From contig OZ024740.1 in the NCBI GenBank assembly GCA_964016885.1, positions 330,956,001 to 331,020,000 of the forward strand: 64,000 nucleotides of DNA, read 5' to 3'. The DNA comes from Eledone cirrhosa (lineage: Eukaryota). Position numbers and translations under genes: made by a program. The notes beneath the pieces were generated by a model. The model did not search any database, was not told the origin of the DNA, and was given only the letters and a program-made list of their open reading frames with translations. Shown here piece by piece: positions 1-64,000 of the stretch (position 1 is its first letter; each line of letters starts with the position of its first letter).

Positions 1-2334
1 AGTCTTCCTATCCATTTCTTTTTGTTCAGCAACATTCCATCTCAGAATTCCCGCACTGTACCTGATAATAGACACAGCTCGGGAATTTACTGCGCTTATG
101 GCATTTCTGCTGTTCAGATGTGACTTCAATACGCTCCTTACTCTCCGAATGTATTCAGTTCTTAACAATTCCTTCATTTTTTTGTTCTTTATGCCATCAG
201 CCTCCAGAACGCCCAAATACTTGTATCCTTCCTCAGAGTCACCTACCCTCTTCATCACAATGACTCCACATTTACCAATACCAAACTGCATACATATATC
301 ACTGCTGAAAATACGGACAGTGTCAACAAGCACATCCAACTCCTTCTCACTTTTCCCGAAGAGCTTAAGATCGTCCATGAAGAGGAGGTGATTGATGGTA
401 AGCTCTCCCCTTCCCAACTTGTATCCTGCTCTCACTTTTCGCAGCATAATGGTCAAGGGCATCAGGGCAAGGACAAACAACAGAGGGGACAGGCTATCTC
501 CCTGGAAGATACCTCTCTTGATCTTCACGCTTCCCAAGGATACTCCAGTTGATGTCAACTCTGTCTCCCAGGACCCCATACTCCTGCCTAGCAACTGTCT
601 GATGTTATCTGCCACCCTGAAGATCTCCAGGCTTTTGGTGATCCAGGAATGAGGCACCATGTCAAATGCCTTTCTGTAGTCTATCCATCCCATGGCAAGA
701 TCAGTGTGTCTCCTCCTGCAATTCCCCATTACCATCCTATCAATAAGTAACTGGTCCTTTGTACCACGTGACTTCTTTCGGCATCCTTTCTGTTCGTCCG
801 GTAACAAGTTGTTTGTGTGGAGGTGATGGTAGATTTCCTCAGACACAATGCTCGTCAACAGTTTCCACATTACGGACAGACATGTGATAGGTCTATAGTT
901 GGTAACATCATTACCCTTGATTCGGTCTTTCATTATCAGAACTGTGGTACCTTTTGTCAACCACTCTGGCACCTCACCCGACACCAAGCAGTCATTGAAC
1001 ATGGCCGTCAGCTTCGGGTGGAGGGATGTTAAATGTTTAATCCAATACCCCTGCACACCATCTGGGCCTGGTGATTTCCAGTTGGTTAGTTTTTTGGCCT
1101 GCCCCTTAAGAGTTTCAACTGTGATACTCAAATCAGTTTGTTGCTGTGCCTGCTCACCGATCTCCCTCTGTACTGTCTCAATCCACCCTGCCTGGGCATT
1201 GTGTCTAACATCCTGCTCCCATATTCCTCTCCAGAATGTTTTAGTTTGTTCCGCCCCAGGGATCAAGTCGTTGCCTCTTTCTTTCCCCTCAAGCTGTCCA
1301 AACAGCATCTTCTGGTTGTTGTCGAACATGCGGTTCTGTTTATACTGACTGACTCTGTTCTCGTATCGTCTGATTTTTGCACTCTTTGCTACAATGCGTT
1401 GCTTCAATTCCTCTATGATAATATTTAGCTTTTTACTCCTAGTTTTGTATTTTATTTCCAGTCTATTTTTAGTGCCTATGTTTTTTAGTGTCCCATTCAT
1501 TAGTGACTCAAGCTTTCCTATGTCATTTCTCATTTCCCCGATTTGCCCACTCAGTCGCTTCTTCCACCACGGCTCTGCTCTTTCTTGTCTGTTGTTTCCT
1601 CTCGCTTTTATACCAAGTAGTTTCCTCACCGTATTTGCTGTTGCTTTGAGGATATTGTTGCACTGGTGAAGGTTCCTCGCCTCAATGTATGGGATGACTT
1701 TGTTTACCTTAGCTGTTGTTTCTTTTAACTTTTTCCTGTCTACAAATCTTAGGTTCATAGGTCTCTCACTATCATTGTTCAATTCATCTACCACTAAATT
1801 TAGGATGTCAACCGAATCTTGTCCTAGTCCGTCAGCATTCATCTCCTCAGTGGCCGTATCTCTGTTCCAGGTATTATTTATCTCAGTATTCAGGTCATTG
1901 TCTGCTTCGGGTGGTTCCTCCGTTCTCAGGACCTCTTCACCTTCATTTCCCACTGGCTCGCTTGTCTGGCATACTACACCCGCCATCTCCAAGCCATTCT
2001 CTCTGCTCAGTTCCTCCAGTTCCAGCTCGCTTATCCACCCATTAGTTCTTATTACCCGAGCCTGCCCGGCCAATTTTTGTTCATCTAATTTAAATAAACC
2101 AATCTCGTTCCAGATGTTATGCATCCGTCTCCTGTAGCCCCTCTCCTTGGGGTTACTTTTCAGGTAGCATTGCATAACAGTTCTATTCAATTCTTTCGTC
2201 CAGTTGGTTCTGGCCCCTTTCCTTCTTCTTCTTCCTCCAACATCAGCAGTATTTGGTTGACAGTCAGGTTCCTGCTGCTGAGCCAGGGGGCACCTGTTGG
2301 GTGAGTGTCTGTCACATGACGTTCTAGTCTCCAT
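1..2334 (-). CDS. R4/Dong-clade non-LTR retrotransposon ORF (N-terminal region + reverse transcriptase), continues beyond the window start
   Basis: Manual translation from ATG at 2334: METRTSCDRH...RTNWTKELNRTVMQCYLKSNPKERGYRRRMHNIWNEI; WKSPGPDGVQGYWIK (1080-1036); KRGIFQGDSLSPL; INHLLFMDDLKL; GYKYLGVLE; ...YSAGILRWNVAEQKEMDRKT at position 1. All sampled blocks are in one frame. Absence from the ORF track is consistent with no stop inside the window. Confidence 0.88.
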   Translation of the reverse strand, partial: METRTSCDRHSPNRCPLAQQQEPDCQPNTADVGGRRRRKGARTNWTKELNRTVMQCYLKSNPKERGYRRRMHNIWNEIGLFKLDEQKLAGQARVIRTNGWISELELEELSRENGLEMAGVVCQTSEPVGNEGEEVLRTEEPPEADNDLNTEINNTWNRDTATEEMNADGLGQDSVDILNLVVDELNNDSERPMNLRFVDRKKLKETTAKVNKVIPYIEARNLHQCNNILKATANTVRKLLGIKARGNNRQERAEPWWKKRLSGQIGEMRNDIGKLESLMNGTLKNIGTKNRLEIKYKTRSKKLNIIIEELKQRIVAKSAKIRRYENRVSQYKQNRMFDNNQKMLFGQLEGKERGNDLIPGAEQTKTFWRGIWEQDVRHNAQAGWIETVQREIGEQAQQQTDLSITVETLKGQAKKLTNWKSPGPDGVQGYWIKHLTSLHPKLTAMFNDCLVSGEVPEWLTKGTTVLIMKDRIKGNDVTNYRPITCLSVMWKLLTSIVSEEIYHHLHTNNLLPDEQKGCRKKSRGTKDQLLIDRMVMGNCRRRHTDLAMGWIDYRKAFDMVPHSWITKSLEIFRVADNIRQLLGRSMGSWETELTSTGVSLGSVKIKRGIFQGDSLSPLLFVLALMPLTIMLRKVRAGYKLGRGELTINHLLFMDDLKLFGKSEKELDVLVDTVRIFSSDICMQFGIGKCGVIVMKRVGDSEEGYKYLGVLEADGIKNKKMKELLRTEYIRRVRSVLKSHLNSRNAISAVNSRAVSIIRYSAGILRWNVAEQKEMDRKT

Positions 2335-2559
2335 TTCACCGTTATTCGAACTGTTTATGTTCGATATTTAAACACTCTTATCGAGGATTGGCGAATGTAT
2401 AGTTACATAACCATCTGTGGATCCGCCATCCCACTTGGCCCTTGTGTGGCATTATCACCACGCTGTATACGAACACACATAAACAAACAAACACACAGGC
2501 AGAATGGGCCCCAAAAATGAATAAGCATAAGTTTCATTGTAATGTAGTGTTCGAATGCC

Positions 2560-3492
2560 TGACTTAGTTTTTGTTTTTTAAGTTTTACCTCCCCCCCCCC
2601 CTCTTCTCTGTCCGTCCGCCTGCTTCTCTCTTCATTCTTATTTTCTTTACGTTTTTGGGGTTTCTTTTTTTGTTTTTGTTTTTCTCTGTTTATTTTTCCC
2701 GTTTTTGCTGTTGTTGCTGTGCTGCTTTGATTTTGTTGTTTGTTTTTTCTTTTTTCTTTTGAGTCTATCTATATATTTTGATGCCTTCCTCTTTGTTAGT
2801 AGTAGGAATTCTATAATGTGGAAGTAGCAGCCAGCAGGGAGAAGTGGGAGACTGGCGGCGGTAGCGATACTGAGACAGTGGTGGTCGTGATGTCGATACC
2901 GAGGCAGTGGTGGCGGTGATGTGACCGTATTACTGTAGTGATGGTGCTGTAGCAGTGGCAGCAGTGAAGGAGTCAAGGGGTGGTGGTGGCGGTGATGTGA
3001 CCGTATTACTGTAGTGATGGTGCTGTAGCGGTGGCAGCAGTGAAGGAGTCAAGGGGTGGTGGCGGCGGTGATGGGATAGTGGTGGTAATGATGACCGTAG
3101 TGAGCGGTGGCGGTGAAGGTGAAAATGCCGTTATCTGGCTGTTGTGTTTAGTGTACACAGATGATGGGGTGGGTGGTGTATCTAGTTTCTGGTGTTGGTG
3201 AGTTTGGCTGTCCTATATAGTGTAGACAGAGGAGAGGAGGGGGGGGGGTTCTTCTTCCATTTATAGCCATTTTCTTTTTTGGATATACAGTGTACAATAC
3301 AAAGTTGAATATTTGAATATTTGAGCCTTATAACAATATATTTTGGGTCCGAATTTTTTGGGGCTCAAGCCGGGTGCTTTACGTAGCATTTGTACTAAGA
3401 GTTGTTATTTCACAAATGATTTAAATATGTTAAAAATTCAAAACTTACGGGAGCGATTTCATGACCTCCGTCACCTCGTGCGTCTTCTTCCC
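2560..3492 (-). mobile_element. Putative decayed 5' end (UTR + ORF1 start) of a second L1/Tx1-like LINE, head-to-head with the element at 3564
   Basis: The minus strand starts GGGAAGAAGACG...AAATCGCTCCCGTAAG right at the TTA tract. ATG GAA GAA GAA CCC at 3260 lies ~230 nt in, followed by Thr/Pro-rich ACC tracts, a layout like the neighbouring ORF1. No catalytic motif seen. Confidence 0.35.
2907..3072. repeat. 76-bp tandem duplication (~2.2 copies)
   Basis: GTGACCGTATTACTGTAGTGATGGTGCTGTAGC...GAAGGAGTCAAGGGG begins at 2921 and again at 2997. Confidence 0.9.

Positions 3493-3563
<71 letters not shown>
3493..3563. repeat. (TTA)n microsatellite, ~23 units
   Basis: Direct reading; abuts the LINE 5' end. 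Confidence 0.97.
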
Positions 3564-3779
3564 GGCGACCTACGTAGTAAATCGTATCATCGTGAGCTCC
3601 GCAAAGGTTTGTTATTTTCAGTTATTTAAAATTGCCATTTATGTAAAATTTATATTGTTAACTATATATAAGTGCACACACATTGATTTCCTAAAAGGAC
3701 TCACAAAAATATTGGGGCCTTGAATCCAAAATTTAAACTTTTTATAATTATCAAACAAAATGTTTTTCTTTGAAAAATA

Positions 3780-5416
3780 ATGGATGACTCAGATTCACTC
3801 CTTCCTCACAATCCAACACCTCACACCGATACCACCATTGTAAACATTGCTACATTTGCCAACACGGGAATTGTAAGCCGTAGCAATATTTTAGATTTGT
3901 CTCAGGCAGACGTTCATTTCCCGCCATTACCAATGACTGCAGGTGTTAAAGCCGCCGCCACCACCACCACCACCGCAACAACCACCACCCCCACCACAGC
4001 GACAACAGAAACAAAAGAAAAAAATAAATTAACTGATGATATCGAAATGAATTCAACCAAAATGAACTCTTCCACACAGAACACCACTGACGCCACCATC
4101 ACCACCACAACTGAAACTAAACTTAACAATAGCAAAAAAAACGATAATAACAACAGCAACAATGAAATTAAGAAAACTACCCTGAGTTTTGCCAGAGTTG
4201 CAAAAACGTGCGAAGCGATCCAGGTAACTCAGGAAGAATTAGACGAAGCCAAAGGAATGGTAAAGGAAGATGTGTACAGGGTCAGCCTCACCCCCACCTA
4301 ATAAAATGGAGCAACGTCGCCTATGCACCGTGTCTTATCGAACAATAAACATAAAATCGCGCCGAGTGGAACGGGCATCTGAGTCCCAAATCCCAAAATC
4401 TTTGGGACATGTGTGGGAAAAAAAACCCACATCAGACGTGGGCAGAAGTATGGAACCGTGGACGTATTCTTTGAAACACCACAGGAGGCCAGAGAACAAT
4501 CCATGGCTCCATTAAGAAGTGACGACTTCACACTCATCCCAAGCTATTGTGGTCAGAGATTTGTGAAGATCAGGGTGACCCACGTTCCACCGGCCATCGA
4601 AATTCCCTGGCTAATGGCTGCCGTCCTCGCTGGCATCGCGTCCAACACCAAAATAATAGAAATAGCAAAAGAAAAGCAGGAGAACTGGTCCGGATCTGGG
4701 ATGGAGTTCCTGATCCAAGCCGACCATAAAAGCATTCAGGAGATCCCAGAGGTAATAGACCTCACTGACGGCAGCCACCTCACCGTAATTGTCGAGGGCA
4801 GAAGACCTAGGTGTGTCGTTTGTGGTGATGGAACCCACCTAAGGGATTTCTGCCCTCAGGTTAAAAGGTTGAGGCCACCTCTCTTACCCACCCCAGTGAG
4901 TCAACCATCAACACCACCAGCAGCAGAAATAGCAGCAACAACTGTAGCAGCAACAAGAGAAGCAACTGTAGCAGCAACAACCCCAGAAACAGTAGCAAAA
5001 CCAACACCACCACCACCCAACGCCCCAGAACTAGCACCAGCGCCTACACCAACCAGCACGCCACAACCAAAACCAATGCCTGTGGAGGATTTTCCACTCC
5101 CCGGCTTATCGCAACTGGAGTCAGATTGTGACGACGAGGAGTGGGAAACGGTATCAGGAAAAAAGAAAAAAAAAGAAACCCAAAAGAAAAAAATTATCTT
5201 CCTTCCCCCTCAAAAAACGAAATACAGAGGGAAACAAATAAATTATCGAACAAGAAAGTTAAGACAAATATGCCAACATCCACACCAGCATCACCAACCC
5301 CATCACCACAAACACCAACACCATCACCATCATTAACCCCAACACCACCATCACCAACACCACAAAAGTCACCAAAAAGTGTAACAGAAACAAACCCACA
5401 ACAAACGCAAACATAA
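3780..5416 (+). pseudogene. LINE ORF1 (gag-like RNA-binding protein), frameshifted
   Basis: Pieces 3780-4301, 4270-4515 and 4413-5336 join via two compensating frameshifts. CVVCGDGTHLRDFC is a CX2CX4HX4C knuckle; Pro/Thr-rich tail. Confidence 0.8.
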
Positions 5417-5653
5417 CAAAACAACCAAAACGATACACACTACACAGGATTAAATTTGAACAACAACCAATTATTACACTACATGCAACACAACACCCGC
5501 ATCACAGAAAAAGACTACACAACAACCCAAAAGTTCACACCACCTCCACACATACAAACACTCGCATCACACAGAAAACGTACACGACACTAAAACAAAA
5601 ATTCCCCAAACACATCGGAGACATCCCACAAACACTCTCGAGAAGTAAGGTAA

Positions 5654-8571
5654 GTGGTCTTCCCATCTTTTCCACTCCATTTCAACATCACCTCACTCAG
5701 AATAGGCAGCATAAATGCGCATGGCTTGGGGTCGTCATGGAAGCAGGGGCACCTGCTCAACAACCTCAGGTCACTAAACATAGATGTAGTGGCCATCAGC
5801 GAGACCAGAATCTCCGAAGCACGGGCCTTCGCACCGATCTTCGGCGGCTAAAATGTGTACGCATCTCCCAGCCGTCCGGGATCGGGGGGTGGAGTTGCTG
5901 TGCTTTTTCGGAGAGGTTTGGATCTCGCCATACGGGCCATCTTCCTGGACCCAGAAGGTAAGTTGGTGCTGCTAGACGTGACCGGCGGAGACGGGAAAGA
6001 TTTCAGGCTAGTGGCCGTCTATGCCCCGGCAGGAGCAGGGTGGCCTGATTTCTTCCGGCGTCTGGAGACCTTTCTTGGAACGTCCCGCTCTTTAGTGTTA
6101 GTGGGCAACTGGAACGGGATCTTAGATGAACGCTGGGAATGTGTGGGATTAGCGGATAGGGGAGGAGGGTGCAAGAGCCTCACCAACCTGCTCAGGCGTT
6201 TTGAACTGTCTGACAGGTACCGATTGGATTTCCCGAATGTACCAATGTGGACTTGGACAAATCGCAATTGGTCATCCAGATCATATCTAGATAGAGTATT
6301 TTGTAGAGATATATAGGTCTAGCATAGGCTGTCCACAATTCAAGATAGTCAGCTACACGGACCACAAATTCGTGATATGTGTACTTGACTTAGATAGTCT
6401 TCATAGACGAGGACCCGGCTACTGGAAGCTAAACGTGTCCTTACCAGCGCGCAAGGCCTACAGAGACCGGATTAGCGAACTAGTTAAGCGAGCGTTGACG
6501 GGGGCCATCGTCAACAACAAGTGGTGGTTTGCTCTGAAAAGAGCAATTAGAATAGAGTCCATTAGGTTTAGTAAGGCTTTAACAATAGTGAAAAATAGAG
6601 CAGAGGGAGAACTAGTTAGAAAATTAGACGAGGCGCTTAGCAAAGGCATCGCGACCGACGTACTTGCGGCGAAATTGGCCCTTGACCAATTCTTCAATGC
6701 AAAGCACGAAGGCTGCGTTGTCAGAGCTAGGGTGCGTGCTCTCAGACACGAGGGGACGAAAGCCGCTCAATGGGCCCGAGTGGCGGAGGCGCATCGTGGA
6801 AACAAAGCCCCGATCCTGTCTTTGGTGGACCACGACGGGCGCATGCTACTCGATCCCGGGCAAATATGTGAAGCTTTTCAGCGACACTTCGCTCAGTTGT
6901 TCGGAGGCAGCGGCGAGCCGGATCGAGGGATGGACTTTAGTGTCTACCTCGACGGACTGCCAGTCCTGAGGGCGGCTGGCTTTGGCCCGTTTTCAGAGGC
7001 TGGATCGCTGCCATGCACAGCGACATCTGCTCTGTGGTGAGAGTGAACGGTCACCTTTCGGAACCGTTCAACGTCATGCGCTCGGCCCGCCAAGGATATC
7101 CCCTCTCGTCCCTCTTGTACGTATTGACTCTCGAGCCATTACTGCACAAACTGGAGACGTTGAGGGGGGTCCCGCGCGAACTAGGATGCGGAAGATCCGT
7201 GTCAGCGTATGCGGACGATGTCACCGTAGTGGTGTCGAACGCCAAACACATCAAAGCGAACAGCACTACACTAAGAGAATAGGAAGCGGTGACAGGAGCA
7301 ATGATCAACCAGAAAAAGTCAGTGGGCCTGCAGCTCGGCACCTGGAGAGGCAGGTCCATGCCTTCCAACAGCGTCGTCGGGCGCTGGAAGACGGACCAGT
7401 TAAATTGCTCGGGGTCTGTTTAGCTCCGGATCTCCAGACGGACAAAAACTGGGACGAGGTGACGAGCAGGGTGGCTTCTCACCCAGATATGGGCCGAGAG
7501 GAAGCTATCCCTGAATGGTCGAGCGGAGGTGGCTAAGGCGTATATCGCGTCCGTCATCTACTACCGCCTGACCGTCGTACCTTGTCCTAAGCCCCGCCTG
7601 ACTGTGCTGGACCGTTTGCTCTTTCGCTTTTTGTGGAAAGGACGCGCTCCGATGGTCAGGTGGTCCATCTGCTGTCAACACCCGCTACGTGGAGGGCTGA
7701 GAATGCCATGGCTGATGATGCGCAGACACGCGCTCAGGCTACGACATCTCCACCTCTTCCTCGACGGTGATCATGTGTGGTCTCCGTTTGCTAGACACGT
7801 CTTTCCCCAGCTACCTCCTTGATGGAGCTGCATTCCTGGGTCAAGCGAAGACCGAGGGGGAACGCTTGGAGACTGGAATGTCTTCAGGCGCTCACAGACC
7901 TCGACCAATCGAGCAATGTGATCGGTGGAAACTCCACCTTGGCGTTCTATAGAGGATTAGTGGAGGGGAAGAGCGATGACGTACTTGGCGAAAGTCTAGG
8001 CGTCGACGAAAATCAACTAGCCAATCTCTTCGGAAGAACTTTCGAGCCGGGGCCTATGGACAACTTCCAGAAATCCCTGGCCAGGCAGTGCTACCGAGGA
8101 GCTTTTCCAGTTCGGGATAAACTCTACAGGCATGGAGGTGCCGTCAGCCGGGCATGTCCGAGATGCGCGCAGGGCGACGAAACCGTCCTGCACGCACTCG
8201 TCCAGTGTCCGAGCATTGCTGACTTGTGGGTTTATGTCGAACACCTGCTGTCGCGTGTGGGACGGATCCAGCTATCAGCTGAGTCCTTCGTGAGGATGGC
8301 CCCGCCCTCTTCCTTTAGCCGGGAAGGGCAGGCAGTTTTTATCTGTCTTGTGGCCATGGCGAAAGAGATAGTATGGTGGACACGTTTGAAAGGGCTGAAG
8401 ACGAGCACTTACCTCTTCGGTGATGCCCTGATTAACTTTTTCAAATTTCATTTGAAAAGGAAAATCAGGGTAGAATGTGAAATGCTCTCTTCCCAGCATT
8501 TTGTTGAAAGATGGGTGAGAGAGGCAAGAATGGCCCGAGTGAATGGGCCTACTCTGAGTATATGTCTGTAA
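5654..8571 (+). pseudogene. LINE ORF2 (APE endonuclease-RT-CCHC), with stops, frameshifts and an internal deletion
   Basis: IGSINAHGL, DVVAISET, VAVYAP, LVGNWN, SYLDRVF, GPGYWKLN; RQGYPLSSLLYVLTLEPL, SAYADD; CPRCAQGDETVLHALVQC. Confidence 0.9.
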
Positions 8572-8857
8572 ATTAAAGGTGGAAAACTGGGAGAGGGCAC
8601 TTGCCCTGGTGGTCAGGGTCACTGTGGAATTTTAATGGGCTTTCTCCACCAATGCCCCTCGGAAGTCTCCCCCCTATTGGTGAATTTTTTCATTGTTCTA
8701 TTATTACATCCTCTGTTTCTTGTTTTTTTTACACGCAGAAATGCCCATTTGTACCGTCCTGTATTGTCCTGCACTGTCCTTAATGTCTACTTTATGTAAA
8801 CCCTTGTGGTTAATAAAGAAACCATTATTATTATTATCATTATTATTATTATTATTA

Positions 8858-8888
<31 letters not shown>

Positions 8889-8989
8889 CATTATTATTAT
8901 ATATATGCATGTATATATATATATATATACATGCATATATATATTATTAATTCTGGCAATATTACACAAATATGACCCTCCCCAAGTAT

Positions 8990-9168
<179 letters not shown>

Positions 9169-9335
9169 TCAATGTGGTCTATCTTTTGTTATAGGGTCAA
9201 TACCGTTGTTAGAACTAAATGTAATCCGTTAGAACGTAATTCAGTGGCATCAAGTGATTGGTTCCGTGTTTCGCTGAGTCAATATTTTAGATACAGAGTG
9301 TGCTATATTACATGTTATATTATTTAACAATGATA

Positions 9336-9529
9336 GGGCGTTTGATTGGCAGTATCGGTAGAAGGCTGGACGCCATGCTTTGCAGTATAGAGATACAGCC
9401 CTTTATGATCTAAGTTCAAATCCCGCCGAGGTTTGCTTTGCCTTTCAAAGTACAAGTCACGCACTGAGGTCGATTTAATCGACTTTCCCCTCCCCCCAAA
9501 TTGCTGGCCTTGTGCCTATATAAGAAACC
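9336..9529 (+). mobile_element. tRNA-derived SINE, copy 1
   Basis: A-box-like TGGCAGTATCGG, B-box GTTCAAATCC, tail GGCCTTGTGCC...AGAAACCATTATT; 12-bp TSD ATTATTTAACAA at 9319-9330 and 9530-9541. Confidence 0.85.
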
Positions 9530-11236
9530 ATTATTTAACAAAGACAAGGAAGTCAAATTATTTTCCATAATTACATGAATTATGTAAATCACTTTGCCTT
9601 TGTTAACATTGTTAAATAATATATGTAATATATATATATGTATAATATACCCGGATGTGAATCTAACTATCCACACACACACACATATATAGAGAGAGAA
9701 GGAGAGCGAGAGAAAACAGAGTGAGGAAGAGAGTATCGGAGTAGAAGGGTAAAGAGAGATATGAATTAAGATATATATGCGTTCCCACTCAGCATTTTCT
9801 GCATAGAAAACTCCAGGCTCGATATTAAGCGATACACCATCTCATTCCCAGCTAGAAACTTTTTCGTCTTTAAATCTATGAATAGGTAGATCAAATAAGA
9901 ATATGTATCTGTTTTAAACCTGAATGGCGATGCACGCCTGCACTACGCAATCTAATGAGTATTTCATAAATGTAACATTTGTCATATTTTACTTCTCTCA
10001 TGATTTAAAAAACATAGCTTACATATGTGAAAGATTGTTAGATTATGAAATCTTTGGTTGCACTGTATTTCAGTGTGTACTCATCATAATAAATTGGATT
10101 CGTATATATAGAGATCGCTCTTTCTTCTTTAACATATTTTCGCTATGTGTAAATGTGTGTGTGCATGTATTCATATGTGTCAGTGTGTACGTGTGTGCGT
10201 GTGTGTGTATTTGATCGGAATCAACTATAATGATATTTAAAATGCTTCTGGTTATAAAAGAATACATTTTATATCCAAACCATTGATTTATGAATATTCT
10301 TTCTCCTTAAGCATTTATTCAACTGTCATCTTGTTCTATAACATATTTTTTCATAGAATGCCTTAACGTCTGAACTCTTTCTGTCAAGAACATGTGATCA
10401 CTTATGTGGTGAAAGTGTGGACAGCAAATAAAAAAAAACTCACTTATCTTTTCATAAGACTGATAAATACTTCTATTTTGTGTAAATTCTGTTTTCTTTT
10501 ATAATCAGCTGGATAAATTAATAGGTTAATTACTAGATGAAATCGTAAATCTTGTATAGAATTGTAAGTATATTAGTAAGAATAGTGAATCGTGGGTCAA
10601 ATTTTGGATTACATCGTAGGTAAAATGAAGGATAAAATAGTGAATTCTGGGTAAATTGTACCTAAAAGATCTTAAACCTAGCGCATTCCATTAATTTGCA
10701 GATAGTTAATGAACATTGCAATAATTGAGAAAAAAGAGACAAAGGTTGCTCCCTATGCAAGAATGGTATTTTATTTATCGACAGGATGAAAGTTTTGATT
10801 TGGACTCTTATTGCAGCATCATACGGAATTCGCATCCATATACATTCTGTATCAGAATGTTATAACCGTAACCCGGTGTATAACCCGAGATTGCTTCTCG
10901 CATATGAATATTACTTATCGATTTCTCATTGTTTTTTTCCGAAATAATCTACGACAAAATTGCCTGTTGTTTTTCATTATTCCATGGCCAAACATAAAGA
11001 AAGGGAATATTATAAGTAAAACCACTGCTGTGCATATTTTAGCTGTAGCAACTGAACATGTCTGACCTAATCCTTATGGTAAAATCGATATATATATAGG
11101 TATATGTACATGCATATGTACACACACACACACACATATATATATATTCATATATATATATATTCATATATATATATCGTTTCTGAATTTGCGTGTGTTT
11201 CTTATTGGCAACATGACCCTCCCAAAGTATAACAAC

Positions 11237-11272
<36 letters not shown>

Positions 11273-11989
11273 CATATCATGTAAGTGAATTGCATCCTTG
11301 TATACAGAATATATAGATATATATATATTATTTACATGTAACACAGTATGTGGTTTTGTTATAGGCATATTCCGAAATGAGAGCAACGTGGGTTGAGCAC
11401 ATAAAACATTGTATATATACCTTCTTATGATTCCTTATGCACCATGGACCATCAATAACATGTTGTTTAGTAGAAGTTTTCCAATGTTTATGTAAGAAAC
11501 AGTTATATAATTACAGGGGATGTATAGCGATATGACCACTAGTTTTGAGGATTATATGCCAATTTAGTGATCTCCAGCCGGAATAATAATCAGCCTTGTC
11601 TAAAAGTGGTGAACTAGTAGGGTGAAAGTAAAATGAATGAGACTGTTAGCTCTTTAGATACCTCTCACAATCCAGTGATCTAGCTAAAGCAAGACGAGTA
11701 AAAGCCGGTTTTGAAAAGGCCTAATCTTCGTGTGTCTGAGAAAAGTACAAATTTCGAATAATACCGCAAAATATGGCCGGAAGCAGTAAAAGCGTCTATG
11801 CCTTTTTGTCATTTTGGCGGGATAAAAAGGGACGTGTTTTCGCCTTATATAGAGGGACCTATTCAAATATATATTGCAGTCCTTATCCAACGCTGCAACA
11901 ACAAATGATGTGCATGCGTGCTGCCCTGGGCAGCGTAGGATGGACATAAAATGGTTAGGTTAAGTATTTCCGAGAGTCCAAAGAGAATC

Positions 11990-13400
11990 TGATGCGGAGA
12001 GAATCGTGACAATTATAAGTCTTAAAAGCAAGGAACAGCAAATACTGGAGGAAGCCAGTTGCTATAGACTGAATATAGTCAACAAAGTGTCGTTGCTCTT
12101 GTACTGGAGATTTAGATGGAGGATAGAAACTAATATTAAGGTGTTGCGCCGAAAAAAAAAAAACATCTGCACAGGTCGGAGTGTTTAGTAATTGATTCGG
12201 TTTTTGTGGATGATCTCCTCAATTTGTGCTGGAATCTCGTATTAAGAGACTGGCTGAGCTGTCAGCTAATCATCATCTTAGTATCTGCAACCTGAGACTA
12301 TCTAATTTCAAGAAATTAAACAAACATTTCAGGTCCAGCGTAACCATCAAGATGCAATGGGAAGAGCTCGTGAGATAAGGAAATTAGGCACCGAAGTGCA
12401 GATACTATTGCATACAAATTCTGGTTAAACAGAGGAAGTTCACACGGCGTAGAGAGTGACTATTTAGCTTGCTCGTGTTTGCTTCAGCTGTAAAATTCTG
12501 CGGGCGAAAGTAACTGACGGAGGCTGATTATACGAGGGCAATTAAATAGCTCAAATGTGGCAAGGTGGGTGCACTGGATGACATTCGGTCGAAATTGTTA
12601 AAAATCATAAACTGAGAAGATACTATCTGTCTAACACGTGTGTGCCTGGATATCTGAAAAGGCACCTAATCAAGGAAAATCGGGATAATGCCAATTTTCA
12701 AAAGTGGAGACAAGAAAGATTGCTATATTTATTGAATTATCTCCATTTTAAAACTCCGTCATGAATTCCATGGCATCCGTCTGGCGAAGAGATGTATCAT
12801 CGAGTCCAAATTTGCTGGAGAAATGTGGAATTATTTCCCCAGACGTAGTAGTGCTTAATAAATATTCACACTGAGGCAAGTCGTTGATGAATCGTGAGAG
12901 TATTGCCAAGACGTGTATACTTCTTTCATATACCTCGAAAGGATATTTGACTGCATTCATCGGGGCATGTTGTGGACGATTCTGTTGGTGAATGGGATTG
13001 ATGGACACATATTTGTTGCGTATATGTCTCTATTCAAGTACTGCACCAATATTTCACTTCGAAGAAATGGTACTAAGTTAACTCTCTCGTCCATAATCTT
13101 CATGGACAAGATTGACCGGCGAAGCAGATCTCATGTGATATGAAGGTAGGCGTATGTAAAATCGGGCGGCTAGAAGTTACTTAGAATATGATATTACTTA
13201 AAAAGTCAAAAGTTGTTCTACGACATACACTATATAATTATTGCTGCCGAGTGCTGGAAGGCAGCAGTGCTGCGAAGACTGAGACACCCATCCTCTCGAG
13301 GAAGCTAGCGAGTGCCATTTACATTGTAGCTGGGCCAGAACTTCAAGTATCTTGGGGCCGTGTTCTCGAGAGATCGAAAGCAGGCGGCTGAATTGAATTC
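11990..13400 (+). mobile_element. Heavily decayed RTE-clade LINE relic (Rex3/Expander-like)
   Basis: RIVTIISLKSKEQQILEEASCYRLNIV (APE N-terminus-like) at ~12002; GALDDIRSKLLK at ~12568; GIMPIFKSGDKKDC at ~12682; FKYLG at ~13342. Confidence 0.6.
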
Positions 13401-13425
13401 AGTAATTTTAGGAGATGTTACAGTA

Positions 13426-13533
13426 AAGAAGAAGAAGAAGAAGAAGAAGAAGAAGAAGAAGAAGAAGAAGAAGAAGAAGAAGAAGAAGAAGAAGAAGAAG
13501 AAGAAGAAGAAGAAGAAGAAGAAGAAGAAGAAG
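13426..13533. repeat. (AAG)n microsatellite
   Basis: Direct reading. Confidence 0.97.
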
Positions 13534-13990
13534 ATTTTATGAGAGGATATTCGCAGTTGGAATGCCTGTTATCATAGGTTGATATTGCAAAACAGCAACA
13601 TACATAAATACATCAATACCCTTATTCTAAACTCAGTTAAACATAAGTTTACATTGACGCCATGTTCATGTCGTTCATTAGCCTAACTACATATCTATCG
13701 GTAAAAACAAAGACAAATACATAGCAGATAGAATCAAAATCAAATGTTTATAGCATCGGACATTCTACCGGAAGCATCAATCCGCGCGAATCGAATTTGA
13801 ATCCTTTTTAAAGAAAATACGAAATTATTGAAACCTACTTATTAATACACTCCATATTTGTATTTGTCTGTGGCGAATGAAACATAGTGTTAAAAAGTAA
13901 AAAAAAAAGAAAACAATAATGTTTTAGTAATTTTATTCCATTTTGAGAAATAATATTCCAAACTCGCACTATACACATACATACACCCCA

Positions 13991-14070
<80 letters not shown>

Positions 14071-14191
14071 GAATCGAACATCATTAATGTCCTGTATAAC
14101 TAATATTACGTACATATGAATATATATATATATGTGTGTGTGTACGTGTGCATACTTACATATATATATATATATATGTATATATGTATAT

Positions 14192-14222
<31 letters not shown>

Positions 14223-15437
14223 CATATATATACATATACACTTACATATATATATATTTGTATGTGTATGTATGTGTTTGTAGTTATATACACAGAATGT
14301 GAGCATAGATTTCAGAATATAACCGGACTGTTGAACAAATATATTCAATATATGAGGTAGGAATTTGCATCCTTAGCGGCTGATGTAATCATAGTTTTAA
14401 AATAAAACTCGCTATGCATATTTGCATCATTATCACTATAGCGGCAATTTTAATATATATTCCTTACCACAGTTATACTTGACAAATTCTCATATGAAGC
14501 TTCTTATTAAAACTGATACTTTGATTATTAAGGATATTTATGTACGATATACTGCTGCCATTCATATTCTTCCCTATGTGAGTGAATATCAAACTTTATA
14601 AACTAATACTTTGATCTCTATATATAAGTTAGGAAGCGAATCCTCTTACTGATGTTTCTTTCAACTCATCCTTTGATGCATTTGTAAGCCGCAGGCCCGT
14701 CTATATCAATATATTTCAATTCCTAAAGACTCCACTAATAACAACATTTCACGAATGATAAGATATATGTAAACTATATGAAAGCAAATATTTACAAAAG
14801 AAAAATATACAAACGTTTATGATCTTAATTTCAGCAATGTTGGTGGTGACAATCTTACAATGGAAATATTTACCTTATATATTGGAATTATTCTGATATG
14901 AGTATATTTCTCTCCATATTAAAGAGACCCACCGGAAAGTTAATCATAGCAGTTGATTATTTTAGAGATATATAATGTATAGTCTATTGCGAACTTTCCA
15001 TATATTGGAACCTCATTTGTGTGATTGCTTTTGGAAAATGTTTCACGTCACTTATTTCAATTTTTCAACAACAGAAAGAAAACTAAAAGCTATAAAGTCA
15101 CAGATAACACATCAAGGAACTAAAATTATGTTAAATATGTTGTTAGGATGTAAAAAAGATGATAATGTGACTCATCAGATGTATATATGAATGATAATGT
15201 GGCCCGATGACTACATTTAAGAAAAATTGTTGTCAAAATAGAATTGATTATTTTATCTTGTGTTCATCGTTCTCCTTCAAACAGTTAAATACCCGTGAGT
15301 CTTATGTGCAACCAAACTTTCAGCAACAAAGCCACGAAGCCTTCATACATATATTCTAGGCTTGCTGACCACAATAATAAGCTATAGTAATATTTCTTAC
15401 AACTTAAGTCCTGATTCGAAAAGTGAAAGACTTTCAC

Positions 15438-15637
15438 NNNNNNNNNNNNNNNNNNNNNNNNNNNNNNNNNNNNNNNNNNNNNNNNNNNNNNNNNNNNNNN
15501 NNNNNNNNNNNNNNNNNNNNNNNNNNNNNNNNNNNNNNNNNNNNNNNNNNNNNNNNNNNNNNNNNNNNNNNNNNNNNNNNNNNNNNNNNNNNNNNNNNNN
15601 NNNNNNNNNNNNNNNNNNNNNNNNNNNNNNNNNNNNN
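15438..15637. other. Assembly gap (200 N)
   Basis: Run of N. Confidence 1.
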
Positions 15638-15783
15638 AAGCATAGAGTTACGCCCCTTTATGATCTGAGTTCAAATCTCGCCAAGGTTAACTTTGCCTTT
15701 CATCCTTACAGGGTCGATAAAATAAAGTACCAGTAATACACTGGGATAATTGATGGCCTTGTGCCAAAAGTAGAAACAATTAT
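15638..15783 (+). mobile_element. tRNA-derived SINE, copy 2 (5' end lost in gap)
   Basis: GAGTTCAAATCTCGCCAAGGTTAACTTTGCCTTTCATCC...GGGTCGATAAAATAAAGTACCAG and tail GGCCTTGTGCC...AGAAACAATTAT. Confidence 0.85.
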
Positions 15784-15809
15784 CTATAGAATGTCAATGT
15801 TATATAAGC

Positions 15810-15867
<58 letters not shown>

Positions 15868-15906
15868 GATATTAATAAATGGAAACTATATTTATAAAAC
15901 CACATT

Positions 15907-15971
15907 TATTTCATTATACATATTTCAGGGATACCAAATTAAATTATGGTATGCCTTCATCAGACAAAATA
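15907..15971 (-). ncRNA. Minimal type I hammerhead ribozyme motif
   Basis: Minus strand: TATTTTGT CTGATGA AGGCATACCA-loop-TGGTATCCCT GAAA TATGTA TA ATGAAATA. A decayed second copy (CTAATGA core) lies ~330 bp away at ~16237-16299. Confidence 0.75.
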
Positions 15972-16044
15972 CAATATATAACAGTTTTACAAATAAGCTT
16001 CGACGTACCCTTTTAAAATGCAACCATTATTTTTGGAAGCCAAC

Positions 16045-16102
<58 letters not shown>

Positions 16103-17039
16103 TAGAAGGGGTATTTAATTTGTTGGAATTCCGACAAATATAAATGTTTATAACTGATTTAGAGCACTCAACAGTTTACTGGCGTAAATATTCAATGATA
16201 TTAAATAAATGGAAACTATATTTATTAAACCATATTTATTTTATTATATAAATTTCAAGGCTACCAAGACACATTGGTACGCTTTCATTAGCTAAAATAC
16301 AAAGTTTGTTTTATAAATAGAGACATACCCATGGAAATCATACATTATCGGTTGAAAATTCAATGGATAGTGGCAATATATTAGGGATTTTTCAAACTTA
16401 TGTGTGAATATGCAAATGAATATGTAAATAATTGAAAACCAACCGTTTATTTAAACGACTATGGAGAGAGAGAGAAGAGATAAGAGGAGAAGTATAAAAT
16501 AGGGCGAGAGAGAGAGAGAGAGAAGAAAGAAACAAGTGAAGATGAATAAAAACTCATATAACGTTAATTTGAGGGAAATATATTGTAAGTATATATCTTA
16601 ATAGTACGTGTATTTCCGATTATTAGTTGTTTAAAATTTCTTTATAATATAATATTTTTCTTCTCTTATAAGTAGATAAATAAATAAATAAATGAATAAA
16701 TAAATAAATAAATAGATGGGTATATCGTTTTATCGATAATCGATCTAATGATTTATGAGGGATAATGGTTTTGTATTTAATGTAAATAAATATTAAGTAA
16801 AATTAAATTAAATTAATTGAGTTAATAAGAATATTTATATTTATATGATTTAAAATGGGAAGATACGGAAAAAACCCCGGTTTAATTTATTTATTCGTTA
16901 GTGTGAGACTATTTAGTCAAAATAAGTATAGATGTTGAAAGATACATTTAGCCAGAATCAGTTAGTGGTTATAAATCTATTGAAAACATATTGATTTTAA
17001 ATTATAACTGATTGCTAAATAAGGGAATTCTTTAGGATT

Positions 17040-18757
17040 TCTTCTTCTGTAAAAGATGTACCTTTACCTAAGAATAAGGACTATTTTAAACAACTCATTG
17101 AGAAATCTGACTCCTTTATACGAAGACTTAGATGGCGTGCCTTCCATCTCGATATAAAATCAGATGTAAACACAAAATCCAGTTACACAATCCAGTTACT
17201 TCGATATGATCTTCAAATCCAAGAAAGTTTCACCTAACAACAAACTATTAATGGAATTTGAAAATGAAATAATATCGATTATACAAAACATCAAATTCAA
17301 GAAAAACCAATTTGTAGGGCAGGAATACCTTGAAACCCTCAATGATAATATAGACAATCTTGAAAAAATTGAGAAGATCCTCGTAAAATCTGACAAACTA
17401 ACAATTTATACGGAATGCAAAAGGATGAATACAATAACCTTATATTGAAAGAACCAAGGAAAAACAACTAATGAAGATATTGAAATGGTAAATACAGAAG
17501 CTTCTGAAATAATTCATAAATTAGGCATCGAAAATAGGGCAGAACCCTTTATACATAGAAGACCGAAAATTAACCTGAAAGACCACAAAAGAAACTTTGA
17601 AATAGAACTACCAGTCAGACCTATAGCACCATCTAAATCAGACTTAGGCATAGTTAGTAAACATATATTAGATAGAATCATACCGCAGCTTAAAGAAATA
17701 TCTTACCTAAAACTATTGAACGGTTCAATAACATAAAATTTAAACATAAAAAAAATTCATTCAAATGTATATTGTAAACTACTACTCCTCTATTACTCCT
17801 AGTTTACTTAATAAAGCTCTTATCCATGCATCTAAACATACAGATTTATCTAGCAAAGAAATGCATATCATTTTAACTGCACGGAAAACTTTAATTGAAT
17901 TCAACAATCATCTCTGGACAAGAGCCGATAAAAAAAATAATTTTGATATCACCCTAGGATCATCTGACTCGGCGCAAATAACGGATCTTGTGGGGCTATT
18001 TATTAATAATACACTGCATAGAAAAATACCAGACATGACCGGTAGTTTATATCATGATGATATGCTGCTTTTAACTGAACATCACAGTAATTGTGAAATT
18101 AATAGGAAAAGAAAATCCATAATACAACTCTTCAATAGTTACACACTTAAGTTAGAAATAGAGAATAACTATAAAATTGTTAACTTTTTAGACGTAACAT
18201 TAAACCTTAACACAGGGCTCTATTATCTATTCCATAAAATTAATGAGAATCTAAACTATGTAAGTTTTAACTCTAATCATCCTAGATCTATCAAGAACAC
18301 TATTGTCAATTCTGTTCAACAACGGATTTCACGCATCTCCGCTAATAAAAACATGTTTTACCATAAGGCAGAATATTATAGTGAAGGTTTAAATAGAGCA
18401 GGGTATATCATTAAGATTAAATACATCGACAACAGTAATAAGGCTACTAATAACCCTACTATTAATTGTAATAATAATAACAAATTTAACTTAAACTTTA
18501 AAATTAACAGAAGAACTAGAACTAGAAATATTATTTGGTACACACCCCCATTCTCATTAAGCGTAAAAACACCTTTAGCAAAGCTATTTTTTAAAGCACT
18601 AGATAAATGTTTTACTAAAGCCCACATATAGCACTCAATCTTTAACAGACATACTATAAAACTATCCTACTCTACTACTATGAACATAGTACAAAATATA
18701 AATAGAATTAATAATAGAAATTTAAACTCTAACCAAAATAACCAAAATAGCAGTATA
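17040..18757 (+). pseudogene. Decayed Penelope-like element RT (same broad clade as 53724-56165), 3'-truncated
   Basis: KDVPLP...FIRRLRWRAFH; INLKDHK...RPIAPSKSDLGIVSK; DITLGSSDSAQITDLVGL; LYHDD; VNFLDVTLNL; SNHP; IIWYTPPF. Contains stops and frameshifts. Confidence 0.88.
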
Positions 18758-18767
18758 ATAGGGTGGG

Positions 18768-18811
18768 ACCGTCCTGACGAAGGCCAGTTAAGCCTGAAAT
18801 GTATAGACGGT
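18768..18811 (+). ncRNA. Minimal type I hammerhead ribozyme motif
   Basis: ACCGTC CTGACGA AGGC-CAGTTAA-GCCT GAAA TGTA TA GACGGT. Confidence 0.88.
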
Positions 18812-19090
18812 TGTCCCCCTTGCTTCTTCTGGACATCACCAGAGGGCGTTAGCCCCCCGTTGTTTGCATAGCTACGGCTTCCTAAAACCGTATTTCCTTG
18901 GAGATACGAAATATTTATACATATTTTATAAAGCTATGCTTGAGGCGAAACACTATTTCCTTTTTATGATAAGTTGAGCGAACTTATGCAGCTTCATATG
19001 CAAATGGGATTAATCACCTTATTTACACAGACGAGAAATGTATATATTCTCGCCTGTCTTCTAGTTCAGCAGTCGCAGGCTGTGGGTGGG

Positions 19091-19134
19091 ACCGTCCTGA
19101 CGAAGGCCAGTTAAGCTTGAAATGCATAGACGGT
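19091..19134 (+). ncRNA. Minimal type I hammerhead ribozyme motif
   Basis: ACCGTC CTGACGA AGGC-CAGTTAA-GCTT GAAA TGCA TA GACGGT; palindromic stem III (ATGCAT). Confidence 0.9.
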
Positions 19135-19579
19135 TGACCCCCTAGCTTCTGCTGGACATCACCAGAGGGCGTTAGCCCCCCCCCCCCCCCCCCGCGGTGT
19201 TTGCATAGCTACGGCTTCCTAAGACCGTATTTCCTTGGAGATACGAAACATTTATACATATATATATATATACTCATACATATGTATGTGTTGTGTGTGT
19301 ATGTGTGTGTGTATTTAGCTACAAAAAAAGAACAGTCGTGTTAAAAGTATATATTGAGACTGGCCACAGAATATAAGATTGACATGCATCTCGAAACCTG
19401 TAATATTTGATAAAAATTAACTGTTTATTCAATCGGATTAAAGAGAATGAAATTTCAAATATACTTCATTGTTTCCTTCTCTTACAATTTAAGCTTAACC
19501 TACGATTTGTGTAGAAATTTATCAACTTATACAACTATCTCTATCTATCTATCTATCTATCTATATGTCCCTCTGACTC

Positions 19580-19640
<61 letters not shown>

Positions 19641-20078
19641 GGCAGCAGCACTATGAGCGTGTTACACATAATAATTGTGTATATAAAAGCACATAATATA
19701 TATATGTGCATCAATAAGCATATGGGTCTGTTGCTATTAAAGAGAAAGTATATTTTCCATGACAAATAAAAGTTTCTGTTTTTACTCGACGAACGCGTCA
19801 AAGATTTGTCCGTGGTAGCCGAGAATGCAAGACGGTGTTGGTTCAATATTCCTTAATTATTTTACATTCATTCAACCGATAGTGAGATGGAAATACGTGA
19901 GAATTTACATAGTTTTACATCGTAAACTTTTGTTGGAGGTCCCGTTATGCATGTAATGTGAACTTGCCTGGTTAAAACTAATTTGCATTAGCGCTAAATT
20001 AGCACTGAGATAACATTAACAGTATATGAAATTGAGTGGTATATATGTGTGTATTTTTCTGTCTGTCTCTGTGTGTGT

Positions 20079-20176
<98 letters not shown>

Positions 20177-21479
20177 TGGTGCGTGCGTTTCTATGTGTTT
20201 AAATGTACTCGCGCATGAAGTTAATAAATACATATATAAATGAACGTAAATGTATATCTGAAATACGGAAAGTAATTCTATCGTTTACGTTCACGTGAAT
20301 GGCATATTCATAATTTGGTATATCCCGAAGAGCAGACTCATTCAAAAGGTCATCATAATTTGTATATTAGTAGGGTACATGTTGGAACCTAATTTACCTG
20401 TTTATAAATGTGTGCGCAAAGCAGCGGATGTGTATGAAACATGTCTATATATATATATGGAATATATGTAACCAAGTTTGTGTAAATGTGTTTATAAATT
20501 GCTAAATTCTTCAGTATATTGAAATATAACATGCAAATATTCATATTTTTCCTCTAAAGTGAGAACACATAAACACGTTTAACGAGTTACACATAGCTTA
20601 GTTTGACTGGTATATCACGAAAACAAATACAAAAAACAACTAATCGAAGGCCTTATCATACACTATCACAGAATCAGGAAATTAATGCACAAATTAGCGT
20701 ATTATGAGAGCTCTTTTTTAGTAGCGAAATCACATTTATATTAAATTATGCACTAAACAGCCGATTTATATGCTAAGATTATATCTGTATGCAGAGATGT
20801 TTGGTGTACACATTTACACACTTTTAATATATAAACATGTCAATCATATGTTGTTCACTAGATTATATACATGCCTTAAGATCAAAGCGCTCTAAATATT
20901 TATCTATTTTCAAATAACAACGGAATAAATATATTTGGCATGTATATATGTCTAAGTACTAAAACCGTCTAAATTTATATAAAGATTTACTCACTATTGT
21001 TTTTATTTTCTATTCAGCATACGTTCAGATATAATTTGGTACATATTTCGGGTGCTTAGTTCTAACTTAATACATGCATTCACTAGTCTATTTTGATTGA
21101 TTACCAGGTCAGACGTCTGGATTTATGTTGAATAATGCCTTTACACTCAGAACCTCAAAATGACCCAGAATAGGCGACTGAAGATGGAAATTAAACGCAT
21201 GTTTCTTTGGATATGTTTATTTGTTTCATTCTCATATTATAAATACATATTATAAATACATATATATATATGTATTTATAATATGAATATATATATATTT
21301 GGTGTGCGGGTACAGGCGTTGCGTGGGTGTTTGTATGTGTGCGCGTGTTTTTGTCTACGTGCTTGTACTTGCTTACCCATGGCGGGTGTTTTCGCGTAGG
21401 CATGTGTATATGGATGCGTGCATGTATATATTTATTTCTGTTGATTTCAATAACCTCTGTAATTTATTTACATTATTCT

Positions 21480-21886
21480 TAACTCTGAAGCCGAGAATCA
21501 TTCGGTTTCCTAAATGGATTTTTAGTCTACGACTTCATTTATACCATAAACGTAGTTTTGTCTTTGCGTGTAATTGTTCTCAACGCTTCACATAATGACG
21601 TATTATCTCGGTTTTTTTCCGTTCTTTGGCAGGGAAAGTCTCCACGAACCAAAGTATCGTCTTCCTGTTTTCCTTCGGCTGCAACGATTTTAGAAATATT
21701 TACTTCTGCGTTCACATATTGATTTTTTTAGTTTCAGAAGATCCCGTTAAGGGGGAAAGCAGCGATTCTTTGCTTAAACTTTAATCTGTTATTTTAATAA
21801 ATATATGCTCTAGGGTCCTTATATATTTGATATATATTTATCCTTATCGAGTCCTCTTTGGATTTTAGTCTTCAAAATTATTAATA

Positions 21887-21890
<4 letters not shown>
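21480..21890 (+). repeat. Interspersed repeat (PLE pseudo-LTR-like); related copies at 24222-24630 (-), 25138-25380 (+), 37790-37997 (+), 62405-62435 (-)
   Basis: Shared AAAGTATCGTCTTCCTG...TTTCAGAAGATCCCGTTAAGG...AAAGCAGCGATTCTTTGCTTAAACTTTAATCTG. Confidence 0.8.
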
Positions 21891-21978
<88 letters not shown>

Positions 21979-22819
21979 GAGGGAGATAGATATATAAGCG
22001 GCGCACTCAAGGCCGCTGATCGTTTATGATGTCCTGTTTCAAGCGCCGAAATATCTATGATCTGTGGTTAACAGCTGATGAAGTATTTCTTCTCTAGTTT
22101 TGCCCAAATTACCATCTTAAACCCTGTTTACAGTAACCACACAGCTTGCTTCGTTTCTTATATATCTATATATATATGTATATCTATCTATCTATACATA
22201 TATATACATACATATATATGTGTGTGTGTGAGTGTGTCTGTCTGTGTCTGTGTATGTACGAGCGTGTGTGTTGCTGTATTATTGCTGTATGTACGAGCGT
22301 GTGTGTTGCTGCATTATTTATGTGCTTATTGAATATTTAGCAAAGTATATATAAATATATAATAATCACACCTATACCATACACCCAGCTTTCTAAACAC
22401 ATTCACACATTTTATGTGTGAAAACTATATATTCATCGCTTTAAAGAAATAAAATAAAGCATTCTGACTTTTCCCACGCAATAGAGTTCGTTTTGCGATC
22501 GATTATATGATATCAACAAATATATATTAACAATAAATAATGAATTATGACCAACTCTTTAGAAGTATTGATACATAACTGTACTTAAAATATTGATCAA
22601 TGTGTTTCCTGTAATATATCAGGCAAATGTCCCAATCCACGAAGAAAGAAAAATGGCAACTTTGTAATGTATTTATATAGTCTCAATATCAGAATTATAC
22701 AAAATGTGTTATTCGTCTGGTATGTTAATGGTTTGTGATACTGGTAAAACTGATAGGTGTGTTTGCCGAAATGGCTTTATATGTATAAGTATGTGTACAT
22801 GTATAGACACACGGACACA

Positions 22820-23010
<191 letters not shown>

Positions 23011-23059
23011 AAAAATTGAACGGCAACAAAACAGAGAGGCAGTACGAACAAATGTTTAT

Positions 23060-23706
23060 TAGTTTCACGCTCTTGAGAGTGGGGTGGTGGTGGGGAACGA
23101 CGTTTCGGGCATAAGCCCTTCTTCAGGTGAAAAGTGTGTGGGAAGAGAGTTCCAAGGGTGTGTAGGGGAGTGGTGGAGAGACATATAGAAAAAAGGGGGT
23201 GAGAGGAAACGGTACAAATGAAATTAAATATAAAAACATAATAAAAATTAAAATAAATATGAAGTAAAACAAGTGGTGGAAGGGTGAGGGGCGTGTAGGG
23301 GTGGTGACGGGTGGAGTGGGGAGAGGGAGGCGGGGTGTCCGAGTGGGCAGAGCTGAGGGTGGTGTGTGTGTATAGGTGTACGTGTGTGTGTGTGTGTGTG
23401 TATGTGAAAGTAAGAGTTGGGGGAAGAACGGGGTTACATGTTCAGGAAGAGGTGTGTGTGGGGTGGGGTGCAGGTTGGAGTGTGTGTGCGTGTGTGGATG
23501 GGGAGGGGTCAGGGAGGTGGTGGGAGAGGATTCCAGAGGCTGAGTGTGTAAATATGTGGTGGTACGCACGTGTGTGTGTGGTGTTTATGCGTGTTGTGGA
23601 TGTAGGTGGCGTGTGGGAAAAATTGTTTTTGAGTGTAAGTCAGTGGGTAATATCCTTGGGATGTGGTGGAATCTAGGGATCGATGTTCAATATGTGTAAT
23701 CCGTGG
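23060..23706 (-). mobile_element. PLE pseudo-LTR fragment with a Penelope/Poseidon/Neptune-style hammerhead core (23097-23130)
   Basis: Minus strand: TTTTCAC CTGAAGA AGGGC-TTAT-GCCC GAAA CG TC, then AATAAA ~45 nt downstream; sits between (TA)n tracts. Confidence 0.65.
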
Positions 23707-23793
<87 letters not shown>

Positions 23794-24103
23794 GTATGTA
23801 TATATATATATATATGTATTTCTTTCGCCCCCTGTCACGTCAGTTAACTCTTCCTCACACTTCCACTCACTCACTCACTGTTTCTCCTCTTCTTTCACTT
23901 CGCCCCGATCGCGACGAAAACATTTTCTCTCTTTCTCACATTTGGATTCGTTCCCGAAAGGTCTTTTTCTAACCGCTCATATATTCACCTAGCTTATGCT
24001 AACAGAATAACTATGTAGCTTGTTCCCTTCCTTCTACGGTTAACTTATTTTATTACATGTTATCCATGTGCAACCTGCAGTATTCTTCTCCCCATATTTT
24101 CAC

Positions 24104-24211
<108 letters not shown>

Positions 24212-24221
24212 ATATATATTT

Positions 24222-26572
<2,351 letters not shown>

Positions 26573-26678
26573 TGGTCTTTAAAGCGATGAAATGCCTATG
26601 ATGGTTGGAAGATCACTGATGAAGGACAAACTTTTTTCATATGTAACCCATTTGCAACTCCGCAGCACCCTTATTTTC

Positions 26679-26753
<75 letters not shown>

Positions 26754-26985
26754 AATATTTTCGAAACAGCGAGCGGGTTTGAAATTATTAGAAATGTAAA
26801 TTATCGCCGTATTTTGACTAAAGAAATTAAAGAAATTATTTAGCCTGATAGTGGAGATATGGAAAAAGGAGAGTGAATTGGTACTCACGGGGGAACGGAT
26901 GAAAAACCCCAAAGCACGCACTTCATCCGTTCCCATGTCGATTCAATTTGGATTGCCTCGGAAACATAACCTTATAATGTAACAA

Positions 26986-27059
26986 GCTGTCTGATGATGT
27001 CACGACACTTGCACATAGAACAATGTGGCCAGTGTCGTTATTGAAATATATATCACAGC
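26986..27059 (+). ncRNA. Type I hammerhead motif with extended stem II
   Basis: GCTGT CTGATGA TGTCACGACAC...GTGTCGTTATT GAAA TATATA TC ACAGC. Confidence 0.8.
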
Positions 27060-27067
27060 ATTATTAT

Positions 27068-27250
27068 TTGGCAGTATCGGTAGAGGGTCAGACGCCATGC
27101 TTCCTAGCATAGTTATGTCCCTTTATGATCTGAGTTCAAATCCCGCCGAAGTTAACTTTGTCTTTCATCCTTATGGGGTCGATAAAATAAAGTACCAGTA
27201 ATGTACTGAGTAATTGCTGTCCTTGTGCCAAAAAGTAGAAACAATTATTA
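27068..27250 (+). mobile_element. tRNA-derived SINE, copy 3, inserted into a hammerhead-bearing repeat
   Basis: Same A/B boxes, core and tail as the other copies; flanked by ATTATTATT on both sides. Confidence 0.85.
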
Positions 27251-27365
27251 TTAAAGGACTTGAACATCTGAAACTACTTCGCTTTTCCTTATTCGATATT
27301 TACTCCGTCACTCCTATGTGGAAAATTTCGTTGAGTGCTTGAATTGAATTGCATCAATGTTTACC

Positions 27366-27468
<103 letters not shown>

Positions 27469-27763
27469 GAGTTATAAACTCAAATAGTCTTTTACAATTA
27501 AATAGCTCAAAGAAAGGAAAATTTCTGAGCCGTGTAATACAAATGAATATATGATAGGGTTAAACAATGATACAAGTATACATGTGTTTGCATTGCAAAT
27601 GACTAAGTTAGCTAGATTGAAAAATACTAATTGAAATAATACGGTTTGCCTGTCTCAATTTAAAATAATAAATCAATAAAAACAAACCTATATAGCTAAC
27701 TTAGTCATTTGCAATGCAAACACATGTATACAGGTATCAGTGTTTATCCCTATCATAGATTCA

Positions 27764-27834
<71 letters not shown>

Positions 27835-28115
27835 CTAAATATATATATATATGAGTCTGTCCGTGTGTCTATACATGTACACACATACATATAAAGCCCT
27901 TTCGGCAAACACACCTGTCAGTTTTACCAGTATCACAAAACATTAAAATACAAGACGAATAACACATTGTGTATAATTCTAGTATATATATATATATATA
28001 TATAACCAAAGATTAACATATGTCGTTGATTATTCAACGAATACAATTTCACAATAGATTAGAATCACTCGACAATAGATCTTCTTGGAGTATTTAATAT
28101 TAATCAAAATATTAA

Positions 28116-28403
28116 TAAATGAAAAATATTCTCATAATCAAAATATATATTTTATTATATATATTTGAATGGTACTATGGTGTTTAAGTACCTTTTCATA
28201 AGAAATTATATAAGATTTGATATGCGACATACCGCTACGGTTTTGATTACTCAATTCCAGTATTTCCAAAACTCTAATCAAAATCGTAACGGTATGTTGC
28301 ATATCAAATCTTATATTTTGTCTGATGAAAACGTACTTAAAAACCATTGTACCTTTGAAATATGTATAATAAAATATATATTTTGATTATGAGAATATAT
28401 TCA

Positions 28404-28407
<4 letters not shown>
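28116..28407. repeat. Fold-back inverted repeat (~135-bp arms) with an intact hammerhead at 28314-28376 (+) and a decayed one on the left arm
   Basis: TATTTTGT CTGATGA AAACGTAC-loop-GTACCTTT GAAA TATGTA TA ATAAAATA; arms are reverse-complementary with substitutions. Confidence 0.85.
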
Positions 28408-28469
<62 letters not shown>

Positions 28470-28510
28470 CATGCATATGTATATATATATATAGATATAG
28501 ATATATATTA

Positions 28511-28865
28511 TAGTAAGAGAGTGAAGAATACCGTGGTCGGCTGTACAATTCTTTTAAAGAATAACAGTTGTTTCATTAGTCCAGCGTGTCTAAAATCGCT
28601 GATCGCTAGAACCCACGTCACTCGAATTTAACTAAAGTGGATACCCTGTCAAATCATCAGAATACTGATCTGTGTACATGATACAGTGCACTGTATCTCG
28701 TACAGAGATCAGTATTCTGATAATTTGGTCGGGTATTGACTTTAATTAAAATCGAGTGATGTCACTTCTAACGATCAGCAATTTTTAGACTCACCGAACC
28801 AATTGTTAATACCTTAAATAAACCCTATTCTACAGCCGACCACGTTATTCTTCACTCTTTTACTA
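28511..28865. repeat. Fold-back inverted repeat (~175-bp arms, centre GTGCAC at 28686-28691) with decayed long-stem-II hammerhead-like motifs
   Basis: TAGTAAGAGAGTGAAGAATACCGTGGTCGGCTGTA vs TACAGCCGACCACGTTATTCTTCACTCTTTTACTA; right arm GTATT CTGATAA ... GAAC CAATTG TT AATAC. Confidence 0.8.
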
Positions 28866-29025
28866 GTATTACTCCAATAACCACTTACCTAGGAACTTTC
28901 TTAAACCGGCAACCTGACTAAGGACACTTCTTGTTGAGTCAAGCCACGCCGAACGTTAAAACTATCCTCGATACAGAGTACTCTTAACCTCTACCTTGGA
29001 TTACCTTAAACGATATCTTGTTAGC

Positions 29026-29067
<42 letters not shown>

Positions 29068-29503
29068 GGTATAACACCCTTTTGGCCTTTTTCATTGGCA
29101 CTGGTTAAACAAGTTTTCGTCAAAGACAAACGAAACGTACGCACCTGGTATGGTGTCAATGTAGCACTGACCTAAATATTTATATTCAAACTTACCTTAA
29201 GTACTTGAGTTGCTCTACACCTTGGATTTTTATTTACGTTGTACTAATCGCTCCTTTCTCTCTGTATATATGTGTGTGTGCTTGTGAGTGGGTGTGGGTA
29301 TGTCTGCATACACACACTCACGGGGACATAAAGTATGCGCACCACAAATACACAGCACAGAGCTCATAAACAAGATGGTGTATGATAAAACTAAGTAGAT
29401 ACGAAAAATATCAAATTAATCAATCAGGAGTGATGAAACACCTTTGGCAACAAACAAATAAACAACCATCAAGTTATTAAAATATTCAATTTGAAATGTA
29501 TAC

Positions 29504-31830
29504 TAGCCATGTCCACCAAGCGGCCCTTTGCAAACACACCTGCTGCCCCCACAAAGGTTTTTACAGCGCCGGTATGTGTTATTTTCGTAATATAAAATAA
29601 CAAACAATTTTCCATACGATTTCTTTTTCTTTTTTTGTGAGATTTTTGTCAACTACTTTTAACTTTCTACGAATCACGCGCAGCTCATTAACATTTGCAA
29701 ACTGAAATCTTCCTTTTGGAATTTCTTTTTTAATGGATAGTTCTCCTCCAGTTAAGATAAAAACTAAATTGAACGAAGAAGGACGAGTGAACGGAAAGGT
29801 ACACAGTTTAATTTGCAACAACTGCATTACCACGCCAAAAGAGTACAATTTGAAAAGGCGTTATGAAACGAACCATCGATCTTACGATGAATATGTAGGC
29901 CCAATACGTGTTTCAAGACTCAAGGAATTGAAGGCTAACTTGACACAGCAACAGACCTGTTGTATGAAAATTCAGGAAGAGGATGTCGCTTCCGTTAATG
30001 CAAGTTATGAACTCGGCTGAAAGATTGCTATGGGTGGAAAATCTTTCAGTGAAGGAGATTTTGTAAAGCAAGGCCTTTTAAAAACAGCTGAAATGGTATT
30101 TCCAGAGAAAGCACGGTTATTCAAAGACATTTCATTAACCAGCAACACTTTTGTTGAACGGATTGATGAAATGTCAGGTTTTCTGAAATAACAGTTGAAG
30201 ACTGTATCATCAAGGTTTGGACATTTTTCTATTGCTATTGATGAGACCGTTGACATCACTGGAATAGCACAGGTTGCATTCTTCATCAGGGCCTGTAACA
30301 GTGAATTCATTATATATGAAGAAGTGATTAAACTGGTCCCCATGCATGGCACTATAACAAGACAGGACTTCTTTGAGAAGGTCGAGTAGGTTCTGCATCA
30401 CTATGGTGTTGATTTGAATAAACCTGCATGCTTATCTACTGATGGTGCTGCGAATATGGTTGGCAGACATCATGGTGTTGCTACCATGTTACGAACAAAA
30501 ATGGAAAACTCTCATCCAGATTCATCATTTGTACATTTTCACTGTATCACCAAAATGTATGTTCAAATATTTTTAAATTGCATCATGTGATTAGCTTGGT
30601 CTCAAAGACTGAACTATATCAGAGGTCATGCTCTCAACCGCCGTCAGTTCAGCCAGTTTTTGGAAGATATGGATAATCAGTTCGCAGATATTCTATTCTA
30701 CACAGAAGTCCGCTATTTCTCATGTCACAAAGTGCTGAAAGGATTCTATTTGTTGAGACAAGATATAATTATGTTTTTGGAGACGAAAGCTCAAAATACA
30801 GATGAAATAAAAGATGAAGGTTGGCTGTAAGATCTGGCTTTTGCTGTGGATATTACTGCGCAATTAAATTATCTTAATTTGAAATTACAAGGTAAAAACA
30901 AACTCATCACTTAAGTGTATGATGGCATCAAGTGTTTCATTAGAAAACTACGTTTATGTAAGTCACATTTGTCAAATAAAAATTTAGTTCATTTTCCTCC
31001 GTGCTAAATAACATTGCAATAATGATTTTGTGCTTGGCTTTGCTAAGCATGACAGTCACCAGGAATTGTTGTCAAACGAATTTCAGGAAAGATTTTGTGA
31101 TATCTCCTCTTTTGAACATCAGTTTGTATTATTCTCAGCACCATTCACCTTTGATGTTGCCAAGCAGAAGAAAGCCTGCAGATGGATCTATTGGAAATAC
31201 AGTCAGATTCTACACTCAGAGCAAAGTATCTTCAAGTGGAGATACCTGGTTTCTTTTATACATTCCTCAAAAGTTTAAAAACTTCAGAAAGTTTGCCACA
31301 AGGATTATGGAAATGTTTGGTTCTATCTATGTGTGTGAACAGTTATTTTCCTTCATGAAATTAACAAAACCTTCTCAGAGAACAAGGCTGACTGATAAAC
31401 ACTTGTCCTCCCTGATCGAAGTCGGAACTGTACAGACATTTCAGCCAGACATACCAAAATATGTCAACAAAAAGAGGTATCAAGCATCAGGACAAAACAC
31501 TAAAAATGTTTGCATAGTAGCAAATGCATATTCAGTTTTGAACTGTTGTAATTTTTATATAATGTATTTTTTGCTGTTGTAAACTGCAAGTATATGTTGC
31601 CATTTAAAACTTTAGTATTTTGACAAACCACTTCATTAATTTGTGTTTGTGAGGACTGCTAAAACGTTTGTATGTACATTGTATGTTTCTAAATTTAAGT
31701 AACAAATTTTTCTTCAATAAATTGTATTAAATGACTTCAATTAGTTGTAATGTGCACAATTAGTTGTCTTTGTGTGGCCTTCATACAACACATATGCAGC
31801 CTTTGGGGGACACTCAGTTTGACATGCCTG
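29504..31830 (+). mobile_element. hAT DNA transposon (Buster/SPIN/Charlie-like), full-length, with transposase pseudogene
   Basis: TIRs TAGCCATGTCCAC / (rc) CAGGCATGTCAAA; 8-bp flanks ATGTATAC / ATGTATTG (NNNTANNN). Motifs KEYNLKRRYETNH, FSIAIDETVDITGIAQVAFFIR, TDGAANMVG, MFGSIYVCEQLFSFMK. Many stops. Confidence 0.9.
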
Positions 31831-31998
31831 ATGTATTGAAGTGAAAAGAAACAGGTGCATATGTTTTTGTTGGCAGCATGAGCATCACAAGTTATAACTA
31901 TGTATATATATATAAACATTTCAGAATAATCAAAACTATGTTCAAAACATTTTATTGCTGACAATCGTTTCTTCCAAACTTTCGTTTGTGTTCGTCGT

Positions 31999-32442
31999 AG
32001 CACTAGCAAATTTTAGACATATAATTAACCTCCTATTCAACAGAACAATCGTAAAGATACATAGATATTAGTGTTGTCATAAACAGTGTCATATTTAAAG
32101 AGTGGAGATGATGTGGTCAGTATCAGTGGATGCGACAAAGATTATAAAAGAATATAACAATTATAGAGGAATTAAAGAAGAAAGTTACACGCAAAACGAG
32201 GACATTAGCAGTACATGTGCTTGCATATGTACTGCTATTGTCCTCGTTTTGCGAGTAACTTTCTTCTTTAATTCCTCTATAATTGTTATATTATTCTTTT
32301 ATAATCTTTGTCGCAACCACTCATACTGACCACAACATCTTCACTCTTTAAATATGACACTGTTGATGACAACACTAATATCTATGTATCTTTACGATTG
32401 TTCTGTTGGAGGTTAATTATATGTCTATACTTTGCTAGTGCT
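31999..32442. repeat. Fold-back inverted repeat (~220-bp arms, ~2-nt spacer)
   Basis: AGCACTAGCAAA...AGCAGTACATGTGC TT GCATATGTACTGCT...TTTGCTAGTGCT. Confidence 0.9.
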
Positions 32443-32939
32443 CCGATTATTCATTATTTTCATTATTTTATCATTTTTTCATGCTTTTTTTATTTTTTCA
32501 TAATTTTTCATTGCTAATTTTAACTGATAGAGGATGACATTAATTTATTGTTTCTTTACATTTTCACACTCCACATTTTAGGATATATTCCGTATTTACT
32601 TAAAAGAAGGTTTTCAATTCCTACTTTCCATTTGTATTGCTAACTTTAATTAACGTTGAGTGTGTGCACCTATGCGCGCGCGCGTGCGCGTGTGTGTCTA
32701 TATGTATGTGGGGTATATGTATGTATAATTACCATGCTGTTTACCGATATTTTTTATCTCTCACTATTTATTCATCTGATGGAGCATGATATTTACTAGT
32801 TTTCGTTTAGATTATCGCAATCTCTACCTTATGCTATATTATTTAATTTACTATAATTCAAAACTTTAAATTTCGCTTATTCAGTCTTATTTACCAATTT
32901 AATTTCCATTAGGAAACCATAGTATCTCGACCCAAAATT

Positions 32940-33480
32940 AGGCCACTTTGTGGGTAGTATAAAAAAGCCACTAAAACTCATAATCTCCCTCTACAACAGG
33001 ATTTTGGTCTTCGGTCAGCAAAATATCGGCCGGATTCGAGATTGGCTGACTGGCAGCCTGCTACCTTACACGAGGGAGAGGGTATAATCATTCGTAGGAT
33101 TATTTGCTTTGGCTTGCAATAGTAATCAACTACATATCCAACTTTTAAACATGCGCTGAGCTGTTGGCATGAAATGAAGCTCACAGGGGTAAGAGCATTC
33201 GATTCATGAACATCGCTGTTTGTCCATTCCCTTGTCACTTCAATTTGTTATTACCTCCTTGATTGTAATCTTATTATGTAAGATGATGCCTGATGAAATA
33301 ATGGCACTGGAGACTACGCCGAATCGTATGGCCACGGTCATCATCGAAATATGTATCACGGACTTTTCAATAAAGGACTTTATCATCTAAACTTCGTATT
33401 TCCTTATTCTAAATATACCCCGTCACACCTACGTGGAAAATGCCCGTTGAGTTCTCGAATAGAATTACATCAATGTTTTA
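32940..33480 (+). mobile_element. Decayed PLE 3' end/pseudo-LTR with degenerate hammerhead (~33287-33361); relative of 26985-27365
   Basis: CTGATGA AATAATGGC...GTCATCATC GAAA TATGTA TC; downstream TAAAGGACT...TTTCCTTATTC...CCGTCAC...GTGGAAAA...CGTTGAGT...CATCAATGTTTTA shared with 27252-27363. Confidence 0.55.
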
Positions 33481-33505
33481 CTGCATATAAATATATATAT
33501 ACATA

Positions 33506-33619
<114 letters not shown>

Positions 33620-33740
33620 AAGAGAGAGATAGATACTACAGCAGAGTACTTAATACTTAGGATAGTAGATAGGGCAAAGATATGCAAAGATTCAGGACCA
33701 CCACGCCCGGACTCAGTCATCGGGGCCCCGAACCGTTTCA

Positions 33741-33795
<55 letters not shown>

Positions 33796-34141
33796 AGATT
33801 TGAATGGATACAGTTTAGTTGAAAGGAATTTATTGACACGTGTTTCTATAACAGTTACATAACCTAAAACAGCTATCTACAAACTTTTAGTTATGCAGAC
33901 ATTCAATATTTCAATGTTATTATTTACTGTCATTTCATCAGAATAATATTACTGAGGACCTATTTAGTTTTTATAGAGAATATTAGGAGGAAGGGGTGAA
34001 GTTGTTAGAAGAATAGTTGAAGGAGTGGTTTTTCGATAGCAGTGAGAATTCTTGGTGGCAGTGATTAATTAGATTCCCATCTGTTGTTTTGACATTTTTT
34101 ATAGAATATATTATTGGTTATTTTTCTAAATCTATAGAAGG

Positions 34142-34200
34142 ATTAAATGTACATATGTCAACTGTTTTAAATGGTTGTATATATAAACACACACATACAC

Positions 34201-34254
<54 letters not shown>

Positions 34255-34313
34255 GTGTATGTGTGTGTTTATATATACAACCATTTAAAACAGTTGACAT
34301 ATGTACATTTAAT
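34142..34313. repeat. Near-perfect 172-bp palindrome centred on (TA)n
   Basis: ATTAAATGTACATATGTCAACTG...CAGTTGACATATGTACATTTAAT. Confidence 0.92.
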
Positions 34314-34603
34314 TTTACTAGCTTTATTTTCTCTTCATTCTGCTCTCTACTCTATGTTCACCTCTATTCTTGTATTTTTTAATGATAGCTGTTTGCATAT
34401 AAGAGCTATTTTGTTTTTAACGCCAGAAATATGTTAGCATCTTACCGTTCCTTAAAGTAAGAAGAATGACAAGCTTTAGTTGATGTTATCCTAAAAGCTG
34501 TTAGAACCTAAAGAACTAGATTTTAGTCGTTATTGTGTATCTGCTTTGAATTCTCCTTATTTTGAGATTTAGAATTTGAAAGGAAGCCCCCATATATATA
34601 TAT

Positions 34604-36334
34604 ATATGTAGTTTAGAAAGCCACAACAATGAAGATGGGAAATCTCGAGGTAGGAAGTGAGTAAGAAGTGAGTAAGAAATAGGAGAAAAGTGAAAATGAG
34701 AGAAACGAAAACAAAACAAAGGTAGAAGGATTACCGAAGTGGAGATTTAATCCCAATATTTCGGGCTCACGCCCATCAACGGGGGTAAAGTTCCAAAAGG
34801 GGGGGGGGCAGGCTAAGCCGGAGAAAGTTGTTGTATTGTCATTAAAACATAGGAATGCCGTTATGGGGAAAATTCAAACGAGGGAAAGAGTGCGCGTGCG
34901 CGCGATAGGCTGTGGCAAACTCTACTGACCAATTGGGTTAGATCAATAGGGTGCGCTAGCGCGTGAAAGCCGTAAAATATGTGTGTGTAAATATATATGT
35001 GTGTGTAACTGTGTGTGTATATGTGTATGTGTGTATGTATGTGAGTGTGTGTGTGTGAAAGATAGTGGGCCGTAGAAGCTGGAATTCAAAGGGTGTGTAA
35101 TCTACTCAAGTCTAATGGGTATCCCAAGCGACTGATTAACGGAATTAGAGACCCCAGACCCAATAGACAGACACCCACTAGAAACTTAGATAAATACAAT
35201 TGCTTCTTTAAAATCCCTCACCTGAGTAAATATACCACGAACGCCGTCCGCAGGGCCATACGGAGGGAGGGACTTGATATACATTTGGCCCACACAGGAC
35301 CTTCGCTCCGAAGATGCCTCTCCACCAAACCCGACGAGTCAGATGGGACGTGTTCCCTCAGCAACTGCCCAATACGGGGGGCAGATTGCCTACGCACCTA
35401 CCTATGTCGTATATAAGATTCAATGTGATAAATGTAACAAGTTTTACATAGGCAGCACCATCCGAACCCTACATATTCGTATCAAGGAACATGTCAACAC
35501 CAACGCATCTTCCTTCCGTAAACACATCCTTAAATGCGGAAACCCACAGGGCAGACCCTTGGTCACAGTCCTAGCGACTGAACGCAGCATCGGATCCCTA
35601 AGGATAAAGGAAGCACTTGTTATTAAGAACCTCAGACCCCCACTTAACAACCGGGCTGAGAGAAATGAACTGACATGGCTAATCTAGCCATAGTGACCAG
35701 TAACAGGCTCTACGGCCTACTATCTTTGACACACACGCACTTATATGTATACCCATACACATACACACACACACACACATACACACACGTCTATATTTAT
35801 ACACGCACACATGTTTATACAACCTACCACCTTTCACACCCTTTGAATTCCAGCTTCTACGGCCCACTATCTTTCACACACACACACTCACATACATACA
35901 CACATACACATATACACACACAGTTACACACACATATATATTTACACACACATATTTTACGGCTTTCACGCGCTAGCGCACCCTATTGATCTAACCCAAT
36001 TGGTCAGTAGCTTTTGCCACAGCCTATCGGGCGCACGCGCACTCTTTCCCTCGTTTGAATTTTCCCCATAACGGTTTTTCTATGTTTTAACGACAATACA
36101 ACAACTTTCTCCGGCTTAGCCTGCCCCCCCCCCCCCCCCTTTTGGAACTTTTTCCCCGTTGATGGGCGTGAGCCCGAAATATTGGGATTAAATCTCCACT
36201 ACGGTAATCCTTCTACCTTTGTTTTGTTTTCGTTTCTCTCATTTTCACTTTTCTCCTATTTCTTACTCACTTCTTACTCACTTCCTACCTCGAGATTTCC
36301 CATCTGCATTGTTGTGGCTTTCTAAACTACATAT
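34604..36334 (+). mobile_element. 5'-truncated PLE (Penelope/Poseidon/Neptune type) with inverted pseudo-LTR; GIY-YIG fragment at 35095-35687
   Basis: LKSNGYPKRLI; VVYKIQCDKCNKFYIGSTIRTLHIRIKEH; IKEALVIKNLRPPLN. 34604-35097 is the reverse complement of 35835-36334. Confidence 0.9.
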
Positions 36335-36381
36335 TTTACATATTTAACAATGCTTCAAGCAAACTTTAACACCCTCATATA

Positions 36382-36528
<147 letters not shown>

Positions 36529-36979
36529 CATAAAATATCTTAATGGTTATATTCACATATACGAGAGGAAAATGAAAATATACGTTAACAACATTTTGGA
36601 TGATTTGATCTAAAGCTTATGCTTTATCAAACATCGATGGTTAATAAACGCTAAAAGGTTCATGGCACTAAAAATAAAGCAGATCATATATTCACCGGCG
36701 AGAGTCCATCAGTCTGAAAAACTTATGAATAAAAACAATACGTTTACACTTTACACGCATAGTTTGCCTTTCAATTATTTAAAATGCTTATATCGACACA
36801 ATACTTGCACAAATTACTACAAAATTCATTATATATCCAAGTTACATCAGACCTAAATGAATTGAGTTTGTCACTATTTTACACTTCCCTTATGAGTTTC
36901 AGGAAATGTTCATACCGTGTAAAATAAGGAAGAAAAATAGTGACTAAACAAAGCTTCAAATGTAAAGAAAAAAACTATA

Positions 36980-37006
<27 letters not shown>

Positions 37007-37015
<9 letters not shown>

Positions 37016-37415
37016 AACAAAAGATGGTTAAAGGAGTTCCATATATTTTATTATGCGCATTTCAAAAACAAATATCATCATGCAATAATATTTGTGTTTT
37101 CATCAGATAAAACAGGAGGACATGATATGAAGGCTAAAAACACTTGTGGATAGTTCAGTTTTAAATCAACATATGAGAAGTAGTTTTAGATTGATGTGTG
37201 ATATTTTTTTTTTCCCAATATCACACATCAATCTAAAACTACTTCTCATATGTTGATTTAAAACTGAACTATCCACAAGTGTTTTTTAGCCTTCATATCA
37301 TGTCCTCCTGTTTTATCTGATGAAAACACAAATATTATTGCATGATGATATTTGTTTTTGAAATGCGCATAATAAAATACATGGAACTCCTTTAACCATA
37401 TTTTGTTCTTATATA
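37007..37415. repeat. Fold-back palindrome (~200-bp arms) carrying two divergent intact hammerheads (37045-37113 minus, 37310-37378 plus)
   Basis: GTTTTAT CTGATGA AAACACAAATAT...ATATTTGTTTTT GAAA TGCGCA TA ATAAAAT on each arm; loop ~37206-37217. Confidence 0.9.
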
Positions 37416-37994
37416 TTATGTATACTCCAGTCCTACAAACTGTAGAGTGCTTCTTATCCGATATCTGCATTGCTTTATTGTACTACAATAAAACTCACCT
37501 CCTACATTATATATATATATATATATATATATACATACAGTATATATAAAACTGTAGTTGACTGTGTGTGTCCTCATTTTTGCAAAGTCTATACAAATGC
37601 ACATTTCTACTCCGATTGACTTCAAACTTGTATTTATATATTCCTTGTGGTCGAACGATATTAACTGGATCTTTTATTTTTCAATTTTCTGTTGTTAAAG
37701 CGGTGTTGGGCGCTGGTTATCCATGTCCTTCGCGCTCTTATAAGATCTGTCTGTACGGCTGGCTGTCTGCATTTTGACATTTTGACAAACATTGATGACG
37801 TATTATGTTCGTTATTTTCCGTTCATTGTCAGGGAACGTCTTCACGAACGAAAGTATCGTCTTCCTGTCTTCCTTCGGTTGCAACGTTTTTCGAAATATT
37901 TACTTCTGTGTTCAGAGATTGATTTTTTTGTTTCAGAAGATCCCGTTAAGGGTAAAAGCAGCTATTATTCGCTTAAACTTTAATCTGTTATTTT

Positions 37995-38704
37995 AATATA
38001 TAATATAAGCGAGGCAAGCCAGCTTGGTTGTACTTCTTGTCAATAAACATTAACCTTTTGTGCATCATTCATCAAACTGTAGACCAACAAATACCAACTA
38101 AACGGAGCATTGACAAGAACGATGGCGAATGAATCTTCGAGGTAAGCAGTTTGCACCCGAGCTGTTAGTTCACGCGGGATTCTCTGTTACACCTTTTCGT
38201 AATAATACCGAACAACGTACTGCTGGTCACTCCTTCCTCCAAAAGCCGTAGAAAGCGGACATGTGCATCGGGCAGATGGACCGGGTGCAAATGTACAGCA
38301 GGCCTACTCGAGAAATTCGCAAGGGACTGCACCGAATAGGATAGAGAGATAGAGAGAGAGTAACTTAGTGGAAAGAGTGCGAATGAACTTTGGTGGTAAG
38401 AAGTCTACGCCTTACTGCAATGACACTGGAACCTTCTGCCAACTTAACCTGTGACTTTCTCTTCACATTTACACCAAAAGGCCAAAACAAAGGAGTATGA
38501 AAAGAAGGGGCTGAACAATATTTCTATGAACAATGCACGTAGACAGCTAAACTGTACTTTCAACTTCTGAATTTTCTCCAAATAAAAAAGTCTCCTGTCG
38601 CTATATTTTCGTGAGTTTTTAACAGGCACTCACAAATAATCGTTTCTCATTGGAAGTGCTATTACCAATGTTCTTACCCGTGCAACACCGGGATACACTG
38701 CTAG
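37995..38704 (+). mobile_element. Non-autonomous Helitron-like element (3' end well supported, 5' end approximate)
   Basis: Subterminal hairpin CCCGTGCAACACCGGG (38677-38692), then CTAG|T at 38701-38705. A weaker second end, CCGGGTACAGTGTCTAG, lies near 39321-39337. Confidence 0.6.
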
Positions 38705-39591
38705 TATATATATATATATATATATGTTATGGACTGCGAAGCTTATATGAAGCATCGTCTATATATGGATTGTTTCTGCTACACGTCTCTTAAAATGCGA
38801 TTATTCTCCACATTGCAAACATACTGAGATACTGACACCACTTCACTGGCCTTTCTTAGCTTCACGTTTAATGCTAGTCTATTCTAAAGCAGATTCAAGA
38901 AAACGTCTTTAACGTTAACTAAACCGATGCAATACTTTGTTCTAGATAATGCCATGATCTTTCAGCGAATTGAATCAGTTTGCACTTTGTTAAGAAATCT
39001 TTCACACAATATTTTAAACGTACGTTTGTCTTGTGCTGTGTTCTTACACTAGGCATTACTTCGGCATAAATGTATTTACAATGTCCCTTTAAAAACGTAC
39101 GTTAGCAAAATACGTATTTAATCTCAATCATGTCTTTACGGTTTAATTAAAGTATACAAGCGATGAGTTTGCCTTTCATATAGTTATTGTTTTTAGTCAG
39201 GTATTATCTAAAACTAGATTCAATTGAGTAAACATGTCTATGAAATTGATGCTTCAAAATCTTTACAATTTTCAGAGACGTTTGTCAGTAGTACAACACA
39301 TTGCGTTTGAAAAGGAATAGCCGGGTACAGTGTCTAGGAGCTAATATAAATATTACATACAGAGTGAAGAATTGTTTAACCATGTGGTGCGATACCTCTA
39401 TTTATCAACAAGAAGAAAGTGAGCTGGCAGAGAGAGTAAAATATTTTTGAAATAAATTTGCTTCCAAAATTTGAAGATGAATCGAGAAACGATGCAATAT
39501 ATACCTGCAATACAAGAAAATTTCTCTTTATGAAGAACAATCCAATTGGATTGTTCTTCATAAAGAGAAATCATTAGCATTGCCTCACTGT

Positions 39592-39812
39592 AAGTGATGG
39601 GGATTGGCAGAATTGTTAGAGCGTCGGATAACATGATTTGCCGCTTAGCTTTGGCTTATACGGTCCGAGTTCAAATCCACCCGAGGTTACATTTGCCTTT
39701 CATCCTTACGGGATCGATAATATAAAGTTACAGGAACGCACTGGGGTCTATTTAATCTACATTCCCTTACTAAAAGATTACTGGCCTTGTGCCTAAATCA
39801 GAAACCATTATT
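39592..39812 (+). mobile_element. tRNA-derived SINE, copy 4
   Basis: B-box GAGTTCAAATCC, core and tail; 13-bp TSD ATTGCCTCACTGT at 39579-39591 and 39813-39825. Confidence 0.88.
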
Positions 39813-40929
39813 ATTGCCTCACTGTTTGAGAGTAAACTCATATAGTCATCAAATCCCCCCGTTTAAATTATCTTACGATTCACCATTCCTCATTTAATTT
39901 CAAAGTTCCATCCGAATTCTCTATTTAATTAGGTAACATATTTCACATACATAATTACGTAGCTAATTTCAGCTAACAAGTTACCAATATATTATTTCAC
40001 TCAAACCTAGATGTTATTGCTGCACACTATTCAATCGATAATTACTAAGCTATACATTTGTTTGGTTTATATATTTTTACTATTCACCTGCTAGAATAGA
40101 TAGTGTTAGAAGTAAGAATGGAATTTCAGTGGACTAATAGTTGCTCTCGTTAAAGTGGTACAAGTTCAATAAAAATAACATAAGTGATCATATCCTTGTG
40201 AGGTACATAATTAGTATACACCTTTCGTAACGTATATTATTGACAATTAATCAAATTGGGGGCTTGTAGCTAGGAAAAATAATCAAAAACGGTGCTTCAA
40301 ATGACATTAGTTTAAGAATGGCATTTTGGATGATGGCCAGTAAAATTACAGAATGATAAGAATTGAAATGAATGTGATCAAATATCTTGTATTAGTAACA
40401 AACTTATAGACTATTCGTAGCGATGGATATTTTACTTAAGTATCATAAATATCGATAAAATGATACTTGTGTCCAAAACAGATTGTTTCTGATAAGATCT
40501 GATGCATATGATTCATAATAGAAATCTCTTATCTTAATATATACTACCTTGTCAATGGAGATCAATAAACTCGCCCAATTCATGCTGCATTAGATCCAGA
40601 TTCGCTAGAGGAGACAGAGCGTAATATGGTCAAAGTAGTGAAGTAAATGATTGGAATAGGTAACTGAGTGTAGACATCGTTTAAATGAATTAGTTACCTC
40701 GTATAAACAGAAAAGGCTGATGGAGGATTATTGTTGCCTGGAAGATTAAATGTTATTGAAAATGCACACATGATAAATGCGGCAAACCTGTCTATCCAGT
40801 CATAGACGAAAAGTTGGTAAAACGAGATTCAGAACGATATACGCAATGCTATACTACCGAATTAATAATGCTAGTAATTTCTCTAGAATAATCAAGTCGT
40901 TAAGGGCTCAAACTAAGAGGCTGCAAATG

Positions 40930-40980
<51 letters not shown>

Positions 40981-40984
<4 letters not shown>

Positions 40985-43900
40985 CCATCATCACACATGT
41001 CCGGCAAACACTACTAGACTTCCAAGACAAGTATTGGACTAGAATCACATATAGTGATTTATACTATATCACTATGGTGTCGATGGATTCCGCCCAGGTA
41101 AGGAACTTGTGAGCCTCTTTCTCCTACATAATTTAAATTCCTCTTTTACCCACCTCAAAGTTGGTCTATTTGGCGATAACTTCTTCTTCTGTCTAACAAT
41201 CTTAGTCTCTCAGCAATTGAGAGAAATAAAAAAACAAATTAGGAATTTCCTCAAAGATTACTATAATTTTACTATTACTTTTGAAAATAGCACTAAAGTG
41301 GTCAATTTCCTCGACATCACTTTGGATCTATCAACAGGCATTTACCAACCCTACCATAAACCAAAACAAAACCTGCATTATATAAACTCACAATCTAACC
41401 ACCCTGGTTTCATACTAAAAAATCTAGTGTACAATATCTCACTCAGATTATCTAAATTATTATCTATTGAATAAATATTCTATAAAAATGAACCTTATTA
41501 TAATGAGGCTTTAAGTAGAATTGACTACAAAGATAAAATATTTTACATACCTAATGCTATAAATACCTCCAACATACAACCAAACATAAACAACAAACAC
41601 CATATAATCACCTAAAAGTTAATGCCAGCAATAAAGCACCGAAAAACCTAGATCCTACCATTACTCCTAGTACTCGCATTAACATGAATGATACAAACTC
41701 TCTAAAAATCATCAATCCTAACGCTTCTGAATACTTCTATAACCTAACTAATAATATTACTACAAACCATACGAAAACACCTAACTCCATTAATCTTAAA
41801 AAAGCAGCTAATAATAACATCTTATATCTTAATTCTCACAATAAGCCTAATGATCTATTACCTATTTCATTGAACCTTCCACCTAACCAAACCAGTTCTT
41901 TACAATCCAATAAACCAGAGAAACATATCCGAACTACTATACATGACAAGAATAAAACCAAAATATCACGTCCAATCAATAAGGCTCCATTAATAAAACT
42001 CCCAATATCATCTATAAATCTAACAAAAAACAATAAATAAAATACTAATACAATTCAAAAATCTACTAAACAATTTGTTCACACTCCTAATAACAATCAC
42101 AATATTATAGTATCATCTGATAAGAAATTCTACCCTCAAACTCATATACATACCCAATATGACAATAGGAAACCAATTAGGAATCATAAAATGCTCCATT
42201 TAACTTGCAAACTATGGGCCAAATGGCTAAAAAACCTTTGGCAATTCTCGATAAACATTTCACACCTAACCACAAATACCATCAAATCTTAAACAGATAT
42301 ACAGTATAATTTTCTTACCCCACATCGAACAATATACAACAACAAATAAGTGCATATAACATCTATAAATGTAAAAAAAAGCTGCATGTATACCCCTAGC
42401 ACACCACACACAAACTAACTATAATAATACTACAACGTATACCTAAAATATTATTACTTATCCACCAATTACATCCACTCACTCACCTCACCAACAAAAT
42501 ACATCAGCCTACAACCAACTACCATCTTCCTCATCCTTAATATGAACTATGAACTACATACCCAATCTGACCAATAACTTCCAAAATAACCATGATTCTA
42601 TATACACTATATCCCCTATAAGTTCACCAACTAACAACCCTTCTAGCCATGACCACCCAACCGCAACCCTTCTCTCTCATATAAAAATGTAAATACAAAT
42701 ACTAGCACTATTATTGGGAATATAGCAAGCACATCTGAAACCCTATGTACAAATGGTTGTAATTGTAGAGTAAAAAGTAAGTGACCCTTAAATGGAAATT
42801 GCTTAATTAATAATATAGTGTATAAATGTATAATTACCACTAAGGACTCTAATCAATCCTATATTGAATGCACATCTAATCCGTTTAAATCGATATTTTA
42901 TGCACACACCCACAATTTTCGAAACACAAGATTAGCTAATACCACTTCTTTAGCGGAAGCAGTTAATAATTGTAAAAAGAAGAACATTAATTATAACCAA
43001 ACTTGGATGATTCTCAAAAGAGCCATTTCTTACCAGGGCAAGAGAAAGGAGTGTGGACTATGTTCCCAAGAAATGTTTGAAATTACTAAATCGAAAGACA
43101 TTCTATTAAATAAAAGACAGGAATTAATTATCGCATGTAACCATAGAATTAGAAAGGCATTTAAGTATTATAAATATAAATGCAACTAAATAAATGAATA
43201 AAAAATATAAAAGAAAAAAAAAGAAAAAAAAGATATATATATATATATAGCTATTAGAATTAATCCATAGATTCAATCCTATGTATCATCCCTATAACTG
43301 TTTTAAATAATTAACTATTAATGAGCACTATATATTAAATTATATTCAAAACTCTAACAAAACTTTAACAGACATACATTTAAGCCTATTAAGAAAACCA
43401 GATTATTAATGAGATTTTATTTCGAAAATAAAATTCCCTACAAATAAAACGTCATTCTGACCACTCTAACACAATACAATACTTACACACATTTTATTAT
43501 TTCCTTACCTGTATATTTTTTTATCTAAATTTTACCTTTCTTTGGTTCCATCTACATTCCTCTACTTGTTCTATTTTTAGAACAAATGATTCCTCTTGAA
43601 CAAAGAAATAACAAATATTTAGGATTGTTCTATACTATTCTTCTAGATATAACACACTGATTTCTGCACCCCTTTTCCTCCAACTTTAATCTTCCATGAC
43701 CGTCCACACTTTTCTATACACTCTGTCTAAATTCCTTTACACTCGTAACTTTCTTTTCTTTTCTTAAAGGTCATTCGATACCCCATCCCATGACTGCTAA
43801 TTTATTCGTTACTACTACCAGCATAATGATCTATATTGCCCTTTCCTATTTTTACTATTGGTCAATCTCACCCTTGTTCTTAAAAGGTTACTTATTCATA

Positions 43901-44160
43901 CATGTTTTTATATTCTTCAATAAACAAAACTCATTATTCCTGAAGATGGCGGCTAGGCAGACGCATGTATATTTTCTTACTTTGATAATTTATAATATAT
44001 TTTACATAGGTCACTAATAGAATACGGATAACTACCCCCCCCCACTCCCCGTATTTCTTTTTATCTCATTGCTTTCATTAATTGTATTATATATATATAT
44101 ATAATTCATAGTAAAACTCATTATTTTACGATCGTTTCTTTAGTTCTCCATATCTTCATT
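40981..44160 (+). mobile_element. Decayed 5'-truncated PLE related to the intact copy; coding remnant to 43189 plus pseudo-LTR
   Basis: VVNFLDITLDLSTGIYQPYHKP, SNHP, CNCR...NNIVYKC, WMILKRAISYQ...CGLCSQEMFEI...KRQELIIACNH. Starts after (TA)n; split hammerhead halves at 43931-43946 and 44118-44138. Confidence 0.88.
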
Positions 44161-44168
44161 CTATTATA

Positions 44169-44249
<81 letters not shown>

Positions 44250-44301
44250 TATCTAACTATCTATGTATCTATCTATCTATAAATCTATATCTATATATAT
44301 A

Positions 44302-44378
<77 letters not shown>

Positions 44379-44467
44379 CGAAGGAGTTGTGATAAGGAAC
44401 CACATGGACCATAACGAACCAGAGTACTCAATACTTAGGGTAGTAGAGTGGGTAATAGGAAAACGTG

Positions 44468-45825
44468 TGACCCTGACGGCAGAGCTCAAGCCGTTTAGAC
44501 GACTATTTCTGGACTAAATTAGAATTTTTAGTCTGGAAAATAAATAGCCGAACTTTTCAGGGGGTACTTCCTTATATGGGAAGATTGTAGTTGTCAAGAG
44601 GGTTGGGCAAAATTTGATGTAAACACAAACAAGTCTATCGTGGCAGTGGGTGGTAGGTGGGGGTGGCTGAACTTGCCTGTATAACAATGAGGAAGTGGGT
44701 CAAGCTGGTCAAGAGTTGAAAGTGAAATCTATAACTTACAATCTTACTTGGAGGTTACTGTCCAGAGCTAAATCTTACACGGGAGGACGCCGTCCGTGTA
44801 ACTTATGCTTGGAGGAAACATTACAAATGCTGTTTACGAAGGATAAGCTCCTAAACAAAAAATTCGTACTGCTAACTGCATGCAAACACATATTGCTTAA
44901 GACTTACCTCGCCCTCAAACCCCCTAACGTTCCGGGTGGGTAAACAAGGGCTGAAACACCCTACTTTTCGAATAAGATAGGGGAACCCCAGCTTACATAG
45001 GTAGGTGTACCTCTTTACTTTTCCTCTATGTTTTCTTCTTCCCTTTGTCTCCTCCTATCACCTCCTTCCACCACCGATCTTCTTCCTCGTTCTTTTTTCC
45101 CCTTTCGCCTACCCCGAGGCAGCCATCGGGCCTCTGTAGCCTCAATACCCCCACCCCAGTAACTTAAAGATAGCATTGGCCGAATACGCTATACTAACTA
45201 ATCATAGCAGCTGTGTTTGACCCCAGATATTTTGTATTACATTTTACTACCCAGTTCTACAAAATTCAATAATTCTTATTTTGTATATTTTATTCTCAAC
45301 TCATTCTATTGCATTGACTGAAAAAGCAACACCAACTAAATATAGCAGCAATTTTAGACTCTATAGGTTTTGTTTTTTATCACTTCTCACTATTCAATTT
45401 TATATTTTTATATATCTTTCTCTTATTTTTTTATTTTTTTAATATGTTTTATTGTCTCCTAATCTCAATTGATTTACCCATTCTATAACATCCCTTCGCT
45501 ATTTTCTCCAGAAACCTTTTTTTGGCTACCTCCTCTGGCATACTTTCATAAACACTCCTTAGAATTTGCCGTATACATTTCACTTTCAACGCTTGACCGG
45601 CTCCACCCACTCGCTCATTATTCTACAGGCAAGTTCAGCAACCAAACTGCCATGATAGACTTATTTGTGTTTACAACAAATTTGGACCAATCCTCTTGAC
45701 AACTACAATCTTCCCATATAATGAAGTACCCCCTGAAAGGTTCGGGTATTTATTTACCAGACTAAAATTTCTAATTTAATCCACAAATAGCCGTCGAAAC
45801 GGGTTGAGCTCTGCCATCGGGGTCA
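44468..45825 (+). mobile_element. Short 5'-truncated PLE with inverted pseudo-LTR; ORF tail at 44730-44943
   Basis: TYNLTWRLLSRAKSYTGGRRPCNLCLEE...LLNKK...ACKH; 44468-44728 is the diverged reverse complement of 45577-45825. Confidence 0.8.
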
Positions 45826-46314
45826 TACTTTTTCAGACATATATATATATATATATATATATAATAAAGAATTCATCTGTATGTATATATATGTTACTAG
45901 ATATGAATTCTTTATTATTATCTCCAAATTATTTGTCGAGCAATATTGGCCATGACTGCTGCTACGGTTGTAGGCAAGCCGCTGTCTTATTAGCAAACCA
46001 CTTTCCACTGATTGACCTCGATGTCACGTGTTCGATTCTTTTTGAATTTGCCACAGACGTAGAGGCAGTGATTTTCTCAACGGCTTGGAATTCAGTCCAC
46101 GCTTCGCTATTTCCTATCCACTGAATTATTTTTTAATAAGTTTCCAGTGTCCTCGCTTTGCCTGGAAACTTACATGAGAATATACTTTCCTGACAACGGA
46201 ATGCTTCTCCATATTATTCTTCGGAAAATATATTTACTCCATTCCAGAAACAAATTAGTTGGAAGTGATATTTTAGTAAGTAAGTTAATTTTATAATTTT
46301 CTTATTTTACGTCT

Positions 46315-46378
<64 letters not shown>

Positions 46379-46547
46379 ATAGTAGCGACAGTAAATAAAA
46401 AACACAAAAATAACGTGGAAGCGAAGAGGCAGTACAAAATGTTAATATTAGTTTTGTGTGTGTTTGCGTGTGTATGTATGTATATATATATATATATTTA
46501 TATGTGTATATATATATATATTTATATTTATATGTATATAATGTATA

Positions 46548-46630
<83 letters not shown>

Positions 46631-47001
46631 GGAGGTAATTGTAGTTTACTTGAAGCATTGCGTAGTGAGGTATAAACGTTTGGAGTTAGGAGGCCAGAAT
46701 AATGCATTAGAAATAGCCATTTGAAATAGAATGGAATTTCTATACTACTTCCTGTCAGCATGAGTTGGCAAGCTATTAGAACACTGGATTGACCCTTTTA
46801 CTTCCCTCCGAAGAAGATATACTATCTCGAAAATTAAGGATATTCAAATAAATTTTATGTAATAGACTAATTGCCAGCAATATCTTTTGCATTTGTATTT
46901 ATATTCTATATCCATACCTGCATTGTTCTGCCCTTCTAACTCCAAACATTTATACATATATTGATAGATAGATGTATATATATATACATATATATATTCG
47001 A

Positions 47002-47063
<62 letters not shown>

Positions 47064-47066
47064 GTG

Positions 47067-47143
<77 letters not shown>

Positions 47144-47344
47144 TATGTAGATAAATCTACCAAGAGTTTACGGTAGTGTCCAATCCGTATGAAGAACTCA
47201 ATGTATTCCGGATATCATGGAAAGAAGAGATGTAATGAAAAATCACTTTCGGTGAAAGATAAACGGTATACAGAGTCAAGATAAAATATTAAACAAATAA
47301 TGAATAAAACAATGAAACAGTTCCTTATATTAAACAAAAAAAGT

Positions 47345-47496
47345 TCATTATTTAACGATCGTTTCTAGGATATATATGTGTTAGAATGTGCATGCATATT
47401 CAACAGATCTATGTACAAAATTATACAAAATTATACAAACTATCAAGATTAAATATACATACCAACACATATATACGCCGTCTTCAGAAATAATGA
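47345..47496 (-). ncRNA. Hammerhead motif with ~115-nt stem II (inverted-arm copy)
   Basis: Reverse complement of TCATTATTT CTGAAGA ... GAAA CGATCG TT AAATAATGA. Confidence 0.7.
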
Positions 47497-48132
47497 AATA
47501 TATTTATTGATAATAACAACAATTCAAAATTTCAGGTCCGTTTGGGAACAAAATTGACCAATGAAAATACAAAAGGTTTAATGCAGTTCGGTGTGTGTAT
47601 ATACATGTAACTACCCTTACACATATTTTACAAAAATGTATGCTCAACTTGTATACGCATACCAAAAGGATGGATACAAATACAAAATTTCAAGGTTAAT
47701 GTCTCTGTAAGTTTATAATTCACAGATAAGATGCGTATAGACACATAAATATGAAATAAGTGTATACACATATTCTCATACTCACACATATCCGTACAAT
47801 CACACACACACACGCGCGTATATGCATAAACATACACATAACTACGAACATACACACACACACACACCCCCACTCACATATATATATGTGGATATAAAAT
47901 CCTAAGCACATGGATATTAATTCACTCACATAAACACTGGCACACACATTTAGATCAAGATACAGAAATTAGGTGGGAGGGGGGAGAGGTCAGTATTCAA
48001 CGGTTTGGGCAGACTGCTTAATATAGATGTATCTATAAACTAAGAAAATAAAAAATAATAAATAATAAATAAACATTAAAAAGGAAAGAAAAGAAAAAGA
48101 AAAAAGAAAAAAGAAAAAAGAAATATATCAAG

Positions 48133-48182
<50 letters not shown>

Positions 48183-48322
48183 CATATATATACATATATA
48201 TATATATATATACAAACACATACATACATATACACACATCCACACTTAGAACATACATACACACACATATATAAACTTATACATATACACACATACATAA
48301 ATATACACACATACATATAAAT

Positions 48323-48391
<69 letters not shown>

Positions 48392-48692
48392 TACACATAT
48401 AATCACGCATACTATATAGACACACATATATATACACACATACACGCACATATACATACACTTACATACTTATATACATACAGATATACACATACATACC
48501 TATATATACACACAAATACATACCGACATACATACATACATACAGACAAATACTTACGCATCCATATATCGGTATATACATACAAACACCACTACACTCT
48601 CACACAACTCAGACATACAAAGAAAAAGGTATATACCTATACACATATACATATACAAATAGAGAAACATATACATATATATATATATATAT

Positions 48693-48733
<41 letters not shown>

Positions 48734-48923
48734 CACATATACACACATACACATACATACACATACATACATGTACACACACATAGATATATATACACAT
48801 ACACACATACACACATACATATATAGTCATACACACAAATACACCTACACGAACATACACATACACATATATAAAGATATATATACACACACACACACAC
48901 ATACACACATATATATAAAATAA

Positions 48924-48972
<49 letters not shown>

Positions 48973-49296
48973 CATATACATACACACATACATAGACATA
49001 TATGTACATACATACACATACATACATACATACACACACATACATATATATATACACACATAGACATATACATACATACACACACAACATACATACACAC
49101 ATATATACTCATACATAGAATTAGATATATATTCATACATACATACGCACTTACATATACTCATATATACAAATACATACGCATCCATATATGCGTATAT
49201 ACATAGAAACACCACTACACCCTCACCCAACTCAGACATACAAAGAAAAAGGCATATACATATACATATATACACGCATTAATAGAGATATATATA

Positions 49297-49327
<31 letters not shown>

Positions 49328-49537
49328 ACACTTATATATATATACCCACACACACATACAACCATAAATACACATACAAACACCCACATATACATATATA
49401 TACACATATATATATATACACACACATAAAAAACAGACATGCACATATATATTTTTTTACACATATATATACACATATATATACATATACACACCCTCAC
49501 ATATACACACATACACATAAGTTATATTATAATAATA

Positions 49538-49590
<53 letters not shown>

Positions 49591-49841
49591 CACATACGAA
49601 TATAGACATATATACACACATAGATATATATATATATATACACATACATATACACACACACATACACACACTCACATATATATGTGTGTGCACACACATA
49701 TATATACACATACACACATATACACATAAACACATATATGTGTATACATGCACACACACACATATATCCACATAGATACGAAGATAGACATATAAATAGA
49801 GACATACATATATATATACACACATATATACATACATACAT

Positions 49842-49888
<47 letters not shown>

Positions 49889-50682
49889 CACACATACACA
49901 TACACATATATATACACACATGCATATATACACATATATATATACACATACACACATATATATACACACACAATCTTACATTCTTATTTGCATGCGCATA
50001 TATGTATTTTTATATTCAGATATAAATACCCAAACATATATACACCTACCTACATATATATTCATACATACACGCTTACAAACACAGATGATAATAGTAT
50101 GGGGGAAAGGGGGGGGGGGGGGTTGGAGAAGGGGATTATAGTAAATATATGTTTCAAGAAACATAGAATATTATCCGTATCTGGATCCAATGTATGTTTT
50201 TACATAGTTTCAGTGTTAGGAAATACAATAAATAAGAAATAAGGCAAAATTTATGCATTTCAAAATAAATAAGTATACCATTAATTATATGTTAACTAAA
50301 CTAAAGATAGTTAACATATTGATTTCTAAGGTGTAAATTAGTTAGGTTTATAATATTTGAAGCAGAATTTTGAAGTTAAATAGTAGTAGAGTATTAATTA
50401 TAGTATAACTAAATTAAAGTTAATAACGTTATGGTATCAATATTAGGAAATGAATTTAGTAATAGGGAAAAAACAAATAAAGTATTACATCGGTAGTAGA
50501 ATATAAATTATAGGTTAACTAAATTAAAAATTATATATTTATTTCTATAGTATATGTTAATTAGGTATATAATAAATAAAACAGATATTGTATTTTATCA
50601 ATAGCAGAATATAATTATATGCAAATAGAAATCAAAATTAATACATATACATATACATATACATACACATATATATATACAT

Positions 50683-50713
<31 letters not shown>

Positions 50714-51997
50714 CATACACACGCATACACATACACATACATATATACATATACATATTTTTTCAAAAATTGCAAAGAATATATTAACTAGGTATATATC
50801 CAAAACACATCCCATTCTATGATTACATGACATTCTGCAATTCGTCTGTATAAGGATACTAATTTTAAGCCAATTAAATTAAATTTTTAGGTTGACTAAA
50901 TTTAAAACCAAATTATAAATATATTTCTAAAATGTATATTAATTAGGTCTATAATACTAAACATTATTTCTCTGTCACTGGATACACGATATTTTGTTAT
51001 ATTTTATCTGTAAAGGAATTATAATAAAAGGTTTAAATAAATTAAAATTAATCTATAAATTAAATTACTAAGTATATATTAGTAATATTTAAAGGTTTTT
51101 CACAATTTATGATTACATAATATTTTATATTCTCATCTGTAATAGAATTTTAATTAAATTAAATTTATAGGTTAACTAACATTTAAATTAAATTAATTTC
51201 TAAAATAATGTTATTAATTAGGTTTATAACATTTAAATGTTTTTTTTAGTTTATGATTACACGATATAATTAATTCCTGTCGTTTATTTAATAGGATATC
51301 CTTAGATTTCATTATTTCAAATAGTTCTTGGGAACATAATCTACATTCATTTCTATTATTTTGATAAGGGGTGGCTCTTTTGAGCACACTCCAGGTCAAA
51401 TCATATTCTATATTCTTATTTTTATAACTATTGATTTTTTCTGCTAGAGATGTTGTATTAGCCAGTGCGGCATTTTTAAAACTATGCTTGTGGGTATTAA
51501 ACCTTGTCTTAAAATTGTTAGAGGTAGCTCCTATATATGAGCAAATAGAATCTTTAGTTTTAACATTACATTTATAGACTATGTTGTTAACAAGACAATT
51601 CCCTTTTAATGGGCAGTTTGCTTTGTTTCTACAGTTACAACCTTTCGTTAATTCTGTATTTGAGGAGATATTATGGTTAATTTGATGTACTGGTGGTATA
51701 CTTATGGTTTTCTTACATTTATATGCATTATAGGCACTTATATTTTGTTTTATGTTATTTGTTGTAGAGTATGAGAATTTAACTGTAGACCTATTTAAGA
51801 TTTGATGGTATTTGTGGTTTGGCGGGTATTTGTGTGTGTGTGTGTATATATATCTTTATATATGTGTATGTGTATGTTCGTGTAGGTGTATGTGTGTGTA
51901 TGTCTATATATGTATGTGTGTATGTGTGTATGTGTATATATATCTATGTGTGTGTACATGTATGTATGTGTATGTATGTGTATGTGTGTATAAGTGT

Positions 51998-52028
<31 letters not shown>

Positions 52029-52312
52029 TATATATATATATATATATATGTATATGTTTCTCTATTTGTATATGTATATGTGTATAGGTATATACCTTTT
52101 TCTTTGTATGTCTGAGTTGTGTGAGAGTGTAGTGGTGTTTGTATGTATATACCGATATATGGATGCGTAAGTATTTGTCTGTATGTATGTATGTATGTCG
52201 GTATGTATTTGTGTGTATATATAGGTATGTATGTGTATATCTGTATGTATATAAGTATGTAAGTGTATGTATATGTGCGTGTATGTGTGTATATATATGT
52301 GTGTCTATATAG

Positions 52313-52375
<63 letters not shown>

Positions 52376-52515
52376 ATTTATATGTATGTGTGTATATGTA
52401 TGTATGTGTGTATATGTATAAGTTTATATATGTGTGTGTATGTATGTTCTAAGTGTGGATGTGTGTATATGTATGTATGTGTTTGTATATATATATATAT
52501 ATATGTATATATATG

Positions 52516-52583
<68 letters not shown>

Positions 52584-53220
52584 CTTGATATATTTCTTTT
52601 TTCTTTTTTCTTTGTTCTTTTTCTTTTCTTTCCTTTTTAATGTTTATTTATTATTTATTATTTTTTATTTTCTTAGTTTATAGATACATCTATATTAAGC
52701 AGTCTGCCCAAACCGTTGAATACTGACCTCTCCCCCCCTCCCACCTAATTTCTGTATCTTGATCTAAATGTGTGTGCCAGTGTTTATGTGAGTGAATTAA
52801 TATCCATGTGCTTAGGATTTTATATCCACATATATATATGTGAGTGGGGGTGTGTGTGTGTGTGTATGTTCGTAGTTATGTGTATGTTTATGCATATACG
52901 CGCGTGTGTGTGTGTGATTGTACGGATATGTGTGAGTATGAGAATATGTGTATACACTTATTTCATATTTATGTGTCTATACGCATCTTATCTGTGCATT
53001 ATAAACTTACAGAGACATTAACCTTGAAATTTTGTATTTGTATCCATCCTTTTGGTATGCGTATACAAGTTGAGCATACATTTTTGTAAAATATGTGTAA
53101 GGGTAGTTACATGTATATACACACACCGAACTGCATTAAACCTTTTGTATTTTCATTGGTCAATTTTGTTCCCAAACGGACCTGAAATTTTGAATTGTTG
53201 TTATTATCAATAAATATATT

Positions 53221-53372
53221 TCATTATTTCTGAAGACGGCGTATATATGTGTTGGTATGTATATTTAATCTTGATAGTTTGTATAATTTTGTATAATTTT
53301 GTACATAGATCTGTTGAATATGCATGCCAATTCTAACACATATATATCCTAGAAACGATCGGTAAATAATGA
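53221..53372 (+). ncRNA. Hammerhead motif with ~115-nt stem II (5' pseudo-LTR copy; U16.1 replaced by G at 53362)
   Basis: TCATTATTT CTGAAGA CGGCGTATATATGTGTTGG...CTAACACATATATATCCTA GAAA CGATCG GT AAATAATGA. Confidence 0.65.
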
Positions 53373-53723
53373 ACTTTTTTTGTTTAATATAAGGAACTGT
53401 TTCATTGTTTTATTCATTATTTGTTTAATATTTTATCTTGACTCTGTATACCGTTTATCTTTCACCGAAAGTGATTTTTCATTACATCTCTTCTTTCCAT
53501 GATATCCGGAATACATTGAGTTCTTCATACGGATTGGACACTACCGTAAACTCTTGGTAGATTTATCTACATAATTTTGCTCCTATTTTCACGGAAATAT
53601 TCGTATTTTTGTACTGTATGTGTGTATTAATTTTATATTTATGTATATACATATATATGTATGATTTTATAAACCCATATACATTTAGTTGAGCTCTTTC
53701 AATTGTCCATCATCCATATCACA

Positions 53724-56165
53724 ATGGAAAAACAATATTTGGGAACCTCTTTAAAAAACATACCAATACCTTCTAAGGATGACTTCTTACTCCTTATGAT
53801 TCAAAAAACTAATAATTTTATCAGAAGGGTTAGATGGAGAGCCTACCACTTCGATAGAAAATCTAAACAAGCAGATCGGAAATATATGTATGATTTCAAT
53901 ACTTACAAGAATCCACCACACAACTTTTTACTTGAAGACTTCGAGAAAGACCTTTTTAATTTAATTAAACACCTCAAATTTAAAAAGTATAAATCCGTCT
54001 TTCAAAAGGACCTTGATTCTACCCTATTGGACCTAAAAAAGTCTAAAAAAATCCATGTCCACTCGGACAAAACTGGTAACTTGTATCATATGGATATTGA
54101 ACATTATAATGAGTTCATATATAAAGAACTCAGAAAAAATTATAAAAAATCTAATAATGCGTCACTCACCAACATCAACAACAAAACACACAACATAGTA
54201 AAAAAACTAAACATTGAAGATAGAACTGAACCTTTGGCATTGAAAAGACCACACTTCAACCTGAAGGATCATAAATCAAACTTTAACTCAAATCCTTCTA
54301 TTAGACTTATATGTCCCTCCAAATCAGATATTGGAATAATTAGCAAAAAAATGTTGGATAGAGTCATCCCACAAATAAGAAAACACGTTATTTTACCACT
54401 CTGGGAAAACACCTCCCAGGTAATTAACTGGTTTAAAAATATTAGATGTAAATCTTCTGCTTCATTTCTACAATTTGATATAGATAATTACTATTCTTCT
54501 ATATCACCTATACTCCTGAACAAAGCATTGATATTTGCTAAAAATAGATCTAACTTAACTTTGGATGACATTAATATTATTACACATGCTAGACTAACAC
54601 TTATTGAATTTCAGAATGAATACTGGACCAGAAACACATATAGTAATCTATTTGATATTACTATGGGTTCAAGCGATTCCGCCCAAATTACTGATATTGT
54701 GGGCCTCTTTCTCCTTTTCAACATAAATGCCTCCTTTCCCCACCTCAAAGGTGGTTTATATCGTGATGACTGTCTTCTTCTTTCTAACAACCTTAGCCTT
54801 TCAGAAATTGAAAAAAACAAAAAACATATTAGAACTTTCCTTAAAGACTATTATAATCTTAATATTACTTTTGAAAAAACAAGTAAAGTAGTAAATTTCC
54901 TAGATATAACTTTAGATTTAACTACGGGTATCTACCAACCTTACCATAAACCAAACCAAAACTTACATTACATACACTCACAATCTAATCACCCTAAATC
55001 TATCCTTAAAAACCTTGCATATAATATATCACTTAGAATTTCTAACCTTTCTTCTAACCAAGATGTATTTGATAAAAATGCGACCTTCTATAACGAAGCT
55101 CTAGATAGAAGTGGCCACAAAAATAGATTAGAATATATACCTTCTACTAAAAATACTGAAAGCATACAACCTAATATTACCAACAAACACCAAATGAAAA
55201 GTACACACCTAAATGCCACCCACACTATACCCCAAAATACCAAATCTTCTAATATAAAGTATAGTAACTCTCAAAAAACTACTCATCATACAACTCTAAT
55301 AAATATTAATAATAAAACTCCTAATAAAAAGGATAAAACACCTAAATCTACAAATATAACTAAAAATGGTTGTGGTGAGATCATTAACATTAATCCTCCT
55401 AGTAAAAATCACGATACAACCTATAAAAATAATAAAAATAATAAACAACATAGAAACCGTAATAGACGGGTTACTTGGTATAATGCTCCATTTAATTTAC
55501 AAATTAAGGATAATATTGCTAAAAAATTGTTTTATATCCTAGAGAAAAACTTCCCGCCAAACCACAAATACCATCAAATCTTAAATAGGTCTACAGTTAA
55601 ATTCTCATACTCTACAACAAATAACATAAAACAAAATATAAGTGCCTATAATGCATATAAATGTAAGAAAACCATAAGTATACCACCAGTACATCAAATT
55701 AACCATAATATCTCCTCAAATACAGAATTAACGAAAGGTTGTAACTGTAGAAACAAAGCAAACTGCCCATTAAAAGGGAATTGTCTTGTTAACAACATAG
55801 TCTATAAATGTAATGTTAAAACTAAAGATTCTATTTGCTCATATATAGGAGCTACCTCTAACAATTTTAAGACAAGGTTTAATACCCACAAGCATAGTTT
55901 TAAAAATGCCGCACTGGCTAATACAACATCTCTAGCAGAAAAAATCAATAGTTATAAAAATAAGAATATAGAATATGATTTGACCTGGAGTGTGCTCAAA
56001 AGAGCCACCCCTTATCAAAATAATAGAAATGAATGTAGATTATGTTCCCAAGAACTATTTGAAATAATGAAATCTAAGGATATCCTATTAAATAAACGAC
56101 AGGAATTAATTATATCGTGTAATCATAAACTAAAAAAAACATTTAAATATTATAAACCTAATTAA
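53724..56165 (+). CDS. Intact Penelope-like reverse transcriptase + C-terminal GIY-YIG endonuclease (813 aa from first ATG); probably Hydra-type clade
   Basis: SLKNIPIPS, RVRWRAYHF, SDKTGN, LKDHK, QFDIDNYYSSI, TMGSSDSAQ, LYRDD, VNFLDITL, SNHP; CxCx5C linker CNCRNKANC; IVY...YIG; CRLCSQE. Clade assignment is from recalled motif patterns, not a phylogeny. Confidence 0.93.
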   Translation: MEKQYLGTSLKNIPIPSKDDFLLLMIQKTNNFIRRVRWRAYHFDRKSKQADRKYMYDFNTYKNPPHNFLLEDFEKDLFNLIKHLKFKKYKSVFQKDLDSTLLDLKKSKKIHVHSDKTGNLYHMDIEHYNEFIYKELRKNYKKSNNASLTNINNKTHNIVKKLNIEDRTEPLALKRPHFNLKDHKSNFNSNPSIRLICPSKSDIGIISKKMLDRVIPQIRKHVILPLWENTSQVINWFKNIRCKSSASFLQFDIDNYYSSISPILLNKALIFAKNRSNLTLDDINIITHARLTLIEFQNEYWTRNTYSNLFDITMGSSDSAQITDIVGLFLLFNINASFPHLKGGLYRDDCLLLSNNLSLSEIEKNKKHIRTFLKDYYNLNITFEKTSKVVNFLDITLDLTTGIYQPYHKPNQNLHYIHSQSNHPKSILKNLAYNISLRISNLSSNQDVFDKNATFYNEALDRSGHKNRLEYIPSTKNTESIQPNITNKHQMKSTHLNATHTIPQNTKSSNIKYSNSQKTTHHTTLININNKTPNKKDKTPKSTNITKNGCGEIININPPSKNHDTTYKNNKNNKQHRNRNRRVTWYNAPFNLQIKDNIAKKLFYILEKNFPPNHKYHQILNRSTVKFSYSTTNNIKQNISAYNAYKCKKTISIPPVHQINHNISSNTELTKGCNCRNKANCPLKGNCLVNNIVYKCNVKTKDSICSYIGATSNNFKTRFNTHKHSFKNAALANTTSLAEKINSYKNKNIEYDLTWSVLKRATPYQNNRNECRLCSQELFEIMKSKDILLNKRQELIISCNHKLKKTFKYYKPN

Positions 56166-56665
56166 TAACATTATTTTAGAAATTAATTTAATTTAAATGT
56201 TAGTTAACCTATAAATTTAATTTAATTAAAATTCTATTACAGATGAGAATATAAAATATTATGTAATCATAAATTGTGAAAAACCTTTAAATATTACTAA
56301 TATATACTTAGTAATTTAATTTATAGATTAATTTTAATTTATTTAAACCTTTTATTATAATTCCTTTACAGATAAAATATAACAAAATATCGTGTATCCA
56401 ATGACAGAGAAATAATGTTTAGTATTATAGACCTAATTAATATACATTTTAGAAATATATTTATAATTTGGTTTTAAATTTAGTCAACCTAAAAATTTAA
56501 TTTAATTGGCTTAAAATTAGTATCCTTATACAGACGAATTGCAGAATGTCATGTAATCATAGAATGGGATGTGTTTTGGATATATACCTAGTTAATATAT
56601 TCTTTGCAATTTTTGAAAAAATATGTATATGTATATATGTATGTGTATGTGTATGTGTGTGTATG

Positions 56666-56696
<31 letters not shown>

Positions 56697-57486
56697 ATGT
56701 ATATATATATGTGTATGTATATGTATATGTATATGTATTAATTTTGATTTCTATTTGCATATAATTATATTCTGCTATTGATAAAATACAATATCTGTTT
56801 TATTTATTATATACCTAATTAACATATACTATAGAAATAAATATATAATTTTTAATTTAGTTAACCTATAATTTATATTCTACTACCGATGTAATACTTT
56901 ATTTGTTTTTTCCCTATTACTAAATTCATTTCCTAATATTGATACCATAACGTTATTAACTTTAATTTAGTTATACTATAATTAATACTCTACTACTATT
57001 TAACTTCAAAATTCTGCTTCAAATATTATAAACCTAACTAATTTACACCTTAGAAATCAATATGTTAACTATCTTTAGTTTAGTTAACATATAATTAATG
57101 GTATACTTATTTATTTTGAAATGCATAAATTTTGCCTTATTTCTTATTTATTGTATTTCCTAACACTGAAACTATGTAAAAACATACATTGGATCCAGAT
57201 ACGGATAATATTCTATGTTTCTTGAAACATATATTTACTATAATCCCCTTCTCCAACCCCCCCCCCTTTCCCCCATACTATTATCATCTGTGTTTGTAAG
57301 CGTGTATGTATGAATATATATGTAGGTAGGTGTATATATGTTTGGGTATTTATATCTGAATATAAAAATACATATATGCGCATGCAAATAAGAATGTAAG
57401 ATTGTGTGTGTATATATATGTGTGTATGTGTATATATATATGTGTATATATGCATGTGTGTATATATATGTGTATGTGTATGTGTG

Positions 57487-57557
<71 letters not shown>

Positions 57558-57812
57558 ATGTATGTATGTATATATGTGTGTATATATATATGTATGTCTC
57601 TCTATTTATATGTCTATCTTCGTATCTATGTGGATATATGTGTGTGTGTGCATGTATACACATATATGTGTTTATGTGTATATGTGTGTATGTGTATATA
57701 TATGTGTGTGCACACACATATATATGTGAGTGTGTGTATGTGTGTGTGTATATGTATGTGTATATATATATATATATATATATGTGTGTATATATGTCTA
57801 TATTCGTATGTG

Positions 57813-57863
<51 letters not shown>

Positions 57864-58073
57864 TATTATTATAATATAACTTATGTGTATGTTTGTATAT
57901 GTGAGGGTGTGTATATGTATATATATGTGTATATATATGTGTAAAAAAATATATATGTGCATGTCTGTTTTTTATGTGTGTGTATATATATATATGTGTA
58001 TATATATGTATATGTGGGTGTTTGTATGTGTATTTATGGTTGTATGTGTGTGTGGGTATATATATATAAGTGT

Positions 58074-58104
<31 letters not shown>

Positions 58105-58432
58105 TATATATATCTCTATTAATGCGTGTATATATGTATATGTATATGCCTTTTTCTTTGTATGTCTGAGTTGGGTGAGGGTGTAGTGGTGTTTCTATGT
58201 ATATACGCATATATGGATGCGTATGTATTTGTATATATGAGTATATGTAAGTGCGTATGTATGTATGAATATATATCTAATTCTATGTATGAGTATATAT
58301 GTGTGTATGTATGTTGTGTGTGTATGTATGTATATGTCTATGTGTGTATATATATATGTATGTATGTGTGTGTATGTATGTATGTATGTGTATGTATGTA
58401 CATATATGTCTATGTATGTGTGTATGTATATG

Positions 58433-58483
<51 letters not shown>

Positions 58484-58716
58484 TTATTTTATATATATGT
58501 GTGTGTGTGTATGTGTGTGTGTGTGTGTGTGTATATATATCTTTATATATGTGTATGTGTATGTTCGTGTAGGTGTATGTGTGTGTATGACTATATATGT
58601 ATGTGTGTATGTGTGTATGTGTATATATATCTATGTTTGTGTACATGTATGTATGTGTATGTATGTGTATGTGTGTATATGTGTATGTATATATATATAT
58701 ATATATATATAAATAT

Positions 58717-58748
<32 letters not shown>

Positions 58749-59008
58749 GTTTCTCTATTTGTATATGTATATGTGTATAGGTATATACCTTTTTCTTTGT
58801 ATGTCTGAGTTGTGTGAGAGTGTAGTGGTGTTTGTATGTATATACCGATATATGGATGCGTAAGTATTTGTCTGTATGTATGTATGTATGTCGGTATGTA
58901 TTTGTGTGTATATATAGGTATGTATGTGTATATCTGTATGTATATAAGTATGTAAGTGTATGCATATGTGCGTGTATGTGTGTATATATATGTGTGATTA
59001 TATGTGTA

Positions 59009-59065
<57 letters not shown>

Positions 59066-59205
59066 ATTTATATGTATGTGTGTATATGTATGTATGTGTG
59101 TATATGTATAAGTTTATATATGTGTGTGTATGTATGTTCTAAGTGTGGATGTGTGTATATGTATGTATGTGTTTGTATATATATATATATATATGTATAT
59201 ATATG

Positions 59206-59257
<52 letters not shown>

Positions 59258-59895
59258 CTTGATATATTTCTTTTTTCTTTTTTCTTTTTTCTTTTTCTTT
59301 TCTTTCCTTTTTAATGTTTATTTATTATTTATTATTTTTTATTTTCTTAGTTTATAGATACATCTATATTAAGCAGTCTGCCCAAACCGTTGAATACTGA
59401 CCTCTCCCCCCCCTCCCACCTAATTTCTGTATCTTGATCTAAATGTGTGTGCCAGTGTTTATGTGAGTGAATTAATATCCATGTGCTTAGGATTTTATAT
59501 CCACATATATATATGTGAGTGGGGGTGTGTGTGTGTGTGTATGTTCGTAGTTATGTGTATGTTTATGCATATACGCGCGTGTGTGTGTGTGATTGTACGG
59601 ATATGTGTGAGTATGAGAATATGTGTATACAGTTATTTCATATTTATGTGTCTATACGCATCTTATCTGTGCATTATAAACTTACAGAGACATTAACCTT
59701 GAAATTTTGTATTTGTATCCATCCTTTTGGTATGCGTATACAAGTTGAGCATACATTTTTGTAAAATATGTGTAAGGGTAGTTACATGTATATACACACA
59801 CCGAACTGCATTAAACCTTTTGTATTTTCATTGGTCAATTTTGTTCCCAAACGGACCTGAAATGTTGAATTGTTGTTATTATCAATAAATATATT

Positions 59896-60047
59896 TCATT
59901 ATTTCTGAAGACGGCGTATATATGTGTTGGTATGTATATTTAATCTTGATAGTTTGTATAATTTTGTATAATTTTGTACATAGATCTGTTGAATATGCAT
60001 GCCAATTCTAACACATATATATCCTAGAAACGATCGTTAAATAATGA
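59896..60047 (+). ncRNA. Hammerhead motif with ~115-nt stem II (3' pseudo-LTR copy)
   Basis: 9-bp stem I TCATTATTT/AAATAATGA, core CTGAAGA...GAAA, palindromic CGATCG, predicted GUU cleavage site at 60036-60038. Confidence 0.72.
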
Positions 60048-60277
60048 ACTTTTTTTGTTTAATATAAGGAACTGTTTCATTGTTTTATTCATTATTTGTT
60101 TAATATTTTATACATATATATATATATATTGGGTTTTTATTTCACTGAGGAACTGGAATCATATGATTTCAGTTCCTCAGTGAAATAACAACCCAACCAG
60201 GAACTGGGCATATCAGAGTATTGACAAAAGCATACACCTCAACAACATATGTACTTGTCTATACCACACTAATTCGG

Positions 60278-60331
60278 ACTGCCTGAAGAGGTCACAGCTT
60301 AGATGGCTGTCACCGAAATATATATAGCAGT
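60278..60331 (+). ncRNA. Minimal type I hammerhead ribozyme motif in a short pseudo-LTR beginning with a 68-bp hairpin (60129-60196)
   Basis: ACTGC CTGAAGA GGTCACAGC-TTAGATG-GCTGTCACC GAAA TATATA TA GCAGT, immediately followed by AATAAA. Confidence 0.9.
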
Positions 60332-60477
60332 AATAAACGAAACTAAATTTTAAACATTTGACTTTTATTTTACTTTATTTTACATTACTTCGGAGTAACC
60401 AAACCAACCTGCCCACTTCGTCGAGTGCTCCAGCCTGCATACTGAGGTGTTGGTATACAACCAACATATACTTAAAA

Positions 60478-60509
<32 letters not shown>

Positions 60510-60510
60510 A

Positions 60511-60708
60511 TGGTGAATTGGTAGTATCGGAAGAGGGTCGGACGTCATGCTTTCCATCATAGTTACATCCATTTATTGTCTGTGTTCAAATCCCGCTGAG
60601 GTTAACTTTGCCTTTCATCCGTACGGGGTCGATAAAATAAAGTATCAGTAATGTGGTGGGAAATGGCTGGCCTTGTGCCAACAGTATAAACAATTATTAT
60701 TATTATTT
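60511..60708 (+). mobile_element. tRNA-derived SINE, copy 5
   Basis: GTTCAAATCCCGC, CTTTGCCTTTCATCC...GGGGTCGATAAAATAAAGTA, GGCCTTGTGCC, (ATT)n tail. Confidence 0.85.
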
Positions 60709-60759
60709 CTGGCAATATTATAACAATATTATCCTCCCCATATACAACGATATATACGT

Positions 60760-60840
<81 letters not shown>

Positions 60841-60842
60841 AA

Positions 60843-60874
<32 letters not shown>

Positions 60875-60935
60875 TAGAAAGTGAGGTTTTTTTTACAAAA
60901 TGAAAAATAACCAAGGTGTCCTACACGAGTGGAAG

Positions 60936-62406
<1,471 letters not shown>

Positions 62407-62585
62407 CGCTGCTTTCACCCTTAACGGGATCTCCATTATAATTACACTCTTCTTACTTCCACACCTCTATACCAACTGGAAACAACGCACTGATTACTCA
62501 CTACTAAAACTGGACGTTACATTCCCTATATATATATATAGTGACGAAACATAAGTCAATTGCATGAACATGAGTAATTTCTTTA

Positions 62586-62638
62586 TGCTATATAAATCTC
62601 GATGATAGCCAATGAATGGCTATGACATCATCAGGCAG
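62586..62638 (-). ncRNA. Degenerate hammerhead motif (GAAA changed to GAGA)
   Basis: Minus strand: TGC CTGATGA TGTCATAGCC-ATTCATT-GGCTATCATC GAGA TTTATA TA GCA. Confidence 0.6.
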
Positions 62639-62868
62639 TTTGTCAGTTCTTAGATATGCCAGCTCTGTGTTATAGTGTTGATGGTATCAGAGCCTTGGGA
62701 CATATGAATATATATATATTAAGATTGGTGATCTGAAATAGCGATGTATACATGAATGTGTGTATAGTATATTTGGCAATATACCCTATGTTACATTTAA
62801 AACAGTTAGTAGACAATACGCTATCAGCGAAATATATATATATATATCTATATATATATATATATATG

Positions 62869-62947
<79 letters not shown>

Positions 62948-62952
<5 letters not shown>

Positions 62953-63502
62953 TAAAAAAATAATGAATAAAACAATGAAACAGTTCCTTATTTTAAACAA
63001 AAAAAGTTCATTATTTAACGATCGTTTCTAGGACATATATGTGTTAGAATTGGCATGCATATTCAAAAGATCTATGTACAAAATTATACAAACTATCAAA
63101 GAGAATATATATACATACCATCACATATATATGCTGTCTTCAGAAATAATGAAGTATATTTATTGATAATAACAACAATTCAAAATTACAGGTCTGTTTG
63201 GGAACAGATTTTAAATAGACCAATGAAATACATACAAATTCATCAAGAAAATACAGTTAGGAGTGTGTATATATGTAAGTAACTTCGTTCACAGATATGC
63301 ATAAAAATGTATGTTCACATGCATACGCATGTCGAAAAAGTGTATGTAAATATAAAAATTCAGGGCTAATATCTCAGTATGTTTATAATTCACAGACAAA
63401 ATATACATACATATACATATATATATACACACATATATACACACATATACATACATTCATACACACACACGCATATATACATAAACACACACATACCTAC
63501 GA

Positions 63503-63535
<33 letters not shown>

Positions 63536-63762
63536 TACGTATATATTATTATTATAACTATATGGATATTTAGGCGCACACATAAACACGGCTACACACA
63601 CTTACATCTAGATGCAGAATTAAAAGGAGGTAAGGGAGTAAGTAATTAAGGAGGGTGTCAGACTCAGCATATTTATAAAAATGTATCTATAAATTTAGAA
63701 ATAAAAAGAAATATAATAAAAGAAATAAACAAGTAAAACATATACTCACACATATAAATACA

Positions 63763-63847
<85 letters not shown>

Positions 63848-64000
63848 GTATATACACATACGCACAACACGCATATATACATATATGTACACACACATAC
63901 ACACATACATACACATACATATATATATACACATATATATACATATATATATACACACATATATATACACACATATATATACACACACACACATACATAT
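62948..64000 (-). mobile_element. Pseudo-LTR of a diverged sister family of the 47-60 kb PLE, with the long-stem-II hammerhead at 63008-63152; continues beyond the window
   Basis: Collinear with ~47282-48100; core CTGAAGA...GAAACGATCGTT and stem I are unchanged while the flanks diverge. Confidence 0.85.

What the first reader, a model, noticed from the sequence alone, without database searches (positions are those of the whole stretch)
18761..19260. 323-bp hammerhead repeat with octamer, PSE-like and TATA-like motifs: a satellite-2-like retrozyme
Seen: two hammerheads exactly 323 nt apart, so double cleavage would release a non-coding monomer. Within the unit, upstream of the second ribozyme, are ATGCAAAT (18998-19005), TCACCTTATTTACACAG (19014-19030) and TATATAT (19041-19047). 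There are also small hairpins (TACGG/CCGTA, CGTATTTC/GAGATACG). Established: amphibian satellite 2 is a ~330-bp hammerhead repeat transcribed from an internal snRNA-type promoter (octamer + PSE), and non-LTR retrozymes form small circular RNAs. Inference: an invertebrate equivalent that carries its own promoter and borrows PLE RT; it abuts a truncated PLE. Caveat: ATGCAAAT occurs several other times in this AT-rich window.
Basis: partly seen in the sequence, partly recalled or inferred. Interest (0 to 1): 0.78.

Follow-up and report, generated by a model that had tools for sequence, protein, structure and literature searches.

The report
Hammerhead retrozyme with candidate snRNA promoter
This is one old copy of an abundant, protein-free jumping repeat whose 323-base unit carries a predicted self-cutting RNA (a known kind, the animal retrozyme); it was likely pasted in by a Penelope-type enzyme, and it holds a cluster of signals that may be its own small-RNA-gene promoter, which is untested.

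Summary
Observation confirmed. Two type-I hammerhead cores lie 323 nt apart (18774, 19097) in 1.5 tandem units (18761-19261) that end in (TA)n; all three motifs are where stated. Public contigs show a large, homogeneous family in which the sequence upstream of the ribozyme is normally the unit's own end, so this is a non-LTR retrozyme and not the pseudo-LTR of the neighbouring element. The neighbour is a dead Hydra-type Penelope-like ORF that stops before its endonuclease; the fusion looks rare. The promoter stays open. For: octamer, then PSE-like core, then TATA appears in 5 of 20,000 shuffles and 0 of 386 window tiles (criteria chosen after seeing it), the spacing is close to insect snRNA promoters, and family majority letters keep the octamer and TATA. 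Against: each motif alone is common, the TATA sits in the loop of a strong RNA hairpin, the family is too young for conservation to tell anything, and neither host snRNA promoters nor RNA could be examined. Verdict: new member of a known kind, with newt satellite 2 as the reported precedent for the promoter. Interest 0.42.

The parts
17037..18760 (+). Dead Hydra-type Penelope-like RT ORF, near-complete at its 5' end, frameshifted, with stops and a damaged RT motif A; breaks off just before the CxCx5C linker and GIY-YIG endonuclease
   Evidence: tblastn 38-49% to the intact 813-aa ORF at 53724-56162, BLASTP 47% over 225 aa; no endonuclease hit in 14000-25000
18761..19083 (+). Full 323-bp unit of the retrozyme (43% GC, longest ATG frame 42 aa even when read as a circle)
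   Evidence: contigs join 19083 back to 18761
19084..19261 (+). Partial second unit (equals 18761-18924) with an 18-C run at 19176-19193; its end is the 3' end of the insertion
18767..18812 (+). Type-I hammerhead 1; predicted cut after 18805; helix III palindrome carries a private C-to-T change at 18802 (G-U wobble)
   Evidence: family majority C at 18802
19090..19135 (+). Type-I hammerhead 2; predicted cut after 19128; perfect ATGCAT palindrome in helix III, suited to a dimeric ribozyme
   Evidence: 6-bp duplex between the two helix III strands, -4.7 kcal/mol
18806..19128 (+). Predicted 323-nt monomer released by double cleavage; folded as a circle it re-forms helix I across the junction
   Evidence: pair probabilities 0.82-0.99; overall fold not unusually stable (z -1.5)
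18866..18939 (+). Multi-hairpin domain closed by an 8-bp stem; the insertion's 3' end (18924-equivalent) falls inside it
   Evidence: z -2.8
18961..18965 (+). T5 run, a potential Pol III terminator in this copy; lies in a region that varies between subfamilies
   Evidence: loose ends at 18965 and 18970
18998..19005 (+). Octamer ATGCAAAT
   Evidence: no variant at 10% or more in X1
19010..19030 (+). PSE-like box; T19014, C19015, C19017 fit the most conserved insect PSEA positions 5, 6, 8; family majority has C at 19020
19027..19057 (+). RNA hairpin whose loop holds TATATA (19041-19046) and whose 5' arm overlaps the PSE-like box
19262..19320 (.). (TA)n then (TG)n microsatellite, the right flank of the insertion

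Best explanation
The stretch is a one-and-a-half-unit copy of an abundant non-coding 323-bp hammerhead repeat, a metazoan non-LTR retrozyme, that was likely written into a (TA)n tract by the reverse transcriptase and endonuclease of a Hydra-type Penelope-like element. Shown: the anatomy, the family's abundance and tandem joints, the (TA)n flank, the fusion to a dead PLE ORF. Inferred steps: (1) tandem copies are transcribed past two ribozymes, likely from the octamer/PSE-like/TATA block 40-85 nt ahead of the ribozyme (about even odds) or else by read-through; (2) the two hammerheads pair through their palindromic helix III and cut out a 323-nt monomer, which a host ligase would close; (3) a PLE RT primes inside the hairpin domain about 119 nt past the cut site and copies more than one unit; (4) at this locus the enzyme likely went on to, or the copy landed in, a PLE sequence just ahead of its endonuclease, giving a rare chimera. 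Both units have since gathered about 4% private changes, so this copy is a fossil of an active family.
For: Two complete type-I cores with 7-bp helix I, 4-bp helix II and palindromic helix III, the 'canonical' metazoan layout of PMC4209133 rather than the long-helix-II PLE form. 2,925 contigs of run X1 lie on 376 bases. The best-supported loose end before 18761 is the unit's own 3' end (24 contigs in X1; 37 in X2), and contigs join 19083 back to 18761 in both runs, also 2 raw reads in X5. Summed contig depth is 58,000-178,000 over most of the unit versus 2,700 at 18741-18753 and 2,000-9,600 in the PLE RT core (the tool warns that this is no copy number). No coding frame over 42 aa. Size and GC fit the class (170-400 nt, under 45% GC). 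Both units share C at 18897 where 95% of family depth has T, as expected from one template. Right end in (TA)n, the stated target of Hydra PLEs; 3 listed contigs also stop matching at 18924 with 6-10 letters left. Internal RT initiation some 85-90 nt past the hammerhead cut is shown in vitro for an anole PLE (PMC11167929). An intact Hydra-type ORF is in the same window.
Against: No RNA, cleavage or circle was observed. In PMC-held preprint 10.64898/2026.07.22.740005 only 1 of 9 predicted Xenopus dimers cleaved in vitro. Only 6 of 200 loose ends and 8 of 2,970 pieces were shown, so a link of some units to another, unseen PLE family is not excluded. Depth rises to 13,000-49,000 in 18499-18733, which I cannot explain. 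No second, inverted arm of this element is in the window, unlike the two-armed pattern that other notes describe. It is not shown that organism A is the window's own species (no piece spans the locus; 223 of 2,925 contigs are 99% alike or more).
Confidence: 0.78

Rival explanations
1. Retrozyme as above, but the octamer, PSE-like box and TATA are not a promoter: they are chance matches and by-products of RNA hairpins, and the family is transcribed by read-through.
For: TATA is the loop of a strong hairpin whose arm overlaps the PSE-like box. 117 sites in the window match a recalled vertebrate PSE consensus as well or better (3 mismatches). ATGCAAAT occurs 12 times and TATATA about 2,000 times. 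The octamer is 8 nt from the PSE-like box, whereas the DSE is normally at -250 to -170 (PMC9652321). TATA starts at PSEA-position 32, not 34 as in fly U6. One RAD read stack reads ATGCGAAT at what looks like the matching place (95 reads, possibly one locus). A review states that retrozymes seem to carry no promoters (PMC7761336).
Against: The ordered triple occurs in 5 of 20,000 shuffles of the unit and 0 of 386 window tiles (criteria set after the fact). It lies 40-85 nt ahead of the ribozyme, which puts a start at about 19070-19080. Compact octamer-PSE-TATA cores exist (84-bp mouse H1 core, PMC11340601). Newt satellite 2 has an snRNA-type promoter (cited in PMC2220036).
Confidence: 0.45
2. 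The unit is the ordinary pseudo-LTR of a Penelope-like element, here duplicated as a partial tandem.
For: It abuts a PLE ORF in the same orientation; PLEs carry hammerheads in their pLTRs and form partial tandems; vertebrate retrozymes are reported to be homologous to pLTRs.
Against: The ORF breaks before the endonuclease, so the unit does not follow a stop codon as a 3' UTR would. Other copies of this PLE run on into different sequence at 18740-18752, and units are normally preceded by their own 3' end. No similarity to the region upstream of the intact PLE in the window. The ribozyme has the short helix II of retrozymes, while the other hammerheads in the window have long ones.
Confidence: 0.1
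3. A U6-type (Pol III) SINE-like element: the block drives a transcript of about 215 nt that starts near 19072, is trimmed by one hammerhead and stops at the T run, so no full monomer or circle is made from it.
For: PSE plus TATA specifies Pol III in vertebrates; T5 at 18961-18965, T6 with the majority letter at 18960; the insertion's 3' end lies 36-40 nt before that run.
Against: Such an RNA would lack the promoter and could not regenerate whole units, yet whole tandem units exist. The T run varies: 18964 is C or A in about half of the low depth there, and one common subfamily end has no T run of four.
Confidence: 0.1

Closest known systems
Metazoan non-LTR retrozymes of coral, mussel and axolotl (Cervera and de la Pena 2020, PMC7229834: passages and sections 14, 17 read; Li, Clavereau and Pollet 2026, 10.64898/2026.07.22.740005: parts 1-3 of 5 read, supplements closed)
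   Same: Non-coding tandem unit of about 320 nt, under 45% GC, one type-I hammerhead per unit with palindromic helix III, high copy number, co-occurrence with PLEs, proposed PLE mobilisation.
   Different: A promoter-like block inside the unit, which the review PMC7761336 (one passage read) says retrozymes seem to lack; a direct fusion to a Hydra-type ORF at this locus; no RNA evidence here.
Newt satellite 2 (Coats, Zhang and Epstein 1994; not read, seen only as a title and one sentence in PMC2220036)
   Same: About 330-bp hammerhead repeat with an internal snRNA-type promoter; here a 323-bp unit with octamer and PSE-like box ahead of the ribozyme.
   Different: Promoter shown experimentally there (Pol II, per PMC2220036), only predicted here; a TATA-like box is present here; no sequence comparison with satellite 2 was possible; that its promoter has octamer plus PSE is recalled, not read.
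Hydra-clade Penelope-like elements (Craig et al. 2021, PMC8557442: passages and section 11 read)
   Same: The window's intact ORF has RWR, DKT, CxCx5C, GIY-YIG-like, CxxC and CxH motifs; the dead neighbour is 38-49% identical to it; insertion into (TA)n.
   Different: The 323-bp unit itself encodes nothing and is not that element's pLTR; the neighbour lacks the endonuclease.
Type-3 and snRNA promoters (human, PMC9652321; insects, PMC1761439; mouse H1, PMC11340601; passages read)
   Same: Order octamer, PSE-like, TATA; T5-C6-x-C8 core; downstream box at PSEA positions 32-39, overlapping fly PSEB (30-37) and U6 TATA (34-41).
   Different: Octamer only 8 nt from the PSE core; spacing matches neither fly class exactly; lies inside a transcribed, hairpin-forming repeat.

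Membership tests
Metazoan non-LTR retrozyme | Type-I hammerhead in each of at least two consecutive tandem units | tested here: met
Metazoan non-LTR retrozyme | Short (about 170-400 nt), low-GC, non-coding unit | tested here: met
   323 nt, 43% GC, longest ATG frame 42 aa
Metazoan non-LTR retrozyme | Many genomic copies, tandem joints, independent of a coding element | tested here: met
   2,925 contigs on 376 bases; unit-type loose ends and 323-nt back-joints; only part of the loose ends shown, and organism A may be a relative
Metazoan non-LTR retrozyme | Self-cleavage and linear or circular monomer RNA | not testable with these tools
   No RNA run was listed; cleavage needs an assay
PLE pseudo-LTR | Repeat directly follows the ORF stop and precedes the next ORF copy | tested here: not met
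   ORF breaks before the endonuclease; no ORF after 19261
PLE pseudo-LTR | Minimal hammerhead with 7-8-bp helix II and 4-5-bp helix I (PMC4209133) | tested here: not met
   Helix II 4 bp, helix I 7 bp; PLE ribozymes vary, so this is a weak test
Satellite-2-like element with snRNA-type promoter | Octamer and PSE-like box upstream of the ribozyme, beyond chance | tested here: inconclusive
   5 of 20,000 shuffles, 0 of 386 tiles, but post hoc; single motifs common
Satellite-2-like element with snRNA-type promoter | PSE matches that of the host's own snRNA genes | not testable with these tools
   No genome held; a metagenome scan for U6 genes gave 3 chance matches
Satellite-2-like element with snRNA-type promoter | Motifs more conserved than the rest of the unit | tested here: inconclusive
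   Only 5 positions of the unit are polymorphic at 10% or more in X1; octamer and TATATA are not among them, but neither is most of the unit
Satellite-2-like element with snRNA-type promoter | Transcription start behind the block, dependent on it | not testable with these tools
   Needs 5' end mapping and reporter assays
Hydra-clade PLE (neighbouring ORFs) | RWK-like, DKT, CxCx5C, CxxC, CxH motifs, C-terminal GIY-YIG, under 3 kb, (TA)n targets | tested here: met
   Intact ORF 53724-56162; no tree was built; the dead copy keeps only the RT-side motifs

The most novel reading that the evidence does not exclude
An invertebrate retrozyme family that carries a working SNAPc-type promoter inside each unit, placed so that transcription starts about 50-60 nt before the self-cleavage site and each copy in a tandem switches on the next one; and the junction at 18760/18761 records a Hydra-PLE reverse transcriptase passing from the retrozyme RNA to its own RNA in one run, a direct footprint of the borrowed enzyme.
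Probability: 0.4. Interest if true: 0.65.

Novelty: new member of a known kind. Interest (0 to 1): 0.42.

Why it matters
Animal retrozymes are known, but how they are transcribed and which enzyme moves them are still proposals. A review says they seem to lack promoters, with newt satellite 2 and a schistosome repeat as reported exceptions. If this block is a real snRNA-type promoter, self-promotion would reach a distant invertebrate lineage and become easy to test in a young, abundant family. The fusion to a Hydra-type ORF and the (TA)n end name the likely helper. If the block is chance, the finding is one more ordinary retrozyme among many in this genome.

Tried and rejected
Whole-genome search: no genome is held, so copy structure comes only from laid contigs and reads. 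Rfam: no hammerhead model hit in the window or in 18600-19250. Pattern scans for the ribozyme found nothing in metagenome, viral or prokaryote collections. A scan for animal U6 genes with a TCACC core gave 3 loci, all chance matches on reading. No RNA holder listed among 7 runs; this says nothing on expression. X4 (organism B) gave 12 short pieces under 95% alike, only one of the 8 listed in the unit: not used. Earlier notes by sequence, relatives and near place: nothing. Pfam found no family in either PLE ORF; the 110 homologues carried no names; no solved structure matched. Search for a second inverted arm or for the missing endonuclease half near the element: none. The hairpin at 18889-18908 followed by GAAA looks like a decayed second hammerhead core; rejected, no helix III or cut site can form. 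My first reading that several contigs run far past 18924 was wrong: record coordinates follow the contig's own strand, and only 6-10 letters remain. Literature searches gave no paper on mollusc snRNA promoter sequences and none joining retrozymes with PSE or SNAPc among the rows listed (15 of 40; 15 of 4,965); subscription papers and bioRxiv supplements were not visible.

Full report
Observation. The window is AT-rich and full of microsatellites. Two hammerhead cores lie on the + strand at 18774 and 19097, 323 nt apart. Each has a 7-bp helix I, a 4-bp helix II, GAAA, a palindromic helix III (ATGTAT, ATGCAT) and a UA cut site, with predicted cuts after 18805 and 19128. The two helix III strands can pair with each other over 6 bp, as in the dimeric ribozymes drawn for tandem repeats in PMC4209133 (part 1 of 4 read). 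The repeat runs from 18761 to 19261: one full unit and the first 164 bases of a second, with 8 substitutions and a C-run grown to 18. It ends in (TA)n at 19262. The three motifs are at the stated places. Rfam does not detect these ribozymes.

The neighbour. Upstream, 17037-18760 is a dead Penelope-like ORF in the same orientation, 38-49% identical to an intact 813-aa ORF at 53724-56162. The intact ORF has RWR, DKT, YRDD, CxCx5C, a GIY-YIG-like motif, CxxC and CxH, which match the description of the Hydra clade, said to insert into (TA)n (PMC8557442 section 11); I built no tree. The dead copy has frameshifts, stops and a damaged RT motif A, and breaks off just before the endonuclease linker; no endonuclease sequence lies in 14000-25000. 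So it is cut at the 3' side, and the unit does not follow a stop codon as a pseudo-LTR would.

The family. No genome is held. One search listed 7 runs, none on record as RNA; I laid 4 of them. In contig run X1, 2,925 contigs lie on 18715-19090. Summed depth is mostly 58,000-178,000 in the unit (lower where this copy differs from the family), 2,700 just before the junction, and 2,000-9,600 in the RT core, while single listed contigs have depth about 5-45. The tool warns that this sum is no copy number; I read it only as 'very abundant, and far more so than the junction'. The best-supported loose end before 18761 is the unit's own 3' end (24 contigs in X1, 37 in X2, one sample), contigs join 19083 back to 18761, and other PLE copies go on into different sequence at 18740-18752. 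Only 6 of 200 loose ends and 8 of 2,970 pieces were shown. Depth of 13,000-49,000 at 18499-18733 is unexplained. Whether organism A is the window's species is not shown.

Age and ends. At a 10% threshold one search lists 19 rows. Fourteen positions differ from this copy in 73-100% of depth (13 of them in 95% or more), and only 18836, 18889, 18964, 19040 and 19058 are clearly polymorphic. The family is therefore young and uniform, and this copy has about 4% private changes; the second unit has its own 5. Both units share C at 18897 against a 95% majority T, as expected if one template gave both. Three listed contigs stop matching at 18924 with 6-10 letters left, the same place at which unit 2 meets (TA)n; this is modest support for a fixed 3' end about 119 nt past the cut. 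For an anole PLE, reverse transcription starts inside the RNA 111-118 nt into the ORF, with the hammerhead cut 26 nt into it (PMC11167929, parts 1-2 of 4 read): a similar geometry. I found no inverted second arm in the window.

The promoter question, for. An octamer, followed by a T[CTG]ACC core, followed 20-40 nt later by TATA[AT]A, occurs in 5 of 20,000 dinucleotide shuffles of the unit and in 0 of 386 tiles of the window; I set these criteria after seeing the sequence, so the figures flatter it. Aligned on the most conserved insect PSEA letters T5, C6, C8, the TATA box falls at positions 32-39, between fly PSEB (30-37) and fly U6 TATA (34-41) (PMC1761439, passages and section 10). With a PSE 40-70 nt before the start (PMC9652321, passages), the start would be about 19070-19080, just ahead of helix I. 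An 84-bp mouse H1 core holds octamer, PSE and TATA together (PMC11340601, passages). Family majority letters keep the octamer and TATATA and change one letter in the PSE-like box. Newt satellite 2 is cited as having an snRNA promoter used by Pol II (PMC2220036, passages); I did not see the original paper.

The promoter question, against. ATGCAAAT occurs 12 times in the window, and octamer plus TCACC is reached by 13 of 100 shuffles of the window. The PSE-like box has 3 mismatches to a recalled vertebrate consensus, and 117 sites do as well or better. The TATA is the loop of a hairpin at 19027-19057 that 0 of 200 shuffles match and whose 5' arm is the end of the PSE-like box. The family is too uniform for conservation to tell anything. 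One RAD read stack has ATGCGAAT at what looks like the octamer's place. A T5 run at 18961-18965 would stop Pol III before the next ribozyme in this copy, though that region varies among subfamilies; unit-length RNA therefore needs Pol II or read-through. A review states that retrozymes seem to have no promoters (PMC7761336, one passage). The decisive comparison with host snRNA genes was not possible; a metagenome scan gave only chance matches. Other AI notes on this genome report similar blocks in other retrozyme families and say that they resemble host snRNA promoters. I did not check them and count them as leads; they prompted. My odds for a real promoter went from 25% to about 45-50%.

Mechanism. 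Most likely a tandem copy is transcribed through two ribozymes, which cut as a dimer and release a 323-nt non-coding RNA (longest frame 42 aa) that re-forms helix I as a circle. A Hydra-type PLE enzyme then nicks (TA)n, primes inside the hairpin domain 18866-18939 and copies more than one unit. At this locus it either switched to a PLE RNA just ahead of the endonuclease, or the copy landed in an AT-rich site of an older PLE whose 3' half was lost. I favour the switch (about 55 to 45), because the right flank is (TA)n and not the PLE's continuation, and because private changes in the PLE part (at least 27 in 1,060 bases, list cut at 40 rows) are of the same order as in the unit. All these steps are inferred. 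Cleavage is not assured: only 1 of 9 predicted frog dimers cut in vitro (10.64898/2026.07.22.740005, parts 1-3 of 5 read).

Comparison and verdict. The element meets the sequence-level definition of metazoan non-LTR retrozymes (PMC7229834, passages and sections 14, 17; preprint) and fails that of a pseudo-LTR of its neighbour. It may work like newt satellite 2, but membership of that kind rests on an untested promoter. In my searches no listed paper describes an snRNA-type promoter in an invertebrate retrozyme; subscription papers and preprint supplements were not visible. A repeat annotation of an octopus genome (PMC13282606, passages) does not mention ribozymes; that the host is an octopod comes from other notes and the look of the sequence, not from a test here. 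Novelty: new member of a known kind. Interest 0.42; 0.65 if the promoter and the template switch prove real.

Noticed in passing
window 53724-56165 (+), with 51855-51217 (-) and flanks 47144-53600 / 56600-60050: Intact 813-aa Hydra-type PLE ORF with an inverted, 95% identical 3' fragment upstream and several 99% identical copies of its upstream region in both orientations; by eye a hammerhead core with a very long helix II lies near 53230. A candidate recently active helper.
   Followed up: partly
window 15963 (-), 16293 (-), 28322 (+): A second, AT-rich hammerhead family with long helix II; the two minus-strand copies are 330 nt apart but separated by (TA)n, and the one at 16293 has a damaged core.
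   Followed up: partly
window 37106 (-) and 37317 (+): Two back-to-back copies of another hammerhead element, each ending in (TA)n at a different distance from the ribozyme: a two-armed insertion.
   Followed up: no
window 23126 (-) and 60283 (+): Further single hammerhead cores with short helix II, each followed by (TA)n within about 120-200 nt.
   Followed up: no
window 25547-26095, 40996-43174, 44674-44922: More Hydra-type PLE fragments, several holding the endonuclease part.
   Followed up: no
window about 3770-8820 (+) and 1-2450 (-): A broken LINE with a zf-RVT domain, flanked by (ATT)n, and by eye a second LINE-like coding stretch on the minus strand.
   Followed up: no
window 19071 and 19077, run X1: Two contigs stop matching here and run on for 102 and 277 letters that were not placed on the stretch. 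This is the predicted start region; insertions at the start site, as other notes describe for Tx1 LINEs, or a diverged subfamily could explain it.
   Followed up: no
window 18499-18733: Summed contig depth rises to 13,000-49,000, well above the PLE RT core, suggesting an abundant derivative that holds this part of the PLE.
   Followed up: no
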